From Alphaproteobacteria bacterium (GTDB lineage Bacteria > Pseudomonadota > Alphaproteobacteria > Rickettsiales > JADKJE01): 64,000 nt of DNA. The position numbers and the translations under genes were made by a program. The notes under the pieces are model-generated. The model was given only the letters and a program-made list of their open reading frames with translations, made no database searches and had not been told where the DNA came from. The stretch is taken from assembly GCA_016722515.1 (NCBI GenBank), contig JADKJE010000001.1:132189-196188 (forward strand), read 5' to 3'. Below, piece by piece: positions 1-64,000 of this stretch (position 1 is its first letter; the number at the start of each line of letters is the position of its first letter).

Positions 1-226
1 GACAATTCACAGCAAGATGCAAGTTTTTTGTGAAGTTATTCTTCATTCATTTTGCGATCCCACCACGGCAACGAAAGGTTGAGTATAAAATTTATGTTAC
101 ATTTTGATTTTAACATTCTATCCAGAGTAAAATTATTTACTCTTATGGGACGTAATGTTAAGAAGAGGAATTTATTTGGCAAAACAGATAATCGCGTCAC
201 AAAACGATCGCTTCAATACAACTCAT

Positions 227-604
227 TTATTCATACCAAGAATTATAATTCCCATACCCATGCAACTGAGTCGCTTTCATATAAGCCCTGCAATAATCAT
301 AAGCATCACGCCAAACACGTTGATAAACAGGATTATCGATCAGTGCGCCATCTTTGCGTAAACTATGAAATGCTTTGGTGAATTGGCTCCCATAGCCAGA
401 AAAAGCGCTCTCACATCCATCCGTCCAACCTTGCTGATATTCAGGTGGCCCAGGAGGCGGATTAACATTAAAGGCCCATGGCCTACCAACACCCGGCGTC
501 ATATGAAGCCCATTACAGCCACTAATGCCTAAGACAAGAATACCTACGGACACCCGTTTGAAAATAACAGGGATTCCGTCACAATATTGTAATATCTTTT
601 GCAT
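227..604 (-). CDS. small lipoprotein, paralog 1 of a local 3-member family (GWxDGCxS...YCRxY motif), function unknown
   Basis: 125-aa ORF. The signal peptide ends in lipobox ISGC. Shares QQGWTDGCESAF...FTKAF...YQRVWRDAYDYCRAY with the two neighbouring ORFs. Confidence 0.6.
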   Translation of the reverse strand: MQKILQYCDGIPVIFKRVSVGILVLGISGCNGLHMTPGVGRPWAFNVNPPPGPPEYQQGWTDGCESAFSGYGSQFTKAFHSLRKDGALIDNPVYQRVWRDAYDYCRAYMKATQLHGYGNYNSWYE

Positions 605-726
605 ATTTGCTTCAAATACAAATTAATACCTCTATTATCTCAAATTGTTTAAGGATATGTCAATAAAAACTTTGATTTTTCTTAATATACATGCTACCAT
701 GCGTGGGCATAAGGAAGATAATCTCC

Positions 727-1152
727 ATGGCCTCGTTAAGGTTATTAATATGTTTGGGAATCCTTTTACAGCTAATCGCATGTAAACCTGTTCCCTTGTG
801 GATAGGAAAAACACCTACAAACGCCGATCCCATGTTCAATATGGGGTGGAAAGATGGCTGCGAGTCTGGGTTAGCCTCCGTTAGTAACAGTTTCTATAAA
901 ACCTTTTATAAATTCCGACAGCAAGCGCATCTTATTGAAAACAACACCTATTACGGTGCCTGGTTCGATTCCTTCCGTTATTGTCGTGACTATACCGATA
1001 AATGGACGTTTGAGTCGTGGGACCGTGCCGAAAATACCGACCCCAATCAAAAACCACTTTACCAGGGTGTTGGTGATTTTTTGCTGTTTACTCCTCCACT
1101 TCACTACGAAACACCTTACGCATTTGGCGGCATCAAGAGTTTTTGGAATTGA
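727..1152 (+). CDS. small lipoprotein, paralog 2 of the GWxDGCxS...YCRxY family
   Basis: The ATG at 727 gives MASLRLLICLGILLQLIAC (lipobox LIAC). Motif NMGWKDGCESGL...FYKTFYKF...YYGAWFDSFRYCRDY. The track ORF starts at 691, but the internal ATG gives a better signal peptide. Confidence 0.6.
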   Translation: MASLRLLICLGILLQLIACKPVPLWIGKTPTNADPMFNMGWKDGCESGLASVSNSFYKTFYKFRQQAHLIENNTYYGAWFDSFRYCRDYTDKWTFESWDRAENTDPNQKPLYQGVGDFLLFTPPLHYETPYAFGGIKSFWN

Positions 1153-1631
1153 TGATGACATTACACCTACGTCACAATTTCTTCTCCTTGCTACGAATTA
1201 TTTTTTTCGTTGCTTTGCTGCCACTTGCGGCATGTACCAATGAAACAGCTAAAACATCGTTAAACCAGCTTGATTTCCTAAAACCAGCCCACTTTATTTT
1301 AAGCCAGGTACCAAGCAATGCAGATATCATCTATAAGCAAGGATGGGAAGATGGATGCAACAGTGGTATTTCGACCTTCTCAAACGAATTTTATAAAACC
1401 TTCTACCACTATCAGGTAAAAGAAGCACTCATGCACCGCACCAATTATCAACGTGCCTGGGAAACGGCTTACCATTACTGCCGTGGTTATGTTTACGGAA
1501 TTGTCAAAGAAGGCAATATGCGTGAACAACGCCCTCAGGATCAGCCCATCCAACTTCAAGGTCTAGACCAGTGGATCAACGGTTGGGGCCCCCAAATGTT
1601 TGAAAATTGGTGGGTAAAGGACGATCATTAA
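1152..1631 (+). CDS. small lipoprotein, paralog 3 of the GWxDGCxS...YCRxY family
   Basis: The ATG at 1152 overlaps the upstream TGA stop (TGATG), suggesting coupling. Lipobox LAAC. Motif KQGWEDGCNSGI...FYKTFYHY...YQRAWETAYHYCRGY. Confidence 0.6.
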   Translation: MMTLHLRHNFFSLLRIIFFVALLPLAACTNETAKTSLNQLDFLKPAHFILSQVPSNADIIYKQGWEDGCNSGISTFSNEFYKTFYHYQVKEALMHRTNYQRAWETAYHYCRGYVYGIVKEGNMREQRPQDQPIQLQGLDQWINGWGPQMFENWWVKDDH

Positions 1632-1801
1632 ACCTAATAAGAGCCCTTAGAATCAGGTTCGCCCCCCCCTATTGACTCATGACAGTTTCCTAAGAATGTA
1701 ACATAATCACACCCCTGTTCTGACTTTAAAGAGCCCCTTTCAAAAGATTGAGCCTTGTTTAAAATTGTGATAGAGTGAGAGCCATTCAATTAGGAGATGA
1801 T

Positions 1802-2836
1802 ATGTTTTCTAAACGGCTTGTTATTTTCTTGATCATTGCATTTAGTGCTCTAGCCTTCGTTTGGTCTTACCGCTTTATGCCTCAAAATATCATTCGAGTT
1901 GTTGGCTCATCCACGGTGTATCCTTTTGTTTCCAGCGTTTCCGAATCTTACCATGTAGCCACCTCAGAAAGAACTCCCATTGTTGAACATAATGGAACGG
2001 TTGGTGGTATTCAGATTTTCTGTAAAGAAAAAGGCCCCAATTCACCAGATATCCTTAATGCATCGCGTGTTATTTATCCCAGCGAACAAATGCTCTGCAA
2101 AAAGAACGGAGTTGAAGATATTCAAGGATTCAGGATTGGTTATGATGGTATTATTTTTGCCAGCTCTAATCAAACTAAGTCCATTTATTCCTTTACGAAT
2201 CACGATCTCTTTTTAGCTTTATCAGCGCGCGTCCCTAAAGAAGGCAAATTGGTTAAAAACTTTTATCAGAACTGGAAGGAAATTAACCCAAATCTTCCTG
2301 ACCTTCCAATCAAAGTCTATGGCCCACCAAGCACTTCTGGTACACGTGACGTGTTTATTGAGCAAATGATCACTAAAACCTGTATTTATCTCTCTGAGGC
2401 CATTCAACAATATCCTCAACAATATGATCGTATTCGTGAATGTAAAAGCCTGCGTGAAGATGGAAAATATCTTGAAATCGGTGAAAACGACAACGTGGCT
2501 GTCCAAAAGATTGAAAATAATCCTACTTCTTTTGCTATCTTTGGTTATAGCTATTACGACCAAAATCGCAGCCGAATTGTCGCCCACCAGATTGGTGACT
2601 TTGCGCCAACCTCAGCTAATATTATCAAGGGTGTCTATCCGCTTGGAAGACCACTATTTGTGTACTTCAAACGCTCACGCCTAGAAGAAAAACCTGAACT
2701 CAAAAAATTTCTTAAATTCCTGATTCGTGATGAAACCATAGGATCGAGTGGTTACCTGATTGACAAAGGCTTGATTCCTTTAACTGATGAGGAAAGAGTG
2801 GATACGCAGCGAGGGATGGAACCATTATTGGAATAA
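1802..2836 (+). CDS. pstS: PstS-family phosphate ABC transporter substrate-binding protein (orphan, no pstCAB nearby)
   Basis: AGGAG lies 6-7 nt upstream of the ATG at 1802. N-terminal hydrophobic anchor. Motifs VGSSTVYPF, GPPSTSGTRDVF and IFGYSYY are typical of PstS/PhoT-type periplasmic binding proteins. Confidence 0.7.
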   Translation: MFSKRLVIFLIIAFSALAFVWSYRFMPQNIIRVVGSSTVYPFVSSVSESYHVATSERTPIVEHNGTVGGIQIFCKEKGPNSPDILNASRVIYPSEQMLCKKNGVEDIQGFRIGYDGIIFASSNQTKSIYSFTNHDLFLALSARVPKEGKLVKNFYQNWKEINPNLPDLPIKVYGPPSTSGTRDVFIEQMITKTCIYLSEAIQQYPQQYDRIRECKSLREDGKYLEIGENDNVAVQKIENNPTSFAIFGYSYYDQNRSRIVAHQIGDFAPTSANIIKGVYPLGRPLFVYFKRSRLEEKPELKKFLKFLIRDETIGSSGYLIDKGLIPLTDEERVDTQRGMEPLLE

Positions 2837-2838
2837 GA

Positions 2839-3231
2839 ATGAAACATTACGATAGGCTCATTGGTTTTTATGGATTTGTTTTACTTGCATTTTTGGCAAC
2901 ACATGCGCAAGCAGAGCATGGATTTATCCCAGACACTCCAGGAAACCAGGAATATACGGATGAAGCTCCTGTGCAGAATAGCACGCGTTATTATTTTCAA
3001 AAACGTGGATTAGAAGTTGAAATCGTTGAAGATACCGATGGTACTCAATATGCTTATACTGTCTCAGCTTATGAATCACGTTTGCTTGATGACGGGCTTT
3101 ACCGTATTTCAAGAGAAATTATTTCGACCTATATTCCCGGCAAGGAAAGGCTACACCAAGGCGATTATGTCATGGTTATTTTAGGTGGGAAAGTAGCCAA
3201 TTATTATACAGCTGATGATGTGATCTATTAA
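2839..3231 (+). CDS. small secreted hypothetical protein
   Basis: 130-aa ORF starting 2 nt after the pstS stop. Signal peptide ...LLAFLATHAQA/EH. No recognisable family. Confidence 0.5.
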   Translation: MKHYDRLIGFYGFVLLAFLATHAQAEHGFIPDTPGNQEYTDEAPVQNSTRYYFQKRGLEVEIVEDTDGTQYAYTVSAYESRLLDDGLYRISREIISTYIPGKERLHQGDYVMVILGGKVANYYTADDVIY

Positions 3232-3317
3232 ACATACTCATCTTTTTTTAAGAAATAGCTTGCTATCGTTCATAACTGTTTTACGATGATTATAAGCACA
3301 TAATTTCAGGAGAGTAT

Positions 3318-5999
3318 ATGACCGATAAAAGAGATTCATTACATACACGTTCGACCATGATCGTTAATGGCCGTGAGTATGATTATTACAGCCTTGACAA
3401 AGCAGCCCAAGCACTTGGGCTAGATATTGCCCATATGCCGATCACGCATAAAATTCTTCTTGAAAACCTTTTACGTCATGAAGACGGGAAAACCGTTACT
3501 GCCAGTGATATCCAAGCCCTTATTCGCCAGGAAAAAGACCGCGAAATCGCGTATCGCCCTGCCCGTGTTTTAATGCAAGACTTTACCGGCGTTCCTGCCG
3601 TAGTGGATTTAGCCGCAATGCGTGATGCTATGCAAAGCCTAGGTGGCAAACCAGCACAAATTAATCCTCTTTCAGCCGTAGACCTGGTCATTGACCATTC
3701 GGTACAGGTTGATGCTTATGCAACAGACGATGCTTTTGATATCAATGTTAAACTGGAAATGGAGCGCAATGTCGAACGTTATAAATTTTTACGCTGGGGC
3801 CAATCAGCCTTTAAAAATTTCCGTGTCGTACCACCAGGAACCGGTATTTGTCACCAAGTTAATCTTGAATATTTAGCAAAAGTAGTTTGGAGTGACACCG
3901 AAGGCACACGAACAGTTGTCTATCCCGATACATTAGTGGGAACTGACAGCCATACCACCATGATCAATGGATTGGCCGTTTTAGGCTGGGGAGTTGGTGG
4001 TATTGAAGCCGAAGCTGCCATGCTTGGTCAACCTACCGCAATGGTTATTCCCGAAGTAGTGGGCTTTAAATTAACCGGTAAACTAAAAGAGGGCGTTACC
4101 GCAACCGACTTAGTACTGACTGTAACGAATATCTTACGTAAACATGGAGTTGTTGAAAAATTTGTCGAATTCTTTGGTGAAGGGCTTGATCACCTTTCTC
4201 TAGCTGACCGCGCGACGATTGCTAACATGGCACCTGAATATGGAGCCACCTGTGGTTATTTCCCGATCGACCAGGAAACCATCCGCTATTTGCAGTTAAG
4301 TCATCGTGATCCAGAACTCATCAGTTTAGTAGAGGCCTATGCTAAAACTCAGGAACTCTGGCGCGATAATAACAAGCAACCGAACTTCAATGAAGTGCTT
4401 GAACTTGATTTATCTTCTGTTGAACCATGTATTGCCGGCCCTAAACGTCCTCAAGATAAAATTGTGCTTAGTAACGTCGCTAACTCAGTCGTCGGACCTA
4501 CAGGTAAAGATGGTAAACCAGCGATACTCACCGATAAACGTTTTGATGTAGCAGGCAACGATTTTAACATAGGCAATGGCGATGTGGTGATTGCAGCAAT
4601 CACCAGCTGTACCAATACATCAAACCCAGGCGTCATGTTGGGTGCAGGGTTAGTGGCCCGCAAAGCGGTGGAAAAAGGCCTAACGGTAAAACCTTGGGTT
4701 AAAACGTCATTGGCTCCAGGCTCCAAAGTGGTAACCGCTTATTATGAAGCAAGTGGTCTAAACACCTATCTGGATGCGCTTGGATTTAATCTGGTAGGCT
4801 ATGGATGCACGACCTGTATTGGTAATTCCGGCCCGATGGATCCTGCTATTGAAAAAACAATTGCCGAAAATAATCTTACCGTTGCCTCGGTTCTATCAGG
4901 CAACCGAAATTTTGAAGGCCGTATACACCCTCTTACTCAAATTAATTATCTGGGTTCACCGATGCTGGTGGTTGCCTATGCATTAGCAGGTACCATGAAA
5001 ATTGATTTGGCCCATGATCCTCTTGGCAAAGGGACAGATGGTCAGGATGTTTTCCTAAAAGACATCTGGCCAACAAGCCAGGAAATACAGGACGTTGTAG
5101 CTAAATCCATTAAACCGGCCATGTTCGCCGATAAGTATGGCATTGTGTTTGAAGGCGATAAACATTGGCAATCGCTCTCCAGCAAACCAACTGAAACCTA
5201 TGATTGGGACGATAAGAGTACCTACATCAAAAACCCTCCTTACTTCGCGCAAATGGGGCTTGATATTGGTGTAGCCAAGGATATTAAAGGCGCCTCTATC
5301 CTGGCATTACTTGCCGACAGTATTACCACCGATCATATTTCACCTGCTGGATCTATTTCTAAAAACAGTCCTGCCGCGCACTATCTTATCCACCAAGGCG
5401 TGCAACCAGCTGATTTTAATTCCTATGGATCGCGACGCGGAAACCATGAAGTCATGATGCGTGGTACATTTGCCAATATTCGTATCCGCAATGAACTGGC
5501 TCCTGGAACAGAAGGTGGTTTCACCACCCATATTCCAAGCGGTGAAGTCATGCCTATTTACGATGCCTCGATGAAATACCAGGCCGCAGGAACAGAGCTC
5601 GTCATCATTGGCGGTAAGGAATATGGCACAGGCTCATCACGCGACTGGGCCGCTAAAGGCACTAAACTTTTAGGTGTTAAAGCCGTTATCGCAGAAAGCT
5701 TTGAACGTATCCACCGCTCTAATTTGGTGGGAATGGGTATTTTGCCACTGACCTTCAAACCAGGAGTTACCCGCAAAACACTTAACTTAACTGGCAAGGA
5801 AACCATTGATATCTCTGGGCTGGAGCACGGAATCACCCCACGAATGGATGTCACGTGTACGATCACCCGTGCTGATGGAACCAGCGTTTCTGTACCACTT
5901 ACCTGCCGTATTGATACCGACAATGAGGTTGAATATTACCTCCATGGCGGTATTTTACATTACACGATTCGCAAATTAATGCGCCAAAGTGTAGCCTAA
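3318..5999 (+). CDS. acnA: aconitate hydratase A
   Basis: 893 aa. Motifs DSHTTMINGLAVLGWGVGGIEAEA, ITSCTNTSNP, GCTTCIGNSG (Fe-S cysteines) and GSSRDWAAKG. Confidence 0.97.
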   Translation: MTDKRDSLHTRSTMIVNGREYDYYSLDKAAQALGLDIAHMPITHKILLENLLRHEDGKTVTASDIQALIRQEKDREIAYRPARVLMQDFTGVPAVVDLAAMRDAMQSLGGKPAQINPLSAVDLVIDHSVQVDAYATDDAFDINVKLEMERNVERYKFLRWGQSAFKNFRVVPPGTGICHQVNLEYLAKVVWSDTEGTRTVVYPDTLVGTDSHTTMINGLAVLGWGVGGIEAEAAMLGQPTAMVIPEVVGFKLTGKLKEGVTATDLVLTVTNILRKHGVVEKFVEFFGEGLDHLSLADRATIANMAPEYGATCGYFPIDQETIRYLQLSHRDPELISLVEAYAKTQELWRDNNKQPNFNEVLELDLSSVEPCIAGPKRPQDKIVLSNVANSVVGPTGKDGKPAILTDKRFDVAGNDFNIGNGDVVIAAITSCTNTSNPGVMLGAGLVARKAVEKGLTVKPWVKTSLAPGSKVVTAYYEASGLNTYLDALGFNLVGYGCTTCIGNSGPMDPAIEKTIAENNLTVASVLSGNRNFEGRIHPLTQINYLGSPMLVVAYALAGTMKIDLAHDPLGKGTDGQDVFLKDIWPTSQEIQDVVAKSIKPAMFADKYGIVFEGDKHWQSLSSKPTETYDWDDKSTYIKNPPYFAQMGLDIGVAKDIKGASILALLADSITTDHISPAGSISKNSPAAHYLIHQGVQPADFNSYGSRRGNHEVMMRGTFANIRIRNELAPGTEGGFTTHIPSGEVMPIYDASMKYQAAGTELVIIGGKEYGTGSSRDWAAKGTKLLGVKAVIAESFERIHRSNLVGMGILPLTFKPGVTRKTLNLTGKETIDISGLEHGITPRMDVTCTITRADGTSVSVPLTCRIDTDNEVEYYLHGGILHYTIRKLMRQSVA

Positions 6000-6016
6000 A
6001 AGATCATTCAACAAAT

Positions 6017-6036
6017 CCCCTCCTCTTGAGGAGGGG
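6017..6036 (+). terminator. stem-loop downstream of acnA (possible terminator)
   Basis: CCCCTCCT-cttg-AGGAGGGG, a perfect 8-bp GC-rich stem starting 18 nt after the acnA stop. No clear T-tract follows. Confidence 0.4.
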
Positions 6037-6123
6037 AAATCCCCTCTTCAAACGTTGACAACCTGAATTGTTCAGAGTAATTTACATGCAACTTATTGTT
6101 TACTCTATCAGGCGTGATTTATT

Positions 6124-6780
6124 ATGCTTCAGTTCAACCATGAACTACGTTTACGTATCCTCTCTTCAGCGGTCTTATTACCAGTTGCATTAGCTTCTAT
6201 TATCGCTGGAGAAATGTGGTTTGCAGCCCTTATTCTGGCTGGAGCCGTTTTAATGAGTTTTGAGTGGAATCAATTGATTACCGCTCGCGGACATATCCCC
6301 GAAAAAAGATGGCATTTTGTAGGGATTGCGTATGTAGGCGCACCTTGCCTAGCCTTGCTTTATTTACGTGAACAGGGGCTTCCTATTACGTTATGGTTAT
6401 TTGCCGTTATCTGGTCACTGGATATTGGTGCTTACTTCACCGGTAAAACATTTGGCGGTCCCAAACTGGCTCCCCAAATAAGCCCAGGCAAAACCTGGAC
6501 GGGTCTAGCAGGTGGCGTTCTTGCTTCAATGGTTGTTGGTGGATTTATTTCTGTATTCACTGGCGGCAATAGTGTAGAGATGACCATTCTGGCATCAATC
6601 CTTTCGGTCATTGCCCAATGTGGTGATCTTTTTGAATCATGGGTTAAGCGGGTTTTTGGCGTGAAAGACAGTGGAAACTTAATTCCAGGGCATGGAGGTA
6701 TTTTAGATCGTGTCGATGGTCTCGTTCCAACAGCCCCGTTGCTTGCTCTTTATAACCTGATGTTTGGACCACTATTATGA
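6124..6780 (+). CDS. cdsA: phosphatidate cytidylyltransferase
   Basis: Polytopic membrane ORF with the CDS signature SWVKRVFGVKDSGNLIPGHGGILDRVDG. Confidence 0.9.
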   Translation: MLQFNHELRLRILSSAVLLPVALASIIAGEMWFAALILAGAVLMSFEWNQLITARGHIPEKRWHFVGIAYVGAPCLALLYLREQGLPITLWLFAVIWSLDIGAYFTGKTFGGPKLAPQISPGKTWTGLAGGVLASMVVGGFISVFTGGNSVEMTILASILSVIAQCGDLFESWVKRVFGVKDSGNLIPGHGGILDRVDGLVPTAPLLALYNLMFGPLL

Positions 6781-7952
6781 TCCAGCCAAAGCGCGTATCC
6801 ATTCTTGGATCTACGGGCTCCATTGGCCAACATTCGCTTCATTTAATCAAGCAGCACCCTGAGCTCTTTGCTGTTGAATGCTTAACCGCTCATCGCAATG
6901 TTGATTTGCTAGCAAAGCAGGCCATTGAATTTAATGCCAAACATGCCGTTATCGCCGATGAAGGGTTATTTGCCGATTTAAAATCAGCGCTCTTTGGCAC
7001 ATCCATTCATGTGAGTGCCGGATTAAACGCCATTGACGATGCCGCGTCAATCCCTGCTGAAGTCGTCGTTGCAGGGATTGTTGGCGCTGTTGGCCTAAAA
7101 CCCACCATGACGGCTATCAAGCAAGGAACAACCATTGCCTTTGCTAATAAGGAATGTCTGGTCTGCGCTGGCGATATTATGCTTGATGCCGTAAAACACC
7201 ATAATGCCACTCTTATACCCGTTGACTCCGAGCATTCAGCTATTTTTCAGGTTTTCGATACCACGGATCCCCAATCGGTTGAAAAAATTATTTTAACCGC
7301 ATCGGGTGGCCCCCTCCTCAATTATCCACTTGAAGCCTTATCTATGGTTAAACCTGAACAGGCATTAAACCACCCAACCTGGAATATGGGAGCCAAAATT
7401 TCAATTGATTCTGCCACGATGATGAATAAGGGACTTGAGATTATTGAGGCTCACTATCTCTTTCCAGTTAGGCTTGATCAGATTGATGTCCTCATTCATC
7501 CAGAATCCATCATTCACAGCATGGTTCAATATCAAGATGGATCAGTCCTTGCCCAATTGGGTACACCTGATATGTGCACACCACTATCCTACGCGCTTCA
7601 TTATCCACAACGGCTTGCAGTGAAGAGCAAACGCCTTGATTTGGTTCAACTAAAAACGCTCTCATTCTTTGAGCCCGACCTCAGCCGCTTTCCTGCCTTG
7701 ACCTTAGCCAGGCAAGCATTGACGGCAGGTCTTCATGCTACCATTATGTTAAATAGCGCCAATGAAGTCGCGGTTGATTTATATCTTAACAACAAGATTC
7801 GTTTTACAGACATCACTCTGTTGATTGAATCTTGCCTGCAAGTACTCCCTTCTGATGGCACGATAAGCACAATAGACGATGTTATACATTATAATGAGCT
7901 ATGCAACATCACGGCTCTTGAAATTGCTCATTCCGGTACTTTTACGTACTAG
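6777..7952 (+). CDS. dxr: 1-deoxy-D-xylulose 5-phosphate reductoisomerase
   Basis: ATGA overlap with cdsA. Motifs ILGSTGSIGQ (NADPH binding), DSEHSAIFQ and NKGLEIIEAHYLF. Confidence 0.95.
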   Translation: MIQPKRVSILGSTGSIGQHSLHLIKQHPELFAVECLTAHRNVDLLAKQAIEFNAKHAVIADEGLFADLKSALFGTSIHVSAGLNAIDDAASIPAEVVVAGIVGAVGLKPTMTAIKQGTTIAFANKECLVCAGDIMLDAVKHHNATLIPVDSEHSAIFQVFDTTDPQSVEKIILTASGGPLLNYPLEALSMVKPEQALNHPTWNMGAKISIDSATMMNKGLEIIEAHYLFPVRLDQIDVLIHPESIIHSMVQYQDGSVLAQLGTPDMCTPLSYALHYPQRLAVKSKRLDLVQLKTLSFFEPDLSRFPALTLARQALTAGLHATIMLNSANEVAVDLYLNNKIRFTDITLLIESCLQVLPSDGTISTIDDVIHYNELCNITALEIAHSGTFTY

Positions 7953-10697
7953 CTGTACCAGACTGGAAGACTCATTTTGATTCTTTTTTTGACCTTTTAA
8001 ATCACAATCATTCTTGAACTGAATAAAATGTTGCTGTGTGGGTTTTGCATGGAGCTGTCTTAAATAAATCGCCCCCCTAGAATCAAGTAGCAATCGATTA
8101 TATTTTTGCATTTCACAATTAAATGCCTCATAAAGCGCCTCATAGGGTATATCGCTGAAATCATTTAATAGGTGTAACGCATGATTGCCTGATTCAAACA
8201 ATGTGTTATGGGCTATTTCCTTAGTCAATGCCCGATAGAAGCAAAACCGAACTTCGGGGTCATGTAACATGTTGCTTAAACATTCTCGGGAGAGATTTTC
8301 ATACATAACTGAGTTTAAGAATCGATCCTGTAGACATTTAACGAAGTGCTCATCAGAGCACAAAACAGAGTATAGTAATTGCCTGGCTTTTACCAATTCA
8401 GAACCATCTGCAATCATTGCGATTTCACTATATTCCTTAATACTTTTTCTGACCATTTTCCCCAATACCAGAGAGCTCATAAATGTTTTTAAATCATCAA
8501 CAAAAGATAGCTGACAGAGCATTTCAACCATAGGCTGGACAAGCTCAGAACAATATAAAAATTCATTATTGGCAGAGAACTTGGCTTTATCCAAAACCTT
8601 TAAAAATTGTCGATAATGAGCCGAAGCCTTGTTTGTTTTAATGTCATCATGAATCACTTGCAGGAGTAATGACAACGGAAGACCGCGCAAGCAAAGCCTT
8701 TCCAATCCAAGAAGGCCACAGGCTTGGTCATGTTCAATCAAAAATTGAGCAAAATCATAGAGTAATTGCCCCTGTTCTATCACGGATGACCACTTGTGCT
8801 TGCCTTGAGTATACGATACTAACCATCGCAACGAGGGGCACTCAGCCATCCAAGTAAAAGGGGTATTTAATTCAATATTAATAATCGCACTTGTATTATC
8901 CCTAGACGAATGATGCTGAGATGCGTTCCACTGCGGGTACGCACGCAACATAGAACCAACGAGCTGTAGAACCGTTATATCGCATTTAAGATTGGTCTTT
9001 GCCAACGCTTGGCCCAGTGTTGTAAGAGGGATACGGATGTTTAAATGCATCGTCCTGTAAATAGCATACAACAAGGAACGCGGCGCTAACATGGCATATT
9101 GTATATAAACATCAGCATGTTGCGCAGAATTCTGAAATGATGCAATAACCAGATGAGCCAATGCCTGTTCATATTGTTGTTGCTTTTCTTCATTCATAGG
9201 ACACATTGCTAGATGCTCGCAATGACTGTTAAACCAGTTTATTAACGCATCATCCGCAATGGGAGAATTATTTCTGGTTTCCATTTCCAAAACATTGATA
9301 ATAGCATCATGTGTGATGACTCCAGTTGCAAGCAACTTCCGTAAACTAACCAGATCCATTAGAAATCCTAAATTCTCATAAGACTGCACTAACAATGAAT
9401 TGATACGGGCATTTTCAACGTTAGTGAGTTCATTCTGTAATCGGTAGCGCATCATATAATCGATACATGACCTGATAATGGCAGATTGATTGAGCGGCTT
9501 TACTTGAAAGAGTGCATAGGAGTTATAATCAAATGGAGTATTGATACAATATGTTATCATATCTATAAAGAAAGAAGGACGCTCATGCTCTAAACATTTA
9601 TAAAAGCAAAGCGTATTATCCTCTGCCAATATATTTAACATGTGTTTTATACGCATAAATTTATAATTCAGTGGCCATGACGGGACACCGCCAACACTTT
9701 CTAAAGTCTGGTCAAGCGACCTTTGATTGGTAATCTGCGCTATAAACCAATGCGCTGCCGTAACATTTTGTATGATTAATTGGGGATGAAGCAATAAATA
9801 ATAAGGATCTGATGAATAGGTAATAAGCTTATCTGCCAGATCATATTTCTCCACATCCACCATGTCTAGAAGCGGCTTGCAAAGCATTTCTGGTGCTAGA
9901 GATCCAACAATGTTGTCCTTTTCTAAATATGTACATATTCCTTTCAGCATTTGAAATTTGCACAGTATAGACGATTGATTATCCGAAGCAATTTCATGAT
10001 AATAATTGAATAATATTTGAGGAACTGAATATTCTTTTCTATCAGAGATAATGAACCAATCAGGATGAATTTGTTTAGATTGCATCAATACGACCGCTTC
10101 ACACAAAGAGTGGTTAAATAATAGGGCTAATTCAAGGCTATCTACACACTTATACTTAAGTAATAAAAAATGCTTCTTTTGCATCTTAAATGATTTACCG
10201 AATTCTTTAACCATAGTCACATTGACATCTTCAATAAACACTTTGTGAACTTCGGAAGATAATTTACTCCAAAGAAAATCAAACTGTTTATGATTCAATT
10301 CCGCAAAATTAACTAATAATTCAAAATAAAGAATTGGAGATGCTAGCTCAGCAATTGCCAACTCGGCTAAGTCATTCAGATTTTCAGAAATGGCTAATCG
10401 AAATATAAACAAACGGCACTGAATGAACCTTTCCAATGATTCCTCCGATAGTACGTTCGCCGCTGAAATTGGCGAACAAACAAACCGATTCAGTAACCAT
10501 ATAAATTTATGATACTCTACCGAAAAGCGACTGTGAATGCTGTTTTGATTTTCGGCCGATAGATCTTCGCAACATTCTATAAATAAGCGATAAAAAGAGG
10601 ATGGAGGCATACAAGCCAGTATCAGATTTGCTAATTCAAACTGATAAGCATCAATACTAGCTACCATGGCTGGATACAATTCAATGTATCGATCCAC
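7899..10697 (-). CDS. large hypothetical protein (932 aa), predicted all-helical, Leu/Cys-rich, no recognisable domain
   Basis: 2.8-kb uninterrupted ORF in an AT-rich background. The 3' end overlaps the dxr 3' end by 54 nt (convergent). Basic/polar C-terminal tail. Confidence 0.6.
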   Translation of the reverse strand: MDRYIELYPAMVASIDAYQFELANLILACMPPSSFYRLFIECCEDLSAENQNSIHSRFSVEYHKFIWLLNRFVCSPISAANVLSEESLERFIQCRLFIFRLAISENLNDLAELAIAELASPILYFELLVNFAELNHKQFDFLWSKLSSEVHKVFIEDVNVTMVKEFGKSFKMQKKHFLLLKYKCVDSLELALLFNHSLCEAVVLMQSKQIHPDWFIISDRKEYSVPQILFNYYHEIASDNQSSILCKFQMLKGICTYLEKDNIVGSLAPEMLCKPLLDMVDVEKYDLADKLITYSSDPYYLLLHPQLIIQNVTAAHWFIAQITNQRSLDQTLESVGGVPSWPLNYKFMRIKHMLNILAEDNTLCFYKCLEHERPSFFIDMITYCINTPFDYNSYALFQVKPLNQSAIIRSCIDYMMRYRLQNELTNVENARINSLLVQSYENLGFLMDLVSLRKLLATGVITHDAIINVLEMETRNNSPIADDALINWFNSHCEHLAMCPMNEEKQQQYEQALAHLVIASFQNSAQHADVYIQYAMLAPRSLLYAIYRTMHLNIRIPLTTLGQALAKTNLKCDITVLQLVGSMLRAYPQWNASQHHSSRDNTSAIINIELNTPFTWMAECPSLRWLVSYTQGKHKWSSVIEQGQLLYDFAQFLIEHDQACGLLGLERLCLRGLPLSLLLQVIHDDIKTNKASAHYRQFLKVLDKAKFSANNEFLYCSELVQPMVEMLCQLSFVDDLKTFMSSLVLGKMVRKSIKEYSEIAMIADGSELVKARQLLYSVLCSDEHFVKCLQDRFLNSVMYENLSRECLSNMLHDPEVRFCFYRALTKEIAHNTLFESGNHALHLLNDFSDIPYEALYEAFNCEMQKYNRLLLDSRGAIYLRQLHAKPTQQHFIQFKNDCDLKGQKKNQNESSSLVQLVRKSTGMSNFKSRDVA

Positions 10698-10750
10698 CTG
10701 TTGATGGTCATCATTGAGCTCATTCTTAAAATGAAGAAATAATTCCTTGG

Positions 10751-12481
10751 CTAGCTGCCCTCCCCCCTTGCTAGGGCAATTTTCATTCCTTCACTTATAT
10801 CTCTACTCCTGATAGGCGAATGATTATCTGCTAGTAGCGCCTTGACCTCCGCACGATTCCCCCATCGACACCATTGCCAGAAAATAAGCTTATAATTTTC
10901 GGTATAAAAAATCATATCTGAAGAGGGTACTTTCGCTTTCAATTGCACATAAAGAGATTCTCTTCTTTCTGTAGCTGCCCATCTTAGACATAGATTCATA
11001 TGTTCCAGCGCACCAGCCCCATGTTGAATTAACATAGCAATGGCAAGTAGTTGCTCATCTGTAATACGCTCTTTTTCCTCCAGCCTGCCGCAACCAAGCT
11101 TGAATGCCTCCACTAAAATATCACTTTCATCCCAACCAAGCTGTCGAATTCCGATGTTGATTTTCTGTGACTGCATAAGCTCCACTAAAGTCGTAATCAC
11201 CTCACTTCTTTGGTGTTCAACGGCCATTAATAAACAATGTGGATAATAGAGATAGCCATGTTCAAAGTACGAAAATAGAAACCGTATAATGCTGTTACGG
11301 TTATAACGCAGAGCGGCTTCTAATGCATCTAAAACACCCGGCTTAAGAACAAGTTTATCTTGCCTATCTTTCGCATGCCTTTGTACAACGTCTGCTTTTA
11401 ATAAGCGGGCTATAGGCTCCTCATATCCAAGCCCCATACAAACCGTTAGTATGCGTAGATAATGTTCCTCGGTCTGGCATCCTGGGAGCATCGCCATCAT
11501 GCTATTAAACAAAAGTCCGTCTGCTTGTTCACATTGAATCGAACGATCTCTATCTGATTGTAACATCACCTGTTCAAGATAAGAGCCCAGTAAAAGCGGA
11601 TCATCCTCAAGGCACTGAACGATAAACTGCGATGACTGTCCTAATGTTCCAAACAACTCAACATGGTCTAGGCATAGCGTAAACAAATTAATTAATGAAT
11701 CATTTAATACTAATTTAAAATAATGATCTCTATCAATAAACTCTAACACTTTCTTTTGATTGGGCAACACAATGCCTATCAGGAGAAAAGCTTCAACCAC
11801 ATGGCCTAGAGTCATTAAATTATTTAACTCTGTTTCATAGAATTCTGCTTTCTTGAGAAACCGTTCTTCATACTCATCACGCTCAGACGATTTTAGGTTG
11901 GTAATCCGTTCCTTTTCCATCCAAACGTCAGCCAATGTACATGGCAAAATTAACCACGCATTGGCTTGCATCACATTATTGGCAATAATGCTGTGATTAT
12001 GGATCGTATCAATAGCTAGTATAGACGACTGACTTAAAGGCGCCCCAAGCAGTTCCTGGGAAAACTCGTCTAGACAATCCAATACTGCTTTTCGATAGGC
12101 CTCACCCGTAACCATCAAATCAATTTGAACATGAGGGTTATTTTTATAAACAGCTCCCCTTAAAAGATATTCTTGAGATTCTGGACCAAACCACATTAAG
12201 TCGCATAATTGTCTGATAGAACTCAAATCATCCATGACAATAGTATTTTTATTATGGAGGTTTAGTCCTCTGAAATACCAATACTTAAAATCGTGAACAG
12301 TAGCCGACCTCAAAAAACAAAGCCATGCTTCAAGTTGACGGTGGTTACCGCCAGATAATTGCTTTATAAAATCCTCTTGAACCTGGAGATTATAAAGAAT
12401 CATACTCCGGTCAATTGGCTTAATGTCATCTATTATTTGCTTCATAGCGGTATGAATACAATAGAGATACCAACCATTCAA
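10751..12481 (-). CDS. large hypothetical protein (576 aa), weak ankyrin-like helical repeats near the C-terminus
   Basis: Uninterrupted ORF, co-oriented with and 53 nt upstream of the 932-aa ORF. The track start is TTG; an alternative ATG lies at 12445 (MKQIIDD...). C-terminal segments such as LDALEAALRYNRNSIIRFL and LLMAVEHQRSEVITTLVEL resemble ANK helices only loosely. Confidence 0.55.
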   Translation of the reverse strand: MNGWYLYCIHTAMKQIIDDIKPIDRSMILYNLQVQEDFIKQLSGGNHRQLEAWLCFLRSATVHDFKYWYFRGLNLHNKNTIVMDDLSSIRQLCDLMWFGPESQEYLLRGAVYKNNPHVQIDLMVTGEAYRKAVLDCLDEFSQELLGAPLSQSSILAIDTIHNHSIIANNVMQANAWLILPCTLADVWMEKERITNLKSSERDEYEERFLKKAEFYETELNNLMTLGHVVEAFLLIGIVLPNQKKVLEFIDRDHYFKLVLNDSLINLFTLCLDHVELFGTLGQSSQFIVQCLEDDPLLLGSYLEQVMLQSDRDRSIQCEQADGLLFNSMMAMLPGCQTEEHYLRILTVCMGLGYEEPIARLLKADVVQRHAKDRQDKLVLKPGVLDALEAALRYNRNSIIRFLFSYFEHGYLYYPHCLLMAVEHQRSEVITTLVELMQSQKINIGIRQLGWDESDILVEAFKLGCGRLEEKERITDEQLLAIAMLIQHGAGALEHMNLCLRWAATERRESLYVQLKAKVPSSDMIFYTENYKLIFWQWCRWGNRAEVKALLADNHSPIRSRDISEGMKIALARGEGS

Positions 12482-12531
12482 CTGAATTTTATATTAAATT
12501 AAGTGAATTAATTAAAAAATATTCACCATTT

Positions 12532-13296
12532 TCATTTATAACCAATAGCAATAAAAAATGGATTTAATAATTGTAAACCACTATACGTAAGTGGATAATG
12601 TGTTTGGGCATGAAACACTTGTCCACCGGCCGCCATCAACACGGCATGGCCTGCTGCAGTGTCCCAAATACACGTTGGGCCGAAACGAGGATACACATCG
12701 GCTTTCCCCTCGGCAATCATGCAAAATTTTACTGAACTCGCCACAGAAACTTTATCTGCTACCTTAGGAAGTGTTTCAATATAAGCCATGGTTTGTTCAT
12801 CTGCGTGAGAGCGGCTGGCAACCACAGTTACACCTTCTGCCGGCACATCCCTGGTTTTAATTTTATGGGCACTACCACTACCTTCTTTGCGATAAGCCAC
12901 ACCGTCTTCGCCGACATAATAGGATATCTTCATGGCAGGCACCACAACGGCTCCACCGATCGGTGTACCATTTTCTATGAGAGCAATATTAACAGTAAAA
13001 TCACCTTTTTTTAGGATAAAACTTTTGGTCCCATCCAACGGATCCACACACCAAAATAACGGATAATCTATGCGAAGAGGATCACATTCCTTTTCCTCAG
13101 ATATCACCGGAATATCAGGTGTAAGTGCTTGGAGTTTCTCCAGAATATAGTGATTAGCGGCAATATCAGCTGCCGTCACGGGTGAATCATCTTCTTTACG
13201 CATGACATCAATCACGTCTTGATAATAGGGCATGATGATCTCACCTGCATCTTCAGCAATCGATAAAATCTTTAGAGCATAGGGTGAATAAAGCAT
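12532..13296 (-). CDS. cysQ: 3'(2'),5'-bisphosphate nucleotidase (inositol monophosphatase family)
   Basis: Motifs SPVTAADIAAN, WCVDPLDGTKSF, VVASRSH, SSVKFCMIAEGKADVYPRFGPTCIWDTAAGHAV. Confidence 0.85.
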   Translation of the reverse strand: MLYSPYALKILSIAEDAGEIIMPYYQDVIDVMRKEDDSPVTAADIAANHYILEKLQALTPDIPVISEEKECDPLRIDYPLFWCVDPLDGTKSFILKKGDFTVNIALIENGTPIGGAVVVPAMKISYYVGEDGVAYRKEGSGSAHKIKTRDVPAEGVTVVASRSHADEQTMAYIETLPKVADKVSVASSVKFCMIAEGKADVYPRFGPTCIWDTAAGHAVLMAAGGQVFHAQTHYPLTYSGLQLLNPFFIAIGYK

Positions 13297-13320
13297 AATG
13301 AGTCATCTTTTTAAAAAATG

Positions 13321-16300
13321 TTATTGAACGATATCAAACAATCCACGTAAAAAACCAGGCGTGAGAATCGATAAAGGATTAACCGAAACTTTAGCATCGT
13401 CTCCAGCGCCCTTCAGCGTATAGCGTGCCGCAAAAAGTCCTTCTCCCTTGCCACCGACTAACAATTCACCAAAAATAGGGATATTCCCAAAAATGGAATT
13501 CACTGCATACGCTGGAACTAAATTGCCGTTTATGGCTAAATAATCGGTTCGCGTATCGATCGTACCATCCATGGTAATCCCAAGGGCTGAACCCGCCGCT
13601 TTAGCATTCGTAATGGTGAGGATGTCCCCATTTAAAATAAATGGCAGGGTTAATTTTTTAAATGACACACCATTACCTTTGAGCGCATCGGCAATGCCCG
13701 TATACGAACTCAGGGTTAAAATTTTGGCTAAAATAGGAGCACGCAAGATTTGGAAATCTGTAATCGTCAAATTTCCCTGTGCCGTTGCAAGGGCCGGCTG
13801 GCGCTTCATATCCAGATCCATCTTACCAAAAAAGAGGTTTTTATAAATATCAAGGCCCCGGAGTAAGCTACCCGCATCATCGGTCTGAATATTGATTTTT
13901 GCGTTATTATCCACTTGGCGATAATCAATAGAAAGTGGCTTCTCTCCAAAGAAAGCACCTTTTGCCATAATGGAGTTGCAGCGAATCTGGTCACAGGTGC
14001 TAACCACTTCCAAATCTTGAATTGCAACATTATTTTTCATCTGTAAGCGCTTGGTTTTTAAACTAAAAGATAACATGGGGTAGTCGCTGCGCTTATTGGA
14101 TTGTTTTTTAGAAACCAAATCGCGAATATTGACTTTACTCATATCAATTACACTGGCATTGGCTACTACAGAAAACCCATTATCATAGAATTCCAAACTT
14201 GCGTTGCCGCGTTGTTTATCCGCTGTGATCTCATCAAAAATTAAATTCTTCAAACGATTATGTACCGGGTCCATAATCCCGCGGCCCGATGCCTTAATAC
14301 GTCCCAAATTTACTTTAATCGTATTAATCGCAAAAGGGTTTGTCCCTTGTTTGGTTGCCAACATTTCAAGCGTTGCTGCCTCACCTGCGTTCTTATGGTA
14401 ATTGATGGATGGCAAATCAATAATGGTTGGCTGCAAATTGGCGCGTGCATCAATATCAACATTATCACCTCGCATCGTATAAGCAATAGCCACTGGCGTA
14501 CTTTCAGAAAGGAATGATGGTGCCGTAAAGCCAAATGCATTCACATCACTAGGATAAAGGTTCGTTTTGAATAAAAAACGCGCGTCATACGGCACATTTT
14601 TGCCAAAGAAATGCTGCATATTCACGTCAACATCCAAGTGGTTAACATCGATATTTCCTTTGATCTTGATACCATCTTTATCAAGATTCATCAGCAGCTT
14701 TCCTTCGCTTAAATTCAACTTGTCAAAAACATTCGATGCCCCAACCCCATTGATCTGTGATGTTACCTGATAGGTCGTAGCCGTGGCAATATCAGGAGCT
14801 GTGGTGGGTATAAGGACATTAAATTCACTAACAGCCTGCCCCACTAATTTATTTTTCTTAAACAGGCTTCTAACCATTGAATTTTCAGAGACACTGCTTG
14901 GAATAAAAATCTGAGCATCGGTCATTGGACCTTTGCATTTACCGTGGATCACCACATCTGTTTTATCCTTATCAAAATAAGGAATTTTAATCTCCGCATT
15001 TTCTAGCTCTGTTTTACCTAATGTTCCCTGCGATACTTTTATATCCAGCCCATTATCAACAAATCTCAAAATGCCAGAAACATGACTGACAGGTGGAACA
15101 TTATCCATAAAGGATACCTGGCTTCCATCGATATAAAGCGCTGCATTGAAGAAATTATCAGGCAGTTTATTTCCTTCTTTAAAATAGGATTTTTTTAACG
15201 TGATTTGAGCTGCAGCTTTTGTGATATGTCCTTGTTTAACGTTATGAGTGACCCATTCCCTGGCGTGGGGAACAACATTAACTGGCCAGTAATTTCCTAA
15301 ATCATTAACAGGAAATCCTTGTAATGCGGTATTGATGACATACGTAGAGTCATCCGCAATAATCCCATCCCATTTACCTGATACATACACCAATTGTGAA
15401 CCAATCATAAGATACATTTCTTTGAGATTAAGCGTATTAAGATCTTTACTAAATTCAGCTTTACCTCGCATATTTGAAATGGCCATAGGTGTTTCGAAAT
15501 AAGCTGGATCTTTAATTTTACCCTTCCCGTTTGTTATCGCTACCGTAGCGCTTTTAATCACACTGTTGACATCCGCCTGAATTTCTATTTTACCATCAAT
15601 ATCAAAATCCGCCTGTTGCAACATGGTAGGCCTGGGAATGAAATGATCTAATGAAACCAATGATAAATGATCAAAATCAACCATTAACGAAATCCCTTCA
15701 TTTCGGGGAAGTGTGGCTTCCATATGAAATTCATCTTGATGTTTCTTACTACCTATTGAGGCCTGGCATAACACCACGGGATCTTTTTGTGATAAATCCA
15801 GCTTACCCACAAATTTGGTAATGGTAAGTGGCAAGAACCTATCCTTTAAAGGGATCTGCAACCTTGCATCATACGCTTCCAACGTAATATCCTTGGCACC
15901 TTCAAGATCAATAGAATTAATAAGCTTGGCCGCTTTACCCAATCCAATGGCAATATCCTCCATGATGAACGGCATGGGTGGTCCGACAAAATTTTCCTGA
16001 AACATGTGCACATCAGGACTATTGAAGACGATAGCCGATGGCCTCCATCTTCCTGTTAAGAGATGGAATAGTTTAAAATGCAGTGAGATATCAGGAAACG
16101 TTGCAATATTTTGATCCTCACCAATACGTTTAAACGTCACATATTTGGCATCAATTTTAATTGGTTCAGAAAAAGACTCCCAGCCCATATATGTCTGCCG
16201 GATGCTGAAATGATAATTCTTTTCAAATTTGTTTAACACGTTTTCACTGTAATTGGCAAGGTAGGGCACCATGTGCGGCCCCGTCACCAGCCAGATGACA

Positions 16301-16398
16301 ACACCAAGCAATGATGACATAAATAACACGGATAAAAAGGCTGTCACATAGAGCAGCCATCGATGAACTCGCATAATGTGCGGGATCAGAAAACGCAT
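13321..16398 (-). CDS. AsmA/YhdP-like large envelope protein (N-terminal anchor, AsmA-like C-terminal region)
   Basis: 1025 aa with an N-terminal TM helix and a long beta-rich body. The C-terminus ...AINGNLVPAYAVNSIFGNIPIFGELLVGGKGEGLFAARYTLKGAGDDAKVSVNPLSILTPGFLRGLF is typical of the YhdP/AsmA C-terminal region. Confidence 0.75.
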   Translation of the reverse strand: MRFLIPHIMRVHRWLLYVTAFLSVLFMSSLLGVVIWLVTGPHMVPYLANYSENVLNKFEKNYHFSIRQTYMGWESFSEPIKIDAKYVTFKRIGEDQNIATFPDISLHFKLFHLLTGRWRPSAIVFNSPDVHMFQENFVGPPMPFIMEDIAIGLGKAAKLINSIDLEGAKDITLEAYDARLQIPLKDRFLPLTITKFVGKLDLSQKDPVVLCQASIGSKKHQDEFHMEATLPRNEGISLMVDFDHLSLVSLDHFIPRPTMLQQADFDIDGKIEIQADVNSVIKSATVAITNGKGKIKDPAYFETPMAISNMRGKAEFSKDLNTLNLKEMYLMIGSQLVYVSGKWDGIIADDSTYVINTALQGFPVNDLGNYWPVNVVPHAREWVTHNVKQGHITKAAAQITLKKSYFKEGNKLPDNFFNAALYIDGSQVSFMDNVPPVSHVSGILRFVDNGLDIKVSQGTLGKTELENAEIKIPYFDKDKTDVVIHGKCKGPMTDAQIFIPSSVSENSMVRSLFKKNKLVGQAVSEFNVLIPTTAPDIATATTYQVTSQINGVGASNVFDKLNLSEGKLLMNLDKDGIKIKGNIDVNHLDVDVNMQHFFGKNVPYDARFLFKTNLYPSDVNAFGFTAPSFLSESTPVAIAYTMRGDNVDIDARANLQPTIIDLPSINYHKNAGEAATLEMLATKQGTNPFAINTIKVNLGRIKASGRGIMDPVHNRLKNLIFDEITADKQRGNASLEFYDNGFSVVANASVIDMSKVNIRDLVSKKQSNKRSDYPMLSFSLKTKRLQMKNNVAIQDLEVVSTCDQIRCNSIMAKGAFFGEKPLSIDYRQVDNNAKINIQTDDAGSLLRGLDIYKNLFFGKMDLDMKRQPALATAQGNLTITDFQILRAPILAKILTLSSYTGIADALKGNGVSFKKLTLPFILNGDILTITNAKAAGSALGITMDGTIDTRTDYLAINGNLVPAYAVNSIFGNIPIFGELLVGGKGEGLFAARYTLKGAGDDAKVSVNPLSILTPGFLRGLFDIVQ

Positions 16399-16531
16399 AG
16401 ATTACTTTTATCCCCTCGTGTGATTCAACTAGTTCTTGCAACACCGTATATTCAATCATAGAATACCTTCACGTTCACGTCATTAGTAAAATGGTGGGTT
16501 GCAAAAAATTCATATTAAAAAAGGATCGGTT

Positions 16532-16996
16532 ATGCCAGCATTAAATGTGGGAGACAAAGCTCCACTTTTTGATCTTCCAACTTCTGGTGGAAAGCGAATA
16601 TCGCTCGTTGATCTTGTAGGAAAACATGTCATACTTTATTTCTACCCTAAAGATGACACCCCTGGCTGTACGCAGGAAGCCAAAGATTTCAGAGATCATA
16701 TCGATGCTTTTGACAATGCCGGTGCAATTATACTTGGCGTGTCCAAGGATCCCGTTAAATCCCATGATAAATTTAGTGAAAAATATTGCCTGCCTTTCCC
16801 ACTTCTTGCCGATGTGGATGGTACCCTTTGCGATGCTTACGGCGTGTGGGTTGAAAAAAGCATGTATGGAAAAAAATACATGGGAATTCAACGGGCTACG
16901 TTTCTTATCGATCAACGTGGAAACATACAAGAAATTTGGCCTAAAGTCAGCGTCACTGGACATGTAGAAGCAGTCCTTAAAGCAGTTCAACAATAA
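16532..16996 (+). CDS. bcp: thioredoxin-dependent peroxiredoxin Bcp
   Basis: AAGGA upstream of the ATG at 16532. Motif YFYPKDDTPGCTQEA (peroxidatic Cys). Confidence 0.9.
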   Translation: MPALNVGDKAPLFDLPTSGGKRISLVDLVGKHVILYFYPKDDTPGCTQEAKDFRDHIDAFDNAGAIILGVSKDPVKSHDKFSEKYCLPFPLLADVDGTLCDAYGVWVEKSMYGKKYMGIQRATFLIDQRGNIQEIWPKVSVTGHVEAVLKAVQQ

Positions 16997-17005
16997 GGCT
17001 CACCT

Positions 17006-17632
17006 ATGTCAGAAATAAAAGACAGGATTCTTTCTAAAATGCTAGCGTTGGCCCCAACAGAAGGATGGAACAACCATACGTTGGAAATGGCGGCCCAGCA
17101 ATTAGGTATGGATCCTAAATTTGCGTTTGTTGGATTTCCAGAAGGCGCAACGGAAGCCATGGTTTATTATATGCGCCAACTTGATACCAACATGATTCAG
17201 GCCTTTAATAAAACCAATGCTGCCGACAAACGTGTCCGCCAGAAAGCCATCGAGCTTATTTCTATTCGTCTTGACCTTTTAAATAAGCACAAAGATGCCG
17301 TTAAAGCCATCCTTCAATTTACTATTGTTCCCTCACATTCTATCACCAGTGCCGAATCGCTCGCCACGACCTGCGACGTCATGTGGAAAGCAATCGGTGA
17401 TACCTCAACCGATTTTAATTATTACACCAAGCGCTTTCTCCTGGGAACAGTCTACAGCTCTACGCTTATGTATTGGATCAAAGACGAATCCCCAGAATAT
17501 GCAGAAACTCGGCGCTTCCTGGAAAACAGGATTGAAGAATTATTTTCCGTTGTTCGTAAGAAAAAAAGCCTAATCGAAGGGACATCCTCTTTTATCAACA
17601 AAGCGTTTGAGAAATTTAACAAACGTAAATAA
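17006..17632 (+). CDS. COQ9-family protein (rpsU-divergently-transcribed-type)
   Basis: 208 aa. The N-terminal TetR-like helix region RILSKMLALAPTEGWNNHTLEMAAQQLGMDP and the overall length match my recollection of the alphaproteobacterial COQ9-domain family. Not verified by search. Confidence 0.6.
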   Translation: MSEIKDRILSKMLALAPTEGWNNHTLEMAAQQLGMDPKFAFVGFPEGATEAMVYYMRQLDTNMIQAFNKTNAADKRVRQKAIELISIRLDLLNKHKDAVKAILQFTIVPSHSITSAESLATTCDVMWKAIGDTSTDFNYYTKRFLLGTVYSSTLMYWIKDESPEYAETRRFLENRIEELFSVVRKKKSLIEGTSSFINKAFEKFNKRK

Positions 17633-17906
17633 ACAAGCCTAAAAGGTGGGGATCTTCCCATCATACTCAACATCTTTTTGATTATCTGTTTTGATAACAA
17701 ACATCATAGGGTGTTGCGCATCATTTTCACCGGATGATTGACGTTTAAGGCTTCGGCTAACTTAGATAATTGATTTATAAGTAATTTAATATCATCGCTG
17801 ACTGACATTCTGTTTTGTACTTCCTCGTTACCAAAAAGTGATTCTTCTGTCTGAGATAAATCTACCTATTCACATGGCCACTTTATTTCAGAACAAGCCG
17901 CTGATA

Positions 17907-17960
17907 GGCTTATTATCCTAAAAAGTGCAGTTAAAACTATCACCCCAGCCATACGCCACC
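17907..17960 (+). repeat. dispersed intergenic repeat, copy A (core CCTAAAAAGTGCAGTTAAAA at 17917-17936)
   Basis: A 28-nt core is 25/28 identical to the reverse complement of 40693-40720. The first 20 nt resemble 56497-56516. Confidence 0.5.
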
Positions 17961-17999
17961 TCAGCTCAGCGTCGAAACCAAAAGGGATAACAACAATTT

Positions 18000-18983
18000 T
18001 TATCGCAATTGCGCAATAAACTGCATTAAATTTTTCAAAAACACACTTTCTGGAGGCAAGAACAAGATCCCGCCATGTTTGCCATACGCGTAGCGTATAT
18101 CCTGGTCAAGCCTGGTTAACCCATCCATCGGCACCGCTAAACGGTCGCCTTTGGCAATCGAATGAAATAAGTCAGCTAGGTCTGCATTGGTTGGCATGAG
18201 TGAAATATAATCAGGCGATGGCTGTCCTTGGATATTGGTTATTTGTCCATGCCTGGCTGAATAGAATCCAAGATCAATCAACTGCAAGAGTATTTTTTGA
18301 AGAATAGAATTGCCTTCCTCACCATCGGTTGAGGCTGCCTGCCCAGTAAAATAAAGACGCAAATGCGGCTTAACAAAATGAATGTGAATATTGGGCGTAT
18401 AATGCTGATCTCCATAAACAACCCAGCCTTTTGTCGGAGGTGCTATCCACCCAGCGAGCGATTCGCTCTGGATAAAATTTAGCTTCTCACACATATTCAT
18501 GACGGCTCTATAATCAATCGACAGAGAATTAACTTCCAAAAAATCTCGGTTGATATAAACCATAAACTTTAAAAAGGAATCTTCGGCCGGAAATGATATA
18601 ATCACATGATAAAAGCCATCACTTGCTGGAATGATATTGGGCTTATGCTCATAGAATGTACTGGTTTTTGATTCTTCAATTTCATCTGGATGATCTTTAT
18701 CGACATCCATATGTATTAAAAAACCGCATTGCTTGGATAATTTTTTGAGGAAGATATGCGACTCCTGCGCCATCCTGCGATCACTAAAAACTCCTTCCAA
18801 TGAAGGGATCATATCCCCGTTTTCACCAGCTACCACATTGAATTTGCAGCCAGTCAGAGTCGACAAATGTTGGGCCAGTTCCTGACCCTCCTTACCGTAT
18901 GTAGCCATTGCATCCTCCACTTCTACACGCTTGTACGCAAGAGTGTCCAAATGACTATTATATGCCCTTTCTGTTAACAGCAC
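18000..18983 (-). CDS. hypothetical protein (327 aa)
   Basis: Long ORF with no motif I can assign. Confidence 0.5.
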   Translation of the reverse strand: MLLTERAYNSHLDTLAYKRVEVEDAMATYGKEGQELAQHLSTLTGCKFNVVAGENGDMIPSLEGVFSDRRMAQESHIFLKKLSKQCGFLIHMDVDKDHPDEIEESKTSTFYEHKPNIIPASDGFYHVIISFPAEDSFLKFMVYINRDFLEVNSLSIDYRAVMNMCEKLNFIQSESLAGWIAPPTKGWVVYGDQHYTPNIHIHFVKPHLRLYFTGQAASTDGEEGNSILQKILLQLIDLGFYSARHGQITNIQGQPSPDYISLMPTNADLADLFHSIAKGDRLAVPMDGLTRLDQDIRYAYGKHGGILFLPPESVFLKNLMQFIAQLR

Positions 18984-19004
18984 GTTAATCGGTAAGCCCT
19001 GCGT

Positions 19005-19934
19005 CTAGCCTGGGTAGTTCATCGATTTTACCTGCTCAAGCTGAGGCGGCAAAGGCTCAGGCTGTTCGGGGTCATGATGGATAAGGACTTCCGCCCGCGG
19101 ATAAAGGGATAATACCCTAGCTTCAACGGCATCGCCAATAACATGGGCATCAATCAAACTAAGTGTCCCTTCTAATTCGAGATGAAACTGAATAAAAGGA
19201 GTGATACCTGCGAAGCGCGTTCTTAAATCATGCACCCCTCTTACACCTGGGATGGATATTATTTCTTCCATAATTTTTCGGCGCTCTTCATCTGGTAATT
19301 CCTTATCCATAAGATTGTCGAATGCTCGTTTACCAATACCCCAAGCAGAATAGGTTATGTAAACAATAATAATCAACGATACGATCACATCAACAATAGA
19401 ATGAACGCCAAGCATTGATAACCCTAATGTCAGCATAACCAGGCCATTGACGATGATATCCGTAAAATAATGCAGCGAATCAACTTCGACTACTTTTGAA
19501 TGGGTTACTCTCGTCACATAACGTTGAAAAATAACCAATCCCAGTGTAAAGGCCGTAGCAAAAATCATGACAATGAGTGCCATACCTTCATAATGGATAG
19601 CTACCGGTTGAAAAAAACGATGGAATGACTCAACACCCACAAAAAATGAAGAACCTATAATAAATCCCGATTGCACCAAGGCAGCTAAATCTTCAGCCTT
19701 ACCATGCCCAAATCGATGATCATTATCGGCTGGCCTTAGAGCATAATGGGCTGCAAGTGCATTAACTACTGATGTCACAACATCAAAAACCGAATCAATC
19801 AAAGACGTCAGCACCGTCAATGAATCACTCATGATCCAGGCAAACAATTTTCCAATGATCATCAACATAGCAAGTGTCACAGAAGCATAGGTAGCCCACC
19901 TTATAAGACGGGCCTGAAGAGGCGAATGGGTCAT
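19005..19934 (-). CDS. cation diffusion facilitator family transporter
   Basis: Six TM segments. Motif ALRPADNDHRFGHGKAEDLAAL plus a C-terminal cytoplasmic domain (HDLRTR...HLE). The start is placed at the internal ATG (MTHSPLQ...), so it is uncertain. Confidence 0.85.
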   Translation of the reverse strand: MTHSPLQARLIRWATYASVTLAMLMIIGKLFAWIMSDSLTVLTSLIDSVFDVVTSVVNALAAHYALRPADNDHRFGHGKAEDLAALVQSGFIIGSSFFVGVESFHRFFQPVAIHYEGMALIVMIFATAFTLGLVIFQRYVTRVTHSKVVEVDSLHYFTDIIVNGLVMLTLGLSMLGVHSIVDVIVSLIIIVYITYSAWGIGKRAFDNLMDKELPDEERRKIMEEIISIPGVRGVHDLRTRFAGITPFIQFHLELEGTLSLIDAHVIGDAVEARVLSLYPRAEVLIHHDPEQPEPLPPQLEQVKSMNYPG

Positions 19935-20131
19935 AGAAAACACCAGAGAATAGTTGGTATCCCATTCTAGTCTATTCACCCATAACCAGCAACTTAGAAA
20001 AGGACCTTTTAGAAATATCATTGAAATTCAGCAGCCAGGCACTTAATGGTCTGTGATAGCTAAAAAAAACTTTGTACAAGCTTTATGAAGTATGGTATAT
20101 GTATGCAATGTTTAACCTATGAGGTGTACTA

Positions 20132-20638
20132 ATGAATATCATAAATAAATTGGCTGTTATCAGCGCTTGTTCTATCGTGACATTATCAGCTTTAAGCGGA
20201 TGCGCAGATAACGGACAACCAGGGGGAAATAACTACTTCTCTAAACAAAATATAGGCACCGTTTTAGGTGGTGCTGGCGGTGCGGTTATTGGATCGAACA
20301 TTGGTAAAGGCCGCGGCCAGATCGTTGGTATTGCCGCAGGTACACTTTTAGGAGCAGCACTTGGTAATACGATAGGTGCATCACTTGACCGCGCTGATAT
20401 GCAATATTATAATAACACCTCTCAGTCTTCATTAGAGAAAGCGCCGACTGGCACAACTCAAACATGGCGTAACCCTGATTCTGGTAACTCTGGAACCATT
20501 ACTCCCGTTCGCACCTATTCTCAAAATGGTCAATATTGCCGCGAATACACACAGACTATTACTGTGGGTGGGAAACGTCAGGAAGGTCATGGTGTAGCAT
20601 GCCGTCAGCCTGATGGAAGCTGGCAAATCCAGCAGTAA
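20132..20638 (+). CDS. 17-kDa-surface-antigen-type outer membrane lipoprotein (glycine zipper)
   Basis: Lipobox LSGC. Glycine zipper [34 protein letters not shown]-terminal YCREY...[14 protein letters not shown] module. Confidence 0.75.
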
Positions 20639-20663
20639 TTTTGCGGAAGCAGGAGTAAGGAAT

Positions 20664-21509
20664 ATGGTAGGGGACGATAAAATCACTGTCATCGGCAACC
20701 TTATGAAAGGTAAGCGCGGTTTGATCATGGGCGTTGCCAATGACAAATCGATTGCCTGGGGCATTGCAAAAGCACTGTGCGAACAAGGAGCAGAGCTGGC
20801 CTTTACCTTTCAGGGTGAAGCCTTAGAAAAAAGGGTTCGTCCCCTTGCCGCTTCAACCGGTTCTGATTTTCTTATTCCTTGTGACGTCACTAGTGACGAG
20901 CAGTTGGATAATGTATTTGCAGAGCTAAAGACTCGGTGGGGAACCATCGATTTTCTGGTTCACGCCGTTGCCTTTGCCGATAAGGAAGAACTCAAGGGAA
21001 AATATTTCAATACGTCCCAGGAAGGCTTTACTAAGGCATTGCTTATCTCGTGTTATTCCTTTACAGCCATCGCCAGGCGTGCGCAACCAATGATGCCTGA
21101 TGGTGGCAGCCTCCTGACACTCACCTATCTGGGTGCAGAGAGAGTTATGCCACATTACAACGTCATGGGCGTTGCAAAAGCAGCGCTTGAAACAAGTGTC
21201 CGTTATTTGGCAGTAGATTTGGGTGAATATAATATTCGCGTTAATGCTATTTCTGCAGGCCCTATTAAGACTTTAGCTGCATCAGGCATTGGTGATTTTC
21301 GCTACATTCTCAAATGGAATGAATATAACGCACCGCTCAAAAGAAATGTAACCATCGAAGACGTTGGCGGTTCTGGTCTTTACCTCCTTAGCAATTTAAG
21401 TTCTGGTGTGAGTGGTGAAGTACACCATGTTGATTGCGGGTACCATGTAGTAGGTATGAAAGCCGTTGATGCTCCAGATATCTCGGTTGTCAAAGATACT
21501 GTCACTTAA
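20664..21509 (+). CDS. fabI: enoyl-[acyl-carrier-protein] reductase (NADH) FabI
   Basis: AGGAG upstream of the ATG at 20664. Motifs GVANDKSIAWGIAKA, YNVMGVAKAALE (Tyr/Lys) and NAISAGPIKTLAA. Confidence 0.93.
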   Translation: MVGDDKITVIGNLMKGKRGLIMGVANDKSIAWGIAKALCEQGAELAFTFQGEALEKRVRPLAASTGSDFLIPCDVTSDEQLDNVFAELKTRWGTIDFLVHAVAFADKEELKGKYFNTSQEGFTKALLISCYSFTAIARRAQPMMPDGGSLLTLTYLGAERVMPHYNVMGVAKAALETSVRYLAVDLGEYNIRVNAISAGPIKTLAASGIGDFRYILKWNEYNAPLKRNVTIEDVGGSGLYLLSNLSSGVSGEVHHVDCGYHVVGMKAVDAPDISVVKDTVT

Positions 21510-21537
21510 GCTTATACAGGATTGTCATTGTTAGCCT

Positions 21538-22620
21538 ATGTCCCACAATAGTTTTGGAACCTATTTTCAGTTTACGACCTGGGGCGAAAGCCATGGAGAA
21601 GCGATTGGCTGTGTTGTCGATGGCGTTCCTTCCCTGATTGAATTAAGTGAAGCTGATATCCAACCTTTTCTTGATAAACGCAAACCAGGTCAATCCCGTT
21701 TTACGACGCAGCGCCAGGAATCGGATCAAGTAAAAATACTCTCAGGTGTTTTCGAAGGCAAAACAACTGGGACCCCTATCAGCCTTATCATTCATAATGA
21801 AGACCAACGCTCCAAAGATTATGGTGACATCAAAGAAAAATTCCGTCCAGGACATGCTGACTACACCTATCAAATGAAATATGGTATCCGTGATTACCGC
21901 GGTGGCGGGCGTTCCAGTGCCCGTGAAACGGCGATGCGGGTTGCCGCAGGCGCTATCGCCCGAAAAATTCTAGGTGATTCCATCCGCATCCGTGGTGCAC
22001 TGGTACAACTGGGTACCGAAAAAATAAATCGCAACCATTGGGATTGGAATGAAACCAGTCAAAATCCCTTTTGGTGCCCGGATAAAAGCTGCGTAAACCA
22101 GTGGGAAGAATATCTTGATTCGGTCCGCAAAAGCGGCTCCTCAGTTGGCGCCATTATCGAAGTGGTTGCAGAAGGTGTTCCCGCAGGCCTTGGTATGCCC
22201 ATTTACCGCAAACTGGATTCTGACCTTGCCACGGCCATGATGTCTATTAATGCTGTCAAAGGGGTAGAAATTGGTGCTGGATTTGAATCTGCATCACTTC
22301 CTGGTGAAGTCAACGGTGATGAAATGCAGATAGGTCCGGAAGGTCAGGTTGATTTTTTGAGCAACCACGCTGGAGGTATTCTTGGTGGTATTTCCTCTGG
22401 GCAACCTATCGTGGTTCGCTTTGTAGTAAAACCAACAAGCTCGATACTCACCCCTAAAAAAACCATCGATATTCATGGCCATAACACCGAAATCCTAACC
22501 AAAGGCCGACACGATCCATGCGTTGGCATTAGGGCTGTACCTGTTGCCGAGGCCATGATGGCATGCGTATTAGCAGATCACTTTCTGTTAAGAAAGATCG
22601 AAACAAATAAAACCGTTTAA
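21538..22620 (+). CDS. aroC: chorismate synthase
   Basis: Motifs [25 protein letters not shown] and KGRHDPCVG. Confidence 0.96.
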
Positions 22621-22686
22621 ATATATAATCATTTAAACAAATATTTAAATAATTATAATTTATAATGATTGTAATGTGAGGTGAAT

Positions 22687-23355
22687 ATGCTCAAAAAAAT
22701 AATTATTATGTCTTTGATCCCAGCGGTCATGTTATCAGCATGTGCCGACCCCGTTATAATCCATTACGGAGTTACTGGCCCCTTGGCCTGCTCCCATATA
22801 GAAACCGAGCTTCAATCGGCCCGTCTGGCATTGAAAGAATCAAAGAGAGAAGATAGCTTTAAACTTCAGTACATTTTGATCGTTCCAGCTGTTGTATCCA
22901 TTTACAGGATGAATAAAGCAGAAACAGCGGCTCGCAAGCGTATTGACGAGTTAGAAGGTCTTTATCAAAGACAGGCATGCAATTCGCAAAACTCAGGCAT
23001 TCCGACCCCACGGTCTCCCTATGGGACTCAAGGTACTAACCAGCCAACCATGATGGAACCCCAATCGCTTGCCCCGATGGCTCCCCCTACCCCAGTGATG
23101 CCAGCCTTTCCAAATTCACCCGATCAGCCCGGTATGGGACAGCCAGCAATGCCATCGAACCAATCTCCACAAATGCCCTGGCTAAACCAGCAGCAACCAG
23201 GCGGAATGCCTATGCAGCAGCAAGGCATGGTGGCTCCGGGAGGATACCCTAATAATGGGCAATATAATCAGCAACTCTTGCAACAACCTCACGTGATGCA
23301 GCAGACTCCTAACCCGATCCCATTGTGGCAACGTCCGCAGTTTGACACTTACTAA
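22687..23355 (+). CDS. lipoprotein with a Pro/Gln/Met-rich low-complexity C-terminal half
   Basis: MLKKIIIMSLIPAVMLSAC (lipobox LSAC). The C-terminal ~110 aa are dominated by P, Q, M, G and N. Confidence 0.6.
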   Translation: MLKKIIIMSLIPAVMLSACADPVIIHYGVTGPLACSHIETELQSARLALKESKREDSFKLQYILIVPAVVSIYRMNKAETAARKRIDELEGLYQRQACNSQNSGIPTPRSPYGTQGTNQPTMMEPQSLAPMAPPTPVMPAFPNSPDQPGMGQPAMPSNQSPQMPWLNQQQPGGMPMQQQGMVAPGGYPNNGQYNQQLLQQPHVMQQTPNPIPLWQRPQFDTY

Positions 23356-24385
23356 TGTAAACCACAGCATGCTTGCCATTCAGGATGTAAGAGTAATCCA
23401 TCAACAGATCTGCTCATGGTATGATGCCCATGGGCGCAAGCAATTGCCCTGGAGGCTAACGTCAAACCCGTACCATGTCTATCTCAGTGAAGTCATGTTG
23501 CAGCAAACGCAGGTGAAAACAGTGCTGGATAAATTCTATGCTCCTTTCTTGCTGCGATTCCCGACTCTTCTATCGGTTGCCCAGGCAAACAAGGAGGACA
23601 TACTCCAACAATGGCAAGGGCTTGGCTACTATAATCGAGCCATTAACTTGTGGAATACCGCTCAATTAACACAGGGACAATTGCCTTCATCCATTGAGGC
23701 CTTAACTCAGTTACCAGGTATCGGTCAAAATACAGCGCATGCGATTGCATGCTTTGCCTTTGGTCAAGCGGTACCGATTTTGGAGGCCAATGTTCGCAGG
23801 ATCTTGGCAAGATTTTATGCTATTGAGCATATTAATATCAGTGAGTTATGGAGACTATCTAATCTCTTACTTAATAAAGATGATGCTTTCATTCACAACC
23901 AAGCGCTCATGGATATTGGCTCCAGTATTTGCACTCCCAAAGAGCCAGCATGCTATATGTGCCCGCTCTCCCAAGCATGCCAAGGTCGACATCATCCTCA
24001 CCAATATCCCAATCCGACCCCAACCAAAGCTACTCCTATACGTTTTAAGAAAATTTTGATTCTGTGCGATAGCAGAGGTTATGTTTATCTGCAACAGCGT
24101 CATAGTCGTTTTCTTAACGGGCTTTTTCAATTTCTAGAATTTGAACAGGACGAAACACTGGCCTTTAATCGTCAGCCCATTGAACTAAACCTGGTTACTT
24201 TTATTGGCAAGGTTCAACAAACCTATAGCCATTTTCAATTACATGCCGAAATATTTTTATGTAACCTGCACAATACGTCCAACGAAAATAGCTGGTACTC
24301 ACAGGAACAAATGAATACGCTGCCTGTTTCAAAAGCAGAAACAAAAATTATAGCGCTTCTAAAGAAACACATGCTCTTGCAATGA
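23342..24385 (+). CDS. mutY: A/G-specific adenine DNA glycosylase
   Basis: Motifs LPWR...PYHVYLSEVMLQQTQV, HhH LPGIGQNTAHAI, and the 4Fe-4S cluster loop CTPKEPACYMCPLSQAC. The start may instead be the ATG at 23369. Confidence 0.9.
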   Translation: MTLTNVNHSMLAIQDVRVIHQQICSWYDAHGRKQLPWRLTSNPYHVYLSEVMLQQTQVKTVLDKFYAPFLLRFPTLLSVAQANKEDILQQWQGLGYYNRAINLWNTAQLTQGQLPSSIEALTQLPGIGQNTAHAIACFAFGQAVPILEANVRRILARFYAIEHINISELWRLSNLLLNKDDAFIHNQALMDIGSSICTPKEPACYMCPLSQACQGRHHPHQYPNPTPTKATPIRFKKILILCDSRGYVYLQQRHSRFLNGLFQFLEFEQDETLAFNRQPIELNLVTFIGKVQQTYSHFQLHAEIFLCNLHNTSNENSWYSQEQMNTLPVSKAETKIIALLKKHMLLQ

Positions 24386-24400
24386 ACCCCTTAAAAACGA

Positions 24401-24643
24401 CTAACGACCTTCTTTACGAATAGACTCTTTCTGAGCAGTATTCCTTGCCTGTAGTGCAGCGGTATGAGAACCGAGAATCTCTTTATGATTCACCTGAGCA
24501 GACTGAACCGAATCTGATCCTGGGCTTGATGAATATTGCCCAGCAACCTTATTACTTAATTCAGCCATGTGTTCTCCAGCCTGCAATACAGACTTCACTC
24601 GATTAACCCACAGATGATTGTTAGCCATAAGCGAACATCCCAC
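24401..24643 (-). CDS. hypothetical small protein (weak call)
   Basis: 80-codon ORF with no motifs. An alternative ATG lies at 24628. Confidence 0.25.
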   Translation of the reverse strand: MGCSLMANNHLWVNRVKSVLQAGEHMAELSNKVAGQYSSSPGSDSVQSAQVNHKEILGSHTAALQARNTAQKESIRKEGR

Positions 24644-24789
24644 GTCTTTTTAAAGCGCCCGTAACAAGTAGTTGTCTATTCATCTAGGAACGACACCTGC
24701 TCTATGGACACACAATTATTTATTATATCAAAAAAAACACAGATTATTAATAGGCTTAATTTTAATAAATAAATAATTATGATTGACAT

Positions 24790-25305
24790 CTATTTCAATA
24801 AATGCTTGAAATGATTTTGTACCGGAGCTGGTCTATTTTTAAGATGTTCCTCAGCTAATCGTTGCACGTCGCGATAACTAAGTGCAATGATCTTCTGGCC
24901 TGAATCCAAATAAATATGGATGTTAAGCCCACCTTTTTTATTGGTATAAGCTTTGACTAATTTACCAGAATTCTCGCGTCGATATTTTTCCAGTAAAAGA
25001 TTAATCACTTCTTTAGAAAGCTCATGCTTCATCTCATCTGCATGGCGCGTTGCATGCGCTTGGGCAATACGAATTTCCTCAGCACGTTTATGAATGGCTT
25101 TAGGAGTAAAATGAATTTCTTTTTCATGTCCCTGTTTATCTGTAAAGGCCGCTGTAATCGTGCCGTCTTGTTGATGGATAATCTGATCCTGCTTTACACC
25201 ATATTGCTCTTCTAATTGCTTAGCAACTAACAAGAAATCAGCGGGTGTGTATAGCGGCTTATTGCCTTGAATTTGGTTTTCCATGATACATTCTCCATTT
25301 ATCAA
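24790..25305 (-). CDS. hypothetical protein (171 aa)
   Basis: ORF flanked by AT-rich spacers. Lys/Glu/His-rich with no recognisable family. Confidence 0.45.
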   Translation of the reverse strand: MINGECIMENQIQGNKPLYTPADFLLVAKQLEEQYGVKQDQIIHQQDGTITAAFTDKQGHEKEIHFTPKAIHKRAEEIRIAQAHATRHADEMKHELSKEVINLLLEKYRRENSGKLVKAYTNKKGGLNIHIYLDSGQKIIALSYRDVQRLAEEHLKNRPAPVQNHFKHLLK

Positions 25306-25481
25306 TAAAACTCTCTAAAGACAATGGTACATCAATTGTATTAACAAATAATTACAATCACAAATCAAACCACTGAACAAAAAGCTAAAACGGCACCCCA
25401 GCAAAACACTGATAGCGCAACCCGCTCAATGCCTAATCAAATTCTATTGGCTTAATAAATGTATGACCTCATTACAGCAAT

Positions 25482-25676
25482 CTAATGGTCACTACCATGA
25501 TGCTTTACAAAATGGCGGCCACAATAGGGGCAATCAATACTACCAGCGGCCGACAGGTCCAGGTAGACTTTAGGATGCCCCAAAGAACCACCACCACCAT
25601 CACAGCTAATTTTAGCTTTGGTGACGTAGATAATCTCTGCCTGATGTTCAATATTTGTTTTTGGGTTATCGCTCAT
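25482..25676 (-). CDS. zinc-finger (zf-CHCC, NDUFS6 C-terminal-like) domain protein
   Basis: 64 aa with CDGGGGSLGHPKVYLDL...IDCPYCGRHF. Confidence 0.75.
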   Translation of the reverse strand: MSDNPKTNIEHQAEIIYVTKAKISCDGGGGSLGHPKVYLDLSAAGSIDCPYCGRHFVKHHGSDH

Positions 25677-25692
25677 AGGTTACCTTTAGCCT

Positions 25693-26397
25693 TTAAACAT
25701 GAAATTTCTTACCTGATGCCGTACAGGCCTCAGCTGCCAGTTCAACAAATATATCTGTAATTTCATCGGGATGTACCAACTTCATAGGATCCTGTCCTGG
25801 CATAGCAGCAGCGTGCATATCCGTCCTGACCTCTCCAGGATTAATTAAATTAGCCTTCACCGATGTATGTTTATTTTCAGCCGCGTATGTCTTACCCAAA
25901 CACGCCAATGCCAATTTGGATGCCGCATACGCACCCCAATACGGGTAGACCGCTTCAGTTACATTAGACGTAACAAACATAGCTCTCCCTGATGCGGATG
26001 CCTTAAGCAATGGATCCATGCTTCTTAATAACCGATAGTTGGCAGTCAGATTCGTAGCAATCACCTCATCCCATACTTTAGGAACGATATGCGATACAGG
26101 AGTTAAGCTTCCCAAAATACCTGCATTTCCAACCAGGATATCCAATCGTTTAAAACGTTGAAAAATTTCGGCTCCTAAAGCATCAATTTGATCAGCTTTA
26201 GTAAGATCAAGTGGCACCAGCGTCGCTTGGCCACCCATTGCTTGAATGGCATCATCAACTTCTTCTAAACCACCCACCGTACGAGCCAACAAAATTGTAT
26301 GAGCACCTTCTCTGGCTAAACGCTTGGCAACAGCAGCGCCGATACCGCGTGAAGCACCAGTAATAAGAGCAATTCTACCTTCTAATATTCCAGACAT
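25693..26397 (-). CDS. SDR-family oxidoreductase
   Basis: Motifs TGASRGIGAAVA (NAD(P) binding), NAGI and YAASKLAL (catalytic YxxxK). Confidence 0.85.
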   Translation of the reverse strand: MSGILEGRIALITGASRGIGAAVAKRLAREGAHTILLARTVGGLEEVDDAIQAMGGQATLVPLDLTKADQIDALGAEIFQRFKRLDILVGNAGILGSLTPVSHIVPKVWDEVIATNLTANYRLLRSMDPLLKASASGRAMFVTSNVTEAVYPYWGAYAASKLALACLGKTYAAENKHTSVKANLINPGEVRTDMHAAAMPGQDPMKLVHPDEITDIFVELAAEACTASGKKFHV

Positions 26398-26430
26398 GAG
26401 CTAACCAACCGTATTAATCAGGGCGTAAGG

Positions 26431-27894
26431 CTAAGCTGATTTTGACTCAAATGCAAGCGATTCAAACAACGGCATAACACCGCCATGTTTATCACGCAGT
26501 AGAGTTGGATAATCCCCCGTAAAACAGGCATCACAAAATTGCGGGATTTTCTTGTCACGTTTAATGTTCGCAATCGCCCTGTAAAGACCATCCACCGAAA
26601 TGAACGTTAGACTATCCACATTAATAATCTTGGCCATCTCTTCCATCGAATAACGTGCCGCCAGCAATTTTCCCTCTTCAGGGGTATCTACGCCATAAAA
26701 ACATGAATGTACTGTTGGTGGACTTGAAATACACATGTGCACTTCCTTAGCTCCAGCGTTACGTACCATATCAACAATTTTCTTGGACGTTGTGCCGCGA
26801 ACGATACTATCATCAACCAACACCACCCGTTTATCTCTCAGCATATTGCCATTCACATTATGCTTCAACTTAACTCCCAGGTGTCTGACATGATCGGTAG
26901 GCTCAATAAATGTTCTGCCCACATAGTGATTTCGGATAATTCCCAGCTCAAATGGAATCCCGGATTGTTCGGAAAAACCTAGAGCGGCAGGAACACCAGA
27001 ATCGGGAACCGGAACCACAAGATCAGCCTGGATATTTGCTTCTTTAGCGAGCTCAATTCCAATTTGCTTACGCATTTCATAGACATGGCGACCTTCAACA
27101 ATACTATCGGGGCGAGCAAAATAGATATATTCAAAAATACAAAAGCGAGGGTTTTGTTCCCTAAAAGGTTTCAAACTTGCCACTTTGCCATTTTCAATAA
27201 CAACCACTTCTCCTGGTTCAACATCGCGAACAAACTCAGCACCGATAATATCCAATGCACAGGTTTCAGAAGCAACAACATAGCTATTATCGAGTTTGCC
27301 AATAACCAGTGGACGAATACCTAAAGAATCGCGCGCAGCATAAAGACGGTTTTTATCTAACGCAACGATAGAATAAGCGCCTTCTATCCGACGAAGCGCA
27401 TCAATAAATTGATCGAGCACATTATTATAGGTACTGGTTGCCATTAAATGGATGACCGTTTCTGTATCCATAGACGTTTGAAAAATAGACCCCCTAGCCA
27501 CTAATTCTTTGCGCAGTGTCAACGCATTGGTCAGGTTACCATTATGAGCTACAGCAAAGCCACCAAATTCAAATTCGGCAAAAATCGGCTGGATATTTCG
27601 TACATGCTTGCCACCCGCTGTAGAATAACGCACATGCCCAATGGCTGCATGGCCAACCAGACGAGCCATTACTTCCTGCGAGTTAAAATTATCGCCCACT
27701 TTACCTAATGCAGTGTGATTAAAAAACTGGCCACCGTCAGTCGACACAATCCCTGCCGCCTCCTGCCCTCTATGCTGTAGCGCATGAAGTCCAAGAGCCG
27801 TATAGGCTGCCGCATCTCCATGATTAATAATACCAAATACACCACACTCCTCATGGAGCTTATCGTCATCAAAAGGATCGGTTGAAATCATCAT
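26431..27894 (-). CDS. purF: amidophosphoribosyltransferase
   Basis: A propeptide is followed by the CGVFGI nucleophile. PRPP loop VVLVDDSIVRGTTS. Confidence 0.96.
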   Translation of the reverse strand: MMISTDPFDDDKLHEECGVFGIINHGDAAAYTALGLHALQHRGQEAAGIVSTDGGQFFNHTALGKVGDNFNSQEVMARLVGHAAIGHVRYSTAGGKHVRNIQPIFAEFEFGGFAVAHNGNLTNALTLRKELVARGSIFQTSMDTETVIHLMATSTYNNVLDQFIDALRRIEGAYSIVALDKNRLYAARDSLGIRPLVIGKLDNSYVVASETCALDIIGAEFVRDVEPGEVVVIENGKVASLKPFREQNPRFCIFEYIYFARPDSIVEGRHVYEMRKQIGIELAKEANIQADLVVPVPDSGVPAALGFSEQSGIPFELGIIRNHYVGRTFIEPTDHVRHLGVKLKHNVNGNMLRDKRVVLVDDSIVRGTTSKKIVDMVRNAGAKEVHMCISSPPTVHSCFYGVDTPEEGKLLAARYSMEEMAKIINVDSLTFISVDGLYRAIANIKRDKKIPQFCDACFTGDYPTLLRDKHGGVMPLFESLAFESKSA

Positions 27895-28017
27895 ATATAA
27901 TCATCTTGGGAAGAGGGATGGAACTGCGGCGATTTTAACATATTTTGAAGCCAAATACTAGTATAGATATTCAATCACAAATCGGTAATAAAGCCGGACT
28001 CTGTCATCGACACAACG

Positions 28018-28430
28018 CCCCCTCCCACCACCCCAGATTCATCAGCACTAGTGTCCAGTAACTTCTGGATGTATATGGGATAAAGGCTGGCTCTCTATGC
28101 AAAGCACCGTATAATGAAGTTGCCGAAACTCAACATCAGGAGCCAGCCATGTTAGTATTCCCTCATTTCATGCATTATTGAAAGACTTACCTGGTTATAA
28201 ATTTGAATGACGAAAAGAAGAGCTTGATCTGGATTATGCGGCGCGTGGTTTTAGTGAATGGCATCACTTTCTCAGTATGGTTTACTGCCAGTTGACAAAG
28301 CATGAGCGCTATTAAAGCCAGATAGCCCTGTAAACTAGCTTAAAAAGCCAACGAAATCACAAAAAACAAAGTAAACAATTATATATCAATATGTTATTCA
28401 TTGGACACTAGTGCTGGTGAGGAGGGGTGG
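28018..28430 (+). mobile_element. internally deleted IS4-like element remnant bounded by an inverted repeat
   Basis: Perfect 15-bp inverted repeat CAGCACTAGTGTCCA (28043-28057) / TGGACACTAGTGCTG (28402-28416), with C-rich/G-rich imperfect extensions outside. It encloses a transposase N-terminal fragment. Confidence 0.45.
28151..28315 (+). pseudogene. remnant of an IS4-family transposase N-terminus (DUF4372-like)
   Basis: Translation ...SFHALLKDLPGYKFE*RKEELDLDYAARGFSEWHHFLSMVYCQLTKHERY* resembles the F..LL..IP...FE...D.y.KgFscWdqf.aMlfaQLt pattern of DUF4372 transposase N-termini. There is an in-frame stop and no DDE domain follows. Confidence 0.45.
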
Positions 28431-28518
28431 CAGAAGGCAATATCTTTTATGGTATGTGCTGGACAAATTAAAGGAATACTCTTACCCTCGCCTTCTAAAA
28501 TCACAATGAGCGCTCCCT

Positions 28519-28932
28519 ATGATAACCTCACTTTATGCTGCCTTACTCACCCTAATCTATATCGGCTTGTCGATCTATGTGATTGCGGGACGTTGGAAGT
28601 TCAAACTTGCCGTCGGTGATGGCAATCAAGACAACATGAAACGCCGCATCCGCGCACATGGAAATTTTGCCGAATACGCCCCGCTATTTTTGATTATCCT
28701 TGGCCTGGCCGAATATAGCGGTCTGCCTGCCTCTGCTGTGCATGGTTTTGGACTCTTATTCGTGGCCGCACGGTTGTTGCATGCTTACAGCCTTACTATA
28801 GGTGAGCGTTACAAAGACGGCATCTTGACTGGAGGAATTCGTTTCAGGTCCATAGGTATGGTAGGAACGTTTACTTCAATGGCATTGTTAGCGCTGGTTT
28901 TAATAGTACAATGGATAGCCAATAGCCATTAG
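28519..28932 (+). CDS. MAPEG-family membrane protein (YecN-like)
   Basis: 137 aa with 3-4 TM segments. Motifs GDGNQDNMKRRIRAHGNFAEYAPLFLI and RLLHAYSL resemble YecN/MAPEG. Confidence 0.8.
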   Translation: MITSLYAALLTLIYIGLSIYVIAGRWKFKLAVGDGNQDNMKRRIRAHGNFAEYAPLFLIILGLAEYSGLPASAVHGFGLLFVAARLLHAYSLTIGERYKDGILTGGIRFRSIGMVGTFTSMALLALVLIVQWIANSH

Positions 28933-29032
28933 GCATAATTGGCTTGGCCTAACGACTAATCCATTACATTATGACTGACTAACGTTATCGCGGCACGCTT
29001 AGTTGCCGCCATGGATTGCCCGCCAAAATAGC

Positions 29033-29977
29033 CTACTTACCCAGAATTTCTTTTTCTTTAGCCTGTAACTCAACAATTTTGAGATCATGACCAAGCTTGA
29101 TAACCGCACTATCTATCTCCGCTCCGTCCAATTGTTTAGCTTTTGGGATCAGCCCTTCCTGAACCGATTTTTTATAAGCCACTAAAATATCCATCGATAA
29201 CATAATATGCTGCATTTCTGTCATAGTTTCATTGCTAGTTTGATATTTGTTAAAAATGTTTTTCTGCACAACAGGATCTAGCAATAAGGCCGCTTTTTTA
29301 GCCATCATTTCTGAATTTACCCCATTGGTGTCTAACGCTCCCATCAATGAAGAATCACCTTGCATCATGGCTAATAACTTCATCATCTGCGGATAATCTT
29401 TGGCATTTTCAAGAATCACTAAAATGACATTACGTGCGAGCTTATAACTTTGTGATTTCTTAAGCCACAAAGGCTCAACTTCCTTGTTTTTGACTTGTTG
29501 TTTTTCAGTTTTCTCTTTGATGCTTTGCTTGTGACTCCGATCAATGCCTTCATGTTTGTCGTCATTGCCTCCAGAAATCAGCATACTATTAACCAGGAGA
29601 ACTGAAAATACGAACACGACCACAACAGCAGCACCACGCACGAAACCGAAAGCCGCCCCCAGGCTCATATCAAAAATACCCATGCGCAAATGCCGTGTGA
29701 CCCTGAGTAGCTGCGAATTAATAATACCAATGATGATAAAGCTGATAATAAACACAGAAACCGCAGCAGCAATCTGCGCTCCAAAAGGATTCTTAATGTA
29801 TTGTTCCATCAATGGCTGCGCATATTTAAGCCCCCAATAGGTAGCAGCAAAGGCACCTCCCCAGCAAAAGAAGGATAAAATAGTCGCTATAAACCCTGAT
29901 ACTAATCCAAGTATCGTCGAGAGCGCGACCATGACAAAAAAGAATATATCCATGTAACCAAGCGCTAAACTATCCAT
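29033..29977 (-). CDS. cvpA: CvpA-family membrane protein with a long hydrophilic C-terminal extension
   Basis: The N-terminal ~140 aa have 4 TM helices typical of CvpA (DIFFFVMVALSTILGLVSGF...). About 170 extra Lys/Glu/Met-rich residues follow. Confidence 0.75.
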   Translation of the reverse strand: MDSLALGYMDIFFFVMVALSTILGLVSGFIATILSFFCWGGAFAATYWGLKYAQPLMEQYIKNPFGAQIAAAVSVFIISFIIIGIINSQLLRVTRHLRMGIFDMSLGAAFGFVRGAAVVVVFVFSVLLVNSMLISGGNDDKHEGIDRSHKQSIKEKTEKQQVKNKEVEPLWLKKSQSYKLARNVILVILENAKDYPQMMKLLAMMQGDSSLMGALDTNGVNSEMMAKKAALLLDPVVQKNIFNKYQTSNETMTEMQHIMLSMDILVAYKKSVQEGLIPKAKQLDGAEIDSAVIKLGHDLKIVELQAKEKEILGK

Positions 29978-30008
29978 ATATATCCTTATATATCCTTTTA
30001 AAGATCCA

Positions 30009-31409
30009 CTAGTGCACTGACTGCTCTGATTTTACATGCCGACTATTAGTATCAGCAAAGAGCCTTGAAATTTCCTTAACATGATTGATCAGTTTAAGAT
30101 TTAACCCTTTTTCCTGAACTTTGACTTTACCGGGCACAATAGCATCGGTAAACCCTAATTTCATTGCTTCACGCAAGCGTGTGTCGGCTTGCCCTACCAT
30201 CCGTACTTCACCCGACAACCCTACTTCACCAAAAACAACCGTATTGGACGGAAGCGGAATGGATGCCAGCGATGATACTAACGCAATAGCAACCGCTAAG
30301 TCAGCCGCAGGCTCACCAACTTTTAATCCACCAGCTACATTGAGATACACTTCTTTGTCCGCAATGGCCAAACCATAGCGCGTAGCCAGCACGGCAATAA
30401 TCATAGCCAACCTGTTTGGATCCCAGCCAACAACTGCACGCCTGGGCGTCGCCAAATGAGAAGGAGCTACCAACGCCTGAATTTCAGTTAGTACCGGCCT
30501 TGTGCCTTCTAACCCGGCAAAAACAACAGAACCACTACAGTCACCATCACGGTTAGAAAGAAAAATCTGGGAAGGGTTAGTGACTTCAACCAAGCCCACC
30601 TCAGCCATCTCAAAAACACCTATTTCGTTAGCCGCACCAAAACGGTTTTTGACCGATCTCAATATACGGAATTGATGTCCTCTTTCGCCTTCAAAATACA
30701 AAACCGTGTCCACCATATGCTCAAGCAGCTTAGGACCTGCTATTTGCCCATCTTTAGTGACGTGGCCAACCAATACAAGTACAATATTCTTTTGTTTAGC
30801 TACCGTTATTAATTCGTGCGCAGCTCCCCGCACTTGAGAAACGGTTCCAGGAGACGAGCCAATTTCATCCACATACATCGTCTGAATTGAATCAATAACA
30901 ATTAAATCCGGCGCATCTGCCGATTTCATTGCTTTGACGATATCACCAACATCGGTAGATGCCGCCAACTGGACATTTGCATGGTTCAACCCCAAACGCC
31001 TGGCACGCATACGAATTTGATTAACCGATTCTTCTCCAGAAATATAAGCTGTTTTAAATCCCTGCATTCCTAACAGAACAACCGTCTGTAGCAACAAGGT
31101 TGATTTACCAATACCAGGATCACCCCCTAATAAAATGGCAGATCCCTTAACGAAACCGCCCCCGAGGACACGATCAAATTCAGAAGAACCGCTATTCATC
31201 CGCGGAAGTTCAATAGTATGCCCATCCAGCGACAAAAATTCGAGCTTGTTTTGCGATGATTTACTGGTGGAGGATGTAAGCTTTGACGATGCAACAACGG
31301 TTTCTTCAACCAATGAATGCCATGCTCGGCACTGACCGCACTGACCACTCCATTTAGTGTGAACAGATCCGCATTGCTGACAAACAAACTGGGTTAACGG
31401 TTTTGCCAA
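30009..31409 (-). CDS. radA: DNA repair protein RadA
   Basis: Zinc finger CQQCGSVHTKWSGQCGQC, Walker A GGDPGIGKSTLL, the KNRFGAANEIGVFEM motif and a Lon-like C-terminal domain. Confidence 0.96.
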   Translation of the reverse strand: MAKPLTQFVCQQCGSVHTKWSGQCGQCRAWHSLVEETVVASSKLTSSTSKSSQNKLEFLSLDGHTIELPRMNSGSSEFDRVLGGGFVKGSAILLGGDPGIGKSTLLLQTVVLLGMQGFKTAYISGEESVNQIRMRARRLGLNHANVQLAASTDVGDIVKAMKSADAPDLIVIDSIQTMYVDEIGSSPGTVSQVRGAAHELITVAKQKNIVLVLVGHVTKDGQIAGPKLLEHMVDTVLYFEGERGHQFRILRSVKNRFGAANEIGVFEMAEVGLVEVTNPSQIFLSNRDGDCSGSVVFAGLEGTRPVLTEIQALVAPSHLATPRRAVVGWDPNRLAMIIAVLATRYGLAIADKEVYLNVAGGLKVGEPAADLAVAIALVSSLASIPLPSNTVVFGEVGLSGEVRMVGQADTRLREAMKLGFTDAIVPGKVKVQEKGLNLKLINHVKEISRLFADTNSRHVKSEQSVH

Positions 31410-31427
31410 ACATCCCCCTTCTCTAGT

Positions 31428-31955
31428 TTATTTGGGTACAATCATCATCATAAGCTGCTTGTTTTCCATTCGGGGAGACAACTCAATTTTACCTTGCTCA
31501 GCAATATCAACAACCATGCGATCCATCAAAACAAACACGATATCCTGGTGCGCAATTTCACGCCCACGGAATTTCAGTGTCACTTTCACTTTATCACCTT
31601 CTTCAAGGAATCGAACCATACTACGCAGTTTTACCTGGTAATCATTCGGGCCAATATTCGGCCTCAGTTTAATTTCCTTGATGGAAACCACTTTTTGTTT
31701 TTTCTTGGCTTCATTCGCACGCTTTTGAGCTTCGTACTTATATTTGCCGAAATTGATGATTTTGCATACTGGGGGATCAGCATTGGGAGATATCTCAACC
31801 AAATCAAGCCCAAATTCGCGGGCTTTGATCATTGCTTCCTGGATAGTGACAACACCAATCATGCCACCATCTGGATCAATTAACCGCACTTTTTGTGCCG
31901 TAATTTCCCTATTTGCCCTGGGGCCATTATCCCCTTTTTTAACGTTCGTATTTAT
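31428..31955 (-). CDS. infC: translation initiation factor IF-3, non-AUG (ATA) start
   Basis: The track ORF starts at an internal GTG (31889). The frame stays open upstream to an in-frame TGA at 31959-31961. The conserved N-terminus (GPRANREITAQKVRLIDPDG) requires a start at ATA 31955-31953, preceded by GGAG. Confidence 0.88.
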   Translation of the reverse strand: MNTNVKKGDNGPRANREITAQKVRLIDPDGGMIGVVTIQEAMIKAREFGLDLVEISPNADPPVCKIINFGKYKYEAQKRANEAKKKQKVVSIKEIKLRPNIGPNDYQVKLRSMVRFLEEGDKVKVTLKFRGREIAHQDIVFVLMDRMVVDIAEQGKIELSPRMENKQLMMMIVPK

Positions 31956-31987
31956 AAGTCACTCCATTATGAGTTATGCGTAAATTT

Positions 31988-33922
31988 TTAAGAAGAGGGT
32001 ATAGCCGCTTCAGCCTTTAGTTTACCAATCGCTTCGCTAAGTGCAAGTACTTCTTGATTGGTTGAGCCAAGTCGACGAATTGAGACGGTTCTTTCTTCAC
32101 GTTCATTCTTGCCAACCGCAATGATTACGGGCACTTTGGCATGGGAGTGAAAACGAATTTTATAATTAATTTTTTCACTGTTAATGTCTAAAACGGTATG
32201 AAGACCCGCATCAACCAGAGCCTGATGAACATCTTTGGCATAATCATCCACTTCATTTGTGATACTGCAGACAGCAACCTGAACTGGCGCTAACCATAGT
32301 GGAAAATGTCCAGCATAATGCTCAATCAAGATACCAATAAATCGCTCTAACGATCCGCAAATAGCCCGGTGCAACATAACGGGGCGATGCTTATTGCCAT
32401 CTTGTCCTATGTAATTTGCATCAAGGCGTTCAGGCATCACAAAATCCACCTGCAATGTACCACATTGCCATTCACGACCGATAGCATCCCTTAAAACAAA
32501 TTCAAGTTTAGGGCCATAAAAGGCCCCTTCTCCAGGATTAATGGTACACTCCAACCCAGCAGCAGACACCGCATCTCTCAATGCTTGTTCTGCTTTGTCC
32601 CACGTAGCATCTGTTCCTGAGCGTTTCTCAGGACGATCTGCGAATTTAATTTTAAACTCTTCAAATCCAAAATCTTTATAGACTTCCCTTAACAGATTAC
32701 AGAAACTAATCGTTTCCGCGGTAATTTGATCTTCCGTACAGAAAATATGTGCATCATCCTGGGCAAACCCGCGAACGCGCATAATACCATGCAACGAACC
32801 AGAAGGCTCATTACGGTGACAGGCACCAAATTCTGCCATACGTAAAGGTAGATCGCGATAACTTTTTGTCCCTTGGTTAAAAATTTGTACGTGGCATGGG
32901 CAATTCATCGGTTTAACGGCCAATACTTTATCCTCGGATTCCGAGGTAAACATATTTTCCCTGAATTTTTCCCAGTGCCCCGATTTTTCCCATAATGAAC
33001 GGTCTACCAATATCGGTGTTCTCACCTCCTGATATCCGCGCTTTTCCAATTTTTGACGAATATAATGTTGGATGGTTTGATATAAACGCCAACCATTACG
33101 ATGCCAGAAAATCTGGCCTACAGCTTCTTCCTGAACATGGAACAGTTCCATTTCTCTGCCTAAACGACGATGATCCCGGCGCTCTGCTTCTTCTAAACGA
33201 TGCAAATGTTCCTGCAACTGCTTCTCATTTGCCCACGCTGTTCCGTACACGCGCTGCAGCATTTGGTTTTTACTGTCACCGCGCCAATAAGCACCGGCAA
33301 CTTTCAATAATTTAAACGCTTTAATTTTACCCGTTGATGGAGCATGTGGCCCACGACAGAGATCTATAAACTGTCCCTGACGGTAAAGGCTAATCTGCTC
33401 TCCTGCAGGAATCGAAGAAATAATTTCGGCCTTATAATGCTCACCCAAACCGTTAAAAAATTTAATTGCTTCGTCACGATCCCATTCTTCACGAACAATT
33501 GGCTCATTGCGCGCAACAATTTCTTTCATTTTATTTTCTATCGTTATCAGATCATCACTTGAGAATGGAGTCTCACGTGCAAAATCATAATAGAAGCCAT
33601 TTTCAATAGCAGGACCGATGGTAACCTGGGTATCTGGATAAAGCTCTTTCACTGCCTCAGCCATAATATGTGCGGCATCATGCCGAATTAATTCGAGCGC
33701 TTCTTCGTCTTTTTCAGTCAAAATAGCAATCGTAGCGTCCTGCTTTATCACACGCGACAAATCCCATAATTCCCCATTAACACGAATGGCCAAGGCAATT
33801 TTATGCAAACTTATGCTAATCGACCGAGCGATATCATCGCCAGTCACTGGGCCTGGATAGTGACGGCTATTGCCATCAGGAAAGGTAATCGTTAGCTGGT
33901 CAGTAGCAATTGCTTGTGACAT
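31988..33922 (-). CDS. thrS: threonine--tRNA ligase
   Basis: 644 aa with a TGS domain, an editing domain, class II motifs ([26 protein letters not shown]) and an anticodon-binding domain. Confidence 0.97.
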
Positions 33923-34022
33923 ATCTTCCTCGTAAAGCTTCGTTCAAGTCACTTATACTAGCTAATTGTTGCTCAATAGGGAACTATTTTTTGTCTTGTG
34001 AAAACCAAGCTATTTAAATAGT

Positions 34023-35393
34023 ATGAGTCAAAAATTGGCACCTATAGACAATCCTATCACTACCCATCGTCAAAAAGAAGTCTATGCCTGGATTCTCCTA
34101 GCTTTATCTGCGCTTGCTCTTGCAGGAATATTTTCTATCTTATTGGTTGTTCAGCGAACGCCTGTATTACAGAATATTCTGCCTGGGCATGATTTTTTCC
34201 ATACTGCACTTACTGTACATGTCAATTTATCGGTTCTGGTTTGGATGTTATCGATCACAGGTGCGATGGGCTCTCTCCTTTACCCCAAATATCTTGATGG
34301 ACTTGGCAGGTACTTTGCCGTCTTAGCCGGACTGGGCGCTTTGGCTATGGCCTTATCTCCTTTTGGTGGAAGCGGGATACCATTCATGAATAATTATGTC
34401 CCCATTTTCTATCATCCACTGTTTATTTTTGGGCTTTCCCTCTTTTTAGTAAGCTTGGCTGGCCATGCGTTAGTGGTTTGTTTTTCAGCCAAATTAGGCA
34501 AAACGCATGAAACACTGGCATTTACTACCGGCATCTATAGTTCGGTATTCATGGTGATTTTCGCTTTAGTGTATTTTGTCATTTCCTATTATAAACTTAA
34601 ATTTGAAAATGCCTCCTATCCAGATTTAGAACACTATTATAACCTCCTCTTTTGGGGGGGAGGCCATATTTTACAAATGGCGTATACCCAGATTATGTCA
34701 ATCGCCTGGTTATGGATTTTATACAAGGTTACTTCCCAGGAAATTCGTTTCAGCCGAATATTACAGCTCTTGTTTATAGGAAATGCGCTTTTAGCCATTT
34801 TAAGCATACCGGCCTATCTCGTTTATCCTGTTGCCAGCAGTGATTTCCAGTACTTCTTTACCCAGCATATGCGATATGTCGGGGGGGTACTGCCGGTTGT
34901 CATTACGTTGCTATACGCCCGCCCCTTATTTTCCCTACTTAAAAAATTCCCATTTGGTTTAACCGCTCCAGCCCTTTGCTTGGCTTATTCTCTAGTGCTG
35001 TTTTATATGGGGGGTACATTAGGGTGGCTAATTACTGGTGCTAATGTGACTATACCCGCCCATTATCATGGTTCCATCATTGGCATCAGCATTGCCTTGA
35101 TTGGTTGGGTACAGATCATGTTACCTGAAATTGGTTGCGCCCCACTTGAGGGCAAAATGATACGCTGGCAACCCCATATTCTGGCTATTGGTCAAATACT
35201 ACATATTTCTGGACTTGCTCTGTCTGGTGGCTATGGAGCCCTCCGCAAGGATCCCAGCCTTATTATCAATACCAAAATAAAAATATGTATGGGAATCATG
35301 GGGTTAGGCGGATTGCTGGCTATTATAGGCGGTTTATTGTTTGTTATCCCCTGTTTGTTAACGTTAATGAAAAGAAGTAAGCATTATAATTAA
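34023..35393 (+). CDS. polytopic membrane protein with a heme-copper oxidase subunit I-like histidine pattern (stand-alone)
   Basis: 456 aa with ~12 TM helices. Motifs FHTALTVHVNLSVLVW, FWGGGHILQMAY, IPAHYHGS and WQPHILAIGQILHISG recall the helix II, VI, VII and X ligand motifs of CcoN/CoxI-type proteins, but they are divergent. Confidence 0.4.
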   Translation: MSQKLAPIDNPITTHRQKEVYAWILLALSALALAGIFSILLVVQRTPVLQNILPGHDFFHTALTVHVNLSVLVWMLSITGAMGSLLYPKYLDGLGRYFAVLAGLGALAMALSPFGGSGIPFMNNYVPIFYHPLFIFGLSLFLVSLAGHALVVCFSAKLGKTHETLAFTTGIYSSVFMVIFALVYFVISYYKLKFENASYPDLEHYYNLLFWGGGHILQMAYTQIMSIAWLWILYKVTSQEIRFSRILQLLFIGNALLAILSIPAYLVYPVASSDFQYFFTQHMRYVGGVLPVVITLLYARPLFSLLKKFPFGLTAPALCLAYSLVLFYMGGTLGWLITGANVTIPAHYHGSIIGISIALIGWVQIMLPEIGCAPLEGKMIRWQPHILAIGQILHISGLALSGGYGALRKDPSLIINTKIKICMGIMGLGGLLAIIGGLLFVIPCLLTLMKRSKHYN

Positions 35394-35496
35394 TCATATG
35401 AACCGCTACCTCTGTATTTCACTCAATCGTTAACGCTTGTTAATTGTTAATTATTAATCATTTTCACATTCAACGAAATAATGGAGTTACTAAATT

Positions 35497-36777
35497 ATGG
35501 GATCAGGACATTCTTCTAAACACGAAATGACGGTACTTCCCAACGGCTTAACGATTTTTTCCGAAAATATGCCCGATATCGAAACGGTAACCATCAGCGT
35601 ATGGGTCAATAGTGGTAGCCGAAACGAAGGTAAAGATGAGCATGGAATCTCCCATTTTTTAGAACATATGGCCTTTAAAGGGACGCAAACACGTACAGCA
35701 TTAGACATCGCCCAGCAATTCGACAATATCGGCGGTATGTTTAATGCGTATACCGGTCGTGAAAATACCGTCTATTACGCCAAAGTCCTTAAAGAAGACA
35801 TGGGTATCGCCCTAGATATCTTAGCGGACATCCTGCAACACTCCACCATGAATCCAGACGAAATTGTGAAGGAACGCAATGTCATCCTTCAAGAAATTGC
35901 CTCTACCCACGATACTCCTGATGATATTGTTTTTGACTATTTTCAAGAACAGGTTTATCCCGGACAGGCGCTTGGTCGTCCGATCCTCGGCACGCCGGAA
36001 ACCGTCTCATCATTCGAACAATCCCATCTACTGGATTATGTTAAACGCTACCATTGTGCTAGCAACATGATCGTATCTGCGGCAGGAAACCTCGATCACG
36101 ATACGCTAGTAACCCTTGCCGGCTCGCTTTTTAAATACTTACCCAAAGGAGAACGAACCACACAAACACAAGCGTATTATACTGGCGGTGACAAGCGTAT
36201 TGAACGGGATTTAGAGCAAGTTCAATTTGTACTTGGTTTCAATGGAATATCATATCTCAGCGATGATGTTTATTCCCTCAGCATGCTTGCTGATATTTTA
36301 GGCGGTGGAATGTCCTCCCGTCTGTTCCAGGAAGTTCGTGAAAAACGAGGTCTTGTTTATAGCATTGCCTGTATCCCTCATAATTATGCCGACGGAGGAA
36401 TTTTTTCTATCTATGCAGGAACCGGTGAAGAAGAGTTACCGGTTTTAGTTGATGTAATTGCAGAAGAATTACACAAAATAACACAGAATGTAACTCAAGA
36501 TGAGATGCTTAGGGCGCGCAATCAGGTCAAAGCCGCACTTCTGATGGCGCAGGAAAGCAGCACCTCTAGAGCTGAAAAATTAGCCCGCCATTATTTGCGC
36601 TACGGCAGGATCATTCCGCTCGAAGAAACCCTTGAAAAGCTTGCCGCGGTCAAGATTCAAGACGTTCACAATTTAATGGAAAAATTTCTTCATACTGTAC
36701 CGACTGTAACGGCCATAGGTAACCTCCAAAACCTCCCTTCTTATGAGCATATCACTAGCAGAATAGCCACACGATAA
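35497..36777 (+). CDS. M16-family zinc peptidase (mitochondrial processing peptidase-like)
   Basis: Inverted zinc motif HFLEHMAFKG and the downstream Glu region (RENTVYY...ERNVILQE). 426 aa. Confidence 0.9.
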   Translation: MGSGHSSKHEMTVLPNGLTIFSENMPDIETVTISVWVNSGSRNEGKDEHGISHFLEHMAFKGTQTRTALDIAQQFDNIGGMFNAYTGRENTVYYAKVLKEDMGIALDILADILQHSTMNPDEIVKERNVILQEIASTHDTPDDIVFDYFQEQVYPGQALGRPILGTPETVSSFEQSHLLDYVKRYHCASNMIVSAAGNLDHDTLVTLAGSLFKYLPKGERTTQTQAYYTGGDKRIERDLEQVQFVLGFNGISYLSDDVYSLSMLADILGGGMSSRLFQEVREKRGLVYSIACIPHNYADGGIFSIYAGTGEEELPVLVDVIAEELHKITQNVTQDEMLRARNQVKAALLMAQESSTSRAEKLARHYLRYGRIIPLEETLEKLAAVKIQDVHNLMEKFLHTVPTVTAIGNLQNLPSYEHITSRIATR

Positions 36778-36814
36778 TGCGTCCCATTCGCTTATAAATT
36801 CTACATAATTGGTG

Positions 36815-36842
36815 TTTACATCTTTAAAAACATCGTTATAAT
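36815..36842 (+). promoter_or_regulatory. sigma-70-like promoter candidate (TTTACA-16 nt-TATAAT)
   Basis: TTTACA at 36815-36820 and TATAAT at 36837-36842, about 55 nt upstream of the 36897 ORF. Confidence 0.35.
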
Positions 36843-36866
36843 GATGCACGCAGGGAAATTTTAGCT

Positions 36867-36880
36867 AGTACGTTCGTACT
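36867..36880. promoter_or_regulatory. 14-bp perfect palindrome AGTACGTTCGTACT (possible operator)
   Basis: Lies between the candidate -10 box and the start codon of the 36897 ORF. Confidence 0.3.
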
Positions 36881-36896
36881 CGTAACCTTTAAACAT

Positions 36897-37250
36897 ATGG
36901 GGTTTAACATGATTCAACTAAAGATTAACGATGGTTCGTCTGAGTTTTTAACGCTGGCCGCGTTGAAGCACCAGATTCGTTCCGATCGGCTTCCAAACAG
37001 ACACGATGTCTTCCGTTTTATTAATGTAAGGGGTTTAATTTTAAACGTTTCCCGAGAATCGGTGAACAGGGTCATTCGTGAACGTTACAGCCCTTGTGAA
37101 GTCACCCTGACCGAAGACGATAAAATCACCTATCAAGAGAAGGGCTTAGTAACTATTCTGCAACCTATTTCGCCGATTCGATGGCAAATGGGACAATCGA
37201 TTATTTTTAAAGCTCGATTATTTCAAACGGTTCCCGCAAGTTACGTTTAA
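36897..37250 (+). CDS. hypothetical protein (117 aa)
   Basis: ORF behind the promoter-like sequence. No family recognised. Confidence 0.4.
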   Translation: MGFNMIQLKINDGSSEFLTLAALKHQIRSDRLPNRHDVFRFINVRGLILNVSRESVNRVIRERYSPCEVTLTEDDKITYQEKGLVTILQPISPIRWQMGQSIIFKARLFQTVPASYV

Positions 37251-37292
37251 CACCACCTCTAGTACAAACAATTATACTATAGGTGAGTGTCA

Positions 37293-38366
37293 TTACGTTC
37301 TCGTGCGTACAGAACTAAGTGGTGAGTTTGCTTGATTTGCACGCTCACTAATAATTCGATCCGCAAAATTCAATTTATCGTGTTCGATGAGTTTGTTACT
37401 TACGGGTATTATCAATGGTTTCTTGAGGCCTTGGGCATCTTTTATTGTTTTCTCCAACGCATCCCAAAGAGTTCCTTGCACCTCAGCAAAGGAGAGTAAC
37501 TCAGGCATTTTTTGGCGAAGCTTTGAAGCTGACCCAAGTTCTTCAAGCGCCATTTTTCGCGCTGTCTCGGCATGAATAAATTCTACACCATCGACATTGT
37601 CAACCATACCACTTTTATCTATGTTTATATGTGAGCTAAAATAAGGCAAAATATTAGTTTCATATTCGGCCTCATTGAAAAAAGGCTTAAATCCTTTGAA
37701 TATATTATAAACAGAAGCCATCATTCCAATGTTATCCTGATCTCCTCCAGAAAAACGTTCTTGTACATAGGAGACTAAATAAGGACAATTTTTATAAAGA
37801 TATTCAACCACAGCACGATAGAGGATTTCCTGAGGTAGAATAGGGTTATTAAAGGCGGATATCATAGTAATGGGTGGAAGCTTATAAACCCTCTCAGCTA
37901 CCGCATTAAACGCACATTCCGCCAATTTTGGGTGAGCAAGTTTTCCGTCACCCATACCCGCTTCTTCACCAATATTGGCTAAAATCAGGTTTAATTTCTC
38001 ATATTCGCCATTCTTAGCAGCATTGAGCCCTGCTTGGATAAGGCAGGGTACAGTAGGCGCTACTCTTGCCAAAAATACATGTCGAAAAATAGAAAACTGC
38101 GATGCACTCATCTCCCGTCTTTCTGATAAATCGGCAAGATCATGAAAAACCTTATGATTCATGGCCTTATGTGAAGTCAAGCTATCCTCAAATTTTTGAA
38201 ACTCAGAGGATAAGTCAAACCCGCTATCTGTAACAAAATGTCTCTGATCATTAAATAAATTAAGATGAACACCGCTTCCGATAAGATTAGTAGTAAATCT
38301 ACTAACAGCGGATTTCCGAAGCCCCTGATTACTGCCACCACGCGAAAAAACTGTTGCTAATTTCAT
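37293..38366 (-). CDS. hypothetical protein, possibly a heme-oxygenase-like di-iron (CADD/HDO-type) enzyme
   Basis: 357-aa helical ORF. NIGEEAGMGDGKLAHPKL (E..G......H..L) and VEFIHAE (E..H) resemble the metal-ligand helices of the Haem_oxygenase_2/CADD family. The assignment is tentative. Confidence 0.35.
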   Translation of the reverse strand: MKLATVFSRGGSNQGLRKSAVSRFTTNLIGSGVHLNLFNDQRHFVTDSGFDLSSEFQKFEDSLTSHKAMNHKVFHDLADLSERREMSASQFSIFRHVFLARVAPTVPCLIQAGLNAAKNGEYEKLNLILANIGEEAGMGDGKLAHPKLAECAFNAVAERVYKLPPITMISAFNNPILPQEILYRAVVEYLYKNCPYLVSYVQERFSGGDQDNIGMMASVYNIFKGFKPFFNEAEYETNILPYFSSHINIDKSGMVDNVDGVEFIHAETARKMALEELGSASKLRQKMPELLSFAEVQGTLWDALEKTIKDAQGLKKPLIIPVSNKLIEHDKLNFADRIISERANQANSPLSSVRTRT

Positions 38367-38826
38367 AAGTCAATACTTTACTTCATGTTGAATGTTGATA
38401 AATTTAAGTCGAAAAATACGTGCTTTTGCAATTAGAAGCGTATCTATAAACATTAGAGGATATTTTATATATTCTCTAAATATTTATTTAGTTACCCCTA
38501 AATTAACCTAATAAAACAAGTTAAAAATCAAAAAACTTCGTATAATACTAATCTTTGGCCTATTCTATTCTATAAATCCATATTCTGCAATTTTATTTTT
38601 TGTCACACAAGCTTCATAAACCAATATAACAAAATAAAAAACATTATTAATAAAAATATTATCACAATAATTACTCAACGAACACATTAAAACACACAAA
38701 CAAATCAACAATTAAAATATGTTATTTAAACCAACGATTATATCATCTATGGTTTAACTAAGTTGTTGATTGATTGAGTTATTTAGCCTAGTATGGGCAT
38801 CTCCTATTTTACTTATAAAAACAACA

Positions 38827-40659
38827 ATGAAACGCAGTCCATTTCTTAGTTTATCTAGAGATTACCTTATTTTTGCACTTGCAGTAGGTGTGCTACTTGT
38901 TATTACAGGAATAACAACGGGTGTGGTTATTCAATATGCGAATAAAAATCAACTGTATCAACAATCGATCATCGAATCGAAAAACATCCATCAAAATTTA
39001 GCCAATATTTTTACCAGTACCAATCTCATTATGTCGAATATGGGGCATCAAATCCAAAAGCATGGGACGATTGATTCGTCTTTTATCTATGAACTTTTTC
39101 AGCAAAATTCCCGCGACATCATTAGTGCAAAAGCCGCCTTCTCCTGGTCCCTTTTCGACTGGGTTGACACCCAGAACCGCCAGATTATAAATAGTAAAAC
39201 TGGTATTACTAGCCATCCCAAAGATATGTCAATGCGTGAATACACCACCAAAAGCAGAGCCTTACCGTGGACGCTTCAATTTTCAAAACCAGCCATTGGG
39301 CATCCCAGCAAACAATGGGTTATTCCTGCTGGTACCGGCATTACCGATTATGCAGGAAATTACCTCGGGGTTATCGTAGTGGGATTCAATATTGTGGACC
39401 TGGTTAATAGCATTACCAGAAATCTTATTTATCCTAATATTAGGTATATCGTTATTGATAACCAGGGAAGAGTCGTACTTCAATCTTCCGATAATGCCTT
39501 TTCGCCAACCACTAATTTTTTCAATTTTCTTAGCCCTACTTATTTCGCTAAACCCATGAAAATCCTTAATAAACCTCTCACTATTGCGGGGAACTCCTAT
39601 CTCTATTATGAAAAAATGGAAAATTACCCATTCATTGTCTTAACTGGATTTAAGGAATCGTACTTATTAGAAACCTATACAGCACTTCTTCTTCCAAGGC
39701 TATTAGAGTTGCTGATCTGTGGCTTATTTATTCTGATTCTTCTTTTCCTTTTCTATCGTAAAATTGTGTCGCCTATCCTTATACTTGCCCAACGTGCAGA
39801 TGCCCTATCTCGCGGCAAGACAGATATAGATATCCCACTGATCAAGACCCAAGAGATGTGGAGCTTAACCAAAGCACTTATACGCGTACGCTGGTATATA
39901 AAAACTGAACGCGCTTTAAGGTCACAACTTGAATTGACCAATCAAAAACTAAAACAAATATCTCTTGATAAATCGAATCTGGTCTCCCTTACTAGCCATG
40001 AACTTCGAGGGCCACTTACCGTCGTGGATGCGAATGCACAAATCATCAAGCAACAAATCTATGGTCCTGTCCCCCCCAAATATTTAGAATGTGTTGATGA
40101 CATCCACGAAGCTTCACAAGAATTAACACAGTTTGTCGATGATTTACTGGACGAAATGAAAGCTGAAGCTGGATTCTACCCTATCGAAATTGGACGTGTG
40201 AATATCCACGCAATCATACATAGAGCTATTAAACTTAATATTGGTAGAGCCCATCGTTCTCATATAACGTTCCATGAAGAGTTGGAAGATAATCTTCCTA
40301 GGATAGTTGGTGATGCAAAGCGTATCAGGCAGGTTCTCAATAATCTGATCAGTAATGCTATAAAATATTCTCCTGAGTTTTCCACGGTTACCATCGGATG
40401 TCGATACCTCAAAAACGGGGAAATTGAAATGAGTGTGAGTGATCAAGGTTTTGGCATGACACCAGAAGATATCGAAATCGCTATATCTCCTTATGGTACT
40501 ATCCAAAATCCAAACAGTTCGAAGGTCGAATCGACAGGACTTGGCTTACCCTTGTCTAAAATGATTATTGAGCAGCATGGCGCTGAATTTTTTATAGAAA
40601 GCACCAAATGGAAAGGAACCACTGTCCGAATTATTTTTCCTAAAGACAAAGTATTTTAA
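38827..40659 (+). CDS. sensor histidine kinase with a periplasmic Cache-like sensing domain (no adjacent response regulator)
   Basis: Two TM segments flank a ~270-aa periplasmic region. H-box SHELRGPLTVV, N-box LNNLISNAIKYSP, G-boxes SDQGFGM and GLGLPLS. Confidence 0.9.
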   Translation: MKRSPFLSLSRDYLIFALAVGVLLVITGITTGVVIQYANKNQLYQQSIIESKNIHQNLANIFTSTNLIMSNMGHQIQKHGTIDSSFIYELFQQNSRDIISAKAAFSWSLFDWVDTQNRQIINSKTGITSHPKDMSMREYTTKSRALPWTLQFSKPAIGHPSKQWVIPAGTGITDYAGNYLGVIVVGFNIVDLVNSITRNLIYPNIRYIVIDNQGRVVLQSSDNAFSPTTNFFNFLSPTYFAKPMKILNKPLTIAGNSYLYYEKMENYPFIVLTGFKESYLLETYTALLLPRLLELLICGLFILILLFLFYRKIVSPILILAQRADALSRGKTDIDIPLIKTQEMWSLTKALIRVRWYIKTERALRSQLELTNQKLKQISLDKSNLVSLTSHELRGPLTVVDANAQIIKQQIYGPVPPKYLECVDDIHEASQELTQFVDDLLDEMKAEAGFYPIEIGRVNIHAIIHRAIKLNIGRAHRSHITFHEELEDNLPRIVGDAKRIRQVLNNLISNAIKYSPEFSTVTIGCRYLKNGEIEMSVSDQGFGMTPEDIEIAISPYGTIQNPNSSKVESTGLGLPLSKMIIEQHGAEFFIESTKWKGTTVRIIFPKDKVF

Positions 40660-40676
40660 TCCTAAAATAACCTATT

Positions 40677-40731
40677 CGGTGCTTATGCCTCTGGTAATAA
40701 TTTTAACTGCTCTTTTTAGGTTATTATAACC
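40677..40731 (-). repeat. dispersed intergenic repeat, copy C (core TTTTAACTGCTCTTTTTAGG at 40701-40720 on the plus strand)
   Basis: The reverse complement CCTAAAAAGAGCAGTTAAAATTATTACC matches copy A in 25/28 positions. Located 40 nt downstream of the kinase stop. Confidence 0.5.
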
Positions 40732-40979
40732 TTCCCTATTTCTAATTTACCAAATATGCTGTGCCGCAAATACCGGAGATCTTTGTCGCGGACATCTCTC
40801 GCATTTCGTCTTGAAGCGAATCCATAATCGCTTCAATAGAAAGATAAAGTCGATTTCTCCTATCTTCGTCAATGGGACACCCGTAACAAGACTTTAGAGA
40901 TCAATCAACTTTTTTGACCTGCAGCCAGGTGGTTAAATATGGTTATATCTTTCCCTAATCATGGTAGCGTGAACGAGGC

Positions 40980-41365
40980 ATGAAAGATGGTTTTGAGAGC
41001 TCAATCGCTGAGTTTTGGTTTGTGAATCCTATCCTTATGGGTGATGACAGTCTTATCATCGCAGGACACAGCAGACTATCTGCTGCTCAGCGCCTTGGAC
41101 TTAAAGAAGTTCCCGCCATTATTCTCACATCTCACTGAAAACCAACGTCGTGCATGCATCATCGCCGATAACACAAGAGTCGAGACATCGTACTTGATTG
41201 TTTCGCTGGATCAGGATCGCCCCTCATTGCAGCAGCAAAAACAGGACGCTCTGCACAACTCATGGAACTTGATCCAAAATACTGTGATGTGATCGTTCGC
41301 CGATGGCCGGAATTCACGGGCAGAGATGTAATTCATGAAGAAGAAAAACTGACCTTCGCTAACAC
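40980..41365 (+). pseudogene. remnant of a ParB-like nuclease domain / DNA methyltransferase fusion gene
   Basis: KDGFESSIAEFWFVNPILMGDDSLIIAGHSRLSAAQRLGLKEVPAIIL (ParB-N-like) is followed by a stop and a frameshift (LTENQRRACIIADN in another frame). Next comes the methylase C-terminus RDIVLDCFAGSGSPLIAAAKTGRSAQLMELDPKYCDVIVRRWPEFTG. The catalytic core is missing. Confidence 0.6.
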
Positions 41366-41961
41366 ATACAAAAAATGCGCCAATCTCCCATTTAACTTTC
41401 GGTTGAAAATAATCCCTTGTTTACAACTTTATACCATGGTATACAATTTCCCCTCTGTGGGAAATAGCCATTAATTCGCATTCGGTGTTTATGAGAAAAT
41501 TGGGACAAGAATTGCTAAGAAAATTACATCATTCTCTTGTATTGCTGCTGTCTGCGCTACTGGTTCTGCAGCCGATTTTAGCCCCCATCGTCTACGCACA
41601 AACGGTGATTACGCCAGACACCGCCGCGCCCATAGCCAATCAACCCACGGTTGCAGAATCTCTTAATCACACACCCGTCGAAAACATTGCCACACCTAAT
41701 GGAGGCGGAGTTTCTCACAATAAGCTTGGGGAACTACAAGTTGGTAACGAGGGGTTGATTGTTAATAATTCAGCCAGTTCAGGAATATCAACGATTGGTA
41801 GCATTGTGGTCGGCAATGGCAACCTTACTTCCGGTAATGAAGCACGCATTATTATTAATGAAGTAACCGGAACGAATCCATCTTCCTTGCAAGGCCCAAC
41901 GGAAATCTTTGGCAGAGAAGCCGAGTATGTCGTGGCTAACCCCAACGGTATCAGCTGCAAT
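41221..41961 (+). repeat. direct repeat copy 1 (741 bp): methylase 3' remnant + promoter region + 5' 477 nt of a TPS-domain gene
   Basis: Nearly identical to 44457-45199 (a few substitutions and two 1-nt indels seen by eye). Identity ends after ...ATCAGCTGCAAT. Confidence 0.9.
41420..41447 (+). promoter_or_regulatory. promoter candidate TTTACA-16 nt-TACAAT overlapping the 12-bp palindrome ATACCATGGTAT
   Basis: Located 38 nt upstream of the TPS ORF start. Duplicated at 44658-44685, where the -35 reads TTTCCA. Confidence 0.35.
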
Positions 41962-41964
41962 TAA
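41485..41964 (+). pseudogene. truncated two-partner-secretion (haemagglutination activity/TPS) domain, CdiA/FhaB-like, copy 1
   Basis: Signal-like N-terminus, then NGGGVSHNKLGELQVGNEGLIVNN...ARIIINEVTGTNPSSLQGPTEIFGREAEYVVANPNGISCN. The ORF stops where the repeat ends and the downstream coding frame differs. Confidence 0.8.
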
Positions 41965-43816
41965 CAGTTACGCCGAATCGCATAAGATGAACAGCATTGG
42001 CGTATCGGTTGGTATTCAAGAAGGCTTTATGGGTTTGATAGATTCGCTAAAGGGCATCTGCGATAAAGGTTCTGGCAGTTATGCTGGTATCCAAACGGCG
42101 GCGGATGCGTATAAGTGAGCCTCGCAATTGACTTCGATCTATAATGCCAGCAGTGGTTTTACCGATCCTTCTAAATTACTGCCCAGCATTTCCCTTACCC
42201 TGGGAATATCCACCAGTTCGTCTAAATATCAAACGAGCGGCAGCAATTATACGCAAACCAATATCACTGCCGGCCATGATTTTATCAGCCATAGCGGTAA
42301 GGACACCAACGTAAAGGGAGCTAATATCCTGGCGCAGAATGTGAACATGGATGTAGGGCAAAACCTTACCGTAAAATCGGTACAAGACACTCAGGAAACC
42401 AGCCAGAGCAGTCATAGCGGTGGGTTGAGTGTGGGTATTAGTTATGGCGTGACCGGTATGTCGGGAACGTTTGGTGCTAATGCCTCTGCCAGCAGTGGCG
42501 AGGGGCATCGCACATGGACAGACCATGTCACTTCGATTATCGGTACCGATTCTGTTGCTATCAACACCGATGGTAAAACAACCCTCACCGGTGCGCTCAT
42601 CGCCCAAGCTACTCCCCAGGAAGACGGCACTTACATCGACGGAGGCAATCTCACCATCAACACCGGCTCACTGGCAGTGAGTGATTTGACCGATGAAGAT
42701 ATCTGGAATTCCAGCGGTGCTGGAATAGCGGTAGGTTTCGGCGGTCAAGTAGGGCAACCTGTGTTTGGTTCCGGCTCGAACCTCTCTTCTTCTTACACCC
42801 CATCACTGCAAATTGCCCAAGACACCACCATCGGCGTAACCCACGCGACGATTGGCAGTGGCACGATTTACATCGGCAACCAAACAGCTAGCGATGTTCA
42901 ACTAAAAGGCGTTAATCGTGATATCAACAAGACGCAGGAAATCCTGGTCGATGAGCATGACCATCTGGATATTGAAGTTCCGCTGGATGGGTGGAAAAAT
43001 ATTAAGGCAGCAGCAGAAGATATCAAAAATAAATTAGATAAAATATTCAGTGGCGATATAAACAATGACTATGAACAATATCTCCATGACCAAAAAGAAA
43101 AATATGCTGATGCCTATGGCGAAGATAATGCTGAAAAAGGGGTTGCTTTAGGTAACCAATTGATAGCCAGTGTTCAAAGTGGCGGCTGCCCTGTTGCCTT
43201 TAACCTAGAATCTTTTCATTTGAGGAACTTGTTTATTTCTGAAGCATATGCAGATGAGGCAGTTATGGCCTCACTCAGCCTATGCTTAGCAGGTATCGCA
43301 GCACCGGAAATTGTGGTTGCAATCGGAATTGGTGTTGCCTTGGGTGCTTTGGGTGCGGCTTTATGGAATGGACTTGACCGGGCTCAAAAAGCACTTCTCT
43401 ATAAGTATGGTTACGTGTATAAAGACGGTGAACTTAAAGATAAAACTGGAAAGGTGATTTTTTCAACTGGAGGGGCAACAGCGGCTGCTGGGTCACCTAA
43501 ATGTGATCCAGATGATTGTGATTTGAATGATCCTAAATACGATAAAGATGGTAATTTATTTGGATCCAACGGTCAAAAACTCGATGGTTCGAAATCATTT
43601 TACCTTAAAAGCGGAGAACGAATCGATATTGAAAATTTTGAGCCGGGAAAAAAACCTGGTCAAATACATACGGAATATGAAGGAACAAAATATATTTATA
43701 ATATTAATACAGAAGAATGGGCATCACAAAGCGGAGATCTGCTAAATAAGACAACAACTAATATATTGAATAATTCAAACGCCCTTGCTAAAGCTTTAAA
43801 ATATATGGGGTATTAA
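41909..43816 (+). pseudogene. CdiA-like C-terminal region: FHA-2-type Ser/Gly beta-helix repeats, glycine-zipper hydrophobic segment and a C-terminal toxin candidate of unknown family
   Basis: ORFs 41909-42118 and 42128-43816 share one frame, separated by a TGA at 42116-42118. Repeats such as SSHSGGLSVGISYGVTGMSGTFGANASASSG. Also GVNRDINKTQEILVDEHDHLDIEV, then AVMASLSLCLAGIAAPEIVVAIGIGVALGALGAALW, then a ~150-aa polar tip. Confidence 0.65.
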
Positions 43817-44434
43817 ATGAAGCCTAATATTAATCTATATAAGAATGATAAATTTATTCATCTAATAAAAAAATGGGATGTTAGAGAGAACTTAGTCAAA
43901 GAAACCGTACTATGCCCTAAACTTCAAAATCTATTAGATGAAGGATTCAATTACGAAGACGGAACTGTTACCTTCAAGAAGTTAAAAGATCATACCTTTA
44001 ATAAAAAATATGATACTGATAGGACTGAGTATGAAGCAAGAATAAATCGAATTGCTATACTAGATTATATTAACGGATATCGAATAGGACCTATCGACAA
44101 TAAAACCATACTCATTGATCAATATTCTTTATGTCAGACAATGAAATTTTGTGTTGAGGTTATAAGATCCTTGAAAATTTTAGAAAATATAAATAAAGTT
44201 TTACTTTCGGTTGGAGTTGATGAAGGTGAAGATATATTCTCGGGTGAAGATGAGGATTCAGTGGTAATTCCTTCGTGTACATTTAGATTTTATCTAATGA
44301 GGGACACTGAAGTAGATTGCATAAGTTATTGGCGCATGGATGAATATATAGATGCAGCGATAGCCATTGTAATAAACAATATTATCGATGCGGATCCTAT
44401 GTATTTTTTAGAAAAATTAGCAGAAAAAAAATAA
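43817..44434 (+). CDS. putative cognate immunity protein (205 aa, unknown family)
   Basis: The ATG directly abuts the toxin-gene TAA (TAAATG). Very AT-rich. The assignment rests on position only. Confidence 0.5.
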   Translation: MKPNINLYKNDKFIHLIKKWDVRENLVKETVLCPKLQNLLDEGFNYEDGTVTFKKLKDHTFNKKYDTDRTEYEARINRIAILDYINGYRIGPIDNKTILIDQYSLCQTMKFCVEVIRSLKILENINKVLLSVGVDEGEDIFSGEDEDSVVIPSCTFRFYLMRDTEVDCISYWRMDEYIDAAIAIVINNIIDADPMYFLEKLAEKK

Positions 44435-44456
44435 ACAATCCTGGGTTAATGCCCCC

Positions 44457-45199
44457 CCCTCATTGCAGCAGCAAAAACAGGACGCTCTGCACAACTCATG
44501 GAACTTGATCCAAAATACTGTGATGTGGATCGTTCGCCGATGGCCGGAATTCACGGGCAGAGATGTAATTCATGAAGAAGAAAAACTGACCTTCGCTAAC
44601 TTACATACAAAAATGCGCCAATCTCCCATTTAACTTTCGGTTGAAAATAATCCCTTGTTTCCAACTTTATACCATGGTATACAATTTCCCCTCTGTGGGA
44701 AATAGCCATTAATTCGCATTCGGTGTTTATGAGAAAATTGGGTCAAGAATTGCTAAAAAAATTACATCATTCTCTTGTATTGCTGCTGTCTGCGCTACTG
44801 GTTCTGCAGCCGATGTTAGCCCCCATCGTCTACGCACAAACGGTGATTACGCCAGACACCGCCGCGCCCATAGCCAATCAACCCACGGTTGCAGAATCTC
44901 TTAATCATACACCCGTGGAAAATATTGCCACACCTAATGGAGGCGGAGTTTCTCACAATAAGCTTGGGGAACTACAAGTTGGTAACGAGGGGTTGATTGT
45001 TAATAATTCAGCCAGTTCAGGAATATCAACGATTGGTAGCATTGTGGTCGGCAATGGCAACCTTACTTCCGGTAATGAAGCACGCATTATTATTAATGAA
45101 GTAACCGGAACGAATCCATCTTCCTTGCAAGGCCCAACGGAAATCTTTGGCAGAGAAGCCGAGTATGTCGTGGCTAACCCCAACGGTATCAGCTGCAAT
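44457..45199 (+). repeat. direct repeat copy 2 (743 bp)
   Basis: See copy 1. The left boundary sits at a C8 tract (44452-44459), 22 nt after the preceding ORF stop. Confidence 0.9.
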
Positions 45200-46574
45200 G
45201 GCTGTGGATTTTTCAACACGCCTAAAGTCACGTTAGCTACCAGAGTGCCCCATATGGATGGTGCGGGCAATATAGACCATATCACCGTTGATAAAGGCAA
45301 CATCCTGATTGAAGGCAACGGCGTTGATGCCAGCCAGACCGACTCCTTTGATATCATCGCCCGTGCTACACAAATTCACGCAGCCATTTATGGCGGTAAT
45401 ACAGTGCGCGTCACGACAGGGCGCAACCAAGTCAATTATCAAACGGGTGTAGCCACTCCACTTGCTGCCACACCGGAATCAGAGGTTAGCAAATCAATGC
45501 CACGTCGTTTGCGGTCCAATATGAAGGCCAGGAGGGAGAAAATCTCAGCCAATCCATTGACCGTCTCAAACAACAACCCGGCTTGCAGTGGCTGGGACAA
45601 CTCCAACAACAAAATAATGTAGGCTGGGAAAGGGTCGATCCTGTGTATCAGGAATGGTACCACAAAACCACCGGCCTTTCAGCACCTGCTGCTGCCGTCA
45701 TTGCCATTGCTGTAGCCGCAGCAACAGGTGGTATGAGCGCTCCCATAGTCGGTGCAGCAGAAGGATCGGCATCAGCCTTTATGGCCAATGCTGCGTTCAG
45801 TACATTGGTCACACAAGCAAGCATTGCGTTGATCAACAATCAAGGCAATATCCTGGGTGCACTGGAAGACATGACAAATTTGTGAGTGATAATACGCCTG
45901 GTTTTGTTAAGAAAGGGCTGGGTGCTGTCTCTGATTTTTATGCGGAGGGTGTTCAATCCGAAATCATGGGTGTTGATCTCGGCCTGCGCTTAACACTCGG
46001 CAATGAGCAAGTGGATGCATTCTATGACTCGATAGGTGCTCAAAAGGATGCAGCTGGGGCATGGTTGTATGACCAATTTACACCAGATCAACTCCACGCT
46101 ATTGTTGGGTTTGGTTCTGTGTTTTTACCTGCACTTGCTCCAGAAAGATCAGTCGCAGGTGCAGCGGCAGCAACAGACAGTTTAGTATTGAAGTCCGAGA
46201 TCGGTGCTGCGGTAAGTGGGTTTGCCGATAAAGCTGCGACGCTTGCAGCAAACAAAGCGAATGGTTCTGCATTTGAGGCGTCCATATATCAAGGAGCTAA
46301 AGAAGAAATGCCTAATGCTGTCCAACAAATAACAGTTCAAACTCCAGGAGGCTATAAAACAAGAATTGATATTATGGGTGTCAATTCCGAAGGAAATGTT
46401 GTATGTATAGAGTGTAAATCTTCATTAACAGCTCCTTTGACAGGAAACCAGAAATTAGCTTTTCCAGAAATTGAAAAATTGGGGGAGTTGTTCAAGGTAG
46501 TGGTAAAGAGCCATTTACTGGTGGGTATGTTGTTCCGCCAACATCTGTACAAATTATTAGGCCTTAATTGTTAA
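44723..46574 (+). pseudogene. CdiA-like mini-gene copy 2: TPS domain + DUF637-like conserved region + PD-(D/E)xK nuclease-type toxin tip, broken by at least three -1 frame changes
   Basis: Frame A (44723-45622) carries the full TPS domain (...ANPNGISCNGCGFFNTPKVTLATR...). Frame B (open from ~45487) reads SIDRLKQQPGLQWLGQL...GLSAPAAAVIAIAVAAATGG...ALINNQGNILGAL. Frame C (to 46574) contains ...GGYKTRIDIMGVNSEGNVVCIECKSSLTAPLTGNQKLAFPEIEK. After the G5 tract at 46481-46485 a better-looking tail (GGVVQGSGKEPFTGGYVVPPTSVQIIRP*) lies in another frame and ends at 46567. Confidence 0.75.
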
Positions 46575-46593
46575 ATGTGGACCAAACAATTTT

Positions 46594-46923
46594 ATGTCAG
46601 TATCTGATATCAGAAAAATAGATATGATAGGAACAAGCCAAGAAAGTCAACGGGTTGTGTTGACAATTTCTGACCATTTAGAATGGGAAAACGACATTAA
46701 TACTCATCTATTTATACTCCAAGAGAAAATTAATACATACTTGGGATTTATTGAAAGCAATGAAATATATAAAACTTTTCCAGATTCAATAAATAGAGAT
46801 ATTGAAATCAGGATTTATTTTAAGTGTGCCCCCCCACCAAGTACATCTAATTTCTTTAGAAAAATAGAGGAAATTTTGAGTATCAAGAAAATATTTCTAC
46901 AGATAATTGATGCCAAGATTTAA
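46594..46923 (+). CDS. putative immunity protein (DUF6572-like)
   Basis: 109 aa directly downstream of the toxin tip. VVLTISDHLEWENDINTHLFILQEKINTYLGFIESNEIYKTFP matches my recollection of the DUF6572 immunity-type family (..L.isDhl.W.....Hl..LqeKin.Yl.fies.e). Unverified. Confidence 0.6.
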   Translation: MSVSDIRKIDMIGTSQESQRVVLTISDHLEWENDINTHLFILQEKINTYLGFIESNEIYKTFPDSINRDIEIRIYFKCAPPPSTSNFFRKIEEILSIKKIFLQIIDAKI

Positions 46924-47048
46924 GTGTAACGTAGGCTACGACCTCTAAAATAGTAAGAATACGAGACAAACCACAGTGGTTGTTATGAGTGATTCTGGTA
47001 AGTTCATAACAACGTATGGCAGTGACGTGCTCCCAATTGTTGTACCAG

Positions 47049-47939
47049 TTAGAAGTAGAGTCTTGAGTTCTTTATAACTGCTTTTGGTTTCGCGATCAAC
47101 ACCGCATTGGGTATGCCCAATGCGGTGTTGATCGCGGCGAATTGTGCGGGTGTCTGGTAATCCAGGCTGGAATGGGGGCGCACATGGTTATAATCCTGCC
47201 TCCATTCTTCAATAATTACCCGTGCCTCCCGCAAACTCGTGAACCAATGTTCATTTAAACATTCATCTCTGATCCTCCCATTTAAACTTTCTGTAAAACC
47301 ATTCTCTGAAGGCTTTCCAGGACGGATATAGTGCCATTTGATCCCATGATGCTCTGCCCACATTAACACCGCTTTGCTGGTCAATTCTGTACCATTATCA
47401 CTGATGATTGTCCCCGGCTTTCCATATCGCTTAATCAGAACGTCAAGTTCACGTACGACGCGGTGACCACCAATCGACAGGTCTGCAACGAGGTTAAGGC
47501 ATTGGCGGCTATAGTGATCCATAATCCCAAGGATACGGAATCTTCTGCCATCTGCTAAAGCATCACTCATAAAATCAAGTGACCACACTTCGTGCAATCG
47601 GCGAGAGCATGGCAAGGGAACGCGGCTTCCCAATGCGCGTTTCCTGCCCTTGCGACGTTTAACAGATAAATTTTCTTCTCGGTATAATCGGTAAACTTTC
47701 TTCAAATTGATAACATAACCTTCTCGTTTCAATAAAATAGCCAAACGACGGTAACCAAAACGGCAACGCTCGTGCGCAAGTTTCTTTAGGACAGCACGCA
47801 GCTCACTATCATCATGCTTCCGCTTATGACGGTGGGTGCTGCGAGCAAATCTAATAGCCTGCAAACGCGACGCTCTGATAAACCTTTCGTTTGGCAGATA
47901 TCTTCTACCAACAAACGCCGAGATGCAGGCTTTTACCAC
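47049..47939 (-). CDS. IS3-family transposase OrfB (DDE integrase core)
   Basis: Motifs [32 protein letters not shown] and [11 protein letters not shown]. Confidence 0.85.
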
Positions 47940-47972
47940 TTTTTGACAGGGCTTCCTTCAATATCGCTTTGT

Positions 47973-48185
47973 CTAATTCAAAAGCTTCTTCAAACGACGG
48001 TTCTCTTCATCAAGCGCCTTCAATCTGCTTGCTTCCGATACACCAAGCCCACCGTACTTCGATTTCCATTTATAAAATGTTGCTGAACTTATCCCATATT
48101 TCCGGCATAAATCTCCTGTTCCAGTACCGCTTTCATGCTCATGAAGTATGCGAATGATTTGATCTTCCGTGTAACGCTTTTTCAT
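47973..48185 (-). CDS. IS3-family transposase OrfA (HTH + leucine zipper)
   Basis: MKKRYTEDQIIRILHEHESGTGTGDLCRKYGISSATFYKWKSKYGG...LKALDEENRRLKKLL. Confidence 0.85.
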   Translation of the reverse strand: MKKRYTEDQIIRILHEHESGTGTGDLCRKYGISSATFYKWKSKYGGLGVSEASRLKALDEENRRLKKLLN

Positions 48186-48255
48186 AGTCTGCTCCTTTTA
48201 GGTTAAAGTTAACAGACTCTACTTTTTTGTGGACCAATTTTTGGGGAGCACGTCA

Positions 48256-48686
48256 TTGGGTTTGGCTCCGTATATCTTGCACCATTTTTTGGACCTTCAC
48301 TAAAAGTGACAGAGAGAGCTGGTAGTATGTATGCTGGCGCCTCCTTGACTAAAAGTGAGTTGCCCAGTACTTTAGTGCGTGTCGTGACAGGTGATGTTGA
48401 TTTAACCACTTTAGGAGCACCGGGTGCTATAGATTTTTTTGTTACCACCCCGGAAAGTATAGTTGAAATGAATTCTTTAGAAATCTCTAAAGCTTTGGCT
48501 ATTCCAGAGAGTTCAACAGGTTATACGATAATTGAATTCTCTGCTCCAAAAAGCGGTATCGCATCGCCAGTATTTAGATCAAATCCTGGTTTTGTTGGTA
48601 AGGGTATCACAGCTGGTGGTGCGAGTGAGTTTGTGATTCCCAATCAACCAATTCCACTTGGAGCTATTATTAGGAAAGTACGATGA
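48256..48686 (+). pseudogene. 5'-truncated orphan polymorphic-toxin C-terminal domain (family not identified)
   Basis: The reading frame is open from the first base after the IS end (GFGSVYLAPFFGPSLKVTERAGSMYAGASL...). It ends ...SNPGFVGKGITAGGASEFVIPNQPIPLGAIIRKVR and is followed by an overlapping immunity-type ORF. Confidence 0.6.
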
Positions 48687-48964
48687 TGAAAATCCAAAAT
48701 TCAGAAACTGAAATTACAGGTAGCTGGCTAATGAAAGAGGGAAGAGTAATAAATGATGAAGCAAGTTATAGAATAAATGATTTAATTAGTACTTATTTAT
48801 TAAAATTAGGAAAAGACATAAGTGGATGGAATACGTTATATCGTGATCCTTATGATGGGAGATATTGGGAATTAATATATCCGCAAAGCGAGATTCATGG
48901 AGGTGGCCCCCCTCAGTTGCGCTGCATTAAAGAAGAAGAAATAAAAAATAAATACCATGGCTAG
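48683..48964 (+). CDS. putative immunity protein (Imm27-like)
   Basis: ATGA overlap with the toxin fragment. SGWNTLYRDPYDGRYWELIYPQSEIHGGGPPQL matches my recollection of the Imm27 family signature (GW..LY.DP.DgR.WEl.YP.SE.HGGGP). Unverified. Confidence 0.6.
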   Translation: MMKIQNSETEITGSWLMKEGRVINDEASYRINDLISTYLLKLGKDISGWNTLYRDPYDGRYWELIYPQSEIHGGGPPQLRCIKEEEIKNKYHG

Positions 48965-49190
48965 CATAGCTCATAAATATCAAATAACGGAAAGGATTTT
49001 ATTGTTTTATAGAAATGTTGGAATTACCCTAAAATCAATTGGAGTTGAAATAAGATATTTTTTATTATAGGGCCTCTTCAATTAGAAGATATCACAATAC
49101 ACATTGTTTGGTGTGCTGGAAATGGTAAATATTATGAAGTTAATAGGACTTAAATTTATAAATCGCTCATAAAAAGTTGCATTCCTCTTA

Positions 49191-50210
49191 TTATTTCTTG
49201 CCCCAAGAACGCACACGTTTTAGATGTCCTTCTATCAAATCCAAGCTGTAATTGGGATATAATTCTTCCAGAACACACGCATAAAGACATTCATGATAAT
49301 GATAGGTATTAATTCCCTTAAGTAGGGATACCTTAATAAAAGGGCATGAGAAATATTTGACAAGCGTATACCAAGAACCATAAATACCAGTACAGTACGC
49401 ATGTAAATCCGAGTGAACCTGGTGGTAATATTTTAATTTTCTATTTTTGGAGAAGGCCGCACGGATTCGTTTGATTACGTTTATTTTTGACTTCACGGTT
49501 GCTTTAATATTTTCCTTTAACTGGGCGATGTGCGGATCATCGCTTTGCCATTTTTCAAAACAGATAACCCGTTCACTGGGGCACATGGCACCAATGTTAA
49601 AACCATTTCTTAACATCTTAGAACAGATGCCAACTTCATAATAACCAACAACCGCCCCCTTATCATCGATCATCTCAAATGGATCTAAATAACTATCAAG
49701 CACTTCCCTGACCTTGGGTTCATTCTTAAAAACCCAGAAATAAGATTGAATATGGTATTTCCCATTAAAACTATCGGTCAATCCCCATAGATCGAATCGG
49801 CTTGAATTCATCTGATTAAACACCTCTTCAAGCGGATAGAACGGCCCATAAACGCTATCGTTTACAAACAAAATCGATTTATAGTGATCCAATGAATGCT
49901 GTTCATCCTTGGCAAAGGCATAGCCTGTAAAATATGCCCCAAAGTCATAACCCTGATTATTTCTTAAAAGAATATGTGCAACATATGGTTCTATCCTATT
50001 CAAATATATATCATCAATGATTGGACAATTACTGACAAAATACACATGACAGCCCGCTCGATGTAAAGCCGACACACATTCAACCACATAATCGGCTATT
50101 TGGTTATCACTATCATAATGACAAAATATACATAATTTATCATATTGAGGAGATAACACAGCTCCACCCTTTCGTGACGTAACGATACAGTCGTTTAAGA
50201 TTTTTTCCAT
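49191..50210 (-). CDS. rhamnan-synthesis-protein-F (RgpF/COG3754)-like glycosyltransferase
   Basis: Motifs LCIFCHYDSDNQIADYVV, VYFVSN, RNNQGYDFGAY, LFVNDSVYGPF, DLWGLTDS and HIQSYFWVF follow the RgpF-family pattern as I recall it. Confidence 0.65.
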   Translation of the reverse strand: MEKILNDCIVTSRKGGAVLSPQYDKLCIFCHYDSDNQIADYVVECVSALHRAGCHVYFVSNCPIIDDIYLNRIEPYVAHILLRNNQGYDFGAYFTGYAFAKDEQHSLDHYKSILFVNDSVYGPFYPLEEVFNQMNSSRFDLWGLTDSFNGKYHIQSYFWVFKNEPKVREVLDSYLDPFEMIDDKGAVVGYYEVGICSKMLRNGFNIGAMCPSERVICFEKWQSDDPHIAQLKENIKATVKSKINVIKRIRAAFSKNRKLKYYHQVHSDLHAYCTGIYGSWYTLVKYFSCPFIKVSLLKGINTYHYHECLYACVLEELYPNYSLDLIEGHLKRVRSWGKK

Positions 50211-50305
50211 ACTACCAATATCCCAATCTCTTTATCTGTTTAATGTTATCCATTCGCCTCTTTTGGTACATAGTGTGAAACCATATCAAACCATAATACC
50301 CTATT

Positions 50306-50830
50306 CTAAGCTAAAGCCTCAATCTGCTGCTCAGTTAAGTTCCCAGGAACGATAATCATTGGAATCAATAACTCTTTTCCCAACTGCCCAACTAACCACG
50401 ATAATAATTTTCCTTTACCAGGTGTTTCAGGTGAGGACCCCATGACCAACATACCGATAGTGTGATCTTGATTAGCTACAGCGACAATTTCCTTTCCATT
50501 AATCCCTTCTCGCAACATAAGCACTGGAGTTACTCCAGAAAACTGATTTGCTAAATCAGCCATATCGTGCAGAAGTTTCTCTGCCACTTTACGCTTATCA
50601 TTTTCAATGTGATCCATAACCATGCTTAGCCCCTGATAGTCTGCCGGTTCTAGTACATGTAATATCGACACGAGACAACCCGTTTTTTTAGATTTAGCAC
50701 ACGCAAATTTTAAAGCCACCCGTGAATGTTCATTGTCATTCACACACACCAGAATAGACGTGCGCGCGTAGCTAACGACGGGTGGATTGTCATGAGTTAA
50801 ACTATTGTTATTGTCAGAATGAACCATCAT
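50306..50830 (-). CDS. universal stress protein family protein
   Basis: ILVCVNDNEHSRVALKFA...ILHVLEP...MLVMGS...IPMIIVPG. Confidence 0.8.
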   Translation of the reverse strand: MMVHSDNNNSLTHDNPPVVSYARTSILVCVNDNEHSRVALKFACAKSKKTGCLVSILHVLEPADYQGLSMVMDHIENDKRKVAEKLLHDMADLANQFSGVTPVLMLREGINGKEIVAVANQDHTIGMLVMGSSPETPGKGKLLSWLVGQLGKELLIPMIIVPGNLTEQQIEALA

Positions 50831-50848
50831 CCTATTCTCCAGCCTTGA

Positions 50849-51595
50849 TTATTTCTTCTTAAATAAAATATTGGCAATCCCGCCACAAAAGAGAGCTAAA
50901 ACAACCGCAATGATACCATACGAATAACTATATTCATGAGCAAAATCAAAAATAAAAGCCTCTGCGCCCTGGCGATTGACGACTAAAGGGGTTGATTGAA
51001 TGGCAAGCAACCGTCCCTCATCAAACAAATAAAGTTCTGCCGTATAGGTACCTCGGGTGATTGTATCCGGAAAGTAAAGTGGAATACGAAATAGACTTTC
51101 ATCAATAAAACCAAACCCCTCTCCAGGAAAATCTTGGATAAGCTTATGGTCAACTAAATACGATTTAAGCGCCGTTTTGAACTCTTCTTCTTCTTGGATA
51201 TTCAACACAGAGTCTGTTTCAAGGTCGACATTGTCGACGCCAATCTGCAAATTTTTGAGCAACTGGCTATCGCCAAGTCCAGCGAGGTCTTCTGTATGTG
51301 CAACCATATAGTAGCTGGGTACATCATGAAAAATAACCTGCTTCCCACTCACCCATATACCCATGAATTTCTTCTTTTTTTGGATGGTATAATCAGTTCC
51401 TGGGCCTTTTACCAACAAGACCATGCTGCCAGGTATGTGCTTAGCTCCAAAGAGAATGAGTGATTTGCCTGAAAATTTAGAATCGATAGAAATTTCATGC
51501 TCGGACAAATCCGACACGATAGGCCTCGCCTCAGCTTGACTGGTAAAAAGACTTACCCAGACAAAACACATAAGAAATAGTTTATATTTCACCAT
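50849..51595 (-). CDS. TIGR02186 / Alph_Pro_TM-type membrane protein
   Basis: Signal peptide, ~200-aa periplasmic body and a C-terminal TM helix. Overlaps the upstream TauE/SafE gene by 7 nt, the usual alphaproteobacterial pairing as I recall it. Confidence 0.55.
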   Translation of the reverse strand: MVKYKLFLMCFVWVSLFTSQAEARPIVSDLSEHEISIDSKFSGKSLILFGAKHIPGSMVLLVKGPGTDYTIQKKKKFMGIWVSGKQVIFHDVPSYYMVAHTEDLAGLGDSQLLKNLQIGVDNVDLETDSVLNIQEEEEFKTALKSYLVDHKLIQDFPGEGFGFIDESLFRIPLYFPDTITRGTYTAELYLFDEGRLLAIQSTPLVVNRQGAEAFIFDFAHEYSYSYGIIAVVLALFCGGIANILFKKK

Positions 51596-52512
51596 CTTTG
51601 TATCGCCGCTATTTGATAAATATGGGCTGGAGTTGCAACCAAACCATATCCAAGCCTAACCACAATCGCAAGAATCATAAGTGCCAAAAACATGCGCAGA
51701 TATTCAGCTGGAAGTTTGGTTCCAATTCTTGCTCCGTACTGAGCACCTATCACCGATGTAAAAACCATGATCGAGCTTAACACAATATCCACCGTCTGCG
51801 TATTTATAGCGTATAGGAACGTAACGACACTCGTAACACACGTGATTTGGAATAAAGAAGTACCAATCACTAGCGATGTAGGCATTCCCAAAAGATAAAT
51901 CATAGCTGGAATGGTAAAGAATCCCCCACCGATTCCCATAATTGAAACCAGTATGCCTACAAAGGCACCAATTAACAGTGGAATAATCGCACTGACTTGA
52001 ATATTTGATTTTTTAAATTCAACCTTAAAAGGAAGACCTAACGTACTGATATAACTCGCTCTTTTTTTAGAAGGAATTATTTTCCCCATGTAATTATACA
52101 TAATGGTTCTGATACTCTCATAAGCCATGATCAGGCCGATAATCCCCATCAATCCCACATAGGTAAGTGAAATAACCAAATCAATCTGGCCTAATTGTTT
52201 AAGCCATTTGAATATTTCTATTCCCCCCAGTGCCCCCAATACCCCACCTGCAGTGAGGTAGATTCCCATTTGAAAATCGACATTCGCACGCTTACTATGT
52301 GCTAACACACCAGAAAAGGAAGACGCAATAATCTGGTTCGCTGAACTCGATACTGCAACAGCTGGAGGAACACCAATAAACATTAAAAATGGTGTCATTA
52401 AAAAGCCACCACCAATTCCAAACATACCAGCAAGCACTCCGGTAACGGCTCCAATCGCAATCAACATAAATATATCGACCGAAAGCCCGGCAATAGGCAA
52501 GTAAATTGGCAT
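51589..52512 (-). CDS. TauE/SafE-family (DUF81) anion exporter
   Basis: 8 TM helices with a duplicated GIGGGF motif (MFGIGGGFLMTP and IMGIGGGFFTIP). Confidence 0.85.
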   Translation of the reverse strand: MPIYLPIAGLSVDIFMLIAIGAVTGVLAGMFGIGGGFLMTPFLMFIGVPPAVAVSSSANQIIASSFSGVLAHSKRANVDFQMGIYLTAGGVLGALGGIEIFKWLKQLGQIDLVISLTYVGLMGIIGLIMAYESIRTIMYNYMGKIIPSKKRASYISTLGLPFKVEFKKSNIQVSAIIPLLIGAFVGILVSIMGIGGGFFTIPAMIYLLGMPTSLVIGTSLFQITCVTSVVTFLYAINTQTVDIVLSSIMVFTSVIGAQYGARIGTKLPAEYLRMFLALMILAIVVRLGYGLVATPAHIYQIAAIQRW

Positions 52513-52601
52513 GCTTCCTCCCCGATTTCCCCCGCTCCCAACTTACCTTTCTAAAACTAAGGTGGAATCCCTGTAGCCTTATTTATACCTGAAACGAATG
52601 A

Positions 52602-53165
52602 TTAGAGCCCAGTGGCAAAAGGATTTTTCTTATCGTTAGTACCAGCCTTATTATCATCCTTAGTGGCAGCGTCATTGGAACTTTCACCACTCTTATCTGC
52701 TTTATCACTCTTATCTTCATCTTTTTTGGTGCCACCGAAAATATATTTACCAATCAATGTTTCCAGATTAACTGCAGATTGCGTGTACCTTATTTCGCCA
52801 CCACTTTTTAAGAAAGAATCTTCAGCACCCGGAACCAGATTTATATATTTTCCACCGAGTAAACCATCACTCACAATTTCTGCAGAAGAATCATCAGGAA
52901 CTTTTATAGACTTATCAACCGACATCCATATTTTAGCTAAAAAAGAACTTGTTTCTAATTCCTGTTTGGTAACCGATCCCACTTTAATACCACTAATGCG
53001 TACATCAGTGCCAACAACAATACCATCGGCTTTTTGAAATTTTGCCACCAGCAGATAACCACCCGACTTTGAAACATGGGTGCTGTTATACGCAAAATAT
53101 AAAAATGCAGCAGCCACTATTAAAACGATAGCACCGATCACTGTTTCAAAAATATGTTTTCCCAT
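52602..53165 (-). CDS. mlaD: outer membrane lipid asymmetry maintenance protein MlaD (MCE domain)
   Basis: N-terminal TM helix, MCE core FQKADGIVVGTDVRISGIKVGSV, and an acidic/Lys-rich tail. Confidence 0.8.
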   Translation of the reverse strand: MGKHIFETVIGAIVLIVAAAFLYFAYNSTHVSKSGGYLLVAKFQKADGIVVGTDVRISGIKVGSVTKQELETSSFLAKIWMSVDKSIKVPDDSSAEIVSDGLLGGKYINLVPGAEDSFLKSGGEIRYTQSAVNLETLIGKYIFGGTKKDEDKSDKADKSGESSNDAATKDDNKAGTNDKKNPFATGL

Positions 53166-53178
53166 AAAATTCCCTTGA

Positions 53179-53523
53179 TTAATTTGGCTGCCACGGCTGA
53201 TAATCAGCCGATACGGTTACTCGTTTTCCACCAGCACGCAAGTCACCCTTAGGGCAATATGCCGACTTCGTTCCTGTTAAATTAGGCAGACCTGGCTTCA
53301 CCCAGCTCCATTTTTTAACGGGTTTGGCAGTTGGTGTTAAATCGACGGTATAATGAAGCCACCCATGCCATTCAGGGGGAACCTTTGAAGGCTCCGCCAC
53401 TCCTGAATAATAGACCCAGCGCTTACCATTTTTTCGACGCTCTTGATAATAACGGTTACCAAAACCGTCCTTACCGACCAGTCTACCCTTAACCATGGTA
53501 AATAAACATGTCCCTATATGCAT
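53179..53523 (-). CDS. NADH:ubiquinone oxidoreductase subunit NDUFA12-family protein
   Basis: GFGNRYYQERR..KRWVYYSGVAEPSKVPPEWHGWLHYT. The start could also be the GTG at 53541, abutting the serA stop. Confidence 0.85.
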   Translation of the reverse strand: MHIGTCLFTMVKGRLVGKDGFGNRYYQERRKNGKRWVYYSGVAEPSKVPPEWHGWLHYTVDLTPTAKPVKKWSWVKPGLPNLTGTKSAYCPKGDLRAGGKRVTVSADYQPWQPN

Positions 53524-53541
53524 AGAACTCCCCTTAGGCAC

Positions 53542-55125
53542 CTATATATTAAAATGCAACAACTGAACCTGCTTAAACACAGGCAAGTTCTTTATTGAAT
53601 CAATAATATCAGTTGGTACGGCCTGGTCAACCTCAACAAGCGCCGTTGCTTCTTTCGTATCGAAATTACGTCCCAGGTTAAAGTTACCAATATTAATGTT
53701 TGAAGCCCCAAGAATACGGCCAATTTCACCAATCAAACCCGGTTTATCTTCATTACGGATAAAGATCATATTTTGTGAGAAACACACTTCTAACTGTGTA
53801 TCGTTGAACTGTGTTAGGCGTGGCTTGGTTCCGCCAAACAAGGTCCCAGCAACCGACAACATCTGTTTTTCAGTTTGCAGGGTAATGCGGATCAGGGTTT
53901 TATAATCCTGCTGGCGGTCATTCAGGGTTTCAGACACCGACATGTTCCGTTCTTTAGCGACAATAGGTGCATTAATCATATTGACCGACTCTACTAATGG
54001 CGACAAAACACCTTTAAGAATCGTTGCCGTAATTGGCTTAATATTCAGTTTGCTAACAGAACCTTCATACTCAATCTTGATTAATTTTATCGCACTGCTT
54101 GCCAATTGCCCAGCCAGTGTTCCCAGATAATCACCCAATTGCAGATAGGGCCCAAGCTTCGCTGCATCTTCAGCTGAAACAGACGGAACATTCACAGCAT
54201 TCACAACTGAACCTTCTGTTAAATAAGCAGCCATTTGCTCAGCAACCTGGATAGCTACATTTTCCTGTGCCTCAGAGGTAGAAGCACCAAGATGCGGCGT
54301 ACAAATAACATTTTCTAAACCAAATAAAGGATTTGCCTTCGCTGGCTCTTCTGCAAACACATCCAGTGCGGCCCCAGCAACATGACCAGAAACAAGGGCA
54401 TCATGCAATGCCTGCTCATCAATCAAACCACCTCGAGCACAGTTAATAATTCTTACACCCTTTTTGGTTTTAGCCATATTTTCACGACTTAAAATATTAC
54501 GTGTTCCTTCCGTTAAAGGCGTATGTAGTGAGATGAAATCTGCTTTTTTGAGAAGATCTTCTAATTCCACTTTTGTCACATTCAAATCAACGGCCTTTTC
54601 ATTCGTTAGGAATGGATCATACACCATGACTTTCATTTTCAAGCCCTGAGCACGGTTGGCAACGATTGAACCAATATTACCACAACCAATCAATCCTAAA
54701 GTTTTACCGGTAATTTCAACACCCATGAATTTAGATTTTTCCCATTTTCCTGCATGGGTTGAAGCATTCGCTTCAGGAATCTGGCGAGCCAGTGACATCA
54801 TTAATGAAATTGCATGCTCTGCAGTAGTCACTGAATTTCCAAAAGGAGTGTTCATCACCACGATGCCTTTCGCCGTTGCTGCCGCAACATCAACATTGTC
54901 AATACCGATACCGGCACGACCGATGACTTTCAAATTTTTAGCCGCTTCGATGATTTCTTTGGTAGCTTTGGTTGAAGAACGCACTGCCAACCCATCATAC
55001 TCGCCAATACAGGCTTTAAGTTCATCAGGGGTTAAATTGGTTTTTACATCGACCTCAACGCCCTTTTGCTTAAACATGTCCACCGCTTGTGGGCTCATTT
55101 TATCGGAAATCAATACCTTTGGCAT
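53542..55125 (-). CDS. serA: D-3-phosphoglycerate dehydrogenase (with ACT domain)
   Basis: 527 aa. NAD-binding motif GLIGCGNIGS, the catalytic region and a C-terminal ASB+ACT region. Confidence 0.96.
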   Translation of the reverse strand: MPKVLISDKMSPQAVDMFKQKGVEVDVKTNLTPDELKACIGEYDGLAVRSSTKATKEIIEAAKNLKVIGRAGIGIDNVDVAAATAKGIVVMNTPFGNSVTTAEHAISLMMSLARQIPEANASTHAGKWEKSKFMGVEITGKTLGLIGCGNIGSIVANRAQGLKMKVMVYDPFLTNEKAVDLNVTKVELEDLLKKADFISLHTPLTEGTRNILSRENMAKTKKGVRIINCARGGLIDEQALHDALVSGHVAGAALDVFAEEPAKANPLFGLENVICTPHLGASTSEAQENVAIQVAEQMAAYLTEGSVVNAVNVPSVSAEDAAKLGPYLQLGDYLGTLAGQLASSAIKLIKIEYEGSVSKLNIKPITATILKGVLSPLVESVNMINAPIVAKERNMSVSETLNDRQQDYKTLIRITLQTEKQMLSVAGTLFGGTKPRLTQFNDTQLEVCFSQNMIFIRNEDKPGLIGEIGRILGASNINIGNFNLGRNFDTKEATALVEVDQAVPTDIIDSIKNLPVFKQVQLLHFNI

Positions 55126-55196
55126 GAATAACTCCTTGAATTTTAATATGTTAGAACAAATACCTAAATACTTACTTTGCTTATTTAACTTTATGT

Positions 55197-56369
55197 TTAC
55201 GCGGCATTAGCCAGTTTTTTCTGCTCAATCTGACGATATGCCCATTCTACCCATGGCAATAAGGCTTCAACATCTGAAGTCTCAACCGTAGCACCAGCCC
55301 AGATACGCAATCCAGCAGGAGCATCACGGTAAGCTCCAATATCAAATGCAACCGACTCCTTTTCCAACATAGATACCAATTCTTTAGCCAGCGCTTGCTG
55401 CTCTTCCTCAGCTAGTTGCTGATACCAGGGAGCAACTATTTTCAAGCAGACTGATGTATTGGAAATGGTTGCAGGATCTTCAGCCAAGAAATCGACCCAA
55501 TCATGCTGAGCAACCCATTGTTTAATCGCATTCAAGTTATTACCCGAGCGTTTAATCAGGGCCTGAACACCACCGAGCGATTCTGTCCAGTTTAATGCAT
55601 CAAGAATATCTTCTACACACATCATAGACGGAGTATTGATAGTCTCACCTTTAAATATTCCCTCGATCAGCTTACCACCTTTTGCCATCGTAAATACTTT
55701 AGGCATAGGCCAGCTAGGCGTATGGGTAATCAAGCGCTCTACAGCACGTGGTGATAAAATAATCATGCCATGCGCCCCCTCACCGCCTAATACTTTTTGC
55801 CAAGAATAGGTCACGACATCAAGCTTATCCCACGGCAATTCCATCGCAAACACAGCTGATGTTGCATCGCAGATCGTCAAGCCTTTACGATCCGCTTTAA
55901 GCCAATCACTGTTTGGAACTTTAACGCCAGAGGTCGTACCGTTCCAGGTAAAGACCACATCTCGGTCACAATCAACCTGAGATAAGTCTGGCAATTTTCC
56001 ATATGGCGCTTTAAATGAACGCACATCCTGAATTTTCAATTGTTTGACCACATCGGTTAACCATCCCTCGCCAAAGCTTTCCCAGGATAAAACATCAACA
56101 CCGCGTGGACCAAGCAACGACCACAACGCCATTTCAACAGCTCCAGTATCAGATCCCGGAACAATCCCAACACGATAATCCGAAGGAATGCCGAGAATTT
56201 TGGCGCTTCGATCAATGACTTCCTGCAATTTATTTTTACCAATCTTCGCGCGGTGCGACCGACCGAAAGCCCCTTGCTTAAGTACATCAACATTCCACCC
56301 TGGGCGTTTAGCGCACGGGCCGGAGGAAAAACAAGCATTATCGGGTTTTTTAGTGGGTTTATCAACCAT
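55197..56369 (-). CDS. serC: phosphoserine aminotransferase (long SerC_2 type)
   Basis: 390 aa. [12 protein letters not shown] at the N-terminus, and YSWQKVLGG around the PLP lysine. Confidence 0.9.
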
Positions 56370-56494
56370 GGGTTTAGACCTTTTTCATCATGTATAAAAA
56401 TGGATTAGACCAGAAAATGTAGGACGTTTTGAGCAAAAAAGCAAGGTCAATTTACCCATTAATAACTGGAATACCTATCCCTAAAGAAGTAATT

Positions 56495-56572
56495 AACCTA
56501 AAAAGAGCAGTTAGAACGTAGTGAGAAAGTCAGAAGTGCTGAATAGAGGCTATTTTTACCGCTTTTTAGGTT
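56495..56572. repeat. dispersed intergenic repeat, copy B, arranged as an imperfect inverted pair
   Basis: AACCTAAAAAG (56495-56505; core CCTAAAAAGAGCAGTTAGAA at 56497-56516) pairs with CTTTTTAGGTT (56562-56572). Located immediately after the umuD-like stop. Confidence 0.45.
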
Positions 56573-56575
56573 TAA

Positions 56576-57091
56576 CTAAACAGCATGAATGACATTCGTC
56601 ACGACACCCCAAATATGCAGCTCGCTTTCAGCCGTAATAACGATGGGTACAAAATCTGAATTTTCGGCCATAAGCTTTATAACACCATTTTTTTGATAAA
56701 GCCGTTTAACCGTTAGTTCATTATTCACAACGGCAATCACAATTTTTCCATGAACGGCCTTGATGCTACGATCGACGATCAATAAATCATTAGGAAAAAT
56801 ACCTGCATCCCGCATCGATTCACCACTTACCTTAAGGAAAAAAGTCGCTGAGGGTTCCTTAATCAAAAGCTCATTGAGGTCAAGCCTTGCTTCTATATGA
56901 TCCTCTGCTGGGCTTGGGAAACCTGCCTGTACCCGACAACTAAACAACGGCATTTTATAGCCTCTATGGTTCACGTAGGATTTTACATCCTGAATTAAAC
57001 TTTGAGGAATACGCATCGGCACCGTTGCTTCTTGAAAAACGCCCGTTCCCTTAGGTCTGCCGGCCCCTTGTCTTTTACCACCTCTTGTCAT
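56576..57091 (-). CDS. umuD: UmuD-like S24 peptidase / LexA-family protein with an N-terminal basic extension
   Basis: PLFSCRVQAGFPSPAEDHIEARLDLNELLIKEPSATFFLKVSGESMRDAGIFPNDLLIVDRS...ELTVKRL is collinear with E. coli UmuD, including the AG cleavage site and the Ser/Lys dyad. The N-terminus is MTRGGKRQGAGRPKGTG. No umuC is adjacent. Confidence 0.85.
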   Translation of the reverse strand: MTRGGKRQGAGRPKGTGVFQEATVPMRIPQSLIQDVKSYVNHRGYKMPLFSCRVQAGFPSPAEDHIEARLDLNELLIKEPSATFFLKVSGESMRDAGIFPNDLLIVDRSIKAVHGKIVIAVVNNELTVKRLYQKNGVIKLMAENSDFVPIVITAESELHIWGVVTNVIHAV

Positions 57092-57255
57092 ATATATTTC
57101 CTAAAATGACCTGTTTAATCGATCCTTTGATTATCGTACACATATCATACCTTGTCAAGACGCCTTCAAAACCAACATCATAGCAGGACCGATCTCGACT
57201 TTTAGCCTAAACGATAGTATGATGCCGACCTCACTTTAATTAGGTTAAAGAACCC

Positions 57256-59412
57256 GTGCGTCGATTTCCTCTGTTTCACTATTTCCCCCTTGGCCTTTCC
57301 GCGCTTGCCACTTTTTTTTCCCTGGCAACCTATTTGGCTATCACCCATGAGAAAAAACTGTTAAACGGCAACCATAGCGAAATTATCGCATTGCTGCTGA
57401 TTGATTTAATCCTCCTTTTGAGCCTGACGATCATCATCACGCGCAGAGTTCTTAAATTTATGGCAGACCGAAAACGCTCATTGGGCGAGGCCCAATTACA
57501 AACGCGCGTTGTCTTGATGTTTTGCCTTGTCTCGGCTATCCCTACCGTTATCGTTGCTGTTTTCTCTGTGCTATTCTTCAAATTTGGTATCGAATCGTGG
57601 TTTAACGAACGCGTCAATACAGCCTTGCAGCAATCGGTTGCAGTCGCCGAAGCCTATCTTCAGGAACACAAACAAATGATTCGTGGCGATATCATCGCCA
57701 CATCCTACGACCTGAATCGCCAAGCTTATTATATCCGCGATAATCAACAAGCGATAGAACAGTTTATATCCATTCAAGCAAAGGTCCGAAAGCTCCAGGA
57801 AGTAGTGGTTTTTCGTGGAAATTCTGAACATACCATCATTGCCCGTTCTAAGTTCAGTATGTTGCTGAACCACGAATTAGAAGATATCACCGATGACATG
57901 ATCCAAAAAGTAAACCAGGGCGAAATTGTCATGCTTCCCAATGAAGATGACCGCGTACTTGCTTTAATGAAATTAGATAATTACTTTAACACGTATCTGT
58001 TGGTAGGACGGTACGTCGACAGCAAAATTACCGGCTATATCGAAGATACTCAGGGGGCTTATCAGGAATACAAGCATCTAAAAACGGGTATTTTGGATTT
58101 ACAAATTCGCTTTATGTTCGTGTTTGTGGTGGTTGCTCTCTTATTATTACTGACTGCTATCTGGCTAGGTGCCGCATTTGCTAGTTACCTTATACGCCCT
58201 ATCTCACGACTGGCTGCCATTACAGAGCGTGTCAAAGACGGCGATTTATCGGTTAGGATTGCTGATACCAAAAAGACCGATGAAATTGCCATGTTAGGCA
58301 GAGCCTTTAACCGTATGACTGAACAGCTTGAATCTCAACGAAAAAGGCTAATCGAAACCAACCAAGAGCTTGATTTTAAGAGGCGTTTTAATGAAACCGT
58401 CCTACTGGGCGTTTCTGCAGGGGTCATCTCCTTGGATTCCACAAAATTAGTGACATTAGCCAACCGGTCAGCCTTGCAACTGTTAAATAGGGATATGGCA
58501 AGTATGCTGCAAAAACCGTTTGACCAGATTCTGCCTGAATTTTATGAACTCCTCGACGAAGCCGAAAATGATCCTGACCATACCGTTAGCTCACAAATCA
58601 GCCTGCAGCGAAATGGCCGTAAAATGACCTTGATGGTACGCGTAACCACCGAAATGTTTTCCGGTGGTATTGAAGGTTATGTCATCACATTCGATGATAT
58701 TACCGAATTGGTGAGTGCACAACGTAGCGCAGCGTGGGCTGATGTCGCACAAAGGATTGCACACGAAATTAAAAACCCACTGACCCCTATCCAATTAGCC
58801 GCAGAACGATTAAAACGTAAATATTCAGCTGAAGTTTCTGATAAAGAAATGTTTGAACGCTACACGGAAACCATCACTCGCCACGTCCATGATATTGGTT
58901 CTATGGTGGAAGAATTTGTTAACTTTGCACGTATGCGTCCTGTGGTTCTTTTGCCTCTTAATGTTCAAACGGTTTTAAAATCAATTGCATTTTCACAAGA
59001 ATGTGCTCATCCTTCTATAGAATATCATCTGGATTTTCCGGACTCCCCATCGCTTATCATGGGCGATGAGTCTCAAATGTCTCAGGTATTCACCAATATT
59101 TTATTAAATGCAGCAGAATCGATTCAGGCTAAAATTCAAAAGGGAGCCTTGCAACCTGATAAGGGAAAATTAAGGATTAGCGTTGAACATCAAGATGGTG
59201 CATGTACCATTACATGTACCGACAATGGGCTTGGTTTTCCTGTGGATCTACTCGACCGGATTACCGAACCCTACGTAACAACCAGAGCTAAAGGTACTGG
59301 ACTCGGTCTGGCTATCGTTAAAAAAATTGTAGACGACCATAACGGGCGATTAGTTCTTGCAAACAACTCCGAGGGAGCGTATGTAAAAATATCGCTTCCG
59401 CTTAACCACTAA
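57256..59412 (+). CDS. ntrY: sensor histidine kinase NtrY
   Basis: N-terminal TM helices, HAMP (RPISRLAAITERVKDGDLSVRI), PAS, H-box AHEIKNPLTPIQLAAERL and ATP-binding motifs DNGLGF and GTGLGLAIVKKI. Confidence 0.88.
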   Translation: MRRFPLFHYFPLGLSALATFFSLATYLAITHEKKLLNGNHSEIIALLLIDLILLLSLTIIITRRVLKFMADRKRSLGEAQLQTRVVLMFCLVSAIPTVIVAVFSVLFFKFGIESWFNERVNTALQQSVAVAEAYLQEHKQMIRGDIIATSYDLNRQAYYIRDNQQAIEQFISIQAKVRKLQEVVVFRGNSEHTIIARSKFSMLLNHELEDITDDMIQKVNQGEIVMLPNEDDRVLALMKLDNYFNTYLLVGRYVDSKITGYIEDTQGAYQEYKHLKTGILDLQIRFMFVFVVVALLLLLTAIWLGAAFASYLIRPISRLAAITERVKDGDLSVRIADTKKTDEIAMLGRAFNRMTEQLESQRKRLIETNQELDFKRRFNETVLLGVSAGVISLDSTKLVTLANRSALQLLNRDMASMLQKPFDQILPEFYELLDEAENDPDHTVSSQISLQRNGRKMTLMVRVTTEMFSGGIEGYVITFDDITELVSAQRSAAWADVAQRIAHEIKNPLTPIQLAAERLKRKYSAEVSDKEMFERYTETITRHVHDIGSMVEEFVNFARMRPVVLLPLNVQTVLKSIAFSQECAHPSIEYHLDFPDSPSLIMGDESQMSQVFTNILLNAAESIQAKIQKGALQPDKGKLRISVEHQDGACTITCTDNGLGFPVDLLDRITEPYVTTRAKGTGLGLAIVKKIVDDHNGRLVLANNSEGAYVKISLPLNH

Positions 59413-59430
59413 AAGGGCTATAACGTAGCT

Positions 59431-60816
59431 ATGTACGAGATACTCATAGTTGATGATGAAAAAGATATTTGCAATTTGACAAGTGATATTTTGTCAGATG
59501 CCGGGTACCGCACCCGTACCGCGACCAATAGCGATACTGCGCTTGCTGCTGTGGACGAACGTGTTCCGGCCGCCATATTGCTAGATATCTGGTTACAAGG
59601 AAGCGAGCTTGACGGCTTAGGCGTACTTGAACTTATCCTACGTAAGTACAATGATATTCCCATTATCGTTATGAGTGGCCACGGTAATATTGAAACCGCT
59701 GTTTCTGCGCTTAAACTTGGAGCGTATGATTACCTGGAAAAGCCATTTAAAGAAGATAAACTTTTATGGTCTTTAAAAAATGCTATCGATAAATCTAAAT
59801 TAAAACGCGAAAACGCAGAACTAAAATTTCGCAGTTCTTTTGAAGATGTATTGATTGGAGAGTCATCCGTTATTTTGCGGCTTCGCAGCCTGATCCAAAG
59901 GGTAGCCCCGACCAAAAGCCGTGTTCTGATTACAGGACCTGCCGGTTGTGGTAAAGAAGTGGTTGCCCGCATGATCCATGCAAAATCTATCCGGGCAAAC
60001 AGTCCTTTTATTACTGTTAATGCAGCAAGTATCTCATCAGAGAATTTTGAAGAAGAGCTTTTTGGAACGGAAGAATCGGGACATTTTGGCAATCCACGAA
60101 AAGTCGGACTGGTAGAAAAGGCACATGGTGGCACTCTTTATTTAGACGAAATAGCCGATCTATCACTGGCCACACAAGGAAAAATTCTTCGCATCCTGCA
60201 GGAGCAAACATTTAACCGTATCGGTAGCGGACGTTCTGTTGAAGTTGATGTCCGTATTATTTCTGCATCCAGTGAAAATCTCCTTGCCGCCATACAGGAT
60301 GGACGATTGCGCGAAGACCTGTACTACCGGCTGAATGTCGTACCAATCCAGGTTCCTTCCCTTACAGAACGCCGAGATGATATTCCCGTTTTATGTGAGT
60401 ATTTCCTTAAACGCGCATCCCAAACCACCGGTTTGCCTGAAAGAGATGTATCGATGGATGCCCTGGTGGCCATGCAAACCTATGACTGGCCAGGGAATGT
60501 ACGTCAATTACGCAATGTCATTGAGTGGCTGCTTATTATGTCTCCAGAAAATGCCGCCGAAAAAATTACCTCACACATGCTACCTCCTGAAATACTTGGT
60601 AATCGTAGTAGCGCCGGTCAATTCCTTGCTGAAGATATTCTCTGCCGCCCATTACGTGATGCACGCGAAGTTTTTGAACGCGAGTATATCACCGCACAAT
60701 TAAAACGTTTCAAGGGAAATGTGTCCCGCACAGCCACATTCATCGGCATGGAACGCTCTGCACTTCATCGCAAATTACGACTGCTTGACTTAGTGCAGGA
60801 AGAATTGGAAGCTTAG
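59431..60816 (+). CDS. ntrX: response regulator NtrX (REC + AAA+ + HTH), GAFTGA motif absent
   Basis: REC domain (ILIVDDE...LLDIWL), Walker A GPAGCGKE, Walker B GGTLYLDEI and C-terminal HTH GNVSRTATFIGMERSALHRKL. The loop reads ELFGTEESGHFGNPRKVG instead of ELFGHEKGAFTGA. Confidence 0.88.
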   Translation: MYEILIVDDEKDICNLTSDILSDAGYRTRTATNSDTALAAVDERVPAAILLDIWLQGSELDGLGVLELILRKYNDIPIIVMSGHGNIETAVSALKLGAYDYLEKPFKEDKLLWSLKNAIDKSKLKRENAELKFRSSFEDVLIGESSVILRLRSLIQRVAPTKSRVLITGPAGCGKEVVARMIHAKSIRANSPFITVNAASISSENFEEELFGTEESGHFGNPRKVGLVEKAHGGTLYLDEIADLSLATQGKILRILQEQTFNRIGSGRSVEVDVRIISASSENLLAAIQDGRLREDLYYRLNVVPIQVPSLTERRDDIPVLCEYFLKRASQTTGLPERDVSMDALVAMQTYDWPGNVRQLRNVIEWLLIMSPENAAEKITSHMLPPEILGNRSSAGQFLAEDILCRPLRDAREVFEREYITAQLKRFKGNVSRTATFIGMERSALHRKLRLLDLVQEELEA

Positions 60817-61034
60817 CCCCCTCTGCCAACGCACGAGTGTCCAATAAACATTCTATGGATCGATAACAATTATTGCGCGCCACGACAACATTTCATCCTC
60901 CTCGCCTCTTTTGGGACGAGGAGAATGGCCTTTGTGGGAAATGAGTACATTTGTTATCAAGCTATTTTTATGTCTCACTTTATTGTTTACGTTAACCGCA
61001 TCACACCTATAATCGGTGTGCGAGGCGAAAAAGC

Positions 61035-62009
61035 CTACAACCCAAATTGCGCCCGTGCAATACGCTCTTCCGCCGAGGTAAGCAACGTGCCCACCAATGC
61101 TTCCTCTTTTCCTGCTCCCAGAAACTTAGACAGTATCCCTTTTGATTTGGTGACTTGTTTAAAGACAATATCCTTACCATAACGTTCGCGCAGAACCGTA
61201 TGGTAATCTCCAATAGAATCAACCAAGCCTAAGCCAATGGCTCTGCCTGCAGTCCAGAATAATCCAGAAAATAATGTATCCTTATCTTCTTCTTTTATTT
61301 TCCCCTGCCGACGTTCACAGACCATGGATTTAAAGGAATCATGCATATCTCCTGATAATTCCATAATTGATGTGATATCATCTTCCCTGACTTCTTGAAA
61401 GGGATCAAGAATCGATTTGCGTTTTCCCTGAGTATAAACTCGCCTTTCAATACCCCATTTTTTAATAAAATCCTGAAATCCAAACCCAGCATAAATAACA
61501 CCAATACTTCCCACTATTGAGGTATCGAGCGCAATAATTTCATCGCCAGCGCAGGCAAGCCAATATCCACCTGAAGCTGCCACATCTTCAACAAAGGCAA
61601 TAACTGGAACTTCTTTTTCACTGGATAATTGTCGTATGCGTCTGAATATAAGTTCAGATTGCACAGGGGAACCACCCGGTGAATTAATAATGAGCGCAAC
61701 CGCCTTAAGATTCTTTAACTTAAATATTTTGTTCAAGTTCACATTCAGTCCTTCCAAAGAGAGCGGCTGACGACCAAACCCCGAACCTGATGGCGCACTG
61801 ATAATGCCACTTAAACGTATAAGACCAACCACTGGCTTTGGCTTAAACCATTTCCTACAAAGCCGAATGGGATAACAGCTTCTAACGGTTTTTTCTATCT
61901 TATTCTCCGTGCTTTCATCGGATAAACGTGTATGGGTATTCATAACCACAAAACTCCTTAAATGAACTAAAACTGCGCTGAATATAACGCATATTATTCC
62001 AACATACAA
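61035..62009 (-). CDS. S49-family signal peptide peptidase (SppA 36K / SohB-like)
   Basis: Motifs INSPGGSPVQSE and VAASGGYWLACAGDEI (catalytic Ser). The start is uncertain; an internal ATG lies at about 61943. Confidence 0.8.
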   Translation of the reverse strand: MYVGIICVIFSAVLVHLRSFVVMNTHTRLSDESTENKIEKTVRSCYPIRLCRKWFKPKPVVGLIRLSGIISAPSGSGFGRQPLSLEGLNVNLNKIFKLKNLKAVALIINSPGGSPVQSELIFRRIRQLSSEKEVPVIAFVEDVAASGGYWLACAGDEIIALDTSIVGSIGVIYAGFGFQDFIKKWGIERRVYTQGKRKSILDPFQEVREDDITSIMELSGDMHDSFKSMVCERRQGKIKEEDKDTLFSGLFWTAGRAIGLGLVDSIGDYHTVLRERYGKDIVFKQVTKSKGILSKFLGAGKEEALVGTLLTSAEERIARAQFGL

Positions 62010-62194
62010 GTCACTGCTGCAATTTGTTATCTATAGATATTTTTAATATTACCAATTAAATTTTTTATCAATATTATTGATATTACCAACAATAACATAT
62101 AATTTCATAACAAATTTTATTACAATTTTTTTTACTGTGTAAATAAGACACACATCGCAGACAATTAGCACAATTGTTAATCTCCATCACATAA

Positions 62195-62554
62195 ATGCTT
62201 GAAGATTTCGTAAAATATTGCATGCTGGACCATATGAAAAACACAAAAAAGCGCTCTAAAATCCCTACGTCTTATGACAACACCATTGATATCCTTATTG
62301 GTAATCGCATCCTCGTGCGCCGCCTTAAGCTCAAATTATCACGCCAGCAAATCTGCAAATCATTACAGATAACCCCACAGCAACTTCGTAAATACGAACA
62401 TGGAATGAACCGCATCTCAGCCAGCACATTATTCCAAATTTCGTTCTTGTTAAAAGTCCCTATTCATTTTTTCTTTGACTTTAACGTGGCGTATGTAAAA
62501 ATGGAAATCTCTCCATGCAAAAAACTTAACAAAACCCTCAAGTTGGAGTCTTAA
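62195..62554 (+). CDS. XRE-family helix-turn-helix transcriptional regulator
   Basis: IGNRILVRRLKLKLSRQQICKSLQITPQQLRKYEHGMNRISASTLFQISFLLKVPIHFFF. Several candidate starts. Confidence 0.7.
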   Translation: MLEDFVKYCMLDHMKNTKKRSKIPTSYDNTIDILIGNRILVRRLKLKLSRQQICKSLQITPQQLRKYEHGMNRISASTLFQISFLLKVPIHFFFDFNVAYVKMEISPCKKLNKTLKLES

Positions 62555-62558
62555 CCTG

Positions 62559-62960
62559 ATGTTTGCCAAATCCGCTCCAAGAGATACCTTCCTTATCCTG
62601 ACCTCTATGGTCGATATTGTGTTTCTTCTGCTTATTTTCTTTATGGTGACCTGTACCTTTTATGTAGCCAATTCAATTGATATGAATGTATCGGTCGTTA
62701 ATGAAGCCAAAATCAATGTCGATCATATGCCCATTGTTTTAACAGCCAAACCCAATCAAATGGTCCTTTGGCATGAAACACTTTTTCCACTTGATAAATT
62801 AAGCACATCATTAGCGTATGCCCTTAAAACGGATCCAAAGGCCCCCATCCTTATTAAGCCAGGAGACCAATCTACCGTGCAAGATTTGGTAGTACTTCTT
62901 GATATCGTTAATAAATCGGGTGGAAAAAGCGTTTCCCTGGTCGATGACGATTCGATTTAG
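62559..62960 (+). CDS. ExbD/TolR-family biopolymer transport protein (no ExbB/TolQ partner adjacent)
   Basis: LTSMVDIVFLLLIFFMVT TM helix plus a periplasmic domain. 4-nt convergent overlap with nagZ. Confidence 0.8.
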   Translation: MFAKSAPRDTFLILTSMVDIVFLLLIFFMVTCTFYVANSIDMNVSVVNEAKINVDHMPIVLTAKPNQMVLWHETLFPLDKLSTSLAYALKTDPKAPILIKPGDQSTVQDLVVLLDIVNKSGGKSVSLVDDDSI

Positions 62961-64000
62961 CCCCCAACCAGTTCCGCTAATCTGTTTTCCAGTTCTAACA
63001 CGTCACATACAGAAGCAGGTTTTATAAATTGAAAACCATTCTCAAGGCGCCTTGCGGCTTCCATGCCAAGCAACGGTGCTGCTTCTAATACTTCGCTCAT
63101 TTCCGTCATATTGCCATTACAGTGCAACAATAAATCACATCCTGCCTGAACCGCTTGATGGGCTTTATTCGTAAACGAACCCGTCAACGCCTTCATCGAT
63201 AAATCGTCACTGATGATAACACCGTCATATTCTAGATTTTCACGTATATACCTAATCACCCGAGGCGACAACGTGGCCGGATGCGACACATCCAAACAAC
63301 GATACACAACATGGGCTGTCATTGCCCATGGAATAAATTTTAATTGCTTAAACACTTCAAAATCGTGACGAGCCAGTATATCATAACTTTCAATAACTTC
63401 GGGCAATTCTTCATGGCTATCGACTAAAGCTCGCCCATGCCCCGGAATATGTTTCATAATAGGAACAACACCAGCATCTGCTAAACCTCTGGCAACCTCG
63501 CCGGCAAGAGCTACTATCAGCGAAACCGTATTGCCGTAAGACCGATCACCGATGATCGAATGAGCGCCATCGATGAGTAAATCAGCCACCGGGGCACAAT
63601 CCACATTAATACCAAGTGAGGCTAATTCCAAACCCATCAGTTTTCCGCTCAGATAAGCCGATTCCTTCGCATGTTCCAAATGCTTCTCTGCCAATTGCGC
63701 TATTTTCTGTGCAGGAAACGTTTTTCTAAAATAGGGAGGCCTTAACCTTGCAACTCTTCCGCCTTCTTGATCAATCAGGATAGGAGCATCCTGCCTGCCT
63801 GATAGGTGACGCAATTGCTTTACTAAACGCTTCACTTGATCAGGATGTTTGACATTCCTGGCAAATAAAATAAAACCAAGAGGATTATGATCGCTAAAGA
63901 GTTTTTCTTCCTGCGCGTTTAAGATTTCGCCTTCAAGACCAACAATGACAGCTTTAGGCGCTGCGATAGTTAGAGTGGTGGGTGTAGGGTTATTTAGCAA
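62957..64000 (-). CDS. nagZ: beta-N-acetylhexosaminidase NagZ (runs to the window edge, so the N-terminus may be incomplete)
   Basis: Motifs GFILFARN, IDQEGGRVARL, KHIPGHGRA and VIISDDLSMKAL. Confidence 0.88.
   Translation of the reverse strand: MLNNPTPTTLTIAAPKAVIVGLEGEILNAQEEKLFSDHNPLGFILFARNVKHPDQVKRLVKQLRHLSGRQDAPILIDQEGGRVARLRPPYFRKTFPAQKIAQLAEKHLEHAKESAYLSGKLMGLELASLGINVDCAPVADLLIDGAHSIIGDRSYGNTVSLIVALAGEVARGLADAGVVPIMKHIPGHGRALVDSHEELPEVIESYDILARHDFEVFKQLKFIPWAMTAHVVYRCLDVSHPATLSPRVIRYIRENLEYDGVIISDDLSMKALTGSFTNKAHQAVQAGCDLLLHCNGNMTEMSEVLEAAPLLGMEAARRLENGFQFIKPASVCDVLELENRLAELVGG

What the first reader, a model, noticed from the sequence alone, without database searches (positions are those of the whole stretch)
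41221..45199. Two ~742-bp direct repeats give each toxin cassette its own promoter and TPS 5' end (mini-CdiA architecture)
Positions 41221-41961 and 44457-45199 are near-identical by eye, with a few substitutions and two single-nt indels. Each repeat carries the 3' tail of the methyltransferase pseudogene and a TTTACA/TTTCCA-16-TACAAT promoter-like element overlapping the palindrome ATACCATGGTAT. Each also carries the first ~159 codons of a TPS-domain gene. Copy 1 ends exactly at ...ATCAGCTGCAAT and jumps out of frame into FHA-2-type repeats. Copy 2 continues through the full TPS domain and then jumps near 45.48-45.59 kb into the conserved pre-toxin region. So the whole multi-kb FHA shaft is missing from both. 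The layout R-(tip1-imm1)-R-(tip2-imm2) looks like the product of recombination between cdiA loci. It would allow toxin-tip switching or deletion by homologous recombination between the repeats.
Basis: seen in the sequence. Interest (0 to 1): 0.7.

Follow-up and report, generated by a model that had tools for sequence, protein, structure and literature searches.

The report
Duplicated head of dead toxin genes
A real 742-base direct repeat duplicates the start of a contact-dependent toxin gene in front of two toxin/immunity cassettes, but both fused genes are broken, shaft-less remnants with no transporter nearby, so this looks like a decaying toxin island that keeps its immunity genes, not a working "mini-toxin" system.

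Summary
The repeat is real: 41220-41961 and 44456-45199 are 98.5% identical. Each copy holds the 3' stub of a dead ParB-methyltransferase gene, a promoter-like TTTACA/TTTCCA-16-TACAAT with a 14-nt palindrome, and codons 1-159 of a TPS domain.

The "mini-CdiA" reading fails as a working system.
- Copy 1 hits a TAA made by the joint itself. The FHA-2/toxin frame is +1 and carries a GGA>TGA nonsense codon.
- Copy 2 keeps only about 73% of the Pfam TPS model. It then crosses two out-of-frame deletion joints and one more frameshift inside the toxin.
- The 64-kb window has no TpsB transporter and no FHA-1 shaft. In 73 of 80 related loci cdiB sits directly upstream.
- Immunity genes 2 and 3 match their Pfam models end to end, and immunity gene 1 is an open ORF.
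- A third orphan (Ntox10/Imm27) and an IS3 element lie downstream.

Best reading: a degenerate CDI toxin/immunity island in a long-contig alphaproteobacterial MAG. A tandem duplication or unequal exchange, with its novel joint at 44455/44456, doubled the gene head. The heads may now serve mainly as promoters for immunity genes.

One oddity remains. Another locus in the same MAG breaks the TPS domain within 2 nt of the same site.

The parts
40930..41370 (+). Remnant of a ParB-domain DNA methyltransferase gene (pseudogene). It has internal stops and lacks most of the methylase domain. Its last ~150 nt lie inside repeat copy 1.
   Evidence: Translation. Pfam ParB_N positions 33-78 of 95 and N6_N4_Mtase positions 180-220 of 221 on the conceptual product.
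41220..41961 (+). Repeat copy 1 (742 nt). The left edge is native, because the methylase frame runs through it. The right edge is deletion joint J1.
41420..41447 (+). Promoter-like TTTACA-16-TACAAT overlapping the 14-nt palindrome TATACCATGGTATA (41430-41443).
   Evidence: The number of promoter-like sites in the region is not above chance (26 versus 22.3 +/- 5.3), so function is inferred only.
41485..41964 (+). TPS-domain fragment 1: signal peptide plus TPS to ...ANPNGISCN. The stop codon TAA is created by joint J1 (41961|41962).
   Evidence: Pfam TPS positions 3-99 of 252, E=2.4e-21. 94% identical to P0026 residues 1-157. Annotated as MBL0317829, 157 aa.
41957..43816 (+). FHA-2 repeats, then a pretoxin stretch (..GVNRDINKTQEILVDEHDHLDIEVPL), then variable toxin tip 1. 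It lies in the +1 frame relative to the TPS fragment and has an in-frame TGA at 42116-42118 where paralogues have Gly.
   Evidence: Pfam Fil_haemagg_2. 80% identical to P0034 residues 82-429 over 41957-43000. Paralogue sequences read KGAS where the window reads K*AS.
43817..44434 (+). Putative immunity gene 1 (205 aa, 30% GC). Open ORF that starts right after the toxin stop.
   Evidence: One distant homologue of similar length, 197 aa, aligned 6-198 to 5-192. No Pfam or NCBIfam family.
44435..44455 (+). 21-nt spacer ending at the novel joint J2 (44455|44456), which lies within a C8 run. Copy 1 has C4 at this point.
44456..45199 (+). Repeat copy 2 (744 nt). The left edge is the novel joint. The right edge is native, because the TPS domain continues.
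44658..44685 (+). Promoter-like TTTCCA-16-TACAAT with the same palindrome (44668-44681).
44723..45622 (+). TPS-domain fragment 2. TPS homology ends at 45493 (residue ~256) and the remaining 43 codons are read out of frame.
   Evidence: Pfam TPS positions 3-183 of 252. Fha30 residues 8-206 of 301. P0026 residues 1-255 at 93% identity.
45541..45873 (+). Pre-toxin region and the first 32 positions of DUF637, in a different frame from the TPS fragment. It ends at a second deletion joint (GALEDM | DKFVSDN).
   Evidence: Pfam DUF637 positions 1-32 of 168. P0043 at 95% and P0047 at 50% identity.
45873..46567 (+). Constant stretch (DKFVSDN...GFGSVFL) followed by toxin tip 2. There is a frameshift between 46448 and 46484, next to A5 and G5 runs. 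The stop codon is at 46565-46567.
   Evidence: P0044 at 78% over 45873-46214. P0045 matches in two frames, 46191-46484 and 46448-46564. Sequence context.
46594..46923 (+). Immunity gene 2 (DUF6572), intact.
   Evidence: Pfam DUF6572 positions 1-101 of 106, E=3e-32.
47023..48255 (-). IS3-family insertion sequence with TGACGTGCTCCC terminal inverted repeats. There is no matching target duplication (CAG versus TTG).
   Evidence: Pfam rve, rve_3 and HTH_21. Inverted repeats. End sequences.
48256..48686 (+). Third orphan toxin: the end of the constant stretch (IGFGSVYL) plus an Ntox10 domain, cut on its 5' side by the IS element.
   Evidence: Pfam Ntox10 positions 67-192 of 193, E=5e-43.
48683..48964 (+). 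Immunity gene 3 (Imm27), intact.
   Evidence: Pfam Imm27 positions 2-67 of 67.

Best explanation
This is a degenerate contact-dependent inhibition (CDI, type Vb) toxin/immunity island in an uncultured alphaproteobacterium. The head of a cdiA-type gene has been duplicated once. That head comprises 150 nt of a dead upstream methylase gene, the intergenic promoter-like region, the signal peptide and the first 157-159 TPS codons.

SHOWN.
- Each head is joined by illegitimate, out-of-frame deletion joints to a different toxin tip followed by an immunity gene.
- The multi-kb FHA-1 shaft and the TpsB transporter are absent.
- Both toxin reading frames are broken.
- Immunity genes 2 and 3 are complete against their Pfam models and immunity gene 1 is an open ORF.

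INFERRED.
- The repeat arose by a tandem duplication or unequal exchange between sister chromosomes or alleles of this locus. Homology-facilitated illegitimate recombination would give an equivalent product. The single novel joint is imm1+21 nt :: methylase stub (44455|44456).
- The shaft deletions happened before or after that event.
- No CdiA can be secreted from this locus.
- What selection still keeps is immunity. The two promoter-bearing heads now most likely act as promoters that transcribe through the dead tips into imm1 and imm2.
- RecA-mediated crossover between the repeats would delete or amplify the 3.2-kb tip1/imm1 unit.
For: Repeat and contents.

Cassette 1. The TPS ORF stops at a TAA formed by the joint. 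The FHA-2 frame is +1, with TGA at 42116 where paralogues P0034 and P0035 have Gly. That is a substitution, not an indel.

Cassette 2. TPS homology ends at 45493. The pre-DUF637 stretch lies in another frame. DUF637 stops at profile position 32 of 168, and the sequence then matches a different paralogue (P0044) in a third frame. The toxin matches P0045 in two frames.

Incomplete TPS domains. Coverage is 99/252 and 183/252 of the Pfam model, and Fha30 residues 8-206 of 301 for copy 2.

No transporter. tblastn with 64 diverse TpsB proteins finds nothing better than E=0.05 in the window. In contrast, 75 of 80 related loci have TpsB, 73 of them directly upstream on the same strand.

No shaft. P0026 residues 256-788 find nothing in the window. 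Of the 80 related TPS reading frames, 36 close at about 1,690 aa or more, 42 run off the fetched locus still open, and only 2 are shorter.

Immunity genes. DUF6572 covers 1-101 of 106 and Imm27 covers 2-67 of 67. imm1 is an open 205-aa ORF with a homologue of similar length.

Lesions are not general assembly noise. About 20 housekeeping genes in the window are full length against Pfam. The toxin-2 frameshift lies in sequence with no close paralogue among the MAG proteins found. An independent Logan assembly (P0032) reproduces the frameshifted tail of a paralogous TPS fragment.

The left edge looks accidental. It lies inside a dead gene, about 200 nt upstream of the promoter-like site.

Published precedent. 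Orphan CDI modules arise by tandem duplication or illegitimate recombination, and immunity genes are retained after effector loss (PMC6336857).
Against: - No reads, transcripts or strain comparisons could be examined, so promoter activity and immunity expression are pure inference.
- The promoter-like match is not above chance on its own.
- The source is a MAG with Mb-scale contigs, so it was probably assembled from long reads. Some single-base frameshifts could be consensus errors, for example the one near the A5/G5 runs at ~46480 and the C8 run at the joint.
- The TPS-side breakpoint of cassette 1 recurs within 2 nt in another locus and another TPS subfamily of the same genome. Random deletion does not predict that.
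- A TpsB encoded elsewhere in the genome cannot be excluded.
Confidence: 0.68

Rival explanations
1. Functional mini-CdiA toxins. The heads and tips are really in frame, the frameshifts are long-read consensus errors, and short TPS-tip proteins are exported by a TpsB encoded elsewhere in the genome.
For: The same genome holds at least two more head-to-tip fusions: MBL0319198|MBL0319197, and MBL0318688|MBL0318687. In the second of these the TPS-to-pretoxin joint itself is in frame. Many cdiA paralogues of this MAG are split into consecutive fragments, which could reflect poor consensus in repeated genes. One frameshift sits next to A5 and G5 runs.
Against: - Cassette 1 keeps only 99 of 252 TPS model positions, breaking off right after the NPNGI motif. 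Its joint creates TAA, and a nonsense substitution follows 150 nt later.
- Cassette 2 would need at least three separate corrections, and its DUF637 is cut at position 32 of 168 by a true deletion joint.
- About 21 kb of housekeeping coding sequence in the same window has no frameshift.
- A Logan contig from an independent assembly confirms a paralogous truncation.
Confidence: 0.06
2. Assembly artefact. Two strain alleles of one locus (head-tip1-imm1 and head-tip2-imm2) were wrongly concatenated by the metagenome assembler.
For: The source is a MAG. The two heads differ by about 1.5%, as alleles of co-occurring strains might. No independent assembly of this locus could be found.
Against: - The joint imm1+21 nt :: middle of the methylase stub has no long shared sequence that an overlap assembler could mis-join.
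- The unit is 3.2 kb and the repeat 0.74 kb, both well within single long reads (inference).
- The tips are completely different, so this is not a simple expansion or collapse.
Confidence: 0.07
3. A site-preferring recombination process. The TPS head, ending at ...CAGCTGCAAT(GG), is repeatedly joined to toxin-tip cassettes at a fixed nucleotide. This would be a recombination hot spot or a dedicated cassette-capture and switching mechanism, not random decay.
For: - Window joint J1 is ...TGCAAT|TAACAGT.
- In another locus, P0003 ends ISCNGSRP* and its neighbour P0035 begins MLLTPTASAAMVAGHD. LTPTASAA is the +1-frame reading of the ANPNGISCN DNA. That places the TPS-side break 2 nt from the window's, in a different TPS subfamily (79% identity) and with a different FHA-2-side break about 50 codons away.
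- An 8-nt inverted repeat ATTGCAGC/GCTGCAAT sits at the two ends of the repeat.
Against: - There are only two cases, and the second is reconstructed from protein sequences alone.
- Both joints are out of frame.
- The local quasi-palindrome folds no better than shuffled sequence (z=0.5).
- The left edge of the repeat lies inside a dead gene, with no recombinase gene or recognisable site.
- The two TPS-to-pretoxin joints use different positions (residue ~256 versus ~270).
Confidence: 0.1

Closest known systems
Orphan cdiA-CT/cdiI modules downstream of cdiBAI loci (E. coli-type CDI; described in PMC5422565, PMC6211672, PMC6336857)
   Same: It is a tandem array of toxin-tip plus immunity pairs. 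Each tip is preceded by a piece of the conserved cdiA region, 78-95% identical to other cdiA genes of the same genome. The tips and immunity genes have lower GC than the conserved parts. Immunity genes outlast toxins.
   Different: Canonical orphans lack any export signal or 5' end and sit behind a full-length cdiA with cdiB (PMC6211672). Here two of the three cassettes carry a duplicated promoter region, signal peptide and partial TPS domain. There is no full-length cdiA or cdiB within 64 kb.
Paralogous TpsA proteins with near-identical N-termini that share one TpsB (e.g. FhaB/FhaS with FhaC; Julio and Cotter 2005, as cited in PMC5422565)
   Same: There are two genes whose 5' TPS-coding ends are almost identical. 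In principle one transporter could then recognise both.
   Different: Those are intact, secreted proteins with complete TPS domains. Here the domains are truncated, out of frame with their tips, and no transporter is nearby. The comparison is from the literature and memory and was not tested here.
Immunity-gene arrays left after sequential effector displacement (type VI secretion in Vibrio cholerae, Kirchberger 2017, cited in PMC6336857; orphan immunity islets, PMC7400221)
   Same: Effector genes are degraded while cognate immunity genes stay open. The array was built by successive recombination events.
   Different: The secretion system is different (type Vb). The retention of duplicated gene heads that may donate promoters has not, as far as I found, been described there.
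Silent toxin cassettes of Neisseria (tpsC and mafB-CT cassettes; PMC4287609)
   Same: They are alternative 3' toxin/immunity cassettes that can replace the expressed tip by homologous recombination.
   Different: Neisseria cassettes have no 5' head of their own. An intact expressed gene exists in the same locus.

Membership tests
CDI system (CdiB/CdiA/CdiI, two-partner secretion) | CdiA begins with a complete TPS secretion domain | tested here: not met
   Copy 1 covers Pfam TPS positions 3-99 of 252. Copy 2 covers 3-183 of 252 and Fha30 residues 8-206 of 301.
CDI system (CdiB/CdiA/CdiI, two-partner secretion) | A TpsB/CdiB transporter gene in the locus | tested here: not met
   tblastn with 64 TpsB proteins against the window gives a best E of 0.05. 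TpsB lies directly upstream in 73 of 80 related loci. Pfam scans of 30 window ORFs found none. The rest of the genome could not be searched.
CDI system (CdiB/CdiA/CdiI, two-partner secretion) | A long FHA-1/FHA-2 beta-helical shaft within one continuous ORF | tested here: not met
   Only an FHA-2 piece is present, in cassette 1 (PF13332). P0026 residues 256-788 find no match in the window. The frames are broken.
CDI system (CdiB/CdiA/CdiI, two-partner secretion) | A pretoxin region followed by a variable C-terminal toxin and an adjacent immunity gene | tested here: met
   The constant-to-variable borders lie at ...DHLDIE(V/I)PL and at ...GFG[SA]V[FY]L when compared with paralogues. Ntox10/Imm27 and a DUF6572 immunity gene are present. 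The toxin activities themselves were not tested.
Orphan cdiA-CT/cdiI module | Lies downstream of a full-length cdiA | tested here: not met
   No full-length cdiA exists in the 64-kb window.
Orphan cdiA-CT/cdiI module | Lacks its own 5' end and export signal | tested here: not met
   Cassettes 1 and 2 are each preceded by a signal peptide plus a TPS fragment, though out of frame. Cassette 3 does meet this feature.
Orphan cdiA-CT/cdiI module | Keeps a stretch homologous to the constant region of other cdiA genes, usable for recombination | tested here: met
   Identity is 80% to P0034, 95% to P0043 and 78% to P0044, all from the same genome.
Tandem (direct) segmental duplication | Two same-orientation copies with one novel joint, where the outer edges are native sequence | tested here: met
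   The left edge of copy 1 continues the methylase frame and the right edge of copy 2 continues the TPS domain. The novel joint is at 44455|44456.

The most novel reading that the evidence does not exclude
In this lineage the promoter-plus-TPS head is a reusable module that is recurrently joined to toxin-tip/immunity cassettes at a preferred nucleotide (...CAGCTGCAAT/GG). This would be a recombination hot spot or dedicated mechanism that creates shaft-less, head-bearing cassettes across about ten CDI loci. Its role could be to keep immunity genes expressed, or to shuffle tips between loci.
Probability: 0.1. Interest if true: 0.6.

Novelty: new variant of a known kind. Interest (0 to 1): 0.3.

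Why it matters
If the assembly is right, this locus shows a route of CDI decay that is not the textbook one. Instead of orphan tips piling up behind an intact cdiA, the costly shaft is deleted. The gene head, with its promoter, is kept and even duplicated in front of each toxin/immunity pair. That would be a cheap way to stay immune without paying for a 10-kb adhesin-toxin. It also creates direct repeats that can delete or amplify a cassette. The recurrence of head-to-tip fusions in one small genome, with one breakpoint reused within 2 nt, hints at a non-random process worth checking. The practical weight is modest: the genes are dead, the organism is uncultured, and nothing here opens a long-standing question.

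Tried and rejected
1. Independent copies of the locus. The look-up of encoding contigs with imm1, imm2, P0001, P0002, P0003 and P0032 found nothing on record.
2. Close relatives in 185,579 species genomes. The first scan with the TPS protein confirmed nothing. The second, with an alignment, gave only relatives at 50% identity or less (Rhizobium, Enterobacter, Pseudomonas). These were useful as a contrast set only.
3. Synteny through the neighbouring histidine kinase in JGI metagenomes gave only generic kinases at 24-44% identity over partial matches. The ancestral state of the site could therefore not be recovered.
4. Hairpin hot spot at the shared breakpoint. The DNA folds no better than shuffles (z 0.5-1.1), so this is not supported.
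5. Programmed +1 frameshifting across AAT-TAA-C (window) or CCA-TGA (other locus) was rejected on sequence grounds. The P-site codons cannot re-pair in the +1 frame. This is my reasoning, not a test.
6. Promoter scan. The sites exist, but the count in the region is at chance level.
7. Rfam found no RNA family anywhere in the window.
8. Naming toxin 1, toxin 2 and imm1. Pfam, NCBIfam and PDB sequence searches gave nothing significant.
9. A second TPS head within +/-10 kb was seen in 0 of 80 related loci. This is a weak test, because full-length genes fill the downstream flank.
10. The two short TPS ORFs among the relatives. L059 looks like a full-length cdiA split in two (a 1504-aa ORF follows directly), not a natural mini-CdiA. 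L073 has a 1084-aa ORF that I did not characterise.

Full report
OBSERVATION. The repeat is real. The repeat finder on the region and on the whole window, and a MAFFT alignment, give one long direct repeat: 41220-41961 versus 44456-45199. A global alignment gives 742 versus 744 nt, 7 substitutions and 4 gap columns, about 98.5% identity. It is the only repeat of at least 60 nt in the 64-kb window. All differences lie in the first 466 nt and the last 276 nt are identical (P about 0.01 if spread evenly). In the coding part there are 4 synonymous and 2 non-synonymous changes, both non-synonymous ones in the signal peptide.

WHAT EACH COPY CONTAINS.
- The last ~150 nt of a dead gene. Upstream of copy 1 the same frame reads a ParB_N fragment, stop codons, then the end of an N6/N4 DNA methylase (Pfam positions 180-220 of 221). 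Most of the methylase domain is gone.
- An intergenic stretch with TTTACA-16-TACAAT (copy 1) or TTTCCA-16-TACAAT (copy 2). It overlaps a perfect 14-nt palindrome, TATACCATGGTATA, that occurs nowhere else in the window. The region has no more promoter-like sites than shuffled sequence, so promoter function is an inference.
- A signal peptide and TPS-domain codons up to ...ANPNGISCN.

EDGES. The left edge of copy 1 is native, because the methylase frame runs through it. The right edge of copy 2 is native, because the TPS domain continues. The structure therefore has one duplication joint. This is J2 at 44455|44456, 21 nt after the imm1 stop, inside a C8 run where copy 1 has C4. It also has one deletion joint at the end of copy 1, J1 at 41961|41962.

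CASSETTE 1. J1 itself creates TAA, so the TPS ORF ends at residue 159 (Pfam TPS positions 3-99 of 252). From 41957 the +1 frame is 80% identical to residues 82-429 of a paralogue, P0034. This stretch covers FHA-2 repeats and a pretoxin stretch ending ...VDEHDHLDIEVPL, after which paralogues diverge. That frame carries TGA at 42116-42118 where P0034 and P0035 have glycine (KGAS), which is a substitution. The toxin tip (38% GC) has no family match. A 205-aa open ORF (30% GC) follows directly, with one distant homologue of similar length.

CASSETTE 2. TPS homology runs to 45493 (P0026 residues 1-255; Pfam positions 3-183 of 252; Fha30 residues 8-206 of 301), so the domain is not complete. From 45541 a different frame matches the pre-toxin region and only the first 32 of 168 DUF637 positions (95% to P0043). 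At 45873 the match switches to another paralogue (P0044, IIDKFVSDN...) in a third frame. This is a second deletion joint, not a simple frameshift. After ...GFGSVFL the tip becomes unique. It matches an ENA protein (P0045) and the C-termini of Bacillus proteins that NCBI names WXG100 family type VII secretion targets. The P0045 match falls in two frames, with the shift between 46448 and 46484 next to A5 and G5 runs. imm2 is a complete DUF6572 protein.

DOWNSTREAM. An IS3-family element lies at 47023-48255 with no matching target duplication. It abuts a third orphan that starts within the same constant stretch (IGFGSVYL) and carries Ntox10, followed by a complete Imm27.

WHAT IS MISSING. No TpsB/CdiB is present. 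Pfam scans of 30 ORFs found none, and tblastn with 64 diverse TpsB proteins gave nothing better than E=0.05. Among 80 related loci fetched from species genomes, 75 have TpsB, 73 of them directly upstream on the same strand. The FHA-1 shaft is also absent. P0026 residues 256-788 match nothing in the window. In the related loci, 36 TPS reading frames close at about 1,690 aa or more and 42 run off the fetched locus still open. Only two are shorter (688 and 1062 aa). One of those, L059, looks like a full-length gene split in two.

SOURCE AND RELIABILITY. The exact proteins are MBL0317829-35 of a MAG labelled Alphaproteobacteria bacterium (locus tag IPP74_) on a 1.04-Mb contig. Contigs of that size suggest long-read assembly, so single-base frameshifts deserve caution. 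Four points argue against general noise.
- About 20 housekeeping genes in the window are full length against Pfam.
- The nonsense codon is a substitution.
- The toxin-2 frameshift lies in sequence with no close paralogue among the MAG proteins found.
- A Logan contig (P0032) from an independent assembly reproduces the frameshifted tail of a paralogous TPS fragment.
The large joints cannot be base-calling errors. A chimeric concatenation of two strain alleles is unlikely, because the J2 joint has no long shared sequence. It cannot be excluded without reads.

THE REST OF THE GENOME (PROTEINS ONLY). Accession order shows about ten CDI-related loci. Two look like full-length genes split into many fragments: MBL0320035-40 and MBL0320097-100. 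At least two more are head-to-tip fusions.
- MBL0318688 (TPS, frameshifted) lies next to MBL0318687. In the latter...SKPTIAIDTSALGG is fused to the pretoxin constant stretch.
- MBL0319198 (TPS, 161 aa, ending ISCNGSRP*) lies next to MBL0319197 (FHA-2 plus toxin, 812 aa). The N-terminus of MBL0319197, MLLTPTASAAMVAGHD, begins with the +1-frame reading of the ANPNGISCN DNA. The window reads ..LTPTVSAAINSYAESHK in the same way. That places the TPS-side break 2 nt from the window's J1, in a different TPS subfamily and with a different FHA-2-side break.
I cannot explain this coincidence. The local quasi-palindrome folds no better than shuffles. An 8-nt inverted repeat, ATTGCAGC/GCTGCAAT, sits at the two ends of the repeat, and its meaning is unknown.

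INTERPRETATION. The functional reading is not supported: these are dead, shaft-less remnants with incomplete TPS domains and no transporter.

The simplest origin is a tandem duplication or unequal exchange between sister chromosomes or alleles of this locus. A homology-anchored illegitimate insertion, as proposed for Acinetobacter orphans (PMC6336857), would be equivalent. Either gives joint J2, with shaft deletions before or after.

Toxins are broken, while two immunity genes are complete against Pfam and the third is an open ORF. The pattern therefore matches the retention of immunity after effector loss described for CDI and T6SS arrays. I infer that the duplicated heads now mainly supply promoters for imm1 and imm2. 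I also infer that the repeats can delete or amplify the 3.2-kb unit by homologous recombination. Neither inference was testable here.

COMPARISON WITH KNOWN SYSTEMS. The locus works like an orphan cdiA-CT/cdiI array, but it fails two defining features of such orphans: it is not behind a full-length cdiA, and it has a 5' end of its own. It also fails three defining features of a CDI system: a complete TPS domain, a TpsB, and a continuous shaft-bearing ORF. It is best filed as a new structural variant of a decaying CDI island.

COMPARATIVE ROUTES THAT FAILED. See Tried and rejected.

Noticed in passing
41954-41961 (J1); other contigs of the same MAG (proteins P0003/P0035 = MBL0319198/MBL0319197): A second locus in the same genome breaks the TPS domain within 2 nt of the window's joint (...ISCN| versus ...ISCNG|). 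It also continues in the +1 frame into FHA-2, but about 50 codons further upstream on the FHA-2 side and in a different TPS subfamily. This was reconstructed from protein sequences only.
   Followed up: partly
41226-41233 and 41954-41961; 44462-44469 and 45192-45199: An 8-nt inverted repeat, ATTGCAGC ... GCTGCAAT, sits 6 nt inside the left edge and exactly at the right edge of each repeat copy. Only two other copies of the 8-mer occur in the window. It may be coincidence.
   Followed up: partly
47023-48255: An IS3-family element with good terminal inverted repeats but no matching target-site duplication (flanks CAG and TTG). Its left flank is the 3' region of imm2 and its right flank starts mid-way in the constant stretch of orphan 3. 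This suggests an IS-associated deletion.
   Followed up: partly
   Followed up: yes
46215-46567: Toxin tip 2 shares its C-terminal domain with an ENA metagenome protein and with Bacillus proteins that NCBI names WXG100 family type VII secretion targets (P0045, P0052, P0053). It is paired here with a DUF6572 immunity protein, so this looks like a toxin domain shared across secretion systems. No Pfam or PDB match was found.
   Followed up: partly
whole MAG (proteins): About ten CDI/TPS-related loci appear on five contigs of 1.04, 0.86, 0.20, 0.15 and 0.13 Mb. Most are split into several ORFs. That is an unusually CDI-rich and CDI-degraded genome.
   Followed up: partly
7899-12481 (- strand): Two large adjacent ORFs (932 and 576 aa) have no Pfam match at E<=1e-5. 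They lie near a YhdP-like 1025-aa protein.
   Followed up: no
37293-39000: A 357-aa ORF on the minus strand has no Pfam or NCBIfam family. Next to it is a low-GC stretch (31-34% against a window mean of 42%) just upstream of, and running into, the dCache histidine kinase gene that borders the island.
   Followed up: no
1-64000: No Rfam family reaches its gathering score anywhere in the 64 kb, tRNAs included.
   Followed up: no
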